Shown: in pieces, positions 1 to 64,000 of the stretch
Layout of the letters: every line of letters begins with the position of its first letter
Position numbering within the stretch: position 1 is the first letter of the stretch
Source of the DNA: Hormiphora californensis
Lineage: Eukaryota; Animalia; Ctenophora
NCBI GenBank assembly: GCA_020137815.1
Contig: CM035350.1
Coordinates: forward strand, 1,054,001 to 1,118,000
DNA length: 64,000 nucleotides
Direction of reading: 5' to 3'
Made by a program: the position numbers and the translations under genes
Notes under the pieces: model-generated
The model's database searches: none
The model's input: only the letters and a program-made list of their open reading frames with translations
What the model was told of the DNA's origin: nothing

Positions 1-17
1 CGATCTGCGAGATAGTG

Positions 18-50
18 AGAAAGAGAGGGAGAGAGAGAGAGGGAGAGAGA

Positions 51-117
<67 letters not shown>

Positions 118-118
118 G

Positions 119-210
<92 letters not shown>
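18..210. repeat. (GA)n microsatellite
   Basis: About 190 bp of near-perfect GA dinucleotide; explains the RE-repeat ORF 15..275. Confidence 0.95.
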
Positions 211-213
<3 letters not shown>

Positions 214-613
214 GGGTGGGAGAGAGTATGAAAAAATGTTTTATGGCGAGGGCGGGTACGAATGCCATACAATAAAGATGAAGTTAGTGAGCCAGTCTAA
301 TTATGAATATGGAACTGTGCTCCACTAAAACAAAAGGCCCTTTCTTTTTTGTCGAAGATAAACGCATATCTAGCTCCATCAATTGCCGCCATTATTGTTC
401 CCTGGTACCAGCATGGCCCACCCCACTTATTATAGAGATTATGCAGCGTCAGTTCCTGAGGCTGTATAGCGTGCATGAAGATACTGCAGTCATCAGTCAT
501 CAATTATGACAACAGTTATCTAGGCTGTCAGCTCATGATATTATAGGGTCCACATTGTTAGTGATCACTTATCACCCCCGCCAAGGCGCCACTTGCCCAA
601 CTCTAACTCTTAC

Positions 614-3600
614 CTTGCTGGTGAACTGTTTCCTGATGAAAGGGAAGGTGAACTTGAGGAAGGTCCTTCCAAATATTTGGGATACCTCATGGTGTTGAAG
701 GGACTGGACAGACAGGGGCACGTGACAGAATGCTAGCCACCTGCAGATTGTTATGTGTTAGTTTCTACTAGTTAGCAGTTGTTATGTTATAGACTTCCTT
801 TACATTTTTAGACGACTAACGAGGGAAATATGTTATGTGTTTTTGCATATTCTTGCCCTTTCTTACCTAAAATAAATGGTCTTGTAGGCGTTAGTTTTTG
901 CGGCTGGATTTTTTTCGCTAAATACAGCAGGACTCTGTAGACTGAATTTGTTGATAAGGTATAGGAGGTATTTCCCAATATCTGAAAGTTTCTTCTGGTC
1001 CTCGGGCTGGGGGTGGAAAAGGAATAGATAGTTATAGTGAGTACTGAGAATTAGGGAGATACAGTTGTGCTCCGCCATGTTGGCCGCCTGCATAAAACGT
1101 TGCCTACGACACGATCTACGACGTCTAATACGCGTCCTGGATGGCGCTGTGCGGGCGTCCAATATGGCGGAGCACCACTGAGAGAGAGCTAGAGCTAGAG
1201 AGATAGTGAGAGAGAAAGAAAGATAAAATATAGTGAGCTGCGAGAGGATTACCCAGGTTATATTGTTTGATGTTATTTCTTTGTCCCCAACATTTTGTGG
1301 CCTCTTCTATGAGGGCTCCATTCACATTTGTGTCAAAGTCCAATCCGGTTCATATATTGCAAACGAGAATTTCGATTTGAGAAACTACCGATTTGAAATC
1401 AAATGGAATAGATCATTAAATCGACATATAATTCATGATATTTCTTGTGTTCATCCACTTTCATTGCCGCTATAGTTCTATCGGACATACAACTCCACAT
1501 AACCCCATGTGGCCCACCCCTTGGTGACTCAATCAAAGAGAGCCATGATGATGATTTGTGTTGTTACAATGAGCGTATGCCATCAACTATTCAAAACTAG
1601 TTATCTTTTGGGTAGTAACTACTAACTACTGTATAATTGCAGATGAAGATACAGCTTGGGCTGCATGGCACAATCATCTAATATCTCCATCGTTCATGAT
1701 AAACAGTTTATAATAAACGCTCTGTAATTACACCACCAGCGCCTTTAACCAATACTTTTAAACTATCTGTAATGGTGTGCCTTCCTTGTTTAATGAGGGG
1801 GGAGTATGGAGCATAACACGTACACGTTAGTATATAAAGGGTCGCGTTGCTACAATATTACCCACTCATGTCTTATTGAAATTATTCAATGTGGACTGAG
1901 AGTGTGTGTTTGAATATATTGATTGTGATATCCTATAACTGACCTAATTTCCATTATTTAGCTAGTTATTTGGCATGAGCAACACAACTGCAGCAGTCAA
2001 CTCAACAGTGATCTCTGGTGTTGGGCCGATTGATCAGGTCCTGTTTACCCTGGCCTTCCTAATCGGGACCCCCCTCAACCTCATCTGCTTTCTGTTCTTC
2101 TTGCTGGATAGGAAGAGTAGGGACTCTGCCTTCCACTCCATCAACCAATGGATCAGTATATTTGATACTGTTATCTGTGGTATCACCCTCATCCCCGCTG
2201 TCTCCTCCTTCTACCCAGAATCCTATGGCCTCCTACAGTACTCTGTGGTGTGTGTGGGACATGGTATCATGTGGAACATGGCCACCAGACAAGCTATATT
2301 CCAGGTCACTGTCCTCAGTGTGACTCGGTGCATGATAATGGTCTGGCCAATGATAATCATAAGGAAGAGGATGGTGTGGATAGTACTAGGAACATACGCA
2401 ACCATTCAACTAGTCCAGGCCACAATCCCTCTCTGGTTTGGACAAACCTACATCTACTACCAGGGGATATGCTCCTGGGGTTTCAATGCGATCCTGAATC
2501 TGGCTGTGGAGAATGGATGGATACATGAAGCAGCCAAGAACGATTGGAACGTAGCAGTGAACTTTTTAACATTTATTGTTCAGTATACCATCCCTACAAC
2601 AGTGGTGTTTGTCAGCGGTCTGGTGACATGTACCGCAGTCTGGTTGAAGTCAGTTGGAATCGGAAAGAAGGATCCCAAGAAAGATGTCACGATCACCGTG
2701 ATATTGCTAACTGGAGCGTGTGTACTAGCAAATGGGCCTCTATCCACTATTGCCTGTATCTTCATCCACAACCTTACAACAGGATCTTCCCATGGCTACT
2801 CAGTTTGGCTGGCTGACTTTGCTGCACGGCATGCTGCAACAATCAACTCCACACTCAACGCGACCATATACATCACAAGAATCAGGAGGTTGAGGCTGTT
2901 CATTTTATCAAGAGCGGAGCGACCGAGAGCAAGCCTTGTAAGGCGGTTCACCAGCTTTACCTTCACCAACTTGACCTTCACAAACAGAGAGGCGAGTCTA
3001 TGCAGTAAGGTCGAGACGCCAATGTGAACAGTAACGGCGGGCAAAAAGACTTGACGAACTCTCTTGCCTGGATTCATTTCTTGCAAATTGTGTAGTTACA
3101 GTGGTGCCCCGTACCAACGGACAACACTTTTAGACCCGAAAATATATATATATATATTCATTGTTTTTACGTTGAAAAGGAGCGGGTTACGGTAGAGAGG
3201 CCTCTCTAGAGGGTTGATCACACTGGTAGATTGGGTCGGTAGAAAAGGAGGCCACACCATCTTTTGAACGTATCTTGCGAGCGCCATCCGTCCAGGCGCT
3301 ATCGAAAGTACACATTTCGCATTTCACACAGCCCCCATTTCTACCGACTCAATCTACCAACGCGATAGTCCCGACCTCGTAATCCGCAAGATGTTGCTAT
3401 GCTGTATACTCACTGTGTAATGTTTAAAATTGTTGTTGATAAATGAAGTGATTGCTTTTGAAATTGTAACGGTCTCAAAGGGCGGCTTCCCAAATGTTGG
3501 CTCTACATTCGGCTCAGTGCACTGGCTCACAGCCTTCCGCAGAATCTTTAGTAGGATAAAAAGAGCGTGTTTTAGGACTGAGTCCGTCTCCCTGAAACAA

Positions 3601-4200
3601 ACCAAGCATTTTAAAAATATCCGACTATTTAACAGTGGTGTTCCTTCATATTGGCCGAGCGCATGAAGCATCGCCCAAATCGTTGTCCACGACGTCTAAG
3701 ACACAGTCCGCTGACATTGAATGCTTGGACAACGCTTTAGGCGGCACTGCACTGTGCGGGTGGTCAATGTGACGGAGCACCATGTGACAAATAAGATATT
3801 AACGAAGAAGATTATTGCAGTGGAGGACTAACTTGTGATAAAGGGTGTAGAGAAGATCAATTTCCACAGTTAGATCCAAAATACTCTCTCGTTGCGGTAC
3901 CGACAAGGTTAGAACTTTCTCGATATGGTACTGAAAACAAGGAAGGCATAACAAATGGCAAAGTTATCCCCCACAGTTTAAAAGTACCTGAATGGCATGC
4001 CCACAGTTGGAGCAGTCCCGGGACGGTGCACTAGAACCATTCTTCCAGAAGCAGCAATTACAGCCACTGTTTTTGCACGGAGAGTAGGATGCGATACGTT
4101 CTAGCTGTTTCGATTGAGATATATTTCGAAATGCAGCTTTATTGGAAAGTGTAGCTTGCAGTAATCCCTTTCCTTTCTCGACGGAACTACTCTCGGACAT
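614..4200 (-). CDS. KAT2A/B: Histone acetyltransferase KAT2A/B (GCN5/PCAF), N-terminal PCAF domain exons; gene continues beyond the left edge
   Basis: Exons 4200-3988, 3930-3833, 3591-3414, 1006-867 and 740-614 with GT-AG ends splice in frame. They give ...KQLERIASYSPCKNSGCNCCFWKN...CSNCGHAIQYHI...KPPFETVTISKAI...AYKTIYFRWLAFCHVP...QIFGRTFLK, collinear with the PCAF_N domain. Confidence 0.88.
1062..1180. mobile_element. Small MITE-like inverted repeat in KAT2 intron
   Basis: CAGTTGTGCTCCGCCATGTTGG ... CCAATATGGCGGAGCACCACTG terminal inverted repeats; no clear TSD. Confidence 0.55.
1975..3027 (+). CDS. Intronless rhodopsin-like (class A) 7TM GPCR, nested antisense in KAT2 intron
   Basis: 350-aa ORF with N-terminal N-glycosylation sequons (NTT, NST) and seven hydrophobic segments. 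Motifs: TM1 GxxxN, TM2 D, TM3 end SVTRC (DRY-like), TM7 NSTLNATIY (NPxxY-like). Confidence 0.88.
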   Translation: MSNTTAAVNSTVISGVGPIDQVLFTLAFLIGTPLNLICFLFFLLDRKSRDSAFHSINQWISIFDTVICGITLIPAVSSFYPESYGLLQYSVVCVGHGIMWNMATRQAIFQVTVLSVTRCMIMVWPMIIIRKRMVWIVLGTYATIQLVQATIPLWFGQTYIYYQGICSWGFNAILNLAVENGWIHEAAKNDWNVAVNFLTFIVQYTIPTTVVFVSGLVTCTAVWLKSVGIGKKDPKKDVTITVILLTGACVLANGPLSTIACIFIHNLTTGSSHGYSVWLADFAARHAATINSTLNATIYITRIRRLRLFILSRAERPRASLVRRFTSFTFTNLTFTNREASLCSKVETPM

Positions 4201-4830
4201 AAGGCGAAACAAAATCCAGCGGAATTTTTTTTGTCGGTTTGCGAAACTTTTCCAACTTCGAAACTTCACAAATTAAACACCTTTTCTTGTTTAATTTCGG
4301 GAAACGCGGCGCGGCTTTATATTTGCGCGTTTGACATATTTCAAAATGCTTTTTGCGATGTGCTTTCATTTGTTAGAAGGGCGCGGCGCGCGTCTGATTC
4401 GTAAACTGCAACCTCACTTGTGACTACGTGTTGAGCAATACGATACGAGTCGGAGGGCGGTGTACTGGGGGACTTGCGTAACACTTGATCAGTCAAACAC
4501 ACTGGATCGTTTCAAGCCAATACCATTAAACTCAATCAACACATACACAATGAATTGCAACACGTATACCTGCGTGCATTGTACAAAATGAACTTTACAC
4601 GCCTCATTAGTTACCGAGAGGAAATGTGGTCATAAAAACTGGACCAACAGTAGCACCCATTTAACAGAACTGGGGTAAAATGGATCAAATCGTAAAACAA
4701 ATTACTACGCCAGCAATACGCCTGTTCTACTACATCGCTCTCGATTATAACTCTACAATTTTCTATCTTACACCGGAACCTAGACACTGTTAGATCATGG
4801 AAGAAAAACTCAGCAATTAATACTCCCCCA

Positions 4831-7800
4831 TTAACTTAAAATGTTCCTAATTTCCTTATGGATAGAACACAAAAAGTCCGTGTAGTTGAGGCCCTGTTCC
4901 AGTTTGTCCTCTACTAGGAACTGCCGGAATATGTGTTCTGACTTGTCGTTCTGTCTCACTATATTTAACCTCAGGTACTGGCCCCTCTGTCCCCTGATCT
5001 CCTCCACAACACCCCTGACTCTGGTAGAGGTTGCGTTATCGAAGGGTTGCAGATTGCCCTGTGTCGGGTCCACCCCATCTAACATTGTAGCCCCGAACAC
5101 TTCTTGTAGCCATTTTGAGGGTGTAGCAGCGCCCACCCACAGGATCAAAACGAGACCGTTCTCCAGGAGATGGGCACCAGACTCCCTGATCCTGTCGTAG
5201 GAGGGTCTCACCATGGGGGGCATACCCTCATTACCCAGTGTAGAGGTGTTCAAACTGAGGGGAGGGGTGGAGGGGTTAGTTGGAGAATATACCATGTACA
5301 CGGGTAATTAAACTACCCCCGGAAGTGTATCGGTACACTGCTGTGTATTTAACTAGTTGAGTACACTGAGAAACAGTAGCACTCAGTGTACAAATGAGGC
5401 ATGTATAACACACGTCACTAGGTAGTGCTCCAGGATACCTGTATAATCGAGGATAGAGGAAGAGTTCAGTTTGTTGAACACTCATCATTGCCAGTCTCTG
5501 TAACAAGTTACTTCTCTCGTCAAATCCAACCTGAGACACAGCAGGGGTTAGGGGCTGACCAGATGAACAACAGTGTTTGAGGCAGGCGAATAGTTTGAGG
5601 CAGAAACTCTGTAGTGATAAAAAGACAGACAGACAGAAAGACAGACAGAGAATGTAGAGTGGAAGATATTTAAAACGTTTGTTCTTGCTTGTACACATTA
5701 TAAAGAGAGCGTGTAGTGCGGTTGTTGTATACAGGCTGTGAGCTTTCTCTCTCTGTGTGACGTCACACAGCATGTACTAGTAAAGCAGCATGTACTACTG
5801 ACCTCCAGTGAGGGAAGGAGAGCGGGGGATCGTAGCAGGCAGTGTGAGTAGAGTGGTAGCAGTTTGAGGGTCTCAGGTAGGATGAGTTGCCCAGGTTGGG
5901 AGGGAGATGCACAGTTCTGTCGGTAACACGCCAAACTCTGGCTCACCTTACCCGTCAACTGTTCCTTCAACTGAGAGGAGAGGGGTGGTTATACTATAGA
6001 TGTTGAGGGAAATAATACGGATATCACGTTAAAACCTCGGACTTCCTTGAAGTTAATAATAATCATGAGTCTCACGTTTTTGTATGAGTGGTTAGAAAGG
6101 AGAGCCTTCCCGAACTCCTTAGTTAGAGAGTTGGCCATGGTGTCCACATCACAAGACTTGTAGATATCAGCCAGGTTGGATGAGACAGGTAGGGAGATGT
6201 TGAGGAGCCGCAACTTCCTGACACCAGACATGGAAGTGTAGAGCAGGGCCACCTGGTGAGATGGGGTTAGTGGGTGATGGGAGATGGGGTTAGTGGGTGA
6301 TGGGAGATGGGGTTAGTGGGGGATGGGAGGGGATTATAACCTGTATAGGTTGAGGTAATACAAGAAGGAAGGAAGAGTGAAAATGCCACGTGGATATTAG
6401 ATAAAGGAATCGTCATTTGAGAAGCCATGACTTCACAAATGACGACTCACGAAACCTAATACCTAATATCTAACACCTTACTATGTCCATGTGGTATATA
6501 TGCAACATCATAATCAATCCTACCTGAACATAAGCATTGAACTCCTCAGCTAGCTTATCATCATGTTTCATCTCAATAGTGGTGGTAGATGAGGGAGTCA
6601 TCACTGCTATCTCTACATCAGTAGCGTTCTGCATCAGGAAGTTACCACAGAACTCTACTGGCCGGAGTCCATTAGAGGTCCTCATTCGGAGGACAGTGTC
6701 AAATACACATGGCTGGGACACGTGCATAGCCAGGTCCTGGGGAAGGGAGGGGTGATGATGGGGGTGTTGGGTTATGGTGTTGGTTGGACAGACACGAGTA
6801 CATACAATTCTCTACTCTCTCTCACCCTCATCTCTCCCCGTCTCACTCTTTCCCCCTCTTTGTGACGGCTAGCCAAACAAACAGAGACAGGTTTAGCAGC
6901 AGTAGATCTACCAACAAACACCCACCCTCACTGCGACTCAGTACAACAACATGAGACCAAGATAGAAAAACAGTACCCGCAATTGGGCAAGAGTGGTCAT
7001 AAACAGATAAACATGTCACACACACACACAAACTGACACACCCCATTTTGGTACATTATAACCGTAACAATTCTAAAAACAGACACACATTGTAATTACC
7101 TGAATGAACCGTTCACCATCCACATCAGCCCTGAACATTGGGTACCTCTGAAGGGTTCCTCCAGTAGCTGCTGTCACCTTCCCCAGACTCGCCACATCCA
7201 CATAGGAGTGGGGGAAGAGGAAGAGGTCCACCCCAACACCCACGTCAACACATTCCCTGGCAACCTTCTCAAATATGGGGTCGCTGGGTACCAGCAAGGA
7301 GGCCTCCTGCAGAGAAAGGTAGGTGTGACTCATTTTCTACCCTCTTTTAAACCACTCTCACAATACCCCCTCCCTCTCATACAATCTCCCCCTCTCCTGG
7401 AGAGCCTTACAGAGTGGCAATGTCGGTAAGGTGTAACAGGCAGCCAATCACAGGGCAGGAGGGAGGTCACGTGATCTGAACTGGCCAATGAGAGGGCAGG
7501 ATTGGAAGGGAGGTAACAAGTACTTAACCCCTCCTGGACAGTTGGATCCCCCACTGAGATGGAGTTAATAAACCATGCCCAAGATGTCACGTGACCTGGT
7601 AGGAGGGCTCCCATTGGTCAGCCACCCCGGGGGGTCTACCAACAAGGGCTCACCCTGAACAAGGCACACACTTTTCACACTAGATCCAGCCACTCTTGTC
7701 AGAACTCCACTCTCTCGTTACTTGTGTTATAATGGCCAAGGTTTTCTCTCCCAAGATAGTCTTCCAGCAACCAGACACTACTCTATCTGGTAGTGGCAGT

Positions 7801-10800
7801 ACCCTCCAGGCTTACTATACCCACCTACTGTACAACAGATCAATACACCAGCTGATACAGCAGTGCGGTAGTAACTCAGGGAGTTCTAATGTGGGGTGGC
7901 CCAAAACCAGCTTTTTACTGCAGTATAAGAGACCCGGAACCACTGCTACATTATTGAATACTGACAAATGGGTAGGTGATCGGCGCTATTTGATCCAATT
8001 AGTTACTATTTGATCCAATTCGTTGCTATTTGATACAGAATTTATGGTAGAAATATTTGCCATTCTATTCCTTGTTTTTCTGGTACTACTCAATATTCAA
8101 CATTCCATATCTCTCTCAGAGTGAGCAAAAGAGAGTGAGGTGTAGCTACCCCAACTGCAACAAGACCTTTGGAAGGAACGAGGAGAAGACGCGACATGAG
8201 AAGATCCACCTCGGACTGAAACCATACCAGTGTAACAAGGTAATTAGACTGACAGAACATTCTAGGATATATATTCACATTTTAGGACACTGTACAGTGT
8301 ACTCCAGGTCAGTAACGGATAGCAGCGTGTTCTACAGAAACCATGGCACACTTTGTTCGACCCTCTCTCAAGGGTTAGAACAAGCAAAATCAGCGGGATG
8401 TAATCTAATAAAACCCCTCCCCCTCTCTCCAGTGTTATAAGAAGTTTGGTAGGAAGGATCACTTGAAGCAACATGACAGGACTCACAGTAGGAAGGAACA
8501 GAGGAGTGAGAAGACAATGACTACGGCAGGAATGTTAGTGGGTCTTAATAACCCATGAACTATCTAGATGTGTGTAAATACTGTACAAAGAGTTGTGAAT
8601 ATGTTGTGATATTGGGAGGCGCTACTAGAGCATTCTCTAACACTTGTGACATTATTTGAATGTGACATGTGAGACCCTAACTGTACAGTGTACAGCTCAG
8701 TTATATGTGAGTTGTGACATCGCTGATTACCCCCGTAAATCGTTGTGATAATGTGATATAGTTACCTTCTCAGTTCCCAAAAGTTTCTTGTCCTCCCTGT
8801 TCTTGAGTTGTCCTGGTGCTACTGCAGTGGGTAGGCCACTATGGAACACCAGAATCTTGCCAGGTCTGTTAGCAGCCTTGAGGGCAGCACACCCTGCCTG
8901 GACTACTGGTACAAACATGCTCTCTCCCTTCTTCTGCTCTCCGTGGATGGTGGGAATTAGATCCATCAAGGTCTTGAGGTGGGTCTGGGCCTCCTCGACA
9001 GTAACCAGGAACCCATCCACTAGGGGCACAAACACCTCACTTATATCAGGGGACACCTGGTGATAGTGGGAGAGTTGTTAATGTGGAGTGGGGAGGATGG
9101 GATAATGAGAGCAGACTAGGGAGGAATTCAACATACCATCATAACGGGTTGTGCAAGGGAAGGTCGGAGATTGTAAAAGTGAAGTTGGTTAGTGTAGGTG
9201 ATGAATCCGACTCTAATGGGTGTCTTGTCCTGTCCTTCCTCTTTGGGTAGGTTAGCCAGCACAGCCGATATGTTAGATGTTAGTGTCTGGGTGGGAAGGA
9301 CGGGGTTACAGACTAGAATAGGGCAGGCAATTTGGAATAACAATTTGGATTAACAAATCCTGTAAACATGTCACGTACTAAACACACATGTTTCACAGTG
9401 AAATGTGTGGTTTACTAAGTGAAATTTTCACCACCCTCTCTCACCTGTACAACACCAGATTGGAATGATGCGAAGCTAACATCAATACAGAAGATGTAGG
9501 CGGCTGATTGTGGTAACTTGCTGCCCTTGCAGTAGTCAGTAGTGGCCAGGAACTCGTAACTGCCCCTACTAAGTTCAGGTCTCTGGTCGGTATCTGCCCT
9601 CCTACCCGTGTGGTCCAGGTTGCAGTAGTACTCAGGAGGGACCTCTGTATCAACATTACACAGATTACACACAAACTTCCGTCCCCCATCAATGAACTTT
9701 ACATGGGGGTTGATGTATGCTTTACACCTTCTACATCTCAGGGGGCCACCCATAACCGACATGTCTATACAGGCAAGGGGCGCCTCTCCTGGACTTAGCC
9801 TGGCCATGGGCTGTACTGCAAAACCTGGGGAGGGAGAGGGGAATTAGTGGCTGTTGGAGGACATGGTTGAAACAGAGAGAAGAGTAATATTGAAAATGAT
9901 ATTTTAACTTACTCATTGGCATGTTGACTTGGTTTGCAATGTCCTTGGTAGATGGGACGGTATAGAAACAGGACCGGATAAACCTAGGACTGCTGTTTCC
10001 CATATCCAGGATGGGTAATATCAGTGGTGACTAGAGGTGGTACTCCTGGAGTGCTGGTAACCCACTGCTTCCCCTCATACTGGATCCACATCTGCTTTCT
10101 GGAACTGTCAGCGGGTTGGGCATTAGGTCAGGGATCGATACGATTCCTGGGAGTCTGGGGTTGTGCTGGTGCAGGTTGGGGCATGGATGGTAGTTGACCC
10201 TGCATGCCCGCCCCTGGGTTGGCTATGATCGGGGCAGCAGGATGCCGGACTGGCTTGGGATCCAGGGGGTCCAGGAGGCGGCATCTGGGGTCCAGCTAGT
10301 GAAGCAGGAGAGTTGACACCATAGCTAGCTGTGGAGGGATATGGTCTCCTAGGTCCACCCCGGGGAGGTCCACCAGGTGGAGGTCCGAACCCTGGTTGGG
10401 ACATTGGAGGGGGCTGGCTGAACTGTGAACCCCCGAAGGCGGAGGGAGGGCCTGAGGGAGGGGCGGATCCACTTGAGATTCCTTGAAGTCCTGGTGAGTA
10501 GCTGTTTGGAGGCGGCTGAGCAAAACCGCTGTTTGGTGGCTGCAGTCCGTACGGCTGGGAGCTAGGAGGGGCGCCAAATGGAGCTGGTTGGGAGCTAGGA
10601 GGGGCGCCAAATGGAGCCGGCTGGGAGCTAGGAGGGGCGCCAAATGGAGCTGGCTGGGAGCTAGGAGGGGCGCCAAATGGAGGCGGCTGGGAGCTAGGAG
10701 GGGCGCCAAATGGAGGCGGCTGGGAGCTAGGAGGGGCGCCAAATGGAGGCGGCTGGGAACTGGGCGGGGCGCCAAATGGAGCCGGCTGGGAGCTAGGAGG

Positions 10801-12120
10801 GGCGCCAAATGGAGCCGGCTGGGAGCTAGGCGGGGCGCCAAATGGAGTTGGCTGGGAGCTGGGAGGGGCGCCAAATGGAGGTGGCTGGGAGCTAGGAGGG
10901 GCGCCAAATGGAGCCGGCTGGGAAGTAGGAGGGGCGCCAAATGGAGCTGGCTGGGAGCTAGGAGGGGCTCCAAATGGAGCCGGCTGGGAGCTAGGAGGGG
11001 CGCCAAATGGAGCTGGCTGGGAGCTAGGAGGGGCGCCAAATGGAGCTGGCTGGGAGCTGGGAGGGGCGCCAAATGGAGCCGGCTGGGAGCTAGGAGGGGC
11101 TCCAAATGGAGCTGGCTGGGAGCTGGGAGGGGCGCCAAATGGAGCTGGTTGGGAGCTAGGAGGGGCGCCAAATGGAGGCGGCTGGGAGCTAGGAGGGGCG
11201 CCAAATGGAGCCGGCTGGGAGCTAGGAGGGGCGCCAAATGGAGCTGGCTGGGAGCTAGGAGGGGCGCCGAATGGAGCCGGCTGGGAGCTAGGAGGGGCAC
11301 CAAATGGAGCCGGCTGGGAGCTAGGAGGGGCGCCAAATGGAGCCGGCTGGGAGCTGGGAGGGGCGCCAAATGGAGCCGGCTGGGAGCTGGGAGGGGCGCC
11401 AAATGGAGCCGGCTGGGAGCTAGGAGGGGCGCCAAATGGAGGTGGCTGGGAGCTAGGAGGGGCGCCAAATGGAGCCGGCTGGGAGCTAGGAGGGGCACCA
11501 AATGGAGGTGGCTGGGAGCTAGGAGGGGCGCCAAATGGAGCCGGCTGGGAAGTTGGGGCTCCAAAAGGTGGACTAGGTTGTGAAGGAGCTCCAAAAGGGG
11601 GTTGAGAGGAGGGCGGTTGAGGGCTCTGGTTTGATCGAGGAGATGGTGAACCATTAGAGTTGTCGAAAGGAGATGGTTTAGCAAGACCTCCGAAGGGAGA
11701 GGCACCTGGAGGTGGAGCACCAAATGGAGCCCCAGATTTAGGTGGGAAGGGAGATCCACTGGGGGTCGATGTAACAGGAGGGACGAATGGAGCACCGTTA
11801 GACTTGTCAGATAATGAAACACCCTGCATTTGGGCAGTGGGAGGTCCCCCAAAGGGAGGCCTCATACCAGATGGGGGTGGACCAGGCGGGGCTCCTCCGA
11901 AACTGGGAGGGGGCTTTCCATTAAATGATGGAGGCGGTCCATTAAAAGATGGAGGCGGTCCGTTAAAAGATGGAGGCGGTCCATTGAAAGATGGAGGCGG
12001 TCCATTGAAAGATGGAGGCGGTCCGTTGAAAGATGGAGGGGGTCCGGGAGGCCTCATACCAGGAGCTTTAGCACCAGGGGCAGGCCCCATGGTGGGAGGT
12101 CCAGAAAACTGGGTACTCAT
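4831..12120 (-). CDS. SEC24C: COPII coat protein SEC24C/D, multi-exon
   Basis: Pro-rich N-terminus, zinc finger RCRRCKAYINP...CNLC, vWA trunk (IFCIDVS, GKILVFHSGLP), beta-sandwich (LRMRTSNGLRP), helical domain (GQLILPETLKLLPLY) and gelsolin-like C-terminus (FLVEDK...YTDFLCSIHKEIR). A few single-base indels near 10100-10250. Confidence 0.93.
6258..6330. repeat. 23-bp tandem repeat in SEC24 intron
   Basis: GAGATGGGGTTAGTGGGTGATGG repeated about 3 times. Confidence 0.8.
8120..8558 (+). CDS. C2H2 zinc-finger protein, huckebein-like (EGR/KLF-related fingers), nested antisense in a SEC24 intron; 5' exons unresolved
   Basis: Exons 8120-8239 and 8433-8558 (AG/GT flanked) join to CSYPNCNKTFGRNEEKTRHEKIHLGLKPYQCNK|CYKKFGRKDHLKQHDRTH, ending in TGA. 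Confidence 0.8.
10556..11570 (-). repeat. 33-bp coding minisatellite in SEC24 (APFGAPPSSQP, about 30 copies)
   Basis: Highly homogeneous unit such as GGCTGGGAGCTAGGAGGGGCGCCAAATGGAGCC on the plus strand; a second 21-bp repeat (GPPPSFN) lies at about 11915-12040. Confidence 0.95.
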
Positions 12121-12886
12121 TAAAGCATTACCTAAACACGTGGGCGTGTTAGAGAGAAAATAGTGATGTATCCAAAAGTGGCAAAAAAATAACAATTTCT
12201 AACTAAATGGAAAATGAGAAACTAAAATGTCAACAGAAATATTGATTGAGAAGGAAGTAGAGCCTCAGGCAAAGACTCTTCTCAGGGGGCACATGCATTT
12301 TGTGTAAACATGGAGCCAAAATTAGAGCTTATTGCTAGCAAAAGGGCTGACGTGGTAGGCTCAAAAGAGCGCAAAGTTATCTCCCGACGGACCGATCCTT
12401 GGATTAAAAACGCGCAGAAAACGAACTGCGCAGTACACATGGCAGCGCAATCGTAATTTTACCGCAGAATACGGCCTCCACTCAACCAATGAGATCGGAT
12501 CGGCACCACCAGCCAGCTCAATCAATGAATTTAGTTTAGACGTGAAACAACGGGGTTTTGGTTTATTCAAAATGTTACACAAGTAAGGTGTACACGCTAA
12601 AATGCCGCGAGAAGAAAAAACGACTAGTTCAGCAACTACATCAGGCCAGTGATGTACAAACATATAGTACGGCACATGGGAAGAACCTTAGTGACATTGT
12701 GTGACAAGAAAGGTACAAAGCGATATAGCTATAACAACACCCTATTATATAATAATATTGGCCTACAAACTTCTGGTTCAGCGAGTAAATAACTCAGTTA
12801 CTTTATCTTAATTGTGTCTGTTGTATGTACCCTTACCCAAACAGCACACAGAATAAGTTACTAGATTATTCAGCATTTCTCTCTCT

Positions 12887-15566
12887 CTATAAAAGTGTTT
12901 TATTAATAATCTCCCATATCATTCTCCGCCTGAAATAAGGCATATCAGACTGGGCAAAGTCGAAGGGTCGATCTTGGCTGATGTATTCGGCGTACTTGCA
13001 GGCGAATACCCCACAGTCACAGCCGTTCATCTGCTCTGGTAGCTCCTATAAAGAAGGGTGTTAATACAATGATATCTGGTTGTCTTGCTCGGCCCTCTCT
13101 CAGCCGCTGAGGAGGGTTAGAACATAACAAATATATCTGGTTGAATCTGTAGAGTTACTAGATCTTACCTTCTCAATAACGAGATTCCAACTGGCAGGGT
13201 CCATTGGTTGCTTCTTCTTGGACATGTGTTCCGCCACCATGTAGTCCCTGGAATGAGGGGTGTCAAAACATACCACCACCAGCAGCCAGCCAAGTGTTGA
13301 TAAACAAGGAAAATGCCGCCGGTACTCCAGCAGGCGCGCAGCCCTACTGTTGACAACTACCAACTTTGTATTGCGCGCAGTCGTTAACTGCTAGTTGCGC
13401 ACCGCGCCTCACCAACCTCAGAGCTGTGGTACACTGGTGGTTGTCTCCTAGTAGGGAGTCATAGTAGGTAATGGTTGAGGTTCTGTTGTCAATGACAGCT
13501 AGACACCAGTGCATACCAAGGTGAATAGGTATCATTATCAGATCCTTGGCAAATAAATCCACCTGAGAAAGAAGTGTGTGTAGATACGTCATACGATATG
13601 TTAAAATATCCGCTAATCAGTGTTGATGTGTTATACAGGGTTGTATATCATCTTACCTTCCTAGTCCATCTTGCGAGGCCTTGGTGTCCGACCTTCAGCA
13701 GCCGAGGGTAGAAGAAAGTATTGAAAATGTGAATGGAGGGGGCAACCTTTTTACTTCGATCCATTAGCAGGTTGAAGTAGAAATTTATCACCTAAATAAA
13801 GCAGCATTAGTAATTCACCCGGAAAACGAGCTGATTTATAACACATTACATAACTCAATTTTGTTGGACAATGGATAGTGATATGCTTGCTTGTCCGAAA
13901 TACCCATTATCATATGATTATATGTTTACGACCCCCATGTTTGTTGACTGTTTATTGGCGGTTTGCCATGATACCCACCTCATCATTTAGCCAGGTGAGA
14001 TCCCTGAGAGTCTGGACATCCTTCCTTGTTATACCAATGTTGAAATGATCCACGAGGGTCTCCATTAGGGGACCTCCTGACAGAGCCCTATCTACTGCCA
14101 TCATCATCTCCTGAGGGGGGGGGGGGGGGGGGGGTGTGGTTATCTTGAAACTAGGGGGTTCACAACACTTGAGGACTAACTAGCGACCTCTATAAGATAG
14201 GTTCATTGATTGATGTGTTACCTCAGTTAGGGGAGGGAAGGTGTCAATCTCATCCCCAATGGCCTCATCTTCACTGATCTCATCTTGCAGTAGTGATTTA
14301 TCAACCTTCTGGTCAACTAGATCGTGTCCCTCTTTAACCTTCTGTTTTGCATCCTCGACACCCTTCTTCATCTCCTTGATCCTCCTCTCATTGTCACTCA
14401 CTGTCTCAGTCAACACCTTGTGCCTGGGAGAGGGTACATTGGGTTGAATGTAGGGACATTAGGTTGAATAGGGGAACACGGTAGTCAGTAGTGGTTGGGA
14501 CAGTATGTTAGGAGCGGATAATCGATGTGTAGTTTTTAATATGAGTTTCAAGGTGTAATTACCAGTTTTCCAGCCATTTGCTATCAAATGGATTGGTCCA
14601 GGATGATTTCTTAATGAGGCCAGGTGGTCCCCTTATCATTCTCTTGTTCTGGTAAACTGGGCCTGAAATGGATGGGGGTCAGCTCAACTTGGGGTATTGG
14701 ATGGGCAAGCGAAAGAATTCTTAATCAGAGGCTGCCAGTGAAATATTGAAATATCATAGGGGATAGAACATCTTATCTAGGATTCCTAAACTAGGAAAGT
14801 ATAGTTATTACCTGATGCCTCGCTCCCACTTCCTGTGCCACTATCTGATGAGGGAGGGGACATGGATGTAATGGGTCGTGCAGGGGATGTAGCGGCCAGT
14901 CTGGCAGGGTGAGCTGGGGTGCTGGTCAGGTAACTGGTGGATAACTTGTTGAGGGGAGCCGGGGCAGGCAGGGTCGTATTGAACAGTGCATTATCACTCT
15001 TTGTGTATCTGTTCAGTAACTGTCTGTACTTTTCTCTCTAAAAAAGGAAGTGAGAAATTAACAACCACAACCACATAAGACAGGTCTCCAGGAAAATAAG
15101 AGTCCTGAATTACAATCCTATCTTCAACAGTACCTGTTCAAGTTGTATTACATCCTGAATAGTAGATTTCTTGATGACATGACGCCGGATAGCTTGTCTC
15201 TGTTCTGATACTGTCAGGGGAGGATCCATGGCCGTCTGTACCGACTGGGTACATGTCGATACTTTAGTAACTTGTGATGGCCCCGGTTGGGAGGGTTCTA
15301 CAGGTGCCTGGGTGGAGAAGTGGGTTACAAGTCTCTCTTGGTAATCGACAACTTTGTATAACAATATCTTGCCTAACTCAAACAACAATATCTAACGCCG
15401 AAGAACGAAGAAGAAACAGCAATCCGACACCGGGGTCTCAGATAATAAACGCACACCACGATCGGTCACAGATTGAACCTACAAAGTGGTACAACACCGA
15501 AGTGTGTCTGGCGAAACTCACCGGAGGAGGCGGGGAGGGAAGGGCGGGAGGTTGTGAAGATGTCAT
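12887..15566 (-). CDS. SENP1: Sentrin/SUMO-specific protease SENP1/2 (Ulp1, peptidase C48); start codon uncertain (15229 or 15566)
   Basis: Exons encode [34 protein letters not shown] and [12 protein letters not shown]...[17 protein letters not shown], with the His-Asp-Cys triad. Confidence 0.9.
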
Positions 15567-16495
15567 GAAACGTTTTGTGAAATGTAGAACGCTTGCAAAG
15601 GGTGCCGTAACAATGCTGTACGCTGCAGAGGGAATACAATACGTTAGCAATATACAGTGTATATTATACACACATGCTGTTGATCGATGCAGTAGTGATT
15701 TTAGACCAAAGTTACTATGGTCTACGTTAGTCTCACTTACCATAGTCTAGTTTAAAGCGCTTTTGTGGGATACCGACTTCACCGGTTGAACTGAAACATT
15801 GAACCGGGTTATTACTGAATAGGTTTCTAATATAGTAGTTCAAAACGGGAGTGCTCTTCTATATTGGTGAAAACGTACCTAGACTCGTCCTGTCGTGGTC
15901 TCTTAAATGTGGTGAAGGTCGAGAGCTTGTCACTGAGGTAAGGCATACTCAGATCACCTCATTTTGGCATTCACTTGATCATTGCTACTAACACTGAAAT
16001 CAATGAAGAATGATTTACTAAGGGACTTGTTATGTTCTAACCCTCCTTTACATTTGTAAAGTGTGTTTCGCAGGCGGGGCACGCGAAACACAGTCTAGCT
16101 AGGCAATAAGGGACAACTTCTTCAGTCATTTCGATCAAGGAACAGCATAATGAGACAAAAAGGCATGAAAATAAATTGTAAATTAATCCAAGTTGGTAAG
16201 AATTATCGTTATTCCTAAGAATAAAAACTTGTTAAATAAATGTAGTTAAATCTTGAAGCCGGTATCATAAAATAAGCGGGTGAAATCTAAGAGATTTTGC
16301 TTTATAGCCAGAAATGTAATGGATAAGTAAAACTGAAAGTACGACCACACTCTTGAAGCAAACTGGAACGTGTTTAGCCCTTTGGGGACGATTATCAGCC
16401 CCCTGGAGAGTGGAGACACTTATATTACTTTGAACGCAGGAAAAAGAATTTTCGTTCTACCACCTGTATTTCTATTGGGTCACCTGTGACCCAAT

Positions 16496-17993
16496 CATTC
16501 GTAAACATTCGTAAACATTCGTAAATAAATTTAGTATTGTACACAAAGCTTTAGCTCAAAAGGAGCCAACACTCAGATGACATGGAAAGTCAGCAGGTTA
16601 TATGTATCAGCCAAATGACAATGAAAAGCAAAACACATTTCTATGATTCGCCCATCTCTTTAAACACACTGGGGTCATTTCTCCAATCAATCAAGGAGTT
16701 ACTGTGCTCCACCCGGTAACCGCGGACAGGTGGCTGGTCGGGGATGGTGGTTAAGTAGGACCCAAGGGACTGTTTCAACTCGAGCAGTGATGTTGCCTCT
16801 CTCACTGCACGGGGTAGGGAATTCCACAACTGTGCTCCTCTAACACCGAATGATGAGTCATAAGGGCCAGATATGGATTTTTGAGCGAGGTAATTGTAAC
16901 GGGGGACCAATGCTCTGGTACCAAGACGGGTGTGCTCAGTAAACAGGAGACCCGTGCCGTTTGGAACTACATCATGAAGAACCTTCCAGACATGGATAAT
17001 CATGTATCGCTCACGACGCCGCTGGAGGGACAAGATACCAAGATGTTGGAGCCGATCCCAGTACCCCATACCGGAACAGCTCTCAATCCTACGTGTGAAG
17101 TGTCTTTGAGCCTCTTCAACCAGGGCGATATCAGACTTTTTCACCGGGCTCCATAATGGACAACAGTACTCCACCTGAGGCCTAATGATGGACTTCAGTA
17201 ACGTTAGCATAGTATCATCGGATCTATCCCGAAATACACTAAGTGCCCAGCCACTCATGCGTCTAGCCTTGGCAGTAATGCTGCCTATGTGTTCTGACCA
17301 AGTGCAGTCTGCAGATACAAGGACCCCTAGATCTCTCACAGTGAAACTTGGTGATATTGAGTCGCCTCCGGGACCATTGTAAAGATAATTGTCAGTGGAG
17401 AAAGGAAGCTCCCTCAGGAGTTGGGTGGAGCGAAGTGTATAATTTATCACCTCAAACTTATCCTGATGGAGTGACATATTGTTGTCTGAAGCCCAACGTC
17501 CAAATTCATTAAGACTCAGCTGCAGGTTATCTCTGTCGTTGAGTGACCTGATCGCTTTCCACAGCTTGGATTCATCTGCAAAAGTTAGGACTGTTCCCGC
17601 AAGAAGTGATTCAATGTCTATCATATAAACCAAGAACAGAAGCGGGCCAAGAACAGTGCCCTGGGGGACTCCACTAATGACGAGTTCCGGCCGAGACTGA
17701 ACTCCATCCACCACTACTGTCTGTATTCTAGCTGAAAGAAAGTCACTTATCCAGCGGAGAAGTCTTCCACGTATACCATACTTCTCAAGCTTGCCCAATA
17801 AAACTTTAATATCGACTTTATCGAACGCCTTCTCCATATCCAAATAAACAACATCCACTTCCAGACCGTTATTCAGTTCACGCATGATGTTGTCATAGTG
17901 GTTCAAAAGTTGGGTCAGACAACTCCTATTTCTCCGAAAGCCGTGCTGACCATGGGATGTGAGGGCAACAGGGCGATAGTTTTTAGCCTCCAT
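16496..17993 (-). mobile_element. 5'-truncated, inactive CR1/L2-type non-LTR retrotransposon (RT ORF 16641..17993)
   Basis: Motifs YRPVALTS, QHGFR, YLDMEKAFDKV, GVPQGTVLGPLLF and LWNSLP. Catalytic FADD reads FADE, and the usual spacer between YRPxxL and QHGFR is deleted. A 3' tandem tail (TTTACGAATG)x3 lies at about 16496-16525. Confidence 0.9.
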
Positions 17994-18107
17994 CTTTGAA
18001 CCCTAACGCTAAAATAGGAATTGAGATTTTGCCGCTATTTTGCCCCATCTATATTATAATTTTTTTTTTTTTTTTTTTTGGAAAAACAATTAAAAATATA
18101 TACACAA

Positions 18108-18416
18108 TCTATATTATAATTTGGAGATGAACGTCGAAGTCGAAGTCGTTCGTTCAGCGGTATCTAAGCGACAGGCTGCTCCTTCATAAAATACTTCATG
18201 TGCCCAAAGCTGTAAAGCTGTTGCTCACACTTTTGGAACTTCCAGTGGAAGTTTGTTGATATTTTCGAATGAGTTTTAACATGCCAGTCCCTATAGTTAC
18301 CAATTCAGTTGCCATGACAACCGTGTTATTGACGTTGAAAGGGCGAAAAGAACCAACCGGCGAAGCCGGGTGGGTTATCAAGGCCTTACTTGAGGCGCAC
18401 CCAATGGGTGCGCTAG
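18108..18416 (+). mobile_element. Non-autonomous Helitron (about 310 bp)
   Basis: A|TC 5' end, 3' hairpin GCGCACCCAATGGGTGCGC followed by CTAG|T; a second copy lies at 37687-37998 on the minus strand. Confidence 0.85.
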
Positions 18417-18931
18417 TATAATAATAAGTTACAAACCGCTCATTTAGACCCTTCTTTCTTTCATAGCACTTACATAACCAGAAGACCTGGAAAACCTTGG
18501 TCGACGACAAGAGGCTGTGGCTGTCAGACAGACCCGTATTTTGAAAATCAGGGCACTGGGGAGTGGGGCCTCAGCGACGGAGGAGCCGGAAGCATGGCAG
18601 TTAGCTGTTAAAGCTGCATGTGAATTCCCGTGGAATTATCCACCCGCCTAAGCCAGTAAGTCATGTGACAAAATTAGTCTGGAGTCACGAGCGATGAAGT
18701 TCCATCAAGTCCGACTACATGAGAAGGGAACGACAGAGCCTCTCCGAACCACCACAGGGTCATCACTAATCGCATTGCCATGAGCCATCTCCTCAGAGTC
18801 ACCGGTCACCTGATCTCTCTTTCTTGATAAATAAGCCTTTTAAGGGTTCACAAATATGCAGTTCATGTAAGGATTGTGGTATGTATACTTAACATTGTAT
18901 AGTGCATACATTGTATAGTGCATACACTACA

Positions 18932-19175
18932 GGCCAGCGTTAAAATCTGGGTGTTTGGTGAGTGCTGTCATACGGTTTTTTAGAGTTAGGGCTAAAGTAA
19001 GGTTAGGGTTTGGGTTGGAGTTAGGCCTTGACATTTCCTACCAGATAAACGTTGAATTAGCCAATACGGTTGAGTGGTTTGGCGGTTAGAGCCATTTTAC
19101 TTTTTAGTGAATCAACTTTTTAGGAAACGCGCACCTGTAAACAGGCCTCCAAACACCCAGATTGTAACGGCGCCT
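18932..19175. mobile_element. MULE-like MITE with 9-bp TSD and internal TTAGGG-like repeats
   Basis: TIRs CGTTAAAATCTGGGTGTTTGG / CCAAACACCCAGATTGTAACG; TACACTACA duplicated at 18923-18931 and 19176-19184. Related copies at about 19923-20190 and 49453-49585. Confidence 0.8.
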
Positions 19176-19408
19176 TACACTACATGATCCTTGCTGAATG
19201 CTGTGGGCGTACGCCGTACATGCACGACTCGAGGGTAGTAAAAAAGGTTAAAAAAGTGCAATGGCACTAAACAAACTCAAAATAAAAGCGACGCGCAGCA
19301 ACTAGTTGTTTTGTTTCAGCGGCCGGGCCTCATAATTTATCAGTTTTCCGTTTATGCTCGTTTTTGGTTTTTCCGTTGAAAAGCGCTGCCTTATCCCGCG
19401 CGCCTATA

Positions 19409-20297
19409 AGGAACCATAATAAAGTTCAAGAGCCTCCAAGAGCACCCAAGAGCACACCCGATCGAAGAGAGACCACACCTGAGAGCGTACCACACCCAAA
19501 AGAGACCACATCCAAGAGCGCACCACCTCCAGAAGACACCACTTCAAGAGCGCACCACATCAAAGAGAGCTCCCCATCCAGAAGATACCACGCGCAGGGG
19601 ACACCACGCGCAGAAGAGACCAGCGCGGCGTTGTATTTGCGCGTGCGGTCTCTTCTGCGCGTGGTGTCCCCTTAGTGGAAGCTCTTACGGTATTTCCCAC
19701 GCCCCGTGGGAAAGTTTTCGACCGTGGGAAAGTTTTCAAAGCGTGGGAAAAGAGAGATACATACAATAACTAAGAAAAAACAATTTATTTTTTATAGTTA
19801 TTGTATGTATCTCTCTTTTCCCACGGTTCGAAAACTTTCCCACGGTCAAAAACTTTCCCACGGGGCGTGGGAATTACCGTAAGAGCTTCCACTACCTGCG
19901 CGCGGTATCTTCTGGATGGGGAGGGCGCGATTATAATCTGGGTGCCTTGGAGCCTGTTTACAGGTGCGCGCTACCAAAAGAGTACACTTAGACCGACTTT
20001 TTTCAAACGGCTATAGCCACGCAACCACATGGCCAATTTGAGTAAACTAAACGGCATCTGTTAGAGAATCGATAGCCCTAACCGATAACCCCAAACCAAA
20101 CCCTAACCAGACCCTAACGGATAGCCCTAACCCGTCGCGCGCGCTAAAACTACGAATTGTTAGCAATGAAAGGCACCCAGATTTTAACGTTTTCCGGATG
20201 GGGAGCTCTCTTTGATGTGGTGCGCTCTTGAAGTGGTGTCTTTTGGAGGTGGTGCGCTCTTGGATGGGGTGCGCTCTTGAACTTTATTATGGTTCCT
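19409..20297. mobile_element. Composite TA-flanked TIR element containing nested foldbacks
   Basis: TIR AGGAACCATAATAAAGTTCAAGAGC at both ends and AAGAGCGCACCAC-type subterminal repeats. Contains a hairpin (19596-19672), a MITE (19675-19892) and a MULE-like MITE (about 19923-20190). Confidence 0.75.
19675..19892. mobile_element. Near-perfect foldback MITE, TA TSD
   Basis: GTGGAAGCTCTTACGGTA...TACCGTAAGAGCTTCCAC with arms of about 100 bp and repeated CGTGGGAAA motifs. Confidence 0.85.
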
Positions 20298-20476
20298 TAT
20301 CGGGGCTAGCAACGTTTTATTTGCCAAGTTTTTCCGCCGTCTCACAAGACGCAAAAAAAACGATATGAACCCCGGCACCGGGTACACTATGAGTCTCTTG
20401 ATATCACTGTCTTTTTATGAACGATCAAATCTTTAGGTGCATGTAATTGGAAAAGTTAAAATTATATTGAATTTAG

Positions 20477-21187
20477 GTGATGGCAGAAAACGAGTGTTCT
20501 GGTTCAAGAGAAAAGAATCGTCAAACATCAACGCGGCCTGTAAGAAGCTCAATCAGAGACCCCAAGGCGAACTATATTTTTAATTTGCTACGAGCTAAGT
20601 CACGGCTCATCAAGAAAGAAGACAACGGACAGACTTCAGAAAAAGCAGAAAGCAGCGATGGGTCGTCAGATAAACTGAGAAGAAAAAAGGGCGTCGAAAA
20701 TAGTTCCCGCCAATCAGAACAGTCAGAAAACCCTAGGTCCAAATGCTCTGGAAAGAGACAGAAAGATTGTCCCAAGAAACAAGAAAGTATGAAGCGGAAA
20801 AGAGATGTCCGAAAGACGTTGAAAGAGGCTCGAGAAGAGCTCGCACCCAAGGATGTTCTTGACTGTACCCCTTTACGGGGAATAAAGAAAGCCACCGACC
20901 TCTCCTTTCTTGGTAGCATATCCCCAATCAGTTTCGACACACCAGAGAAGAAGCGTCGCAAGAAGAAACCTGGGGAACAAAATATCACTCCTACTAACAG
21001 AGACAATGCTGATAGGTACTTGGTTCAGTTGCAAAGACGGCTAAAGAACGCCCCAAAATGTGAGATCCCTTCACAGATGATGAAAAACAAACCCAGTCAG
21101 TCGCAAATTTTTAATATTGATGAAGTGTTGGATGAAGAAACAGTCCCTATTGACGACGAAGAGGTACTGGATGAATATTTTGAATAA
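20477..21187 (+). CDS. Hypothetical Lys/Arg/Ser-rich protein with acidic tail
   Basis: 236-aa ORF with an AG just upstream (TTTAG GTG ATG) and an NLS-like PEKKRRKKK; no recognisable domain. Confidence 0.45.
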   Translation: MMAENECSGSREKNRQTSTRPVRSSIRDPKANYIFNLLRAKSRLIKKEDNGQTSEKAESSDGSSDKLRRKKGVENSSRQSEQSENPRSKCSGKRQKDCPKKQESMKRKRDVRKTLKEAREELAPKDVLDCTPLRGIKKATDLSFLGSISPISFDTPEKKRRKKKPGEQNITPTNRDNADRYLVQLQRRLKNAPKCEIPSQMMKNKPSQSQIFNIDEVLDEETVPIDDEEVLDEYFE

Positions 21188-21383
21188 TTGTATTGTAATC
21201 TGTATTTTTATTAGAATTTTGGGATTTTCCTACCTCTTTTGAGATATGGACACAATTTTAAAGTTAGTTTAATTTATTTGTTTACAGCAGATTTTTACAT
21301 TTATATTATCAGTTGTCATTGTTGTACTCAAGCAGTTTTGGTCTTTCCCTATTTACTAACAGTCCGTCTATTTTCTTCTAAGA

Positions 21384-21982
21384 ATGTCCACGTTTTCGAT
21401 TTCTTACCAGCCAGAAGAGGAGCCAGATCCACCATTCAATGGACTATCTTGCTCTTTCGACGAACAACAGTATCATCCTGATCAGCCTGATACAGCCGAG
21501 AATCCTCGGAAAATGAAAGCCGAGGATTATGGTAAGTTTCAAATTTTTGGTGATTATGCGACTCACCTGTGACTCCCAAAACCTTGTTTCCGTGCTCAAA
21601 CTCATTTCTCCCAGGCTGTATGAAGCGGCTAAGGATGAAGTCGGAACGGCTAGTGAAGGAGAAACGAGAATCCCCGGAATCCTCTAATGAAAGTGAGCAG
21701 AGAGAGAATGAGATCTCAGAAGAGAATGACATCTCAGAAGAGAATGGACAGAGCTCATCTGCATCAGTAGTGTTGGAAGTTTCTGAAGATCAAGAAAACA
21801 GCAATACCAACTCCGATGTTGAAAGTTTAAACTCGGGTCATCCTGAAGATCTGGGTGATCCTGAAAACAACAAAAACAGCAAAAACGGAAAAAAAGACAC
21901 AAAAGACAAAAACGGAAAAAACAACACTGTCGGCAACGACAACACCGTCGGCAACGACAACAATAATTACAAGCAACCTTAA
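21384..21982 (+). CDS. Hypothetical low-complexity protein (possible two exons, 21384-21531 and 21615-21982)
   Basis: Two ORFs separated by a GTAAG...CCCAG intron-like gap; E/S/N/K-rich. Confidence 0.3.
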
Positions 21983-22628
21983 GGCGGATGTTTGTCGATG
22001 TCTGGTGTGGGACGATCAATGCACATTCAGGTTTATAGCTGAGTGTGCCTTTATCGTACTACGCATCGAGAAACATGCGCCTTTAGAGACACTTACAAAG
22101 CACCTCCAGGCGCTATGTAACTGACTTTATCGCATTTCTGTGAACGATGAAGGGTGAGATTCCCTACTACGCCTAGCTCGGGCCGGGGCTAAGGTCTACC
22201 ATATTGGTAGCTATAGTTTCTAAAGACTCTCTAGAATCCTTTTAGTGTTACAGAAGTGAGAGAGAGAGAGAGCGTGTTTATTTATTAATGTCAATTTTAA
22301 GACGACAATTAACAGGGAACTTTTATTAATGGGAAATTTTTATAAAACTGGGCATAAAAATGTTGATTATTCAATGTATTTAAAATCAAAACTTTTATTT
22401 TTAATGTGTATCTTGAGATCTTATTTTATCTTTTTTTATCGGTGTTAATTTATTGGATGTGATATGTTTTGGCTTTTTTCATTTGACAGATTTTGTAAAC
22501 TGGTGTTATTTTCCTCCTCGAACCTCATTCACTTCCCCCCTGTGGAACTAGTAACTCCCACCCCTCTCCGGTTATCAATCCCTCCCCGCGTGTACCTCCT
22601 TTTAACCCCCTCTCTCCGTATTATAGTG

Positions 22629-23626
22629 ATGGACGATTATGTAGCAGAGTTTGAGCGGAAAAGAAAGAACAGCAAAGACACCCCAGTTGCCATTCTTGCT
22701 ATTCATGTTCTTAACGATTTTGTCAGTAAGAGTAATGTGGGAACACTTCAACAACTTCTAGAACAACTCAAGGTATCAAATATTTTCAATCTTCAACATT
22801 CAATATCTCGTCCTCGTCTCTCAATCGATGCCAACTCTAACACCCCCTTCCTCTCAGGAGCTCAGTAAACAGTTGAAGGCGACTGCAGGGAGTTCCACAA
22901 CATCTGTAGCATCTGGTTGTGATCTCTTTGTACGGTTCATTACCCTCTCCCGGGGTCAGAACGCCCCCTCCTCAGAGATCGATATCTTGGAGTGCAAGGG
23001 GTTCGATCCAGTGCGGAAATTCCTGGTTGATAGGGGCAACTTGTTCATGAAGAGGTTGAAGGATTCCAGGAGAAAGATAGCCCAGTTAGCGTACCCCTTC
23101 ATCTCGGACGGGGTTACAGTTCTCACTGTCAATATCTCCCGGGTAGTTCTCGAGATCCTGATGAAGGCCCACGAGAAGGCTAAAAAGTTCAAAGTGTTGG
23201 TGACTGAGGGCGAGGAGGGGCCTCTCATGGTGAAGAAACTAAACGACCAGGGCATCCAGGCAACTCTAATCCTGGATGCTTCTATTGGTTTTGTAATGGA
23301 GCGGGTCTCATTTGTTTTAGTTGGAGCAGTGGGGGTGGTGGAGAATGGAGGGCTTATTAACAAGTTGGGGACATATCCAGTTGCTGTGATGGCTCGATCC
23401 CTCAACAAACCATTTTATGTTGCCGTGGAGAGTTTCAAGTTTTATCGGAATTACCCTCTCAGTCAGCTGGATCTACCAAATGATGCGAAGTACGAGAATC
23501 CTGAGGACACAAAACACCCTGAGGTGGATTTTACTCCCCCGAAATACATCAACAAACTGTTCACAGATCCTGGGTGTACTCACCCCCTCGGCTGTTAGTG
23601 ACGAACTGATAAAGTTGTATATTTGA
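22629..23626 (+). CDS. EIF2B1: Translation initiation factor eIF2B subunit alpha
   Basis: SVASGCDLFVRFIT, VLVGAVGVVENGGLINKLGTY, KPFYVAVESFKF and C-terminal FTD(L)GVLTPSAVSDELIKLY. Intron 22773-22857; a 1-nt insertion at about 23569. Confidence 0.95.
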
Positions 23627-23703
23627 GTGTGTGAAATAATGTGTTGTGGTTATATTTTTGTTGTTTTAAAAACGAATTACCTTTCCCGTAGCTTCCCCTT
23701 CCC

Positions 23704-26700
23704 ATGTCTGGTGCCCTAGAGATGTATAACTCTGAGGAAGACGAGACTAGTCATGGTTAGTTAGAAGAGGGATCGTGGTTAATTTATACCATGGGGCCAG
23801 GGGGGTCGTGCTTAGTTTAGCAAGGGAACAGGCCACAGGGGTCATGGTTAGTTTATCAGAGATTATTGGGGGATGTTGAGAGCATGGTAATAATGTGGGT
23901 GGGGGGTAAGTAAGGGTTAGTTGGATTTGATCGTGTGGGGATCATTATGCGTTTATGGGGGGGGGGGGGGGGGCATGGATGCAATGCAAGGGAGGGGACT
24001 CCCCTCAAGGGATATGTTTATTTAGTGAGGTTACCGTGTGTTTTATTGACTACAGGTTGTTGTTACCAAGCTTCATTCTTCTCTAAAAGTTGGAAGGCCA
24101 TGTATGGAGCACCACCACTTCTCACCAAACCTCTCTCTCTCACCATCCCTCACCCCTACTGTAAGTGCTATTTGTTCATATAGCATGCCTGATAATATAA
24201 TCTATATGTTTCAAAATTCCGAATGAAGTTTGGTTTGTAAAACAGAGAACAGGGCCTGATTCCCTAGTTCTCTAATTTACAACAATCTGTAGCCAGGATG
24301 ATCAGATCACAATACCTTTTGCGTGTTAATCCTCTGATCTATAGACACGGTAACCTCACCCACCCTTCCTATCTGACCCCTCTCTTCTGTTTCAGAGGGG
24401 AAGAAAGAGGAGGAAGATGAAGAGGATGATGAGGCCTCTGGAGAGGAGCAGTCTCGAACAGTAACCTCAGACGAGGGCTCTAACCCACCAATAATTGATG
24501 ATGGGGATGGTTTCTCTGCGAATGAGGAACTATCCCAAGATGACGAGGAGGATGAGAGGTTCTCTGATGATGAAGATGCTGCTGGGTGGACTTTTGATGA
24601 TACCCTCCAGTCACCCCCACCAGGAGATAGAACTGTGACGTCATACTCGCCAGAGAATTCGTTCCAGGGAGAGCCGACACCGCCTCACAACAGAGAGGGT
24701 GAGCCGACACCGCCTCACAACAGAGAGGAAGCCCCTGCTGAAGAGTTCGAACCAGCCGCTCCAGCTGGGGATAATACCCCCTCAGATCAACCCCTGGAGA
24801 CTCCAGAAGATTCATTCGAGGAGGGGGATAGAGAGGAGGGGGACAGAGAAGAGGGGGCTGAAAGGGAGGAAGATGAGGAGAAGGGAGAAAGTGCAGAGAA
24901 GGGAGAAGATGTTGATGAAGAAGATAAGGAAGATCTGGAGATAGATGAGGAAAGCAAACCTGATGAAGATAAGCTTTCAGAGAAGTCAGCTGGAGAAGAG
25001 AGGGATGAAGAACCAGAGAAAGAAAGAATCGAGGAACTGGATAGATTATCAGAGAAGGAATGTGAAAAAGAAGAAGAGCCTGTTGAAGAAACTCAGGAAA
25101 CAGAGAGGGTGGCATCACCTGAACCTCACGATCCGACTGGTGAAGAGGTAGAAGGTGAGAGGGAAGAGAAACCAGGTAGTCCTGAAGAAGTTGAACCATC
25201 AACTGAGGAGGCTCAACCTGAGGAGGAGGAACCACTAGACAATACTGGAGATGAAACCAAGGATGTGGAGGAGGGGGTAGTAGACAAGGAAAACGATCAG
25301 AAGCTGATAAATGATCCATTTGATATGAAGGATGACTTGAAGGAAAAGCTGACTGAGTTTGGTGTGACTGAGCCTAAGAGAGATGGTGTGTACAGATGAT
25401 AGTCTTGAGAAGGAGAGCATGGAGATAGATGAAGCAGCAATGTCTCCAGTACCCACAACAGAAGAACCCAATAGAGAGGAGGAGGAGAAGGAGGAGATAG
25501 AAGAGAAGGAGGAGCCAAAGGAAGAGGAAGAAGGGATGGTTGAGTATGAGAAGAATGGAGGTTCAGAGTCCCCTGAGTATGCCATGACACCAGATGATCA
25601 GGTATCTGAGGAGAGAGATGGACCTCACACCCCTCCCCCTGCTACATCTCCCTACAATCCTGAAGAGCCAACCTCCCCACCCTCCCAGGGCCCAGTGCAC
25701 CCCACCAGGCCGTGGACCCAGGACCCCTTCGGGACCTCACACCCCAACCGAACCCCGCCCTGTCTCAGCCGACAGATCGTTCGAATCCAACACTTCAGAA
25801 GAGGGAGGTGTGCCTCCTTTTATTATGATCACAGAGAACGAATATCTTTCAGCTGCCAAGTAAGTTCTGTCTCATTCAATATTCATTCTCCCTCAATCTC
25901 CCTGACTTTCCAGTTAATTTGATTCCCTCCTGTGTCTCTCAGACAACTGTATTGTCTCCCCTCTTCTCTCAAATAATTGCATTGCCTCTCCTCAGGAAGA
26001 GATCAAGTAGAGACAAGAAGATGGTGTGCCAGTGTGACTTTGTTGCAGAGGACCCTGCCAGCCACTGCTCTGATACTTGCCTCAACAAAGTGCTCATGAT
26101 CGAATGGTAGGTCGTGTGTGGTGCCCTCACCCCTTCACTGTACCCACTTCCCCCTCACTTCACTCTGCTATTTCAGTAACTTCCGGCATGTGTTGTGTAT
26201 CAAACCTCTTTACCCCTCCCCACTGACCCCCTTCCTCTCCCGCTATACTAACACACTGTGTTTCAGCAACTCCCGGTGTCCGTGTGGAGACCTCTGTAAA
26301 AACAAGAAGTTCCAGAAGGCTGACTACGCCCGAACTGAGCCCTTTTACACTGGAATCAAGGGCTGGGGACTCAAGGCCACCCAGGATATTATGCCTGGAG
26401 ATTTTATCATGGAGTATTGTGGGGAGGTTGTGAATCAGAGTGACTTCAAGAATAGAATGGATGCATATGGGGCACGGAGGAACAAACATTACTACTTCAT
26501 GACAATTAGTAAAGATGAGATCATAGATGCGAACAACAAGGGAAACTTGTCCAGGTTTATCAACCATAGCTGTGACCCTAATTGTGAAACACAAAAGTGG
26601 AGGGTCAATGGGGTACTGAGAATCGGGTTCTTCGCTATAAAAACTATCAAGCAAGGCTCAGAGATCTGCTTCGATTATCAGTATCAGCGATACGGGTTAG

Positions 26701-29700
26701 TGAAGTTTTATCATATTACAGCTAGGCTATTATTACAGCTATCTGCTATGTTTTAGTTGGGGTAGAATGTAGATCCCCAGTAACATGCGTAAACAACATT
26801 AAACAACACATACATTCCCATTTCCAGTGACGATGTCCAGAAGTGCTATTGTGGGAGTGAGAAGTGTAGGGGAACATTGGGCGAGAAACTCTCTGAGCTC
26901 GCACCCAAGGCCACAGATAGCCCCAAACCAGGGCGACCAGAGCGAACAGAGACAAAGAAGAAAGATACAGAGTCAGTGGAACAGGCCCTTGCTAAGATAA
27001 CCCGGACATCAGATGGTGGTCTGCTCTCCACAGATCATGCTTTGCAACTGAGTAGGCTGATGGTACAAACTGATGGAGTTGAACACAGGATTCTCATACT
27101 GAAAACACTGCAGGTATTTAAATTGTCGCGATACTAAATCACAACCCATCACCCAAATAACGTAGAATCCTAACCCACTACTATCTAGAGAACCAAGGAC
27201 CCGAGTGCACTGAAGAGGTTCCTAAGTTACCAAGGCCTCAATATTCTCTGGTCCTGGATGGTCGATGTCAGTGAGATACCTGCACGACAAAGGAACGAGT
27301 TCAAACAGGATATCATCTCTGTACTGACAAACCTGCCCATAGCTACCAAGAACGCCGTGGAAGATAGCAAAGTCATGAAGGTTAGTTAGTAATTTCATGA
27401 GAGAGTGAGGTCACCCACCCAGCGTGGTATTCCTTTATATATCCCCTCTCATTTTACAGGTGGTAAAGAAGTGGGTGGATGGGGAACAGAGTAGCAGCAA
27501 TTCATCACAAGCAGACAGTAGTGAGGAGTGTGCCCCAACAGACACTACTACTGAACAAGAGACAGACACAGAGGGAGACAAGGCAGTTGTGGACCAAGCC
27601 CAGATACTACTTGATAGTTGGGGTACACTAAAAGAGGTCTTCAAGATACCCAAGAAGGACAAGAAGGAGGGAGGTACGTTCCTAGGATCCAGACAAATAT
27701 TTCATTAATTTAGTTTCTTTACTAATAGTTTGTCCCTCTCTACAGGTGGACCTAAATCGTTCTCTCTTGGTGCGTTCCTGTCCTCCTATAACGACTCCTC
27801 TTCATCGCCCCCTCTCTCCAACTCCCCGGGGAAGAAGCCCCGACAAGAGGAGTTCCCAGAGAAGAGAGCCAGTTCCAGGGAGGGATCCTGGGATCACCTG
27901 GGCAGCAAGAGACGCAGGGATGGAGAGAGAGACAGCAGGGACAATAGGAAGAGACAATGTGACGAGAGGGAGAGGTCACGTGATAGGTCACGTGATAGAT
28001 CCCGTGAGAGAGATGACTACAGGTCCTCCTACTCAGATAGAAGGTCCCGGTTTGATGATAGGAGAGATGCTGGAGGAAGGTTCAACAGAGATCGGAGAGA
28101 TGGAGGAGGGGGGAGAAGGGACGATTATAGGTCACGAGATGATAGGGGTGATAGAGGAGGAAGGTTTGATAGCAGTGATAGGGGAGGAAGGTTTGACAGT
28201 AGGAGAGACAACTTCAATAACAGAGGCAGATCACCCCCACCCCATAGAGGCAGGGAGCCTGGTGTAGATGAGTTTGGTCGGAGTATAGAAAACAGACCCA
28301 AGGAGTTGTCTAAACCACCCAGGATGTCACGGTTCACTGATAAAACAGATGAAGATGAGAGACCACCCTCCCCTGACCAGCCCCCTCCAGAACCTGTAGT
28401 ACCAGAGAAAATGATGTCTCCAGCCCCCAAGGTGCCACCAATGAGGTATCCCCCGCCCCAATTCGAGGGGACCAGACCGCCCTGGTCTGGGAGGTTTCAA
28501 CCCCAGGGTGCAGGCTGGTGTCCCACCTATGTTCAGACCACCAGTTGGCAGGATGCCCGATCTGAGCAGCATGACCAGACCCCCTGGCATGGATCACCAA
28601 GAGTTCAATAAACCTCCCCCTGAACCCCGGGCACCCCTCATGAGGTACCGACCTGACACTAGACCACAACAGCCACCACGGTACGAATACAGGCCCCAAA
28701 CTAGACCATCTTGGAATACCCGGTATCAGGCCCCTCCACGGTTTATGGAAAGTAGACAGCAGGCCCCCAGAATGCCACTAGGTGCCACACCCCGCCTTGC
28801 CGCTGCTAGCCAACTAGGAGGGTTTGGACTCCAGCAGATGCAGCCCTTCCAGGCGGCTCAGCAGGCAGCGGCCCAGCAGGAATACTTTAAACATATTGCA
28901 GAACAGAACATGCAACAGAATATCCAGAACATGATGATGCCATCAGCAATCGCATTTGGAGGAGCTCATTTACAGGTATATAATCAGGTTTGAGGCAGTC
29001 AGGTTGTACAATAATTGTCGCGGCAGGTTCCTTCCCGCGCGGTGTATATTTGAGCTATCGCTAGTTTGAGGCGCGCTCCCAATGCTAAGCAGCAAGATGA
29101 CAGCACTTGCTGCACCACCGTCCCACAGCTGACACAGTACAAAACACAGCGGATAGCTGTCACAAACTCCACGCACAAACAAGAAATAGTTGATTGCAGA
29201 TACACTAGCAGCTAATACGTCATCTTTACAATAGGGTTCAATAAATCTCCCAGCAATCCTCTTCCTCCTCTCACTCACAGTAGTCCAATCTGTCTTCTTC
29301 ATCATTCCATGGAAGCTGTCATTTGAGTGTTCAGGGTGTGAGAGCGTCCCAGAGATATCCCTCCACTTCCTAGCACTGACACTTCCCCCACATATCACAT
29401 AGAGGGCGAGGAAGGTGGCCTCTACAGCGGGCGGGGGCTGCTTAAACGACTTGATAATGACAAGATCTCTACTGTATACATTTAGGCAATCTGCAAGAGC
29501 TCTCTCGGCAGCCATGCATGCAAACAACAAGTAACGTGTTATATCTCCTCTCTCAGGGTATGTTAGCGAGTAACGCGGCAGCACTGCAAACAGTGGCGTC
29601 TACTGCACAGCTTCCTGTGACTAAAGCAACACCATCTCCCAATCTTGCTACAATCTCTTGTGAGTAGGGACACAAAATATCAGGCTACCCAGTGAACCCC

Positions 29701-30696
29701 TTATCCCCGATATCTCACTCCTTCATCTCACTTCTTCTCTCTACCCCAGTGCACCCTTAGTAGTTAGTACACCTTTATGTCCTCGATACTAACTCTTTCT
29801 TCTCTCCTCCTCCAGTACCCCAGCACCACCCGCCTCCTCAACAACACCAGCAACATCAGCAGCATCAACCTGCCCTTCCAAAGGAGCCAGAACCGTTCAA
29901 AGCAGCCCGACCCCCTCCCACCGCTGCCCCTCCAAAACAGGAGGAGAAGAAGATGCCTCCCCACTGGAGAACAGCCAAGGATGCAGATGGGAAGACGTAT
30001 TATTATCATGCTATCACTAGGGAAACACAATGGGACCCCCCTGAGGAGCCAGGGAGCCGACCTGCTGTACCACCCGTTCAAAGTGAAACACCCGCCTCAC
30101 CAATGAAACCTGTAGTACAGCAGCAGCAGCAGCCACCCATACAGAGGGGCAGACCCAAAGAGAGCTTTGAGAGTCCCCAGAAACCACAAAAGGTAACAAC
30201 TACTAGAAAAAGTTTAGAACAGGTTTAGATGTAGTGTATAACTTCTTAGATTCGATGGTCCTAACAATTTGATCCCAATCAGATGGCTAAGAAAAGTGAG
30301 CCCCAGCCGGTTGCTCACAGCGTCGAGAAAGACATGGATCCGGCTGCTAAAAGGGCACTCAATGATTTCAAGGCCCAACTTGCCAAGGTGGTAGTGGGAG
30401 TGCTGGGAAAGTACAACAAAGTTGATTGTAATATTGGCCGCATCATGGACAGTAAAGACTTCAAATATCTTGCCAGAAAGGTAAACTCCCCCTCTTTTTG
30501 TCCCGAACCCTCTTGTGACATGTGGCCCTCTTCTAACACCTACCCCCTCTCTCAGCTGACACATGGTCTGACGGAGAAAGAGATGCAGCGCAAAGCTCCA
30601 GGAGAGTTGTGTGTTACGGACAGTCTTAAACAGAGAGTTAGGCAGTATATATCTAGTTATATGAGTAAGTTTGGTCCTATCTATCATCGGACGTAG
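23704..30696 (+). CDS. SETD2: Histone H3K36 methyltransferase SETD2/Set2
   Basis: Acidic N-terminus, AWS, SET (KGWGL...RFINHSCDPNCETQKW), post-SET CYCGSEKCRG, WW (PPHWRTAKDADGKTYYYH...TQWDPP) and SRI (DFKYLARKLTHG) domains across GT-AG exons. Confidence 0.93.
28970..29515 (-). CDS. Stand-alone dynein heavy chain stalk microtubule-binding-domain (MTBD)-like protein, nested antisense in a SETD2 intron
   Basis: ALADCLNVYSRDLVIIKSFKQPPPAVEATFLALYVI...W...L...F...D...DVLAASVSAINYFLFVRGV follows the dynein MTBD pattern; lies essentially within SETD2 intron 28976-29556. Confidence 0.65.
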   Translation of the reverse strand: MAAERALADCLNVYSRDLVIIKSFKQPPPAVEATFLALYVICGGSVSARKWRDISGTLSHPEHSNDSFHGMMKKTDWTTVSERRKRIAGRFIEPYCKDDVLAASVSAINYFLFVRGVCDSYPLCFVLCQLWDGGAASAVILLLSIGSAPQTSDSSNIHRAGRNLPRQLLYNLTASNLIIYL

Positions 30697-31185
30697 TTAG
30701 TCTGGGTGTGTATGTTTATGAGCGGGCATTTAATTTGAGATTCTGTATCTGTGTGTGCGTCTATGTGTAAGTACTTTTACTACCGGGGTTATACGAAAGA
30801 GAAAGTGTTCCCCTCATTTATCTAACGACAGTGTTATATTGCAAACCTCCCTTTTAGGAATGTATGCTTTCTTATTTTATAAACCCCATTAAACTGATTT
30901 GTTTAATTTGATTTTACAATGTGATGGGAACCAATGTGATCACAATGGGAACCAATGTGATCACAATGGGAAGTGGGAACCAGAATGTGACTTGATGAGT
31001 AAGGGGTCTCTGGCCCTCCCCTTACTCAAATTCACTACATTATCTCTTCGTGAACGAATGGAGGGCGCGAAGGTTTTATTCTTACGCTGCTGGATTCTGC
31101 GCGGCGCGAGTAAAAGTTTTCTCACAATCAAATTAAATCTGAAATTTCAACTCACAAACTTGTTTGCAGTTTCAAAAATCACGAG

Positions 31186-33684
31186 ATGGATCCGTTTCTT
31201 GTGAAAAAGATCCCTAAAGACACTGTTTCACGGCTTGAGGAGTTTGCTCTGTACCTCAGAGAAAGCAAGAAAGAGCGGAGATCATATGTCAGTGTCGTAA
31301 AAACTCTCAACGTTTTCAGAGTAAGTTGAAAACTCCTGCCAAAGTTCGATGAGTCTACTTTTCGGACTTCGGTCTCCCGCGAGAATAATGATATTGCACA
31401 CGATCAACAATTATTTTTCCTTGCAAAGCAGATACAGTTTGCAGTCAACTTTAATCCTGCATACTTCCACAGGACCTGATCTGTACTGCAGAGTGGGTTA
31501 CGGCCCGAGAGCTCATCAAGATCATCAAATGTTACTGTAAATACCTCCCACTGAGCCAAAGCAACGAAACCGATGTTAGCAACGTGGTACGGAGAATCCT
31601 CAAAATCATTCGAGAAGAGAATGCCGGCCCTGAAGCAACCAGTCTGGCTGATGGGATCTCAGCTTTCTTTAAATCGGACATGAAGCCCTCAAACCTAGGC
31701 AGGTTTGAATGCGCATGAGGGTGACTAGTTAATGATATATAGTGATTTATGTCAGGATAATATTGGAGAATAACACTGCCCCTCATCAGGTCGGACCTGC
31801 AAGACAATATCCTGAACAGTATAGTGGAACTGCTTGTTGAATTGGATACCAGCAAATCTAACATAATCAACATGGCTCTAGAACATATACACTCAAATGA
31901 GGTCAGTAGACAATCCTTCAAACTCCCTTTCTATAGCTCCCTTCTTTGGACCCCCCCCCCCTTTCGAGTTAAATAACAACCCGTTATCCAGTCATATTTT
32001 CAGCGAATCCTCACATACGGCCACTCCAACACGATACGAGATTTCCTGTTACATGGTCGGAGAGCCAGGAACTTTGAGGTGATTGTGTGTGAGAGTGGGC
32101 CCTCTCTCCAGGGACACAAGATGGCTGCTGAACTTAGTGAGGGAGGAATCAAAACTACAGTGATAGCTGACAGTGCTGCTTTTGCTATTATCCATGCAGT
32201 AAACAAGGTAAATCAATCTTGTTACACAGCGAACAATTTCCCCCTGAATCTAACTTGTAACTAGCCATCCCTGAATATCTCCATCTAAATGGTGTTGTGT
32301 TTTGCAGGTCATTATAGGAACCCATACAATCATGGCTGATGGTGCACTCCGGGCTACTAATGGGGTTCACCAGTTAGCAATGGCGGCCAAGTATTTCTCA
32401 GTCCCTGTTATAGTGTGTGCTGCACTCTACAAACTATCACCCACCCACCTGTGCTCCTATGATCCCGATGCGTTCAATAAGGTCATAGGGCCTGAGAACA
32501 TGCTGAACTTCAGTAACGCTAAACTACACTCCAAGGTTAGTGCTGAGTTAGTTGTTTTGTAACTACCATTGAGCGGGTATTGATTAGTGACATTTGTAGC
32601 CATGGTGATGAAGTTGATAGGACTGGGAGGGGGAACCAACTCAGGCAAGACAACACTCTGTACCCAACTATCTGCTGCCTTCCCTGGATCTATCCTGGTG
32701 TTTAACCAAGACAAGTATTTCAAGACCCTGGAGGAGGCAGAGAAGGTGTTCCCAGAGGGGGAGGTGAACTGGGAAACTTGCAATGCGCTACACATGGACC
32801 AGCTAGTAGAGGACGTGAAAAAGGCACGAGAGGAGAGGAAACACTCTATTATAATAGTTGAGGGGCATCTCGTCTTGTCCTACCCTCCCCTTTACAAACT
32901 ATTCAATAGGATGTTCTTTGTTACTCTGCCACTTGACATGGCTAAAACGCGACGTGACACCAGGACATATGATCCTCCCGATGGTCCGGGTTACTTTGAG
33001 AATGTTGTGTGGCCCATGTATAATGAGATATATGGGGAGGTCCGGCAAAATCCTGACCTTGATGTGACATTTCTGGATGCAACCGAACCGGATACCTGTT
33101 ACAACTTTTTAGAGCGTGTAGTAAAAAGCTATCTTGATTGAGATGAAGTTATCTAGCGGGAATTATTTACTTGAGGACTTAAAGGTTTTAGAAGGAGAAT
33201 GTAAACTGTTTTTTATGTGTGTAATTGTGCTTGTGATATGTTTTTAAATTTGATGGGTTCTCTCTTTAAAGTTTATCGACTTCATGGTGCTGTGTTCTTA
33301 GTTCCAACCTTCCCTTTAGTTCCAACCCTCCCTTTACAGGTGCTGATATCTAATCCTGATTTCGACTACGTGCCAAGTGATCTGATAGAGTTGTTTATCA
33401 CCAACACTGGTGGACATGCTCCCTCATACCTCTACAGAATCATATCAGGTACTGCACACCGCCTCTCCCAACTAGATTCATTGTACTAAATTGGTTCCTT
33501 TCCTCCTCACTCTACCCTGTTTTCCCAACCTCAGCTCTCTGAACACCATCAGTAACCACTAACCCCTCCCCCGCTAAGAGTTATAACACCCTTCATTAAC
33601 CTCTCTTCTCCCCCAGAGTTGTATCACCCTGACGACTACGACCTTGATAACATGTGTGTAGAAACTGTGGAGGATGAACTATGA
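31186..33684 (+). CDS. EIF2B2: Translation initiation factor eIF2B subunit beta
   Basis: VSNVVRRILKIIREE, ALEHIHSNE, VIVCESGP, IADSAAFAIIHAVNKVIIGTHTIMADGAL and [39 protein letters not shown]. Confidence 0.95.
32602..33141 (+). CDS. NMRK1: Nicotinamide riboside kinase (NRK/NMRK), intronless, nested on the same strand in an EIF2B2 intron
   Basis: LIGLGGGTNSGKTTL P-loop, QDKYFK, IIIVEGHL and RRDTRTYDPPDGPGYFENVVWPMY. Confidence 0.9.
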   Translation: MVMKLIGLGGGTNSGKTTLCTQLSAAFPGSILVFNQDKYFKTLEEAEKVFPEGEVNWETCNALHMDQLVEDVKKAREERKHSIIIVEGHLVLSYPPLYKLFNRMFFVTLPLDMAKTRRDTRTYDPPDGPGYFENVVWPMYNEIYGEVRQNPDLDVTFLDATEPDTCYNFLERVVKSYLD

Positions 33685-33812
33685 ATTTGATATTTTATTT
33701 TGTGTGTGTCTTATGATACGGATCTCTAATTCTTTCAATTACAGTGTTTTCCTATAATACATCTCACCACCCCAACTCCCTAAATAACCCCCATCTCTCT
33801 CTGTGTAGCATC

Positions 33813-34864
33813 ATGGCGGTGGAAGGTCGCACCGTGGCTCCCCCCGTTCGCAAAGTTATTATTCCACCCTGTGGTGCTATTCAACATTGTCGACAGCTTT
33901 CGAGAGGCGGAATGACAACTGTAAAAGAGTCATCGGAACCCTCATGGGTCGCTACGACAAGGGTGTTATCTACGTGACAGAGTCCTTTGCTGTCCTCACC
34001 AAGAGACTGATGAGGAGGTATCCATGGGGATGGATTATGCCATGAGAATCAGTGAGATGCAGAAGAAAGTTAACACGAACATGTACACGGTGGGGTGGTA
34101 CAGTAGTGGTATACAGATAAACGATTATAGCAGTCTCATCCACTCCTTCTACAAGGTCCAGTTCCCATCCCCCGTCCATCTAACTCTGGATACCGCTCTA
34201 AAGGTAACGTAACTTCAGTAATCTAAGGGTGGCTGATAACAGGTTTCGGGTCAGGTTTCATGTAACAGGTATCACGTAGCAGGGTGACAGGTAGTAGTGT
34301 TGTTCTTATCTAAACCTTTCCGTCTCAGGAGCAAAAGATGAAGATCAACACACACATCACCCTCCCTATTGGTGTGAAGAATGGAACTGAGGGGTGCATC
34401 TTTACCCCTGTCCCTCATGAAATCAAGGGATCGGAGGCTGACCAAGTGTGCCTGAAGTTCTTCCAGGGCCTCAAGGGAACCAGGAAAACGCCCAACTTCA
34501 ATGATCCAGAGCAGATAGTTCACAGTTGTGATGATATGATGACCCAAATCAATGTTATCTTGGGATACGTCAAACAGGTAACCATGGTAACCTACAAAAC
34601 ACACAATAATACTAATATGTAGCCTATAACACCACGTGGTAACCCCCTGCGTCCCTCCCACAGGTATCAGCTGGTGAGATGCCCATGGATAAGGAGGTGG
34701 GACGACAGTTGATGGAAGTAGTCCAGTCGATACCCAACCTGGAGTCGGATACCATTACCAACATGTTGAACTCTCACATGCAGGACTTATTAGCGGTGGA
34801 GTACTTGACGTATTTGACGAGACAGCAACTTGCCATTGGAGCCCGAATCAACCAGATTCTTTGA
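33813..34864 (+). CDS. EIF3F: Translation initiation factor eIF3 subunit F (MPN domain)
   Basis: HPVVLFNIVDSFERR...RVIGTLMG, VGWYS, SPVHLTLDT and NSHMQDLLAVEYL; three single-base indels in exon 1. Confidence 0.9.
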
Positions 34865-35031
34865 GGGAGTTTACATCTCTTTTAACATTCCTTGTTTTAT
34901 TTATTGAAGCCTTCCCCGGGAAACATCTTGAGTCTTGTTTCTATTAAACTCCGTGATTTTACTTGCCCCCCCCCCCCTCCGATACTACTTCAATACTGAA
35001 TAGAAGCTCAATATCTCTCACAGTTTAGGAC

Positions 35032-36568
35032 ATGGTATCTTGTGATGAAGATGATGATGAAATACCCTTTCTAATTCCAGCAGACAAACCTTCAATACCA
35101 GTCACCATAATAACAGGTAAACACACAATATCAAGATTAGAAACCACCCCCCCCCCCCCCCCCCCCGGATAATATTGAATACAACATTCTCCTTCTAGCC
35201 ATCCTTGAATACAACTCCCTCTCCTTCTAGGCTATCTAGGGGCGGGAAAGACAACACTACTGTCCTACATTCTGACAGAACAACATGGTAAAAAGATAGC
35301 AGTGATAGTGAACGAGTATGGGGAGGGAGAGGGAACGGAGCAGCCTGGAGCACTAGGTGTCGGAGAAGACAAGTAGGTAAGAGTTAACTCTTACAACTCG
35401 AGTTGTAGTTAGAGTTTTGGGGGAATGCTGCTCTCGGAGCTATATTGACACACGCCCTCCCTCCCTGATATAGATACGAGGAATGGTTAGAAATGAACAA
35501 TGGGTGTTTATGCTGTAGTGTGAAGTCTGACACGGTGATGGCACTTGAGAAACTTATGGAGAAGGCGGGGAAGTTTGATTACATTTTAATTGAAACCACC
35601 GGTTAGTAACTAACTTGTTGTTAAATGATCCAGTAGTAGCTACCTCCCCTTCTAGACAACTAACTTAGGTCATCTTGCCCTGTTAGTTCCCATTCTGAAC
35701 TCTCTCCCAGGTTTGGCTGATCCAGGAAATATTGGCCAGACATTCTGGGTGGATGAGGGTCTATCTCAGCTATATCTAGATGGTATAGTGACCATGGTAG
35801 ATACTCACAACTTCGCCCGGACTAAGAAAGAAAGTAGGGGCAGTGAGTTTGGGAGACAGATCGCACTGGCTGATGTTGTGATTCTCAACAAGATGGACAT
35901 GGTGGATCAGATGACAAGGAATCAGGTTGCAGCTGATATCAGATCCATGAATAGTGCGTGTATAGTACAGTTCACAGACCACAGCAGAGTGAACCTGGAT
36001 GGGATATTGGGAATTCAGGCTTACACCAGTGTACCCCCTCCTAGGTAAGATATTTCCAGGGAAACTATTTTCCTGAAGATCCCTGTGACACCAAGTGTAT
36101 TGACACATACCTCTCACCAGTACTGTGAAACATGAGATGTCAGAAGGTATCTCAACTATAACTCTCACTACGGAGAAAGTGTTGTGTAGGGAGGATCTTG
36201 AAAACTCCCTCCAATCCCTTCTGTGGGCCGAACAGCCTGAAACTGCCTCTGATAATAACCGGTCAGTTGATTGTACCAATTGTTTATCAAGATGTAGATT
36301 TTTCAGCAAAATTCCCCAATACTTGTGTTCCAACTCCCCCCCCCCCTATTTCAGATCACACGGTGCTGCTGATAGTGATGATATGGTGATCCTGAGAATG
36401 AAGGGTCGAGTACACACTGAGGATGGGTGGTTCATGGTACAGGGTGTAAGAGATCTGTACGAGCTCACACCGATACCTGATCCAGAGTCCCAACAACATC
36501 TTATCTTTATCGGATCACATCTCGACTCTCAGAGACTCCAAAATGTCACTAAAATGTATCCGAGATGA
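35032..36568 (+). CDS. ZNG1: Zinc-regulated GTPase metallochaperone ZNG1/CBWD (COG0523)
   Basis: [49 protein letters not shown] and CobW-C ILRMKG...VQGVRDLY. Confidence 0.92.
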
Positions 36569-36933
36569 TTTATTGTTTTATAGTTGGAGGATTTATTTGT
36601 GAACGGGTTTGCTAAATAAAGTGCGATTTTTAATAATGCGAACCGGGGGCGCGCATTAATAATAACATAATTCCATTTGCGCGTGCTAAATCCGGTTCCT
36701 GATAAGATAGAGACTTTTCATTAGTCGCATTAGAAAGATACAGTTTTTTTCTTTTCAACGCACCCAGGATCAAGTCTTTATCTTATCAGGAGCCAGAGAT
36801 ATGATCAAAACAACCGACAAAAAACTTTCCCACGGTGCGTGGGAATTTTTTGCGGTTCGCTTTATTAAAAATCGGACTTTATTTATGTTTTAATCTCCCG
36901 ATATACCTCTAACCTCTACCCCCGTAATTAGCG

Positions 36934-37274
36934 ATGTTCTTGGCTCGGCAACACGCCGCCTTACTGCCCAAGCATGCTGCTGGCATCGCCTCTCTGCCCA
37001 ATGCCATCATTACGAGGATCGCGGGACGGTTCAAGACCGAGGAGGAGTACAAGCCTCATGTAGACCTCGAATTGGAGCAGAAATACGATGTGCCCATCCA
37101 CGAGTTGTTGAGCAGGCTGCCCGTGGGTAGCAGTGAGGGAGCCATGGTGATGGAACAATATGTGGGACATATCCCCTGTAATGGAGCCCTCGCACCAACG
37201 GTATAAACCACCTTATATCATGTACAATAATATCTTTGCTACTCGTCCTCTCTCTCTCTCCTCTCCTCTCTCTC

Positions 37275-37312
<38 letters not shown>

Positions 37313-39903
37313 AGCTATCTCTTCATTTCTATCTCAATTTCTCTCTCTCTCTATCTCTTCATTTCTATCTCAATTTCTCTGTCGTCTTTGTCTATTTTCT
37401 ACTCTATATGGGGATCTCATCACGCACAGTGGACTGCTGGGTGAAATGTGGGATCTGATAACCACTAGGATGATCTGATACTCAGTGGGGTGATCTGATC
37501 CTGGGTGGGGTGATCTGATCCTCAATGGGATGATCTGATCTTGGGTGGGGGGATCTGATCCTCAGTAGGGTGATCTGATCATGCATGTTGGGTGATGTGA
37601 TCTGATCTTGATGACGACGATTTAGGGACCACCAAACATGCATGGGTGGGATCAAGTTTCGGGTGTTTTTGCATTATATAGTAAGACTAGCGCACCCATT
37701 GGATGCGCCTCAAGTAGCTTTTTGATTACCCACCCGGCTTCGCCGGGTGGTTCTTTTCGCCCTTTCAACGTCAATAACACGGTTGCCATGGCAACTGGAG
37801 TGGTAACTATGGGGACTGAATTATTAAAATTCATTCGAAAATATTAACAAACTTCCACTGGAAGTTCCAAAAGTGTGAACAGCAGCTTTACAGCTTTGGT
37901 CATATGAAGTGTTTTATGAAGGAGCAGCCTGTCGCTTAGATACCGCCTAACGAACGACCACCACTTCGACGACGTTCATCTCCAAATTATAATAGAGATA
38001 CTATTGTTTAACACCCCTTCACCCTATGCTAATGTTATACCATGCCAACACCTCTCACCCCCTGTAGGTAACTGGAGACAGGTTGTCCAACGGAGTGGCT
38101 ACAGTTGCTGTTGACTCTGCCAGCCCCATTGTACACCTGGGCGTCTACCTGGGACTGGGAACTCGACACGAGACCAAGGCCACTGCTGGCATGCTCCAGG
38201 TCATGAAACATGCCTGGTTGGGCACCACTACCAGGCGAACACTAGTTGGTGGAGCTAGGGAGCCCGTCCAGTGTGGAGCTAACATTGTATTTACCCCTGG
38301 TAGGGATGTTACTTCTATCACCGCATCCTGCCCCCGGGACAAGGCTGACCTGTGAGTAACATAAATCACAAAATAAGTTATCAGTTATGAGTTACCACCT
38401 AACCACTAATCGTTAGTTACAACTGGCTCCAACTACCCGGTAACTGCACGCACATCTCTAGTTACTAACTATTGTGTTTCAGTGTGCTCGACCACATGGT
38501 ACAGAACCTGATCTGTCCAGAGTTTTTCAACCACGAGCTGCACACCCCCATCGCTAGAGCTGCACAGACCTCTGCTGTAGAGCTGGCAAACCCTCTTAAC
38601 CGCATGCTCGATACGGCTCACCAGGTAGGTCAATTAATGGATCTAGAGGTGTAGGTCGTCTGTACATATAATTGTGAAACCAACCGACAATGTAGGTTGC
38701 AGTTGTCTGTTCTTTCTAAGTTCAGCCAACAAATCTCCCCTCCACAGTTGGCATATCGAGGAACTGGACTTGGCCGATCTCTCTACTACGCAGGAAACTC
38801 TGGTCTGGACAGGGATGCCTGTCTTGACTTTGCTCTGGAGAACTTCAGGGATTCTAATAACATTGCAGTTGTTGGTGTAGGTATGTAACCCGGTAACATC
38901 CCCAGATCACTGCATCTCTCTCCTTTCTCTCTCATTTCCCCATATTACTCATCTTCCAGGCTGTAACGGTCTTTCTTTCACCCAGGATTTGATGCTGATA
39001 CAGTTAACGTGTTGGCTGATGAGTTCCTGTGGTCTCTAGAAGGAGGTTCTGTCTCTAGCGCTCCATCCACCTGGACCGGAATGAGGGACGCACACATTGA
39101 GGCACCCGGAGCTGGGGGCCGTGCCCTATTCCTGAGTGAAGGAGCCCCCATTGGCAGTAAGGATGCCCTAACTCTGGACCTTATTGGGTACCTAGTGGGA
39201 GGAAGTGCAGCACCCAGTGTAGCTCATGGTGCTGTCCAGACCAAACTAGCTGCAGCAGTTGGGGCTGTAGCTGGAGGTCCCTTCACTTCAGAGACTGTCA
39301 ACATCAGTTATAGGGACTCTGGAATGTTCGGCCTCTCTGTATCAGCAGCTAACGGAGCTGAGGTAACAAAGATATGTTTTCATACCACTAATCTATTAAC
39401 TGCACTTCTATCTAACACATCTAACCACTCTCTGTTCCCCTGAATCCACATCTATATCTAACATCTCTGTTCCCCCTAGCTCGGTGATGTGTTGAAGTGC
39501 TCTATTGGTGTCGTCAGGGGAGTTAGTCAGGGTGTATCTGATGAGGATCTACAGGGTGCTAAGAACCGACTCAAACTATCTGTCCTTAATGAGGTACCTC
39601 TCCATCTCCTTTCTTTCCTTCTTCTCTACTCCTTTTCTACTCCAAGATGTCCCCCACTATTTAACCATTCTAACACTCCTCCCTCCCATCTAGCGATCCA
39701 GCGTGTCTGGTGTTCTGAACGGTACAGCAACTGAAGCCCTTGCTGGGGGAGCTGCACGATCAGCGGGAGATATCTGCGCTGCTATTGATGCTCTTACTGC
39801 TGAAGATGTCATTGCTGTGGCTAAAAAGGTTGCCACATCTCAGCCGGTCCTGGTTACCTACGGATCTGCTGAAGATATGCCCCTTCAAAGAGAACTCATC
39901 TAA
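36934..39903 (+). CDS. UQCRC2: Cytochrome b-c1 complex core protein 2 / M16 peptidase-like, mitochondrial
   Basis: LSNGVATVAVDSASPIVHLGVY..GTRHE, NISYRDSGMFG, DLQGAKNRLK and IDALTAEDVIAVAKK...YGSAEDMP; no HXXEH motif seen. Confidence 0.82.
37470..37610. repeat. About 21-bp tandem repeat (GGGTGATCTGATC core) in UQCRC2 intron 1, after a CT microsatellite
   Basis: Repeated GATCTGATC units seen directly. Confidence 0.8.
37687..37998 (-). mobile_element. Non-autonomous Helitron, second copy
   Basis: Reverse-complement homologue of 18108-18416 with the same TC/CTAG termini and terminal hairpin. Confidence 0.85.
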
Positions 39904-40614
39904 ATTATTGACTTTGTATATAACCCACGCAGCAGTGTGTTGAGTGTGAAAGATCGAGAGAGAAATATTGAAATCATGAGATCGAGTGTGTTGCCCCCGA
40001 TTTGAAGTTATTAGTTCACTGTTTCTTGGATTACTAAATTCACGGCTGTTTTACATTCGTCCCTCCACAGCCCGGTCACACTGCAGTGCGCTGATTTGAG
40101 GACTTGGTTGTAGGGCGCGCGGATCTTCCAACGGTGAGAGTTCAGTGGTCTTCGCGCGGGATGTTGCACAAACAACCACCCAGATGCGGACCCAGGAAAC
40201 CGTGATGCATCACCCCACTGACAAGCTCATGTTTTGCCCCCGGCCCCTTTTAGTTCCAATGTGAGAATGATTATTTGTGGAGAATAACTGATATCATTAC
40301 CGGCTTTATCAACTCTTACAAATATATTTTACTTTCATATAACATTGTGGAAGGGAGCATGGGCTGCAGCTTGGAGTACTATAATAGGCGTAACCAGTAC
40401 GCGACGATCGACAAGCCATTTCAAACAACACACCGAATATATATTTACTGTCTTCTAGAGAGAGGTTGATATAGTTTCCCGCATATTACAACAACGCGTC
40501 GTGTATAACTTTACTGTCAAGGTAACACACACACACACAATGTTCAACAATTGTAAACGTAAAGTGGGGCACGGGGCGAGAGCAGCTGAATAGTAAGTAG
40601 AAGGAAGGGGGTGT

Positions 40615-42833
<2,219 letters not shown>

Positions 42834-44473
42834 CTGGGGAAAGGGGTTGTTTAGAGTCGGAAAGAAAGACAATAAAAGAAGAAATATCGGTTATTACAGT
42901 CACTAGAAGTGTGCTGGCGCTATCCTCAACTCTACGACTTCTTTTTGCCTCTGGTTTGAAGATGGAGCTAACGAAGTTATGAAGGAAACTCATTTACAAA
43001 GTTGGGTTATACACAAAGCAAGGGTTTGAAAAACAACAGTCAGTGTGAACAATTTAAAAGTTTTTTGAAAGTTGTTAGTCCTGCTCCTTCATAAAATGAC
43101 TCGACGAAAAAATAACCCAGTAGCGAACTGCGAAGATTGGCAATCTAACATACGACCCTAGTCCCTTACAAAATCAACAGTTTTACCGCCAGGTTCAACA
43201 AACATTAACAATTCAGGTCTCAAAGGGAGCTGAAACATGTAGATCTGTACAAACAACACATGACACAAACCGGCGGTTAAAGTCATGTGTGTTAAGGGAG
43301 AGAAATAGTGTGTATGTATACGACGGTGTCTCCCTGTCGCCCTTATTTCGCGTCACACTAAATGCATTACACATGTCACATACAGACTTTGAAAGAGTGG
43401 AAACACACAGAGAGGCAAGGAGAGATGTGGACAGCATTGAGTGTATATTGAGACTACAAAATTGCAGACAACGACAAGAAATGTCTGACACAAAATCCCC
43501 TTAAAATAAACAATAGCCGACAATTTAAACACTGCCAAAATGGAGACAACTGCAGCAACGCCCCTATCAAATTACAAACAAAACACTTGGCAGGGAGAGA
43601 GTGAAAAATGCGGTGTTTTTATTGGGACAGGAAATGGTGTCAGAGCGTGTCTTACCGGTACATTCTCGCGTCCTGCATTTGACGAAGGTGACCTCCTGGA
43701 CCGTATATCGGGGACGTGGGGGTTAGCAACTGCTACTGTAGCCATAATATCCGCTATTACACACCCATAAAATACGCTATACACAGAAAGAGGGGTTAGC
43801 TCACACAAAACCAGGTAAAATTCTTGCGGAGGAAGAATTGCAATTTATGCTTCTCTGAGCGCGGCGCGGCTCACACAATACTGCCAATAAAATGGAATTG
43901 CGCGTGCCATCAGAGGGGCGTGACATGTCGGCCCTGTGGGGTGTGCCATGACCGTTGGAATACGAATTATGTAGTGGTTTATTAATATTCAAGGCATAGT
44001 TACAATTACTACAGGCATTCTTGAAAATAAATCTTAATTCCAACAGACACACACTGGCACACACACACACACACACAGGGGGAGGGGGCCGGTATAACGG
44101 GCCAGTGAGTGTAATCACATTCAACAGCCGGGTTATATCCCCGTTATATCCTACGAAGCACACGCGTTATATTCTCAACAGGAAGACAAAGAAATTTGGT
44201 ACATACGAAGAAAGGAAGGATCAAAGTTCAAACACAGGCACAATTCTCTTTTTTAACTCTTGTGTGTTTCACTCGAGGGAGTTTACTGTTATATTAGGGC
44301 ACAAACTAGAATGACTCAGAGCTTTATGTAATTTTAAGGGGGAAGGTAGGGACGCGTGTGTGATGTGAGGGAGATCTCTCAGTATGCAATATTGTATATA
44401 GCCTGAATCATGATATTCCCCGAAACGAAAAGAGAGGAGTCACTTGAGTCTCGCGCTCCGATAGCAGCACGTG

Positions 44474-46869
<2,396 letters not shown>

Positions 46870-49452
46870 CTAACAACGACTCAGTGTGAGTCTGACTCAA
46901 ATCGAGTCTAGACCAACCTCCTATAATGGTAAGATAATGTTACAGTTATACTTGACTTCCCTATTTAAAGGATGTCTAATATATCAGGTATCAGGGCAAG
47001 GGTTGATCTATTTAGATCAGCACTAGGTTTGGAAGGATTTGTCTAGCCCAATATTTGTAAAAGCTGGTGAGCACGGGTAGAGAGGGTCGAGCAATGCAAG
47101 GGAGGACAAGGACGCCGTACTATTCGATAATCCTATCCAGTACAGTAAGAAGTAGTAAAACGTAGCTAATTACTTTTAGAAAGATCAAAGATGGGTATTC
47201 CGTGATAATTTCGTTGAAAAAAAGACTTTAGGGCTAAAGGACTAAAAATTTTGTCTAAACTTCGACTTAGAAAGATTAGTTGTAGTATCCGTGCAAAGTT
47301 TTAGCACTTATGTAACTTGTAAGTAACAGAGTGTGGTGGTATAGGAGTTTATACTGCCACAAACTACTACTTTCTTGCTAAATACGGTTGTTAATGACAT
47401 GCTTTGAACTTAGACTTTTCAAGGTTTTCCAGGTTCAGCTGGGATCTTTAAAAGATTACTCTGTCAGTTTTCAGTAAGTTCATTCATATAATCCTAGACG
47501 GACGGATTGTTCACGTGTCGATCCGTTCACCCTTCCAGCAGGACCCTAAACATATATGATATGTCATCCAATATCTCCACCGCGCTGTGTTGATCTTCTC
47601 GGAAATGCATTCCATCACCGTACGGCCCCCATACCGTAGGAGTTGAAGTAAATTTTTGGGACAACTATGATTGAGATAACTGCTCTGCTGTTATGGGAAG
47701 GTACTTGAACTCAGACTCCAAGCTATTCATGATGGTGTCATCTTGCTATTTTGGGGTGCACCAATCACCATTTATTACACGCATGTCTGTAGGAAAGTAT
47801 AATGCTCTCTTTTTCTCTGAAGAGACAGATCAGTTTAAAGCTTTTTAAACCGCTCCATACAGGCCAGTTGCGCCTCAATCCTCCTGGTAAATTGCCCCAG
47901 TACGCTCTCAATTGCCTACATCTCACCAAGGACTTGATGAGTCGAGCGTCGGTTATGTTCACTGACCTATCCTTCAATGCCCGTAACGCCCATGTAGCCA
48001 TCGCTGGCCATCTTGCTTTAGATATCTCCATGGCGTGTGGAGGCCAAGGGGAGTAGATTTTTGTAATTTCCTGCTGGTGTTGTTGTTGTTGTTTTGAGGT
48101 TAAATAGGGCCGAGAGGAGCTCTCCGCAGGAGAGCACCTCTCGCCAGCCCCACCGCTCCTGGTCTGAGTGTCGGTTGACACTCCTTGCATCCTCCACTGA
48201 AATTGTCCGGCCAGAGGCCGTGACAGAGTTTTGGAGCTTGGAAATCCCAGATCAGAAGCAGTCCCTTGGCTGAAGAGAATTCGTTGAGCTCCCAGTCCAG
48301 ACCGGGAGAAGCGGACGACTCCCAGTCAAGACTGGGAGCCGTAAGCCGCTGCGCCACGTCAAGGCTTCTCCTCATGCGAGCGGCCTGCTGGTGTTCGTGT
48401 AGTCGGTCAGGCAAAACCAATTTATCTATACTATTACTGACATTGCTAGGCCAGGTGCATGTGGCTTCTTTTGTTATATTTTTGAGTTTGACTTTTTCTG
48501 TTTTTCTCTCTACATTTCTTGGTGGTGTCACGTTACACGTACAAACATAGTTCGTTTTGTAAGAGTAGCTCAAGCTAGTTACTGTTCAGTTGATGGTGTA
48601 CCACCATCTTCCTGTACTACCATACTGTTTGCTGGAGAGCATTCCTGCTCCAGAGCTTATCATTTCTGTTTCACCACAGACACGCGTAACCCAGAGGTTC
48701 GCCCGGCCCTCGCCAGATACTTTTCTAATTTTCCTCCCATCTAATCCTGAACATATCTCATTCAGGATATTTAACTAGACACGGATCAACCGATTAAATA
48801 GCTCCAGCTTATGTCCCTAATCTACAGCGCAGACAGAGAGTTGCAGTGAGCAACCTCAGAACAGCAGCGAGAACATGTTCAGGTCGACCAGTTACGACAA
48901 ATCACAGCGAAGAATAGCTTCGTTCAAGAGTGCACACTGGAGCTACCTAAATTTTAAGGTCGTGAGCGGTAAATTCACAATTTTTAGCACCAAAGTAAGA
49001 CGTTTAACGACATATCTCTGCCATTTCTTGGCAAATTGCTTCATCTTGGGCTTGTTGGAAAGAGGGCATCGAGCTCTTTCTGTGGAGCGCAAGTTTTACC
49101 GTGTTGACAAATAAATGGGGGAGCGATGGCGCAGAGCGCAACTTTGACAACACAAATCCTACATTTCTCATATTCTTGAGCTGTTTGGAAAGAGCTCAAT
49201 GCCCTCGAAGGCCCTCTTACCGACGAACCCAAGCAATTTGGCCAAAAAATGGAAGAGTCATGTCCAAAAACATCAAATTATGCTACTAAAAAGTATGTTA
49301 CTTTAATTTATCGCCAACCTTCGGAGGGGCTGTGCTGAGCTGAACTGTGGTGTGTCTAAACTAGACGTATTGTATCGTGCTCAAACCCAACCATTTTCGA
49401 GGCCTGTTGCTCGTAGTACGAGCCTCGTACAGCCTACAGGTGACCCAGTGAT

Positions 49453-50263
49453 GGCCAGCGTTAAAATCGTGAGTGCTGACAAACGGTTTTCCAGGGTTAG
49501 GGCTAAAGTAGGGTTGGGGTTTGGGTTGGGGTTAGCGCACTGCGCACCAGTAAACAGGCCACCAAACACCCAGATCGTAACGGTGAACCCAGTAGGGATC
49601 CCTAAAAAAGTTCAGTATTTACACAGAGTTTACACAGTCTTTACTCAGTCGTTACACCCAGAGCGGCGCGTGCTGCGCACAGTGGCTTTTTCGAAGAAAA
49701 TATTGGATTGTGTGCTGCACAATTGACAAAATTGAGCGCTGCGGCGAAAAAAGTTTCCGAAAACGCTGCAAATCGAGTGCGAAAGACGCAGTCGTTACAC
49801 CCAGAGCGGCGCGGGCGCTCTGGGTGTAACGACTGAGTAAAGACTGTGTAAACTCTGTGTAAATACTGAACTTTTTTAGGGATCCCTAAAGTCGGATTTT
49901 TTGAAACTGTCACCCCCCTGAAATAACAAAATTTGCCATATCTCCGGTTCCTGATAAGATAGAGACTTGAAATTTGGAGGTTCGGAAGAACTTAGCAAGA
50001 TCTTCGTAACCTCCAAATTTCAAGTCTCTATCTCTTCAGGAACCGGATTTATGGCCATTTACAAAATTTGAAAATACCCAGGGGGGTGACAGTTTCAAAA
50101 AATCCGACTTTATGAGGCCCCTCGGAAATGTTCAAGTCATGCACAATCAAGTCACGCCCACCAATCACAGCTCAGAACGCGCGGAGTGCTTCGCGCGTTC
50201 TGCGCTGTGATTGGTGGGCCTGACTTGATTGTGCATGACTTGAACATTTCCGAGGGGCCTCAT
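49453..50263. mobile_element. Chain of abutting MITEs/foldbacks
   Basis: MULE-like MITE 49453-49585, then palindromic elements 49595-49886, 49889-50110 and 50112-50263 joined at TA dinucleotides. Confidence 0.85.
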
Positions 50264-50879
50264 GAGGCCAAGTTTGGTGGCCGGAAATTTCAAGGTGCGC
50301 CTTTTTTCGGTGGTTCCAGAGTGCGCGTTTGGCCTTTTTTCGAATATCTTTGTGCTGCACAATTGAGTGAATGGAGCGCCGCGGCTAAAAAGTTTGCTAA
50401 GCACGCTGCAAAAAGCAAGCCGCGCGCCAGAGATTGAAAATTTTTAAGTCTTTCCGCCCGTTCGATTTTCCTCTTTTTTAGGCAAAATGCAAATTTTTTG
50501 ATTGAAAAGCGCTGCCTTATCCCGCGCTGCGCCAGCAACGTTTGCCAAATTTTTTGATCTCTTATCGCTACGCCGAAAAAACTGCAAAAGATAACGGCAA
50601 AATCAATGCAGAAACTGAAAATTCAGACAATTCTGCGTCAACACAAAAGAGTTTAAAGCTCTTACACGTTTCCTTGGGCCTTTGTGCTGTGGACTCGTCA
50701 TCGATCATACTTTTAGCTTTTGGGGACTCATTTCTATAAATTCTAGGAGGTTTTTGGGCATATCTCACGATTAAAAAACCGTTAATTTGTATAAAACTGC
50801 TTGGTTCGTTGATCAAAATACCCCTTCCCCGGTCATACCCGCACACCAATAGTGAGATCTCTGCCCTTTAAAAAGTGGT

Positions 50880-51057
50880 ATTTGGGCAGGTCGGTAGAAC
50901 TTCGACAGAATTTAGGGCAGGTCAATTTAGGGCAGATCTGAATTTAGGCCAGGTCTGAGTTTAGACTTTAGGGCAGGTCTGAATTTAGGGCAGGCCGCAG
51001 GTCTGAATTTAGGGCATGTAAATTTAGGGCAGGTCTGAATTTAGGGCAGGTCTGAAT
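50880..51057. repeat. About 17-bp tandem repeat (GAATTTAGGGCAGGTCT)
   Basis: Multiple degenerate copies seen directly. Confidence 0.85.
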
Positions 51058-51069
51058 ACTAACAGTGCT

Positions 51070-51236
51070 GCTTGCAGTCAAAATACGGTAACGCAAAATA
51101 CAGTAAGGAGACGCGCACGGTGCATAACGTGCGGCAAAAAGTTCATGTGTCAGTACGTACTAGCGCCCTGATTGGTCACGGTTGCGCGTCGTCTTACTGT
51201 ATCTTCGTTTTCCATTACCGTTTTCCTACTACAAGC
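51070..51236. mobile_element. Degenerate inverted-repeat MITE
   Basis: GCTTGCAGTCAAAATACGGTAA...ATACAGTAAG pairs with CTTACTGTAT...TTACCGTTTTCCTACTACAAGC. Confidence 0.6.
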
Positions 51237-51404
51237 GACCGTGTAAGCATGTGAATGTGATTCGGGGTCCGGGGGAGCTTATTAGCGGTGTGAGACGATA
51301 CAAGATATATAGAACATGATTCGGGGAATTGGAAGTCAATCAGGAGTGTTAGACGATATGAGATACGATTCGGGGAAGGTTTCTATTGCTTTCCATCCCT
51401 ATAT

Positions 51405-51552
51405 ACGCTATCACCACTCAGAAAGCTTTCAGTGTATGTGGCCCTAAGCTTTGGAACAATCTACCCAAAAGCCTAAAAGAGGTATAATTTCTTGAAATTT
51501 GAAATTTTCAAGAAAATGCTGAAGTCTCATATTTTCACTATCGCTTATCTGA
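51405..51552 (+). mobile_element. LINE (L2/CR1) ORF2 3'-end fragment
   Basis: Translates (with an indel) to KAFSVCGPKLWNNLPKSLK...FKKMLKSHIFTIAY, the typical L2 ORF2 C-terminus. Confidence 0.7.
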
Positions 51553-51798
51553 ACTGTGGAGCAGCAACTCAACCACGCAGGAATAAGGCCAAGAATCTGA
51601 ACCCCTCTGTCTCTCTGTCTCTCTCTGTCTCTCAAGGTCCTTGGTGGCACAGTCACCTCAACCTTACTACTCAGTACTCGTTGTTTTGCCGGGCTTTACG
51701 CAGGAGTTGTAAGGGTGACTGCGCAGCGTCACCAACCGACTACCACGAATTGCTGTGATCGATACCTGGTACTTACTCGTATATATAATATTAGTAGG

Positions 51799-54700
51799 AT
51801 GGCTCGTGTATTTATCAACAATGTGGACAGTTATCTTGGGGAGCAGGTTGCAGAGGTAGGAAACACATAATATTTGGATTATTACATATCAATTGGCACA
51901 AGTCAATGTTCAGATTTGCCTAGCTAGACTATGTTTCGCGCACCCCGCCCTCGAAACAAAAGGAGGGTTATAACAAGTTCAGATATGATTAAACGAGATC
52001 ATTGTCCAAGAATAGAATCTAACATTCCCAATTCACCAGATATTCGCAAACACGGTGGTTGGCTCCACTGTCGAGGAGGCGATAGATGACGACGAAGGAT
52101 CTGCCCGGGCTCAGGTCCGTTATGAAGTAGTGGGTACAGTTTCCTGCCCCAGTGCAGTGCCCTGTGCAGCAGTCAGTGAGGTTGTAACAGCTGCTAATGC
52201 TGATGAGATGCTTGTGGCACTGATGCAGTGTGATATTATCGTGTACGATATCACTGGGGATGAACAGCAGGTGGAGAACTGTCTCATCGCGTGCAATGGT
52301 GAGTGGAAAACTGCTGTGCGATACCGGTTCATACCGGGACTTTTATTGTTTGGATCACTTCGGCAAATAAAACCTAATCACCCGCTATATTTCAGCCCTA
52401 CACGAGCAGATTGCCAACTTCAAGACACCCAAGACCTTCATCTGTCTCTCAAGTGTTATGACATGGTGCAAAACTAAGCCCAACGAGCCTGTAAGTAACT
52501 TATACGACTTTTCAAAATCACATTTGAATTCTTAGCAGTTAGCACTGTTCAATCCAGCATTTTACCATTCAAATCCAAAACTTCTTCATTTTCTCACCCA
52601 TCTAGCAGAACATATAAACTACCTTTCTTTAACCCTGTGTAATTCCTTGTAGGCAATAGAGGTATAAAATAACACGCCGCGGGGTAACTCATTGAATTGT
52701 GTAGCGTGCTAGTTGGCAGTGCAGTGTAATTGTGCAATGTGACTGTGATTTGATGTCGGAGGGAACAATGAAATTGAAAACTAATCTATTAGACGCTAAC
52801 ATCGCTAGCTGCAGAACACAAGTTTTATGGTTTGTTTTGTTTGATTGATCTATATTCCATCAGGATGAGCCTGAGCAACCATTTACGGAGGAAGATTATA
52901 GGAGAAGGAAGTCCCATCCCAACTTCAAATCTGAAATCAAGTAAATAAACTCCCCTTACTGTCTCCTTGCTGTTAACCCCTCCCCTGCTAATGGAGGTCA
53001 GATTGCAAGTTAATGTTCGTTCCTCATTTCAGCGTTGAAAAACAAGTGATAAAGTTGGGAAAGACGGTAAGGAATGCGCGATGACACATCTCTGTCCAAT
53101 AGCAACAGATCTCGCGCGCTGTTACTGGGGGCAACGAGTGCGCGCAAACAGTACACAGTTTTAGCACTGACAAGGGACTGAAGTTCTCTATCTCACATTC
53201 TGTTATTTCCAGGACAAGACTCGGTTCCTCACTTATGTGGTGGCTGCTGGTCTGCCCTATGGAGGCAAGGAGGACATCTTCCACTATTTCTTCAAGGTGC
53301 GTGCTAAACAATATCTACCAAACTGTGAGTCACACTGACAGTGTTGGGCACGTCGCCGGTCGCGCCTGTCAGAGCATTGGCCTGACAGCGTCGCGCTATC
53401 CCCTGTACTTCGTCTCAGACGAAGTTGGCAGCTTCGCTGCCAACTTACAGTGTGGCGGGCAGAAAGCAATATGTTTTTCGTTGTACTCTGCTATACCCCA
53501 ACCCCTCCTCCCTCAGGTTGCCTGGCATGGTGAGTCTGCCGCCCTGAATATTATTGGGACGGGAGAGAACATTGTACCTACCATCCACGCCAAGGATCTC
53601 AGCAACATAGTGGTGTCTGTAGCTGACTCAAAACCCAAAACAAGATACATCTTGGCTGTTGATGATTCCATGAACTCTATGACTGATATCATCACGGTAT
53701 GTAGCATGGTGTTAGGGAATGCTGGGGGTAGTTAGTAAGAGATACATGGCCTAATTTACTATTCACCCCACAGTCGATCAGTAAGAGCCTGGGAACAGGA
53801 AATGTAATGAACATTAGCCGAGAGGAGGCCCTCCTTCTCCCCGAGATCACTCAGAGAATATTCGATATTATCTCTGTGAATCTCAGAATGGAGGGAACTT
53901 GGATCAAAGAGGGTGCCAAATTTGAATGGACTTCAGAGGTAATATAAATTGTCCCGCACTGGGCCTTTCAAACGTGTTGTTTGACCCCCCCAGAACTCCG
54001 TTACAACTAACATGGTCCATCCCTATAGACTGGAATTATCGAGAACATGCCAGCAGTAATTGACGAGTACAAGAGATCCAGGGGTCTCCTCCCCATTAGG
54101 ATTTGTGTACTGGGACCCCCTGCCTCTGGGAAGTCCCTGGTTGCATCCCAACTGTGTCAACACTACAAACTACACCACCTGAAAATAGCTGATGTTATCC
54201 ATGAAGCCATCGAGAAACTGGTATGTGCTAGACATTACGTCATGACATGGGAAGTGCCAACAATGTTGGTTCTACTTCTAGACTGAAGGCTCTACGACTG
54301 ATCAATAGCACCACTTTTATTTATTAATTTATTTATTAATTTATTTTATTTATTAATTTATTTTATTTTATTTAATTTTAATTAATTTTATTTATTTTGT
54401 TTATTAATTTATTAATTTATTAATTTATTTTATTTATTAATTTATTTTATTTATTAATTTATTTTATTTATTAATGGGGGGGGACATGTTAATTTTGTTA
54501 ACTTTGTTAATATTAACATCGAGAAAACAGGTGATTTATTAACAAAATTAACAAAAAGTTAACAAACGTTAACAAAGGCCATTTATGCCATCTAAATCCC
54601 CTTTAGCACGTATTTTTGGTATTTAACACTTGTTCTGCGAGCAAAGTTGTTCCTTCTGCACGATTTACATACCACTACTACCTCGACTACGGCTTTTCTA

Positions 54701-56680
54701 CAGCGATTTGTTCCATTGTGTAAATTTTAATAAAACTAGCCAAACTAAACCGCAATTGTAGTCAAATGACCCTAATCCACATTTTCCAAGCCTAAAAACT
54801 ACATAAGACTCATGAATTTACCTTAAAACGAAAAATAACCCAAAAATATATTTTTCTAAAAAAACACAAGGATTTGTAGCGAAGCAAATTTTCAATCTTT
54901 GACAAAAAATTGATTTTGGAAAAATATTTTTTCTTTTTCCAACAGAAACGTTGCATATCATCTTATTAAGTCCAAAGAATCAATTACAAATGAAAAAATT
55001 ACGTTAAAATATGATTTTATACGCTAAATTGAAATATTTGTAACTTTTGGATTTTTATCGATTTTGAGCCAAAAAACCTGTATGTTGGACTTTTGTTATC
55101 GGAAAAGGCCTTGATTGGGTATATATGTGTTAGGTAAGTCATTAAACTATAAAATTAAACCAGTTAAAGTCGTATTATCAACCAATAAGAACAGTCTTTT
55201 AGCATTTGTTAACTTTGTTAATTTTGTTAATTAACGTTAATTAACAAAATCGAAAAAAAGAGGTGATTTATTAACAATTAACATGTCCCCCCCCCCCTTA
55301 TTAATTTATTTATTTATTAATATGATCGTTCCAAGTTTCAACGTCTATCATTACTACAGGAGAAACAGGCGTCCAGGGCCGAGGCAGAGGATGGAGAAGA
55401 AGGGGACGATGAGGCGGCCCAACAGGCACAGGAAACACTGGACTTACTGAACGAGAGCAAACAAGAAAACAACGGTTAGTAGTGAAGTACACAACTTGCC
55501 AACTATCGGACCCTGATTGTAAGAGGATCACTTTTTCAACAACATACCCCTCTCCAGATCGATATGAGGATCAGTATATCATCCAGTTCTTTACTGAGAA
55601 GCTGCTCTCCATGCCGTGCCAGAACCAGGGATTTGTACTGGATGGGTTCCCCAAGACGTACAGCCAGGCCAAAGACATGTTCGGGAACAAGGAAGAGCCT
55701 GAGGACGAGGATGCCCCTAAGTTGGAATACAACACTAAACTCATGCCTGGTAATTATAGGAATTGTATTCTTTAGATCTCAGTGCAATTTCATCTATCAC
55801 GGGATTGTGTGTTTACTGTTGTCTGTTTGCTTCTGCCAATATGACCAAGTAACCCCTTCCCCGCACAGAGGCTGTTATTTCCCTGGATGGAGATGATGAA
55901 TTCATCAAGAAGCGAGTAATGAACCTTCCTGAGTTAGTGGTGGCGGGGACACACAATACAGAGGAGCTCTTCCTGAAGAGACTAACTGAAGTTCAGGATG
56001 GTCAATACAGATGATCAGACGGTGCTAAACTATTTCGATGAGCTGGAGGTTCACCCTGAACACCTCGATATCACAGCTGATACATCCTCCAACATGTCAC
56101 AGGTACTAGGATGGTGTTGGTGTGAAATGTTGTCTACAGATTATCATGTACGCAGTTCAATCTGCAACAGTGCAACGCGTGTTATTTGATCTAATCTCGC
56201 CCCTAGGTTGTCCAAAGGTGGTGAAGGTAGTTGGTGCTCCCCGAAACTACGGACCCACTGAAGAAGAGAGATTAGAGCTGGAGAGAATCGAGATGGAGAA
56301 GAGAATGAAGAAGGAGGCCCAGGAAAAGTTGGAGTTGCAGAGGAAGGAGGAAGAAGAGAAGAAGGAGACGAAGAGGAGGAAGGATGAGTGGGCCTCCAGG
56401 GTGAAAGAAGTGAAGGAACAAGAAGAGGAGGTCCTTCAGGCACAGAGTTACCCTCTCAGGAACTACCTAATGAAACATGTCATGCCAACACTTAACCAGG
56501 GTCTTATTGAGGTGTGCAAGGTCCGACCTGAGGATGCCATCGACTATCTGGTGAGTGGGGGAGAAAATACATTTCCAAATTGCTGCCATTATCCAAACAA
56601 TAGATTTCGAATAAAGTCACTAACAAGACCATTATTTTCAGGCTGAGTACCTATTTGAGCACAACCCCCAAGTGGACTGA
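51799..56680 (+). CDS. AK7: Adenylate kinase 7 (ciliary)
   Basis: [17 protein letters not shown]-binding-like start, [54 protein letters not shown] and the Dpy-30 motif [38 protein letters not shown]. Confidence 0.95.
54476..55297. mobile_element. AT-rich non-autonomous DNA transposon in AK7 intron
   Basis: TIR (G)nACATGTTAATT / AATTAACATGT(C)n; TTATTAAT on both flanks is a possible 8-bp TSD, though it sits in low-complexity AT sequence. Confidence 0.75.
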
Positions 56681-57394
56681 AGTGTTTCGGAGCGACATGA
56701 GCATCTTGTGATGTCAACTGGGGAGGGGGATGTTGAGGGTTCTGGTGAAGTGATCTGTCATCTGGCTGGTATTACAACAGGAGATGTGAAACCACCACAA
56801 CCTCCCTTCTTTTTCCTTCCCTACCATCGGACTACCAAAGGACTCAGGTGGTCCTGGGTCTGATTCAGGACCACCAAAATATAATTCCCGATAAAACAAT
56901 CGTGTTGCTCTGGAAATGAAATGTTTCCCTGTATAAATCTCAACGAACTCTAGACGCTGTGTATAGCTCTTTTTTCAGTGATCTTAAACCATGGTTTCAG
57001 TCACACAGTGTGTTTTAATTTGCACAATATCTCAAATAGCCAGCAGGTGCTTCACCAGTCAAACCTCGTGACATTGGACCCAGATCCAGATTCTCTACTC
57101 CCCCGCTTACCACCTCTCCTGCCGTTGTGGGTACAGTGCTGCGCGGCTCACTTTCTACAAGTGTGAGTAGCCGCGCGCTCCAACCCACTCCACCAACAAT
57201 CTGTGACAGGAGCGGGGCGCACTTGTTGCTTCATATTGTACGTGTCAGAAAGGCGTTGTTTTTTGCTTTGATAAAATAATAATTCTTAATACAATACATA
57301 CAATAAATAGAGAGGTCTGTACAAAAAACTTATAAACACTGTTTACAAAAGTGTCTTTGTCTCTAAACAAGTCACGCGGAAGTCTTTGAGAGTT

Positions 57395-60300
57395 CTATTG
57401 TTTAAAAATTCTGGCAATTCGTTGTCTCTGGTCCTGGGAGGGTCCTTGTAGCATGAGGCTGGTTAGAGGTGTCCGTCTTGAGAGGGCAGCGGGCGGGGCT
57501 CCTGCTGAGCTAGGTCTGGAGAGAGAGGGTGTGTTAAGGGCGGGAATGTGTAATATTGAGGGATAATAACTAAGGGATATGTAATTGACGTGTCATTACC
57601 CTGCTCTGTCTTCTCCGGAGAGTGTAGGTTGCCTCCGTATAGATGTGAGGGTGGAGGATAGCTCTCTAGCGGCAGAGAAGAAATCTGGCGTCACTGAAAA
57701 CAGAGGGAGATGTAAAGGGATGACATAACTAGTTGGCAAAGTGCCCGAAGGGGCGTGGGTTATTATACGCAATATGGTGCTGTAGAGCTGTTGACAACAA
57801 CAAACACTTCTGTCGTGGAAAGGACAATAAAATATAAGGTGAATGAACTCAATGAACGCTGTTTTATTACAGTTACCTGGGGTAGGACGGCCAGGGAATC
57901 TGGAGAGTGGTCTCTCTCCTGGTAGGTATTGTGGTGGGACAGCTGGTTCACTAGGAACTGAGGCAGCAGGCTCATTAGGATATGCAGCAGGTTGAGATTG
58001 TGATGGCTCGCTGGGTTTTACAGCAGTATCTCCAGTAATTGTTGGTCCACTAGAGGATGGTTTGGAACTGGTAGTAGTACTACCAGAACTAGTAGTGGTT
58101 GTTTTACTGCTCCTGGTGGCCGTACTGCTAGATGTTGTAGTGCTGGAGTGTGTTCCAGTGGAACTAGCTACACTGGGCTGTTCCAGTTGTTCCAACTGTT
58201 CCAGTTGCTGCTCTTGACTCTGTTTTTGGTTCTGTTCAGAGTTATGTTCCTGTTCCAGATGTTCATGTATCCCAATACTCTCTGTTGAGGGACACTGAAT
58301 AGCACATTCCTGCATCGTGGGCCCTGCTATCTCAGCTAGAATAGTATCTTCATCACACCCCACACCCTCATCAACACCTTCAGTTACTGCTCCTTCATCA
58401 AAACATTCATCTGCTCCTTCATCAATATCTTCATCTGCTCCTTCATCAACATTACCAATGTCACCAACATCCAGTCTCTCTGTACTTCCAATCTCAGTAC
58501 TGTTCAGGAGCTGATCAATGTGCTGTGTCTGCCTGTGAACGTTCTCCAGAAGTGATGCAATATCACTAACAGTCTCGGAGAGACACTCTGTATCAACAGT
58601 AATATCAAATGTATCTAACATAGGGCACACATCATCTTCTTCAGATTCTTCATTCTCAGTAGGGGGCGAGGGAATGGGCAGGTGAGTAGAACTTCGCTCC
58701 TAATAAAAGGCTGCAATAAAAGGCTGCAGAAAAAGGCTGCAGAAAAAGGCTGCAGTAAAAGGCTGCAGAAAAAGGCTGCAGAAAAAGGCTGCAGTAAAAG
58801 GCTGCAGTAAAAGGCTGCAGTAAAAGGCTGCAGTAAAAGGCTGCAAGGGATCACGTATCCAACCAGACTAAAGCGTGGGATAGACCGAATCGTCCTCCCC
58901 TAATAGTGTTTCGTATCACGTATCGGCTGTAGAGAGACCGAATCACCCGTTTCACGTATCCAACTAGACCATAGGCGATAGAGAGACCGAGATAGAGAGC
59001 GAGTACGAGTGAGAACTGAGAGAGTGAAAAATCAGAATCACGGTATGGTATCACGTACCATGGTATCCTCTAATGAAAAGCGGTTACCAATTGACAATGA
59101 GACCTCATCGATCCCGATACGTGATTCTCTACCGCTATCCCACCGCTATGTATTCTCCATTAGTCTTTCCGTATCGATCCACGATTCAGTAGAGGTAGTC
59201 AGTAACTACTGAGAGTGTTGGTCTAATGAGGTAGAAAACGGCCGAAATCTCGAGTTCGCTTTTTGTGATTTTAGCACTAGAGTCCGCTTATCGATCTATT
59301 GATTGAGCGTGTAGCACAATGATTGGTAACGCAGTTCCCCCTACATTGCGGGCACGCTAAAACGTGCCTTACTATCGCAATGCCCTATGTAGGCAGAGGG
59401 GTAACTTCGTTACCAAGCACAATGAGTGCTACACGCACTCACAATATGACAGGTGAACCACCCAACCACTTGGTTCACCTATCATAGTTTCTACCTCATT
59501 AGACCAACACTCTCAGTAGTTACTGACTACCTCTACTGAATCGTGGATCGATACGGAAAGACTAATGGAGAATATATAGCGGTGGGATAGCGGTAGAGAA
59601 TCACGTATCGGGACCGATGAGGTCTCATTGTCAATTGGTAACCGCTTTTCATTAGAGGATACCATGGTACGTGATACCATACCGTGATTCTGATTTTTCA
59701 CTCTCTCAGTTCTCACTCGTACTCGCTCTCTATCTCGGTCTCTCTATCGCCTATGGTCTAGTTGGATACGTGAAACGAATCACTATAATTAGGGGAGGGT
59801 GATTCGGTCTCTTTACAGCCGATACGTGATACGAAACACTATTAGGGGAGGACGATTCGGTCTATCCCACGCTTTAGTCTGGTTGGATACGTGATCCCTT
59901 GCAGCCTTTTACTGCAGCCTTTTACTGCAGCCTTTTACTGCAGCCTTTTACTGCAGCCTTTTTCTGCAGCCTTTTTCTGCAGCCTTTTTCTGCAGCCTTT
60001 TACTGCAGCCTTTTTCTGCAGCCTTTTTCTGCAGCCTTTTATTGCAGCCTTTTATTAGGAGCGAAGTTCTACTCACCTGCCAGGGAATGATCTCAGTGAG
60101 TGAGGGAATGATCTCACCAGGAGAGACTGATAACTTCTCAACAACTTCTTCAACAGGTGTCTCCTCCACAGCAGGTGGTTCCTCCTCTCTAGTATCTCCC
60201 GTGGTAGTATCTCCCTTCTGTCCAATACTCTCCTCTCTGGTATCACCCAAGGTATCTCCCTTCTGTCCAATACTCCTGATCATCCCCTCCACCTGGTTAA

Positions 60301-62133
60301 GAGACTGGAATACTGATCTAATATCACACTGCTCGGGCTGGTCACGTTGTGTCGCTACAGCGGGTGGTGCTGGAACCTTCCTGTGTAGAAAGTTGGTTGT
60401 CTCTGGAACATCAGGTGTGGAAGTTGGGCAGTTTGCCAGGTCCCTAATCCGTTCCTTATTGACAACTTCCAGGGGTGTAAATGCTACTTTGATCTGCCCA
60501 AATGTGTCTTTGCTATACACATCCTGGATCAGATACCAACCCTCTATGGAAGGGAATCCCAGGAAGAGGGGAGCTAGGTCTACTGTAGCTGTACCAATAA
60601 CCTCTCCTTCATCCCCGACCCCACACCCCCACACCACAAGAGAGAGGGTGTTAGATGAGGAGAGGAACAGAGGGTAGGGTAGTTTCATATCTCTTGCCAG
60701 GTTGATCTGTACAGAGGGGGAGTGCTGGTAGTTGGGTGTTGTAAGGAGGGTGTTGTGACGGTGTCTCAAGGTGCAGTAAACAGAGTCGTAGAGAGGTAGA
60801 CCGGTACAGTGGGAGATAGCAACACGGAACATTACTCCTTCTGGCTCCTGGGGAATAGAATGGACGTTATGAAAACACCCTAACTTAAGTTAGGGTGTTT
60901 TCATAACGTCCCCAATTGAAACACTTTTAGTATAAGTATCAAAAGTGACAGGATGGTTGGAGACCACTAAATGACATACCTCTTCCACAACATCCTCCTC
61001 CACCTCTACATCAGGTAGTTCACTCAGCACTGTGATCTCCTTCTCTTCATCCTCGGGTAACTGGTCTAGTGTTGCCAGGGTAGTGGAAACGTGCAGTCCA
61101 GCACCTCCCAGACCGGCACAGTTAGCCTTCACTAGGGGTACCACCTGATTGGGGGGGGGGGATATAAGCTAACTGTTGTATCAAATTGTATCAAAATAAA
61201 TGCAGATCTGAGTGCTGAATATACATTCCCAGTTGGCAGACAGAGGGGGACAGAGGGGGACAGAGGGTATCTCTCTACCGCCTATAAATTGAGATCTCTT
61301 ACCTCAGCGGAAGAGACGGGGAAGTGATTTGAGAAGAGTAGAGAGGAGATATTTACATATCCGCATCCCAGTATTGTATCTCCAACAGTATCCCCTGAGG
61401 TATCTCCCCGAGGCAACAACCACACCTGAGAAGACAAGATTTAGCTGAAAGATGAATAATAATTCAAAACTAGAGCTGGTGTAATCTCTAATATGAAAGA
61501 GGGTCTGATCAACTCTAATCAGAAAAGTGTGCAGCAAATGTGTACTTTATGGGTGCGTGATACACCCAAAGGGGGAATGTTGAGAGACTGCGTTTCCTAC
61601 TTTTCACGAAAGGGCCTCCAAGACACTCCACCACATCATTATATTGCCCCTTTGCTATTATGTTGTGGTTCTTGTTCTCTCTCACCACCCTCCTAAGGAG
61701 TGTCCTAGGAGAGTGTGAATCAGCAGAACAGAGATTAGCCGCCCCCTATCTCCAAACATCCACTGGCTCTCAGATGCCTGCTACAACTTGGGAAACAGGC
61801 GATAGTTATAGTTTGAGCTGCAAGAGTACCTCCGACCAGAAACACAGGACATGGACTAACAATATCAGGAGAATTGCAGCAGTGGATGCAACACTCATAG
61901 ATTAGTGAGTTTTGTTTGAGATATAAGATTTCATCCTTGATGGGGTGACTTGAGATTAGTGAGTTATCACCCACACCTGGTTTTCACAGACTGACCTGTT
62001 GTTTTTGTGTGATGTTCTATCTAAAACTATTCCAATTACCCAGTGTTGATACAGATGGAGAACAGTCAGAGGAGATCTTTGTGAAGTGTAGTGGGGGAAC
62101 TTTCAAGCCTGATATCTTCAAAGACCAGGACAC
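57395..62133 (-). CDS. C2CD3: C2 domain-containing protein 3 (centriolar), 3' part; 5' exons beyond the right edge
   Basis: C2 domain with IGTATVDLAPLFLGFPSIEGWYLIQD...GQIKVAFTP and C-terminal RIARIF, both typical of C2CD3; interrupted by the element at 58677-60081. Confidence 0.75.
58677..60081. mobile_element. 1405-bp foldback (MULE/FB-like) non-autonomous transposon with 8-bp TSD, inserted in a C2CD3 coding exon
   Basis: Inverted arms of about 560-590 bp start GGCAGGTGAGTAGAACTTCGCTCCTAATAAAAGG and carry 13-bp subterminal repeats (A/T)AAAAGGCTGCAG. AGGGAATG is duplicated at 58669-58676 and 60082-60089. Confidence 0.92.
60862..60911. repeat. Perfect 50-bp palindrome in a C2CD3 intron
   Basis: GGACGTTATGAAAACACCCTAACTT|AAGTTAGGGTGTTTTCATAACGTCC. 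Confidence 0.95.
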
Positions 62134-62500
62134 CTGGTGTAAAGGTAGAGACTAGAGTACACAATACCATGTATGTTGTACAGTGTTGCTATATAGTAGG
62201 GACGAATCTTAATTTTTTGACACACTATTTGGTGAAAAGCAAATTCCGGTTGTAACACACCTATTTTGACCCGCTGAACAAGATCCCGTTCATAGGTAAG
62301 GTCGCAAAATTGGAGAACATGCCCAAATCGGCCACGCCCTTTTACCTGTATTTTTAGCCTGTAGCCAAAAACATAAATCCTCTTAGAATAGGAGTAGAGA
62401 CAAATCTAAGGGCACTAAAGTGATCAGCGCCCTCGCATTAGTGGGGGTAGGTACCGGAATTAAGTCTCTATCTCATCTGGTTAATTAGATAATTGGATAA

Positions 62501-63856
62501 TTATACAAATTAAAAACAACAGCAGTTTTTAAGGTCTATACACATGTTTCATGGTGCCCCACGAGGAGGCACCAATCATCAGTAGACAAAGATCAAAATG
62601 AGAATGAATTGGGATAAAGTATGACTCCTTCATAAAAACAGTCAGTCGAACGTTCCTATTTAGAATTAGTAGCTCCATTTCACGTCACATCTTTGTATCT
62701 TGGACCTCTAGATTCCCCAGTTTCAAAGTACGTCAACCATTTCCCTTTCTTGGAGTGTGTAATCTGTATTCCATTTTGATCATTGTTCCTCAAAACCAGA
62801 CGTCGTACGTGTCCTCAGATCCACAAGAGAGCTCAACCACAAATAAATTGAGGGAGCATTGCATTATAGCGAGTTTAGTAGATTGATGACAAGATAGATA
62901 TCCTGTCCCTTGGTCCGAGATCAACAGAGAGCTCTAGCACGGGGTTAGCCGGCGAGCAGTTTATACAAATTAAAAACAACAGCAGTTTTTAAGGTCTATA
63001 CACATGTTTCATGGTGCCCCACGAGGAGGCACCAATCATCAGTAGACAAAGATCAAAATGAGAATGAATTGGGATAAAGTATGACTCCTTCATAAAAACA
63101 GTCAGTCGAACGTTCCTATTTAGAATTAGTAGCTCCATTTCACGTCACATCTTTGTATCTTGGACCTCTAGATTCCCCAGTTTCAAAGTACGTCAACCAT
63201 TTCCCTTTCTTGGAGTGTGTAATCTGTATTCCATTTTGATCATTGTTCCTCAAAACCAGACGTCGTACGTGTCCTCAGATCCACAAGAGAGCTCAACCAC
63301 AAATAAATTGAGGGAGCATTGCATTATAGCGAGTTTAGTAGATTGATGACAAGATAGATATCCTGTCCCTTGGTCCGAGATCAACAGAGAGCTCTAGCAC
63401 GGGGTTAGCCGGCGAGCAGTTTATACAAATTAAAAACAACAGCAGTTTTTAAGGTCTATACACATGTTTCATGGTGCCCCACGAGGAGGCACCAATCATC
63501 AGTAGACAAAGATCAAAATGAGAATGAATTGGGATAAAGTATGACTCCTTCATAAAAACAGTCAGTCGAACGTTCCTATTTAGAATTAGTAGCTCCATTT
63601 CACGTCACATCTTTGTATCTTGGACCTCTAGATTCCCCAGTTTCAAAGTACGTCAACCATTTCCCTTTCTTGGAGTGTGTAATCTGTATTCCATTTTGAT
63701 CATTGTTCCTCAAAACCAGACGTCGTACGTGTCCTCAGATCCACAAGAGAGCTCAACCACAAATAAATTGAGGGAGCATTGCATTATAGCGAGTTTAGTA
63801 GATTGATGACAAGATAGATATCCTGTCCCTTGGTCCGAGATCAACAGAGAGCTCTA
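62501..63856. repeat. 460-bp tandem repeat, about 2.95 copies
   Basis: Units start TTATACAAATTAAAAACAAC at 62501, 62961 and 63421 and look identical by eye; the third is cut at a TA by a palindrome. Confidence 0.95.
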
Positions 63857-63970
63857 TCTCCAACCGGTTAGCCGTTATTTGGCTTAAACGATGCTCAAAA
63901 TGAGCGAAAAACGGTAAAAAGCCCGATTTTGAGCATCGTTTAAGCCAAATAACGGTTAAACGGTTGGAGA
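63857..63970. mobile_element. TA-flanked foldback MITE
   Basis: TCTCCAACCG...CCGTTATTTGGCTTAAACGATGCTCAAAAT pairs with ATTTTGAGCATCGTTTAAGCCAAATAACGG...CGGTTGGAGA. Confidence 0.8.
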
Positions 63971-64000
63971 TACAGCTTAAAAGTCCGATGTCGACCCCCC

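Follow-up and report, generated by a model that had tools for sequence, protein, structure and literature searches.

Spliced-leader addition to EIF3F mRNA and probable co-transcription within a compact housekeeping gene cluster of the ctenophore Hormiphora californensis

The EIF3F mRNA encoded by a plus-strand gene cluster of Hormiphora californensis receives the ctenophore spliced leader at the AG in front of its start codon, and EIF2B2, EIF3F and ZNG1 on the one hand, and EIF2B1 and SETD2 on the other, are each read off in one precursor RNA according to the interpretation that we favor with reasonable, though not high, confidence. The leader junction was observed in plankton RNA, and the case for co-transcription is built largely on spacing. 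We suppose that EIF2B2, EIF3F and ZNG1 would be transcribed together and EIF2B1 with SETD2 as a separate precursor, that each precursor would be cut by polyadenylation, and that leader splicing about 100 bases downstream would then supply a cap to the next RNA. Each unit would have one shared promoter, the remaining acceptors would use the leader as well, and breaks at the 489-nt and 365-nt gaps would leave two or three units: EIF2B1-SETD2, EIF2B2 (with an NRK-like gene)-EIF3F-ZNG1, and UQCRC2 alone. Co-transcription thus probably covers the first two of these and not all six genes. The features in question, in coordinates of the window (the whole 64,000-nucleotide stretch of DNA analysed), are as follows.

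22605-22626, plus strand: candidate leader acceptor of EIF2B1, a pyrimidine tract and AG 2 nt before the ATG (3.3 bits)
22629-23626, plus strand: EIF2B1-like gene (IF-2B family); intron 22773-22857; small indel near the 3' end in the assembly
23627-23703, plus strand: EIF2B1-SETD2 spacer, 77 nt, 43% T; acceptor AG ends at 23691; lacks a usable donor
23704-30696, plus strand: SETD2-like gene with SET, WW and SRI domains
30697-31185, plus strand: SETD2-EIF2B2 spacer, 489 nt; ATTAAA at 30888; acceptor AG ends at 31169
31186-33684, plus strand: EIF2B2-like gene with six introns; RNA to at least 33710
32536-33339, plus strand: EIF2B2 intron 5, 804 nt; spliced out in RNA contigs from two studies; NRK-like gene inside
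32602-33141, plus strand: NRK-like (nicotinamide riboside kinase-like) gene, intronless, 179 aa, nested in EIF2B2 intron 5
33685-33808, plus strand: EIF2B2-EIF3F spacer, ending in the AG (33807-33808) that is the spliced-leader joint in runs X1 and X6
33813-34864, plus strand: EIF3F-like gene (JAB/MPN) with two introns; three small indels relative to RNA contigs
34865-35031, plus strand: EIF3F-ZNG1 spacer, 167 nt; poly(A) site at 34920-34923 (one X6 contig); AGs end at 35023 and 35028
35032-36568, plus strand: ZNG1/CobW-like gene with five introns
36569-36933, plus strand: ZNG1-UQCRC2 spacer, 365 nt; AATAAA at 36615; 33-nt inverted repeat; acceptor AG ends at 36931
36934-39903, plus strand: peptidase-M16-like gene with six introns; Pfam matches below cut-offs; UQCRC2 is the name given in the original prediction

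All six head-to-tail plus-strand genes of the original prediction were located, with domains that agree, and its stop-to-ATG gaps of 77 nt (EIF2B1-SETD2), 128 nt (EIF2B2-EIF3F) and 167 nt (EIF3F-ZNG1) are exact. The two remaining gaps, which it did not give, are long (489 nt between SETD2 and EIF2B2, 365 nt between ZNG1 and UQCRC2), and measured from stop to AG the distances are 65, 124 and 159 nt in the short gaps and 473 and 363 nt in the long ones. The 77-nt value depends on the EIF2B1 stop at 23626, which sits in another frame behind a small indel; the C-terminal residues of a 73%-identical homologue agree with the frame that stops there. Since RNA contigs contradict the three EIF3F indels, these are probably assembly errors. 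Further plus-strand open reading frame (ORF) regions upstream of EIF2B1 (20480-21187 and 21384-21982), each with an AG 1-3 nt before its ATG, may extend the cluster; the two upstream ORFs scanned (20480 and 21620) gave no Pfam match.

Small shares of the window were found in six plankton RNA runs. Contigs from four of the seven runs listed (from four studies) were mapped on 31000-35140 only; EIF2B1, SETD2 and UQCRC2 lie outside this stretch. The mapped contigs are mostly 90-99% alike to the window, which points to the same or a closely related species as their source. The original prediction had proposed a search for a common non-genomic leader at the AGs, and one was found at that of EIF3F: in two of the four runs, from two studies (X1 and X6), the known ctenophore leader is joined exactly at the EIF3F acceptor (33808). 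The loose contig ends before 33807 read ACTACTTTAAACAAATTAATTTG in X1 and AACAAATTAATTTG in X6, and once the genomic AG is added they are identical to the final 25 and 16 bases of the leader sequence printed for H. californensis (PMC8527503). The 3' end of the EIF3F leader, of which the last 25 nt were seen, is also that of the common leader on at least 120 unrelated contigs, and a 16-nt leader core is absent from the window at up to 3 mismatches, where about one match is expected by chance. The other two EIF3F contigs begin within the ORF.

The prediction of leader trans-splicing at the cluster as a whole is thus borne out at one of the four acceptors in the RNA-mapped stretch; of 20 loose ends, the 15 examined show no leader at the acceptors of EIF2B2, NRK or ZNG1. 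The NRK and ZNG1 5' ends lack RNA contig cover, so that absence of a leader there is no evidence either way. At EIF2B2, a contig from X1 crosses the acceptor to 31165, with 24 more letters that, by arithmetic, were not counted as unlike the window; it looks more like an unspliced molecule or a leaderless 5' end, as would fit the first gene of a unit. None of the leader-bearing contigs (at least 120 among the matches listed) matched the window by blastn, or by tblastn for eight exon proteins. Three of them (L044, L060 and L064) have the leader with 27-121 nt of sequence upstream of it and similar downstream starts, and are possibly leader copies captured in a repeat. Leaders are carried by at least 56% of Hormiphora reads (PMC8527503), and the presence of one therefore does not imply an operon.

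The claim that an AG closely precedes each of the six ATGs is accurate in every case: ATGs at 22629 (EIF2B1), 23704 (SETD2), 31186 (EIF2B2), 33813 (EIF3F), 35032 (ZNG1) and 36934 (UQCRC2) follow AGs that end at 22626, 23691, 31169, 33808, 35028 (with a second ending at 35023) and 36931, respectively. With an acceptor matrix built from the 31 cis introns of the cluster, and AGs sought within 20 nt of an ATG, the six score 1.4-3.7 bits (the leave-one-out median of cis acceptors is 5.7), and an AG as good as each cluster acceptor precedes only 4.5-8% of the 2028 ATGs in the window (Fisher p = 5.6e-4). A simple acceptor rule, whose threshold was chosen after the sequences had been seen, accepts 7 of 7 genes and 25% of all ATGs. 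In the leader-bearing contigs among the matches listed, the median distance from leader to first ATG is 11 nt; it does not exceed 20 nt in 89 of 120 contigs and is exactly 2 nt in 18. The AG-to-ATG distances of 2-16 nt in the cluster are thus ordinary for leader-bearing ctenophore genes, operonic or otherwise, and since such mRNAs as a rule have an AG close to the ATG, acceptors alone do not mark operon genes.

Could these AGs simply end ordinary cis-spliced 5' UTR introns, with no leader involved? The leader junction refutes this for EIF3F, and the three short gaps are without a donor: their best donor scores are -1.5, -3.8 and -1.1, where real donors have a median of 3.9 and a lowest value of -1.2. 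In the two long gaps, where the best scores are 1.1 and 0.6, such introns are possible, as is a cis-spliced 5' UTR for EIF2B1, which has a strong (4.3-bit) donor upstream at 22031. As an account of the AGs in general we consider cis splicing very improbable. The original description of the acceptors as unpaired therefore stands for the three short gaps, which lack a plausible donor, and is not established for the long gaps or EIF2B1. PSMC5, to which it extended the pattern, has an acceptor that scores 9.7 bits, like that of a cis intron, which makes a cis-spliced 5' UTR possible there, and the gene is on the minus strand, convergent with the cluster and outside it. In human PSMC5, an intron precedes the corresponding methionine.

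In RNA contigs, joints mark five of the EIF2B2 introns, and the sixth is indicated by loose ends matching the exon that follows. A contig from run X3, whose joint side extends 97 nt from 33614, carries EIF2B2 to 33710. The leader junction lies 98 nt further on, so that on this one contig the EIF2B2 3' end is at most 98 nt from the EIF3F acceptor. Likewise, one X6 contig has 19 A's behind 34923, which places the EIF3F poly(A) site 100-108 nt before the ZNG1 AGs. In C. elegans the median spacing of predicted operons is 99-105 bp (PMC7986045). In chaetognaths, operons were recognized by spacing below 250 bp together with a leader on one or more of the genes (PMC12460157), and EIF2B2-EIF3F-ZNG1 has both. 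Such short distances from 3' end to acceptor are found within that trio, and the two long gaps, measured from stop to AG, do not share them. RNA products that span neighbouring genes, which the original prediction had also proposed to look for, did not appear: no contig bridges two genes among the plankton contigs examined (four shallow runs, 31000-35140; all but 61 of the pieces and 15 of 20 loose ends). Since no bridging contig was seen, and promoters could sit inside upstream genes, spacing is not proof of co-transcription.

The main competitor, which we regard as unlikely but worth serious consideration, is a compact cluster of monocistronic genes, each with its own promoter within the final exons or introns of its upstream neighbour, in which the leader replaces an outron overlapping that neighbour. 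The prevalence of leader splicing in ctenophores, the usual nearness of AG to ATG in leader-bearing mRNAs and the lack of a bridging contig all agree with it, and cryptomonads have leaders without widespread operons (PMC5619915). It is opposed by the measured distances of at most 98 nt and of 100-108 nt between 3' end and acceptor, by the NRK acceptor only 64 nt behind a used donor (below), by an RNA contig elsewhere that bears two ORFs (below) and, weakly, by the short spacers, which hold only 1-3 CpG each; CpG and T content separate short from long gaps weakly.

Co-transcription might on the other hand reach further than we propose. The single strand throughout and the acceptor before every ATG would suit one long operon of all six or seven genes with its promoter upstream of EIF2B1, a special case of co-transcription, and spacers of about 500 bp are present in predicted Trichuris operons (PMC7986045). 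However, the two gaps of 365-489 nt make a single six-gene unit doubtful: each contains a poly(A) signal and then 300 nt more, together they hold GC-rich patches and repeat fragments, and one EIF2B2 contig apparently keeps upstream sequence. We therefore judge the single long operon improbable, and the operon claim of the original prediction is retained here for EIF2B2-EIF3F-ZNG1 and EIF2B1-SETD2, which the spacing supports. The SETD2-EIF2B2 spacer, with a GC-rich patch at about 31050-31115, is a possible promoter of the second unit. The repeat fragments of the ZNG1-UQCRC2 gap, at 36613-36885, are also present elsewhere in the window, and a 314-nt repeat in UQCRC2 intron 1 (37686-37999) is shared with 18107-18417.

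EIF2B2 intron 5 is spliced out in X2 and X3 and contains an intact NRK-like ORF of 179 codons, absent from the original prediction, which fits the description of a parallel nested intronic gene, that is, a whole gene in one same-strand host intron. The acceptor AG of this gene (32598-32599) has a low score (-6.3 bits). Only 64 nt separate it from the host donor, less than the length of the shortest of the 31 cis introns (72 nt), and cis splicing from the host donor to this AG would meet a stop after two codons. Judged from its length, the interval between host donor and NRK acceptor would have no room for a promoter. The simplest account of NRK mRNA would be that the leader is spliced onto the EIF2B2 precursor or the excised intron, the mRNA being freed by splicing at 32599 and 3'-end formation within intron 5; alternatively, a promoter within the EIF2B2 exons could drive it. 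In C. elegans, operon genes inside introns are known. Contigs from three of the four runs cover the NRK ORF in part, with the intron flanks and the 5' end uncovered, and this cover could also come from DNA or precursor RNA, the ORF being intronless. In another assembly, one protein (P0016) continues from the same EIF2B2 exon (87% identical) into NRK after 28 intervening codons, and this NRK belongs to a cluster about 60% identical to the NRK of the window; the same nesting in a distant relative indicates that the layout is old. The nearest named NRK relative is from Bolinopsis microptera. A scan of metagenome contigs with the NRK alignment gave 251 pattern matches and no relative. A broader idea, which we put forward tentatively and would not yet bet on, is that ctenophores have leader-resolved operons, and that their many same-strand nested genes are promoterless cistrons cut from host introns by leader splicing. 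NRK in EIF2B2 intron 5 would then be an old and conserved case, produced in place of EIF2B2 mRNA or out of the excised intron.

SETD2, EIF2B2 and EIF3F follow one another in the same order in a Pleurobrachia bachei gene model (P0312), which joins the three as one 1665-aa protein (compared with 27544-34861 of the window) and repeats the end of EIF2B2 and most of EIF3F; the fusion is likely a prediction or assembly artefact. Single-exon matches between model and window are 96-99% identical, and an EIF3F-like fragment 84% identical to the window groups with the P. bachei model. The model is thus from the same or a sister species and is not a case of deep conservation of gene order. A search for ZNG1 relatives gave one near-identical fragment and otherwise relatives of 36-45% identity; a 39%-identical protein on a 6220-long contig was set aside as linkage evidence, as it is from another source. 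An EIF2B1 relative on a 4867-bp contig had no match among the NRK contigs.

A second candidate operon comes from another locus. One of the 80 long leader-bearing contigs among the matches listed (L076, 1-1339) consists of the leader, a complete ubiquitin-RPS27A, a 155-nt gap, a complete RPL13 and poly(A), and the gap has a T-rich AG 119 nt past the stop and 36 nt before the RPL13 ATG. The codon usage of its two ORFs (0.16 and 0.18; reference mean 0.07) fits that of other leader-bearing contigs. The exact RPL13 sequence is absent from the protein collection searched, so the ctenophore origin of L076 rests on codon usage and context. Both ORFs are spliced-looking, and as a single assembled contig from another locus L076 is suggestive only. 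Seven two-ORF contigs were considered; five were taken, on the basis of the encoded proteins, for single genes disrupted by frameshifts, and L074 was rejected as a two-gene RNA as it is a chimera with a bacterial-type gene, which indicates that assembly joins do occur. The bacterial-type half of the chimeric contig has a codon usage of -0.03, still inside the reference range. Other members of the RPS27A cluster are on contigs of 905-1052 nt, which exceeds the expected single mRNA.

Several further features were noted in the window. A convergent minus-strand run (46863-40661) includes PSMC5 and a UBE2D-like gene (named by eye) with an AG 6 nt before its ATG; the gaps in this run are longer, and a possible small two-exon gene lies within it near 43750. 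A small zinc-finger-like gene on the plus strand (8120-8550) is apparently antisense within an intron of a SEC24-like gene (both named by eye), and a LINE-type, reverse-transcriptase-like remnant (by eye) occupies 16700-17990 on the minus strand. A minus-strand gene is interrupted at 58690-60080 by a long inverted-repeat element, each end of which has tandem AAAAGGCTGCAG-type units, and a unit of about 420 nt is present in three tandem copies at 62480-63860. No Rfam match was found in the window.

Ctenophore leaders and parallel nested genes are already in print: the H. californensis genome paper (PMC8527503) describes spliced-leader trans-splicing with a leader 3' end identical to that seen at EIF3F, as well as parallel nested intronic genes. 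Its main text has no occurrence of "operon" or "polycistron", and in the parts that treat leaders these are not tied to gene spacing or to nested genes. Our literature search turned up no report of operons in ctenophores; they may be mentioned in Derelle 2010, Douris 2010 and Moroz 2014. If true, our interpretation extends operons to ctenophores, among the earliest-branching animals, and suggests a mechanism, open to test, for the parallel nested genes, which had no explanation in the Hormiphora genome paper. It also calls for caution with ctenophore gene models that fuse neighbours, as the P. bachei model does with SETD2, EIF2B2 and EIF3F. Among known systems, the Hydra RFC140-flp operon resembles the cluster in being non-bilaterian with a T-rich spacer and an AG acceptor, and was proven by reporter and mutation tests (PMC3273482), whereas the ctenophore cluster is a candidate operon. 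The C. elegans SL2 operons share with it a distance of about 100 nt from poly(A) site to acceptor (PMC7986045, PMC3795323) and appear to differ in their operon-specific leader: none was seen here, where the last 25 nt of the EIF3F leader are those of the common one. Operons without a specialised leader are described in Ciona and Oikopleura (PMC7986045) and in the chaetognath Paraspadella (PMC12460157), and, like the cluster, these consist of housekeeping genes with short spacers, and the leader is used by single genes as well. The cluster differs from them in its spacers (about 100 nt, compared with 1-60 nt in the tunicates), in its intron-nested candidate cistron and in belonging to a different phylum.

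Follow-up and report, generated by a model that had tools for sequence, protein, structure and literature searches.

A candidate free-standing dynein microtubule-binding domain encoded antisense in an intron of a SETD2-like gene

Can the microtubule-binding tip of dynein exist as a gene of its own? An open reading frame on the minus strand of a SETD2-like gene raises this question. It lies within a window (by which we mean the whole stretch of DNA that was analyzed) of 64,000 nucleotides, runs from an ATG at 29515 to a TAA at 28972-28970, encodes 181 amino acids with no internal stops, and contains the motif DLVIIKSFKQPPPAV...W...F...S-V-S-A. A preliminary description of this DNA had proposed that an antisense frame of about 180 amino acids in SETD2 fills most of a 581-bp intron and encodes a dynein microtubule-binding domain (MTBD) with a hydrophobic or unstructured tail, without an AAA ring or a long coiled coil. 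The frame and its placement are as described: there are 181 uninterrupted codons, and the frame (28970-29515) occupies most of the intron (28976-29556). Its extent as a protein has to be reduced, as the conserved part is only about 120 amino acids (29156-29515) and the remaining tail is common to no relative. The features are:

26100..30696, plus strand: multi-exon host gene, SETD2-like, from SET to SRI (Pfam SET, WW and SRI)
28976..29556, plus strand: GT-AG intron of the host, 581 bp (GT at 28976, AG at 29556)
29557..29659, plus strand: host exon beside the 5' end of the ORF (contigs from X1 and X3; loose ends at 29659 match the next exon)
29156..29515, minus strand: conserved coding region, residues 1-120, matched by profile and by predicted model to the end of CC1, H1-H6, and the start of CC2 of the dynein MTBD
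28970..29155, minus strand: residues 121-181 and the stop codon, treated as a read-through tail (not conserved; the stop overlaps a host exon)
29517..29519, minus strand: ATG in another frame, 4 nt before the start codon, which opens a 16-codon overlapping frame; no AG acceptor immediately precedes the start codon itself

The host contains SET (E = 6e-28), WW (E = 4e-12), and SRI (E = 8e-14) domains, so we consider it to be SETD2-like. The host exons on either side of the 581-bp intron join in frame, and one contig from RNA run X3 spans the junction, with a short side of 19 letters (under the 31-letter bar). The conserved 120-residue part of the antisense frame lies entirely within the intron, while the last 6 nt of the frame fall within the host exon, with the stop codon 4-6 nt inside it. 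In simulated introns (5,000, from a first-order Markov model), frames of at least 120 codons that begin with Met arose in 2.1%, and frames of at least 179 codons arose in none. Rfam identified no RNA family in 24000-34000 of the window.

Is the protein a dynein MTBD? Against Pfam MT (PF12777), the profile by which the preliminary description would have recognized it, neither the window protein (P0001) nor its residues 1-120 gave a match. Pfam MT does recognize other members of the family: 8 of the 15 in the alignment match at E ≤ 0.1, and one of them, P0007, is above the curated cut-off (27.7 vs. 24 bits). By itself, P0001 has no better MTBD match in the PDB than E = 0.72 (a DNAH7 MTBD chimera). 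In Atlas, 28 of 30 matches point to PF12777, with a top score of 0.96, but the recognition score of 1440 is under the tool's bar, so this is a weak match. A search of 1.84 billion proteins links P0001 to P0007 (E = 3.3e-7), and a profile-profile comparison of the window's group with the P0007 group gave a probability of 99% (E = 9e-18). The family profile (from alignment A2) matches the MTBD of DNAH10 (residues 3254-3362) across profile positions 3-115 with E = 5.3e-8. Of the 60 PDB matches shown, those at ranks 1-31 are all dynein heavy-chain chains. (One match is labelled as a radial spoke protein, but the sequence shown is DNAH10.) The paralogue P0017 has DNAH10 as its top PDB match even on its own (E = 4.4e-7); IDAf-alpha follows at rank 7. 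A FADD death-domain identity, suggested by profile matches with E ≥ 0.05, was rejected, as the fold search gave no backing for it.

The predicted structure points the same way. A model of residues 1-120 (pLDDT 87, pTM 0.84) superposes in VIA on mouse dynein 3285-3400 with Z = 14.6 and an rmsd of 2.0 Å over 113 residues. Across 127 aligned chains, the 12 with Z ≥ 5 are all dynein MTBDs, and the best other chain has Z = 2.6. In Foldseek, the 31 matches shown above rank 34 are all dynein chains or heavy chains from axonemal complexes; the first unrelated match has a probability of 0.05, and just one of the 66 matches has E ≤ 0.001. A model of all 181 residues, from an alignment of three sequences, has a pLDDT of 43 throughout and is uninformative, including for the tail. 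The comparison with dynein MTBD structures that the preliminary description had named thus agrees with the profile match to DNAH10, and on this combined evidence from profiles and modelling, residues 1-120 are a divergent dynein MTBD. The predicted fold has the six helices and the ends of CC1 and CC2, but no flap and no long stalk. The flap of the DNAH7 and OAD-gamma MTBDs is described in PMC6629372 as an insertion of about 18 residues between H2 and H3; relative to the flap-less yeast dynein, the window protein has an insertion of only 1-2 residues, so the flap is absent. The prolines discussed in PMC4987762 are P3286 in CC1 and P3409 in CC2. The window protein starts near the first of these and stops short of the second, so it corresponds to the tip without the stalk.

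The family comprises 19 sequences with cluster members, of which 14 could be aligned with residues 1-120 of the window protein (alignment A3). These 14 relatives have 111-138 residues, are 27-93% identical to the window protein, and fall into three paralogue groups, with 27-40% identity between groups. The closest are P0002 (93% identical, 120 amino acids) and P0003 (78% identical, 126 amino acids). More distant relatives include P0006 (138 amino acids, E = 4e-9) and P0007 (112 amino acids, E = 3e-7), which were among the seven matches of one search; P0019-P0021 are further relatives. All 14 invariant columns of the family are kept in the window protein. A tree of 16 rows does not resolve the subfamilies or their origin, as only 2 of its 13 inner branches are starred and long branches meet. 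MTBD modules without a motor also occur outside this animal: P0009, from Cyanophora paradoxa (1945 amino acids), carries three tandem MTBD-like modules at 1186-1649, along with DUF4062 and TPR, and has no dynein ring. P0008, P0010, and P0011, which came from the same search as P0006, P0007, and P0009, are repeat proteins with partial matches, and we dropped them as chance similarities. We also note that at one paralogue locus, L001, the end of the coding region is locally duplicated (2260-2340, plus strand), which makes P0017 two residues longer than the other members of its cluster.

The ends of the relatives suggest that this domain is a complete protein. In 11 of the 14, a Met start lies 4-5 residues before A6, and also in 11 of 14, the protein ends no more than three residues after the invariant C118 (2-9 residues in all 14); the background rate of a stop within three codons is 0.18. 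These counts are not independent trials, as the relatives share ancestry, and one of the 14 ends is confirmed in DNA. That is the L001 paralogue, whose single-exon frame is closed, with an in-frame stop five codons upstream and its own TAG; a gene with an asparagine synthase domain ends about 830 bp before it. There were no dynein Pfam domains in the 64 minus-strand frames of at least 45 amino acids in 22000-36000, nor in the 146 frames of at least 60 amino acids elsewhere on the window's minus strand, and the AAA matches on the rest of that strand adjoin the OB domain of a proteasome ATPase. A dynein heavy chain has an AAA+ ring, a linker, a buttress, and a coiled-coil stalk of about 15 nm in one gene. 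With relatives of just 111-138 amino acids, a closed frame at L001, and 210 minus-strand frames that are free of dynein domains, the claim that the protein lacks an AAA ring and a long coiled coil holds up, and judging from sequence, the protein looks stand-alone and motor-less.

What might a dynein tip without a motor do? Dynein MTBDs bind at the intradimer interface of tubulin, and shifts in the registry of the stalk move H1 and switch the affinity, as set out in PMC6629372. The sections of PMC7042235 that concern the isolated 137-residue yeast MTBD report that it sits between registries and binds with a Kd of 6.7 uM, so a domain of roughly this length can function on its own. The same source gives the salt-bridge residues of the yeast domain as K3117, E3122, R3124, R3152, R3159, and R3201. 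These charged contacts, on H1, H3, and H6, correspond to S15, I20, K22, R52, S59, and A102 in the window protein, so two of the six tubulin-contact positions are kept (K22 and R52) and four differ; the mapping relies on printed alignments and structural end points, and for R3201 it assumes that the C-terminal region is free of gaps. By the same mapping, DNAH10, which is a working motor, keeps four of the six and also has alanine at the R3201 position. The glutamate and the basic residue of H1 are kept in all eight P0007-type relatives, but in none of the four members of the window's group.

We propose, with a probability of roughly one half, that the free-standing tip binds microtubules weakly, at the dynein footprint and independently of ATP. 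The gene would derive from an axonemal inner-arm heavy chain that was duplicated in part, with a DNAH10/I1-alpha-like chain as the likely source by sequence, and the nested frame would be expressed as its own single-exon transcript. As the protein has no stalk or buttress, there would be no registry switching, so any binding should be static; and with the glutamate and lysine contacts of H1 lost, it should be weaker than that of the P0007-type paralogues. A partner or a high local concentration would probably be needed, most plausibly in cilia. The ciliary site would follow from the DNAH10-like origin only. Against this proposal we count the changed contacts, the low conservation of H1 and H6 between subfamilies, the neutral-looking differences from P0002, the weak or absent matches of the protein on its own to Pfam, the PDB, and Atlas, and the ATG in another frame at 29517-29519.

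In the main alternative, the altered contacts could instead mean that the domain still folds and stands free but has given up microtubule binding, and that it acts as a decoy or adaptor, with H5 and the H4-H5 loop as its binding face for another protein, such as a dynein light chain or an assembly factor. Besides the four changed contacts, H6 is without a basic residue, and conservation between the subfamilies is just 24% in H1 and 23% in H6, as compared to 38-55% in H2, H5, the H4-H5 loop, and CC2; the better-conserved positions of the H4-H5 loop and H5 include D76, V80, R84, A88, G89, and I92. There is also a precedent, in that LC1 binds the OAD-gamma MTBD via H5 and the flap, as described in PMC10205576. 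But LC1 uses the flap as well, which is absent here, the closest solved relative is DNAH10 and not an LC1-binding chain, and the conserved positions in H5 may be part of the structural core. Furthermore, K22 and R52 are kept, R16 adjoins the position of the lost lysine, and the net charge of residues 1-120 is +3. We consider a loss of binding to be possible but somewhat unlikely. A quite different idea is that we see a single exon here, and that the remaining exons of a larger gene, for a dynein heavy chain or a fusion protein, are located beyond the intron. There is an acceptor-like site upstream of the frame at 29584, there are an acceptor-like site (29491) and a donor-like site (29278) inside it, and the stop-to-stop frame extends to 29599; the ATG of the L001 paralogue is directly preceded by AG; and P0009, with its three modules, illustrates that longer non-motor proteins with MTBD modules exist. 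Yet the position of the Met and the early stop are conserved across relatives that are 27-93% identical, conserved residues flank the internal splice-like sites on both sides, and the minus strand of the window has no dynein domains. The AG in L001 is just as compatible with a 5' leader or a trans-splice acceptor. Also, none of 7,997 candidates was a relative of 243-2000 amino acids at E ≤ 0.001, although this is a weak test by the tool's own account, and full-length dyneins are outside that size range. On balance, we think it very improbable that the frame is an exon of a larger gene.

The tail raises another doubt about a free-standing binder, namely that a once functional paralogue is decaying in this lineage, with the read-through tail and the lost contacts reflecting relaxed selection. 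Residues 122-181 are absent from every relative, and 63 residues follow C118 in the window protein, as compared to 2-9 in the relatives. The last residues of P0003 (CVSC) can be read in the window only in another frame, so the reading frame after residue 121 is not conserved. P0003 has a tyrosine at 121 too, so the simple loss of a stop at codon 121 is not established. Stop-free runs of at least 63 codons start from 11% of random positions in the window. We treat the tail as a lineage-specific read-through, which may be an allele, a trait of the species, or an error in the assembly; with no relative that shares it, the suggestion that a hydrophobic or unstructured tail is a functional part of the protein does not stand. 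Also consistent with decay, the window protein has T75 where the relatives have L or F, and its eight differences from P0002 are no more conservative than neutral changes (P = 0.56, with low power). However, judged against P0003, most of the differences between P0001 and P0002 did not occur on the window's branch. The frame is intact for 120 codons and the 14 invariant columns are all kept, although an open frame by itself is weak evidence of constraint (P = 0.30 without indels). More informative are the 26 differences from P0003 across 118 positions, which are more conservative than simulated neutral changes (mean BLOSUM score of +0.38 vs. -0.54, P = 0.003; these tests are a protein-level proxy for constraint). 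A decaying paralogue therefore seems quite improbable to us.

SETD2 methylates tubulin in mammals, and the preliminary description had raised the idea of a link between this activity and the nested domain. We rejected a functional link, as we found no supporting evidence for it. Three other intronic ORFs lie in this window, inside introns of other genes, and the L001 paralogue adjoins the gene with the asparagine synthase domain and not SETD2. Because nested genes are common here, a functional connection to SETD2 is unsupported, and the intronic position would be the product of a genome that is rich in nested genes rather than of a tie to SETD2. The parts of PMC8527503 on gene structure in Hormiphora californensis describe 2,357 nested genes in 1,654 host genes, both antisense and parallel, with small overlaps of host exons allowed, and the window has the same pattern, which hints at a ctenophore affinity. 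If the nested gene is transcribed, then its promoter or 5' leader would overlap the host exon at 29557..29659. Four sequencing runs match the window, all marine, and the best contains 10% of the sampled words. Their contig sets are shallow and unstranded: X1 and X3 give few contigs, of 151-159 nt, on host exons and none within the intron, and X2 and X4 give none at all, which does not speak against transcription at this depth. A scan of metagenomes with alignment A1 found no orthologous locus, and the ctenophore leader motif given in section 37 of PMC8527503 was not found in the window, a result that carries no information on lineage.

Some other features of the window's genes are worth recording. 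The host has a frame shift at 28446-28506 (plus strand), where the frame would be restored by a GT-AG intron of 61 nt whose pyrimidine tract is poor (this was seen by eye); otherwise it is an indel in the assembly. At 32603-33141 (plus strand), a single-exon frame with a P-loop kinase-like sequence (Pfam AAA_18) lies on the same strand as its eIF2B-family host, in an intron at about 32537-33340. It has an AG acceptor right before its ATG, as for trans-splicing, and we take it to resemble nicotinamide riboside kinase. An intronless 353-residue frame at 1966-3027 (plus strand), which has the look of a seven-transmembrane receptor, is antisense between PCAF/GCN5-like exons; Pfam gave no match for it at E ≤ 0.001. 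At 8051-8440 (plus strand), a motif that by eye resembles a C2H2 zinc finger is antisense between Sec24-like exons. (The names PCAF and Sec24 are our reading and not Pfam matches.)

How does the window protein compare to known systems? The MTBD of DNAH10 (inner arm I1/f alpha; PDB 8j07_k8 3254-3362 and 9fqr_K2) is the best profile match over the whole domain and the best match in Foldseek, and like the window protein it has no flap. DNAH10 is a motor of 4,500 residues with a linker, an AAA ring, a buttress, and a long stalk, whereas the window protein is the tip alone. It is about 18% identical to DNAH10 in the structural alignment, lacks the lysine and glutamate contacts of H1, and has an insertion of about five residues between H3 and H4. 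The isolated MTBDs of cytoplasmic dyneins (yeast 6kjn, 6kjo, and 6kio; mouse 3err, 5ayh, and 6rzb) have the same fold as is predicted here and nearly equal boundaries: residues 1-120 of the model superpose on 3103-3219 of yeast dynein and on 3285-3400 of mouse dynein, with Z scores of 11.6-14.6. But those are engineered fragments, while the window frame would be a natural gene, with two of the six salt-bridge residues kept. Non-motile heavy chains, namely DNAHX (as presented in PMC11785096) and the class-12 dyneins (as presented in PMC5100056), are also derived from dynein and were retained after the loss of motor activity or of binding. As those sources describe them, they keep the ring and the tail and alter the stalk or the MTBD, whereas the window protein keeps the MTBD only. 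We considered the "MTBD-like" element named in PMC12366701 as a related case, but in the text of that source it is a TTLL motif, which is unrelated.

In a literature search that was mainly of open-access journals, we found no description of a natural MTBD-only protein, so this is apparently an undescribed, natural free-standing form of a known domain. The MTBD has been described so far as a part of the dynein motor, and a gene for the tip only would show its reuse as an independent module in an animal. The paralogues, which are small and soluble and have more or fewer tubulin contacts, offer a ready comparison for microtubule binding and for competition with dynein. The nested antisense arrangement is nothing unusual in this genome and contributes little. 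A bolder proposal, which we think is doubtful, is that at least three diverged paralogue groups of dynein-tip microproteins with graded tubulin contacts occupy dynein footprints on the microtubules of cilia and tune or brake beating, or hold partners of dynein, without ATP, and that they belong to a broader group of eukaryotic MTBD proteins that have no motor and are as yet undescribed. If this is true, and if the animal is a ctenophore, then dynein-tip microproteins would be candidate regulators of comb-plate cilia.

Repetitive sequences are also present in the window. A LINE-like element has a reverse-transcriptase frame at 16641-18002 (minus strand; Pfam RVT_1, E = 2.5e-18). The Sec24-like N-terminal exon at 10123-12198 (minus strand) contains dozens of near-perfect proline-rich repeats of 11 residues. 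At the end of the window, three identical frames of 92 amino acids, spaced at 460 bp, form a tandem repeat array (62608-63806, plus strand).

Follow-up and report, generated by a model that had tools for sequence, protein, structure and literature searches.

In the ctenophore Hormiphora californensis, a complete, intronless gene for a predicted nicotinamide riboside kinase lies within the fifth intron of the eIF2B-beta gene, on the same strand and, as judged from the protein records of related species, this nesting is old and has been kept across distant ctenophores. We think it fairly probable (our rough estimate is 0.55) that the two genes share a promoter, i.e. that the kinase mRNA derives from the eIF2B-beta transcript by addition of the spliced leader at a TAG inside the intron and by formation of a 3' end before the host acceptor. 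The analysis was done with a 64,000-nt stretch of DNA, called the window below, to which all coordinates refer.

The host gene

The seven exons of eIF2B-beta (31186..31320, 31473..31702, 31790..31901, 32004..32207, 32308..32535, 33340..33448 and, through the stop, 33617..33684, all on the plus strand) form a single open frame of 361 codons, codon 362 being the stop. The predicted protein is 75-76% identical to the Bolinopsis and Mnemiopsis orthologs (75.8% over 360 aa in the full-length match to Bolinopsis XP_063682249.1), and Pfam IF-2B matches fall in exon 4 (E 5e-19), exon 5 (E 5e-15) and exon 6. Among named proteins, those nearest to the predicted ones come from lobate ctenophores. Another Bolinopsis record, P0036 (XP_063681928.1, 482 aa), consists of a 361-aa eIF2B-beta preceded by 121 N-terminal residues that resemble a piece of a transposase, and is probably an annotation artefact.

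Contigs of public RNA data from 8 of the 11 listed runs (X7, X8 and X10 were left out) were aligned to the window, and they bridged all six introns of eIF2B-beta; the first joint (31320/31473) was seen in X1, X2, X5, X6 and X9. Intron 5 (32536..33339, GT..AG), which follows exon 5 in phase 0, is 804 nt long, as against 75-168 nt for the 11 other RNA-confirmed introns nearby. It was skipped exactly in contigs of three of the eight runs, X2 and X3 of one study and X6 of another, and in X11, a more distant run, loose letters before exon 6 resembled the end of exon 5. The 3' splice site of intron 5 (33298..33339) is a tandem 18-nt pyrimidine-rich duplication followed by CAG. RNA cover of introns 1-4 and 6 was confined to the exon edges and is a mere hint. 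An X1 contig carried 24 unplaced letters, possibly from a leader, ahead of 31165, upstream of exon 1.

The nested kinase gene

The kinase frame (32602..33141, plus strand, 179 aa) takes up 540 of the 804 nt of intron 5; that it fills most of the intron had been noticed when the locus was read from its sequence. It matches human Nrk1 across residues 5-164 at E 1.1e-30 (uridine kinase: 6e-7) and therefore it is not a chance ORF. Ten clusters of related kinases, 53-61% identical to the Hormiphora protein, were found, and the relatives carry NRK names from JGI and NCBI. The P-loop and the essential carboxylates are retained, K16, D37 and E87 being invariant in 12 aligned sequences. Structures of human Nrk1 are available (PDB 2qg6 and 2p0e), and the accessible part of Tempel et al. 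2007 (PMC1994991) places Asp36 and Glu98 among the essential or substrate-binding residues. Thr12, Lys16, Asp36, Phe39 and Glu98 of the human enzyme correspond to T12, K16, D37, F40 and E87 of the kinase, and Arg129, Arg132, Tyr134 and Pro136 to R118, R121, Y123 and P125. The two differ at Tyr55, Asp56 and Gln135, which are replaced by Trp57, Glu58 and Asp124. By family membership the ORF is a predicted nicotinamide riboside kinase.

Parts of the kinase coding sequence were present in RNA contigs of three of the eight runs, which belong to three studies, two of them oligo-dT. The X2 contig covers it from 32994, according to the depth and loose-end tables, the X6 contig covers 32740-32887 and has an in-frame insertion of 9 letters, and the X5 contig covers 32947-33144 and continues with about 54 letters resembling the 3' untranslated region. 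It must be noted that these contigs give neither strand nor level and that DNA may be present in the libraries, thus the kinase cover is a sign of presence only, and the depth of the host, above or near that of the kinase, does not rank the two genes; in the aligned runs none of 32600-32740 was covered, so the contigs bear only on the later coding sequence.

The 3' untranslated region of the kinase (33142..33297, plus strand) is T-rich. The hexamers AATAAA and ATTAAA were absent from it and also from the 3' region of eIF2B-beta, and were present in three neighbouring genes. The folding of intron 5 was unremarkable (z 0.00), the Rfam search gave no family above gathering scores in 30000-37000, no long repeats were found flanking the kinase, and no transposon was evident in the 804-nt intron.

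Acceptor signals and the spliced leader

The ATG of the kinase stands 66 nt from the host donor, counted from the first base of the donor, and two bases ahead of it there is a TAG ending at 32599 (32597..32599), which we consider a predicted spliced-leader acceptor. Splicing of exon 5 to 32600 would give a phase 0 junction reading Pro-Trp-stop-stop. The sequence-only reading had described all three features, and its description holds.

Leader letters were found directly at two neighbours of the kinase. At 33807-33808, ahead of the eIF3F-like gene, they occur as loose ends in X1, X3 and X5 (acceptor 33806..33808, plus strand, 124 nt past the stop codon of eIF2B-beta), and in X2 there are 11 leader letters before 36930, at 36930-36931 (acceptor 36929..36931, plus strand), before a gene with a weak Pfam M16 match, called M16-peptidase-like here. 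These loose letters agree, letter for letter, with the 3' part of the spliced leader of Hormiphora, which is carried by at least 56% of Hormiphora long reads (PMC8527503, accessible part). Leader trans-splicing thus operates at this locus, on two neighbours of the kinase.

Both acceptors seen with leader RNA have the form TAG|C and are 2-4 nt before the ATG, and the same holds for the acceptor of the kinase. Of 7 plus-strand starts, which were chosen by eye and one of which is off by 1 nt, 6 have a TAG no more than 4 nt upstream, vs 6.7% of all 1070 ATGs. Among the RNA-confirmed acceptors in 30282-36931, the cis acceptors were, unlike that of the kinase, CAG in 11 of 12 cases, mostly with pyrimidine tracts, and the leader acceptors were TAG in both of the only two sites behind this contrast; the base in question may tell cis from trans acceptors in ctenophores.

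The nesting in other ctenophores

Looking for the nesting in related genomes, which had been put forward as a check, gave a positive answer: five of the ten kinase clusters could be tied to host exons, three by direct sequence and two by equal contig size alone. The evidence consists of protein records. P0016, which comes from a contig of 75,577 nt, reads from host exon 5 through 28 codons of the intron into the complete kinase, and all 76 residues of its host part are identical to Mnemiopsis leidyi eIF2B-beta. In two other cases a record of host exon 5 overlaps a kinase record in a shifted frame, P0058 with P0014 by 53 nt (reached by none of 2000 shuffles) and P0057 with P0007 by 16 nt (4 of 2000 shuffles); these were the only fits among 136 pairs, and the partners have a common contig size of 1206 and 1327 nt, respectively. 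Equal contig sizes of 6220, 18615 and 4141 nt were likewise noted for kinase and host exon pieces. In Bolinopsis microptera the two genes are found on one record of 26,206,493 nt, and their accession numbers differ by 21. For the other five clusters (P0004, P0005, P0008, P0009 and P0010) no host link was found, and these are weak blanks, host fragments having been incompletely retrieved. The full-length host records P0029 and P0030 had no contig size in common with any kinase. In one further lineage the kinase is in two pieces (P0186 and P0013), and here it may carry an intron. JGI metagenome contigs were scanned with the kinase alignment and with P0016, and among the 251 and 99 candidate stretches, respectively, no relative was confirmed.

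The spacing between donor and ATG could be measured in four lineages and was 66, 74, 79 and 84 nt. Six records from three clusters have an open frame ahead of the Met, and in all six the residue next to it is Arg. This is expected from an AG acceptor 1 nt ahead of the ATG, although it was read from protein records, not from DNA. We also considered an eIF2B-kinase fusion made through an in-frame acceptor 9 codons before the Met in the relatives, and rejected it: the Arg before the Met and the P0057 overlap favour an acceptor 1 nt before the ATG, and the 482-aa Bolinopsis model is also without a kinase part. In the kinase tree support was obtained for 2 of the 10 inner branches, and with most of it unresolved the tree was not used for dating.

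Promoter signals and neighbouring genes

Just 5' of eIF2B-beta, a cluster of GCGCG/CGCGC in CpG-rich DNA (31065..31108, no strand assigned; 3 motif matches, CpG o/e 1.0) is likely the promoter region of the unit. A second such cluster precedes the gene at 36934, and from the end of the first (31065-31104) to 36649 there is none. CpG o/e in the 500 nt upstream was 0.28 for the kinase and 0.35 for the eIF3F-like gene, vs 0.87 for eIF2B-beta and 1.30 for the 36934 gene. No CpG-rich promoter-like signal was found upstream of the kinase by this proxy test, by which 13% of 635 sequence windows are equally CpG-poor and in which the exact sequence of the Mnemiopsis motif was not the query. The GC-rich motif of Mnemiopsis is itself reported, in the accessible part of PMC12221973, to mark less than half of the promoters (beyond loop promoters, 21% of genes).

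The eIF3F-like gene (33813..34864, plus strand; Pfam JAB, spliced in X1-X4, named from its JAB/MPN match) is likely the second member of the eIF2B-beta transcription unit, and a CobW/CBWD-like gene (35032..36568, plus strand; Pfam cobW and CobW_C, TAG 3 nt before the ATG) is a possible third. The first exon of the eIF3F-like gene has one-base indels relative to RNA contigs of several runs at 33864, 33897 and 33993, which are probably assembly errors.

On a larger scale, about eight plus-strand genes follow one another in 20480-39900 with gaps of 124-490 nt, most of them starting with TAG-NN(N)-ATG, in an operon-like train along which CpG-rich promoter-like patches are found at 19100-20400, 31065 and 36650. 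The train includes a second eIF2B regulatory subunit gene, alpha-like, on the same strand 8 kb upstream (22629-23600; IF-2B E 5e-51), thus there are three translation-factor genes within 12 kb, the eIF3F-like gene coming directly after eIF2B-beta. A CpG-rich GCGCG cluster at 40115-40154, between the convergent ends of the M16-like gene and an AAA ATPase gene, does not lie at an obvious promoter; it is possibly a loop anchor or an enhancer of the kind described in the accessible part of PMC12221973. The suggestion that the nesting couples NAD salvage to eIF2B found no backing beyond the linkage itself, the neighbours being mixed housekeeping genes.

The sequence-only reading had argued that the kinase has almost no room for a promoter. 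The spacing of 66 nt stands, but the conclusion does not follow from it, because a promoter could be in the host exons and the leader would mask the start. It is possible, though in our view doubtful, that transcription of the kinase starts at an internal promoter of its own, situated in host exons 4-5 or introns 3-5, and that host and kinase are independent overlapping units, like many other nested genes and their hosts; the kinase mRNA would then either have a short outron replaced by the leader or be capped directly. The distance from the donor would be no obstacle to this, since promoters can overlap exons. Most promoters escape the CpG proxy, and the motif is lacking at the eIF2B-alpha-like gene (22629) as well. 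Mammalian nested genes, moreover, differ from their hosts in expression in either orientation, according to the accessible part of PMC11694760. Against an internal promoter, CpG o/e is 0.21-0.38 throughout 32000-32900, like that of a gene body, and the 66-84 nt spacing was kept in four lineages with no space gained. A transcript starting upstream of 32536 would, in addition, still carry the host donor, so it would face the same choice between cis- and trans-splicing.

How the kinase mRNA may be produced

We favour the shared-promoter model, which builds on what is observed (the gene, the intron and its splicing, partial RNA cover of the kinase, leader on the neighbours, conserved nesting) and in which the promoter, the leader on the kinase, the poly(A) site and the relation between the two mRNAs, competition or co-production, are steps that we infer. 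According to this model one promoter near 31065-31170 would serve eIF2B-beta, the kinase and probably the eIF3F-like gene, and each pre-mRNA would face a choice in intron 5. On the cis route 32536 would be joined across to the strong pyrimidine-CAG site at 33339, giving eIF2B-beta mRNA. On the trans route the leader would be added at the weaker TAG 64 nt into the intron, and 3' cleavage in 33200-33300 would complete the kinase mRNA, host exons 1-5 being discarded as a long outron. Within the shared-promoter model we lean towards either/or use of each precursor, which known operon biology favours; rescue of an already excised intron is, within the same model, a somewhat less probable but serious option.

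A difficulty for the leader model is that the acceptor of the kinase could be captured in cis by the donor, which stands 64 nt upstream of it. One answer considered was that a gap of this size does not suffice for cis-splicing; it is weakened by the gap in the relatives, which is about 73-83 nt and within the intron range of 75-168 nt. Taken as a claim of its own, it is rather unlikely that the excised 804-nt intron itself is the kinase precursor, so that one pre-mRNA yields both eIF2B-beta and kinase mRNAs. Cis-splicing would lock the donor in the lariat, and the inner TAG, left unpaired, would take the leader, with poly(A) added as well, which would explain why the donor fails to capture the TAG acceptor. 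If this were true, ctenophores would recycle spliced introns into protein-coding mRNAs, a new way of making an mRNA. The route would have been kept since the cydippid-lobate split (about 180 million years according to the accessible part of PMC12221973, applying if the Hormiphora lineage is pleurobrachiid) and would be a candidate general answer for same-strand nested genes.

The acceptor might instead be used in cis, and exons 1-5, joined to 32600, would gain an alternative last exon that soon runs into a stop; the kinase would then be made by re-initiation, or the isoform would tune eIF2B-beta. The donor-acceptor distance of 64 nt and the Pro-Trp-stop junction, whose stop overlaps an in-frame ATG at 32608, speak for such use. 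We find it improbable: no joint between exon 5 and 32600 was present in the eight runs vs the 804-nt joint in three (a weak argument at this low cover), the shortest of the 12 confirmed introns has 75 nt, the second Met is not retained in the relatives, and none of the best 150 representative proteins matches both halves of P0016. That the gene is a retrocopy, either dead or young, or an artefact of the assembly, its RNA cover being leftover intron, is very improbable in spite of its intronless structure, its thin cover and the 1-nt indels by which the window departs from RNA in the eIF3F-like gene, since the frame is fully open, the catalytic residues are invariant in the 12 aligned sequences, the gene is found in this intron also in lineages where the identity to the Hormiphora kinase is no more than 58-62%, and the longest A run after the stop is 3; the conserved position and the intact frame also exclude the processed pseudogene that the sequence-only reading had named as a way in which it could fail.

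Comparison with known systems

A search of the literature, which covered mostly open papers with the Hormiphora supplements outside its scope, found no account of this kinase-eIF2B-beta pair, nor of nested genes that are freed by the leader in ctenophores. Among known mechanisms, the nearest to the kinase locus are unusual or 'alternative' operon arrangements that Morton and Blumenthal reportedly described in C. elegans in 2011. In C. elegans operons generally, one promoter is used and leader splicing frees the internal genes; the median gap is 129 nt, compared with 124 nt between eIF2B-beta and the eIF3F-like gene here (PMC7668243, accessible part). SL2, however, is tied to an upstream poly(A) site according to the same source, whereas the kinase acceptor follows a live cis donor in a coding intron with no preceding poly(A) site.

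Same-strand nested genes are common in ctenophores. In Hormiphora californensis, 2357 nested genes in 1654 hosts were counted, many of them parallel (Schultz et al. 2021, PMC8527503), and the accessible part of that genome paper leaves the processing mechanism open; the present pair may be among the genes counted there. The kinase locus resembles these parallel genes in having a whole gene inside one host intron on the same strand, in a species with leader on most mRNAs. About half of the Hormiphora nested genes are flanked by transposons according to the same part of PMC8527503, unlike the kinase, and the locus also differs from the parallel genes of that paper as a class by its deep conservation and near-fixed spacing. 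A glass sponge and a dinoflagellate, both of which use leaders, are similarly rich in nested genes (PMC10282587, PMC12584245, accessible parts), and mammalian nested genes are common in both orientations (PMC11694760, accessible part).

There are further likenesses outside leader biology. Intronic snoRNAs and mirtrons are released from a host intron without a promoter of their own; being non-coding, they need neither cap nor poly(A), and the likeness holds only if the excised-intron route is true. CPNE1/RBM12 is said to have the same type of arrangement as ChAT/VAChT. The latter resembles the kinase locus in that an ORF of one exon lies within an intron of a host gene with the same orientation, with one promoter and two proteins (PMC7524744, accessible part). 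In ChAT/VAChT (PMC7524744) the nested ORF is in the first intron and a short leader exon is shared in cis, as is reportedly the case also in CPNE1/RBM12, whereas here five coding exons precede the kinase, which lies in the fifth intron after 303 host codons, and cis use leads to a stop, thus a shared leader of this type does not apply.

We regard the pair as a clean, conserved test case and a new instance of known parallel nesting rather than a new class. It is small and single-exon, sits in an internal coding intron at a near-fixed spacing, and can be tested directly with existing long-read cDNA. If the leader model is true, the pair would supply the missing mechanism and extend the reach of trans-splicing to nested genes; with a promoter of its own, the kinase would be an ordinary nested gene.

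Other features of the window

Three more ORFs in the window lie antisense to putative hosts. At 1966-3027 a 353-aa intronless ORF, seven-helix-receptor-like and without a Pfam match, is flanked by two PCAF_N exons of a KAT2-like gene, to which it is antisense, and at 8051-8440 a C2H2 zinc-finger ORF, likely another nested gene, is antisense between Sec24-like exons. On the minus strand at 28970-29599 a 209-aa ORF with a faint dynein-stalk match (E 0.72) is antisense in a SETD2-like intron, with a GCGCG cluster at 29036-29072. A LINE-like reverse transcriptase ORF (RVT_1, E 2.5e-18) was found at 16641-18002 on the minus strand.

Follow-up and report, generated by a model that had tools for sequence, protein, structure and literature searches.

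In a 64,000-nt stretch of Hormiphora californensis DNA (contig CM035350.1, positions 1,054,001 to 1,118,000; called the window below), a coding exon of C2CD3 is interrupted by a segregating insertion of a foldback DNA transposon that belongs to an abundant, high-copy family. The reading that we adopt, with modest confidence, is that this non-autonomous insertion is likely of Merlin type and recent, and that its allele yields mostly truncated or decayed mRNA, in-frame splicing being a minor product at most. The anatomy of the DNA and its polymorphism were observed directly, and from them we infer every step at the level of RNA.

The preliminary description of this DNA had called the element a foldback transposon with symmetric terminal inverted repeats (TIRs), and the TIRs, an 8-nt target-site duplication (TSD) and near-identical arms were indeed all found. 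The parts of the element and its surroundings are as follows (no strand assigned):

58677..60081, non-autonomous foldback TIR DNA transposon, recognised by its TIRs, its TSD, and, in DNA runs, its high depth and numerous flanks
58669..58676, left TSD copy, 8 nt
60082..60089, right TSD copy, 8 nt
58704..58845, left 13-nt subterminal array, with 11 CAG acceptor-like sites on the transcript (58711-58841), all predicted to truncate the protein here
58846..59237, inner left arm, paired with 59488-59899 (arm alignment and predicted fold)
59238..59487, central spacer (loop), 250 nt
59900..60054, right 13-nt subterminal array, with two AATAAA hexamers on the transcript strand, starting at 60056 and 60043
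60090..60110, 21-nt repeat unit (SLTEIIP) adjoining the right TSD and missing from the second haplotype

The element is 1,405 nt long, has GG termini and contains no transposase ORF, its longest stop-free stretch in the six frames being 76 codons. Its first 44 nt are the same at both ends. The two arms measure 561 and 594 nt; their alignment has 558 matches, with 3 mismatches and 33 gap columns, and the 250-nt spacer lies between them, while the subterminal arrays hold 10.9 and 11.9 units of 13 nt. The 8-nt TSD reads AGGGAATG, as seen at this one site only. The element is more than a chance arrangement of letters. The view of the subterminal array as a tandem series of acceptor-like sites also held, 11 CAGs being counted on the transcript strand.

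The abundance of the family was apparent from the DNA runs X1, X2, and X5, in which the depth over the terminal TIR was ~600-960 times that of a single haplotype, a rough figure that does not translate into a copy number. Contigs from these runs and from organism B (X9), with low agreement, leave the TIR terminus into many different flanks. Loose ends at 58716 and 60042 in X1, X2, and X5 (1-2 contigs per run) correspond to internally deleted derivatives of ~75 nt; these are intron-sized and asymmetric, and are the best place to seek real introners. The 64-kb window is a small sample of the family and contained no other full copy or scar: a TIR 16-mer allowing up to 3 mismatches had 3 matches there, namely the two ends of the element and one end of a sister family. 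Collections of metagenome, viral, and prokaryote sequences contained no match to a TIR 20-mer. A relaxed 18-mer matched at least 120 loci, none with a partner end or an array and the best at 21/22 nt, and these were treated as chance.

The termini and the TSD make the element a likely Merlin. The criteria given for this superfamily in the text of PMC8101967 are 5'-GG termini and a TSD of 8 or 9 nt, and the same text reports Merlin ORFs in three ctenophore genomes. As described there, Merlin elements share with ours the 5'-GG termini, the 8-nt TSD, long TIRs, and internal tandem repeats, but the arms of the C2CD3 element (~560 nt) are longer than the 24-462 bp quoted for Merlin. Six motifs had 0 matches within the first 400 characters of each sequence row in S2 Appendix of PMC8101967. 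Unlike Merlin, the C2CD3 element has no transposase, and its link to DDE_Tnp_IS1595 is thus only presumed. TSDs of 8-9 nt are also made by hAT, P, and MULE/Foldback elements.

Several other repeats were noted in the window. A further foldback element, at 19115-20306, has a 222-nt palindrome at its centre and subterminal arrays of 16-17 nt. Three adjacent palindromic MITE-like elements occupy 49593-50263, one of them similar to 36687-36803, and a 1.1-kb AK7 intron (54221-55359) contains an AT-rich element with inverted ends at 54535-54572 and 55199-55234. Upstream of the modelled C2CD3 exons, the segment 62501-63977 holds a tandem repeat of 460 nt (2.9 copies, 100% match) and, adjoining it, a 128-nt palindrome (63850-63977), and is probably another element. 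The segment 18107-18417 is repeated in inverted orientation at 37686-37999. On the minus strand, we observed a reverse-transcriptase (PF00078) fragment of a non-LTR-type element at 16644-18002 and, at 10126-12198, a proline-rich frame of 691 codons built on a 33-nt unit in 30 copies, with no Pfam match.

The gene that is interrupted is identified from its sequence as C2CD3, a centriole gene, and the modelled exons are:

57877..60847, minus strand, long C2CD3 coding exon with the insertion (last C2 domain and acidic linker), boundaries by eye and open frame
57395..57693, minus strand, two last C2CD3 exons (57693-57600 and 57515-57395), ending RIARIF, boundaries by eye and open frame

The part of the interrupted frame upstream of the insertion had 72 protein matches; ten were looked up, of which eight were named C2CD3 and two were unnamed. 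The modelled last exon ends with RIARIF, to be compared with the C-terminal RIA(K/R)IF of all six full-length C2CD3 proteins compared. Removal of the element with one TSD gave a stop-to-stop minus-strand frame of 626 codons, reading ...EIIP|SPPTENEE across the site, which bears out the earlier claim that the element lies in a C2CD3 coding exon whose frame is otherwise continuous. In 6/6 close unnamed homologs, the two blocks flanking the insertion are in one ORF; the relatives have no intron at the point of this coding exon where the element has landed, a feature looked for in introners. Pfam returned no family for the 262-aa upstream piece and only sub-cutoff low-complexity matches downstream, and Rfam had 0 matches across 57000-62000. 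For eIF2B-alpha, encoded nearby, the identity was 74% with a cluster that includes Bolinopsis and Mnemiopsis proteins and ~50% with other animals, which points to a ctenophore host.

The linker between the conserved blocks measures 78 aa here, vs 96, 135, 138, and 138 aa in the four of six close homologs that matched the pattern used for the measurement (two did not). We also compared the window with the second haplotype and at least one other sample. Among the exon differences listed (exon rows only, from 40/80 and 40/100 rows), 16/19 were synonymous (10/12 upstream and 6/7 downstream of the insertion), and the C2CD3 exon is under purifying selection. The presence of both blocks in one ORF in the homologs, the spread of linker lengths and the synonymous excess therefore argue that the element is inserted in working coding sequence, within a linker that tolerates changes in length. 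Because linker length varies among relatives, the linker could probably accommodate 12 additional aa. An intronic or pseudogene nature of the region was rejected, since synonymous differences prevail both upstream and downstream of the insertion. By the same count, the insertion haplotype shows no signs of decay, which fits a young null and a functional allele alike. Among haplotypes, the C2CD3 linker is strongly length-polymorphic at 60090-60250 and 58185-58250, with skips of 103 and 64 nt and the 21-nt unit. A perfect 50-nt palindrome (60862-60911) in a 130-nt C2CD3 intron is also polymorphic, being replaced by 17-20 different letters in other haplotypes (X1, X2, and X5 joints).

An empty site had been proposed as a comparison, and one was provided by sample S1, from which the window may derive. 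This sample carries two haplotypes with 22 differences over 385 nt, present at equal depth on the same 385 nt (58.8/55.4 in X2 and 34.1/34.1 in X1), and the second of them is without the element. A 530-nt X2 contig matches 58270-58676 and its next 117 letters are not those of the element, and an X1 contig starting from 60098 carries 72 loose letters, the last 30 of which match 58634-58663 at 28/30. The 21-nt unit beside the element is missing from the second haplotype too, which has further differences along the linker and does not represent the precise sequence that the element entered. For these placements, each flank was extended by 52-67 nt of the element. For the filled right junction, we found an X2 contig (60055-60281) with 0 differences and a depth of 50.7, reaching 27 nt into the TIR and thereby falling short of the 31-letter bridging rule; among the pieces listed there was none for the filled left junction. 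Those listed for X5, another sample, showed only other haplotypes at 58454-58499 and 60151-60171. From X14, a possible RNA run, came one contig of 41 nt and none on the TIR, too little to bear on splicing in either direction. Given an element-free second haplotype and a high-copy family with many flanks, we conclude that this is a segregating insertion and not a fixed intron. Such polymorphism is compatible with an active introner.

The candidate splice sites of the element, all on the minus strand, are the following:

60069..60081, minus strand, transcript 5'-side TIR end with the consensus donor CAG|GTGAGT, candidate exon end 60077 (donor score)
58677..58717, minus strand, transcript 3'-side TIR end with a TTTAT branch-like motif, a candidate TAG acceptor ending at 58700 and 23 retained nt (sequence model)
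58700..60076, minus strand, hypothetical 1,377-nt intron (sequence model)

The preliminary description had stated that the TIR begins with a perfect donor, that splicing from TIR to TIR would leave 36 nt, or 12 stop-free codons, and that the arrangement would be the same in either orientation since both signals are inside the inverted repeat. All of this was reproduced in the sequence. CAG|GTGAGT scored 10.6, above all 15 native donors (2.4-8.9), and its joining at 60077/60076 to the TAG at 58700 would add 36 nt reading IIPWQERSSTHLPIPSPPT; the GAG at 58697, adjoining this TAG, is also in frame. The further statement that the scheme would work in any phase barring stops held for the 28-nt TIR scar itself, stop-free in 3/3 phases, and nearly everywhere in the exon, where simulated scar insertions created a stop at 8 of 1,488 positions and none at 1,480. 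With a 15-nt matrix, the TAG scored 6.1, a value that the best array CAGs also reach and that falls in the native range of 2.6-14.2; it is preceded at 18 nt by the branch-like motif TTTAT (YTNAY), the native mode being 18-20. When the terminal 60 nt were shuffled (n=20,000), 0.25% of the shuffles yielded a donor this strong, and 0.4% gave a donor of median or better score together with an in-frame, stop-free YAG, a frequency that is uncorrected for the many transposon ends inspected.

A related TIR in the same window served as a control:

50885..51057, plus strand, solo end of a sister TIR family, matching the TIR at 18/20 positions and continuing into a 17-nt array in which GGCAGGT recurs; it lies upstream of AK7 in non-coding DNA

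This control is one end of one relative, and no partner end was found within the window. It keeps CAG|GT, with a score of 5.1, and GGCAGGT is repeated five times in its array, but none of the 5 AGs within 110 nt offers an acceptor that keeps the frame and avoids stops whatever the phase. We infer that GGCAGGT is the terminal and subterminal transposase-binding motif of this clade. As a putative binding motif, it would itself supply CAG|GT, and the TIR donor is then much less surprising.

Native splice sites in the window (15 donors and 18 acceptors of AK7, eIF2B-alpha, and C2CD3) form a small set, in which 11 acceptors and 10 donors were placed by alignment to P0149/P0127 and the remainder, including 7/18 acceptors, by eye. 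The native introns at 51856-56641 are mostly 83-373 nt long, and their CAG is preceded, at 13-20 nt, by a clear YTRAY branch motif. The native acceptors were CAG in 17 cases and TAG in one. None of the 18 had another AG within 13 nt upstream, vs an AG at -11 for the TIR TAG, and a YTRAY motif was present 10-40 nt upstream of 11/18 native acceptors vs 0/13 AGs of the element. Five array CAGs have TTTAC at -20. Among 15 acceptor choices that we modelled, only the TIR TAG and the adjacent GAG kept the RIARIF C-terminus, which would be lost with the other 13 (11 array CAGs and 2 native ones) and with unspliced RNA, in which a stop is reached 45 codons in. Rescue by splicing of the TIR donor to the next native acceptors was rejected, as both lead to an immediate stop. 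The T-tract that makes the TIR acceptor reads AATAAA twice on the 5' arm; no AATAAA was found within 300 nt after the C2CD3 stop.

It had also been suggested that pairing of the arms could bring the splice sites together. The element is predicted to fold at -1240.9 kcal/mol into a stem of more than 550 bp, and in both the MFE and the centroid folds the donor, the pyrimidine tract, and the AG are buried inside one continuous helix, with the splice sites 18 bp apart. The idea that pairing exposes them was therefore rejected; pairing would rather hide them. These folds are equilibrium predictions, and co-transcriptional binding of U1 could come before pairing. The predicted base-pairing of inverted repeats within an exon is what is found in SOS splicing substrates.

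Under the reading that we adopt, a transposase encoded elsewhere would have inserted the element by cut-and-paste, duplicating 8 nt. On transcription, U1 probably binds the strong TIR donor before the far arm is made. The emerging 3' arm would then zip onto the 5' arm and hide the branch point, the pyrimidine tract, and the AG. The RNA may be kept unspliced, with its stop 45 codons in; or the TIR donor may be joined to the next native acceptors or to any of the 11 CAGs of the array, with loss of the conserved C-terminus; or the transcript may be cut at the two AATAAA hexamers of the 5' arm. An intact second haplotype would allow the insertion allele to persist. We count against this reading the strength of the donor, the rarity of the joint arrangement, the score of the TAG, which is within the native range, and the tolerant linker, and, against its AATAAA step, the lack of this hexamer within 300 nt after the C2CD3 stop.

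A true introner, in which the TIR donor and the TIR TAG are the main route and a polymorphic new intron adds 12 codons in either orientation and nearly any phase, is a tentative alternative that we consider unlikely. Branching would take place at the TTTAT at -18, and the CAG 7 nt behind this motif would be too close for use. The donor that surpasses 15/15 natives, the 0.25-0.4% shuffle frequency, the scar free of stops in 3/3 phases and at 1,480/1,488 simulated sites, the tolerance of the linker, and the intron size that ~75-nt derivatives would have all speak for it, as do published precedents. The introners of Aureococcus sp. shown in PMC9860276 (Fig. 2F-G) have both splice sites inside and add 12 bp, 4 from the element and 8 from the TSD. 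The C2CD3 element resembles them, as described in that figure and its text, in its internal candidate sites, 8-nt TSD, and whole codons added; it differs by the 36-nt scar that it would leave, its size of 1.4 kb, its almost fully palindromic structure, and its animal host, and, unlike these validated introns, it is a candidate (PMC9860276). Introns are created in either orientation by classes 2, 3, 6, 7, 8, and 10 of the Polarella glacialis ILEs and likewise by the Aureococcus anophagefferens IEs, according to the text of 10.1101/2020.10.14.339549. Our candidate would share this orientation independence with these elements, and shares the 8-nt TSD with classes 3, 6, 8, and 10 (10.1101/2020.10.14.339549). 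Since introners that leave a scar with an 8-nt TSD and introners that act in either orientation have already been described (PMC9860276; 10.1101/2020.10.14.339549), the proposed mechanism would be a variant and not a new category. The sister (stw)introns of Hypoxylaceae, which are spliced, also have terminal inverted repeats, but these are internally symmetrical, imperfect (~73%) repeats of 45-55 nt with seamless insertion and no TSD, as presented in PMC8469720, unlike the C2CD3 element with its TSD and near-perfect 560-nt arms.

Several observations weigh against the introner. Its acceptor is a TAG that follows 11 CAGs, unlike 17/18 native acceptors, and five of these CAGs have an equally placed TTTAC at -20 and would all truncate the protein. 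Both splice sites are base-paired in the predicted stem, the sister end has no phase-independent in-frame acceptor, the site is not fixed, and the 64-kb window contains no other copy or scar. At 1.4 kb, the element is also larger than introner families tend to be, their medians in PMC9860276 being 30-654 nt. The idea that the family hides its exonic insertions as introns, of which one exonic copy is known, has no direct support; nor is it refuted, given the very strong donor, the TTTAT 18 nt before the TAG, and the length-variable linker.

Another alternative, which we hold to be improbable, is a hairpin-triggered, spliceosome-independent excision of SOS type, imprecise near the ends, in which a minority of products would be in frame, the linker would tolerate the indels, and the GT/AG of the TIRs would be incidental or a back-up. 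Such a route would call for AKAP17A, CAAP1, and RTCB in the host. The text of PMC12779559 describes how exonic insertions of Tc1, Tc3, and Tc4 are removed by SOS splicing, for which ITR pairing is necessary and sufficient and which is efficient yet imprecise and rarely uses GU-AG; GU-AG sites in the ITRs are given as a back-up, and its authors speculate that ITRs may carry spliceosomal sites. Rescue was reported there only in poorly conserved regions. Our case is similar in that an exonic DNA transposon with paired inverted repeats lies in a poorly conserved region, the linker, and its predicted stem is far longer than those studied (PMC12779559). It differs in superfamily and phylum from the Tc1/Tc3/Tc4 cases, whose products are heterogeneous, and SOS splicing was demonstrated only in C. 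elegans and human cells in the account of PMC12779559.

It is very improbable that the allele is silenced at the transcriptional or post-transcriptional level, which would make any route of removal immaterial, through its very long predicted duplex (the 560-bp stem may be diced, edited as dsRNA, or kept in the nucleus, dicing and editing being assumed for Hormiphora californensis), or that the filled allele is an assembly product, for which the 27 nt of TIR in the only listed filled-junction contig (X2) and the lack of a listed left-junction contig could be invoked but against which the precise 8-nt TSD and the haplotype-level depth (50.7) favour a real germ-line insertion.

Introners of animals have been reported in sea urchin and tunicates (PMC12130899, PMC11282704). 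The string 'ctenophor' had 0 occurrences in the main texts of PMC9860276, PMC12130899, and PMC12779559 and in 12/14 supplementary files of PMC12130899; no ctenophore introner was found in the literature searched, and the supplements of PMC9860276 and of the bioRxiv paper may list one.

What we describe is an unusually tidy latent splice design, as far as its letters tell, in a well-defined segregating insertion, and as an intron it is a candidate only. For protists and fungi there is ample documentation of transposon-driven intron gain, which in animals is rare. Should the allele prove a simple null, this is an ordinary heterozygous transposon insertion in a ciliary gene. There is a smaller chance that an active Merlin-like family of ctenophores has a TIR that is a self-contained bidirectional splicing cassette, with the C2CD3 allele as a new intron that is still segregating. 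In that event, splicing would reduce any exonic landing, whatever its orientation and in nearly every phase, to 12 added codons and would not depend on proto-splice sites of the host, this would be the first introner in Ctenophora found by our literature search, and short derivatives would seed introns of ordinary size. A filled and an empty allele in one individual are an ideal pair for telling TIR splicing, SOS-type excision, and loss of function apart, and transcripts from the filled C2CD3 allele could show whether SOS splicing reaches the earliest-branching animals.
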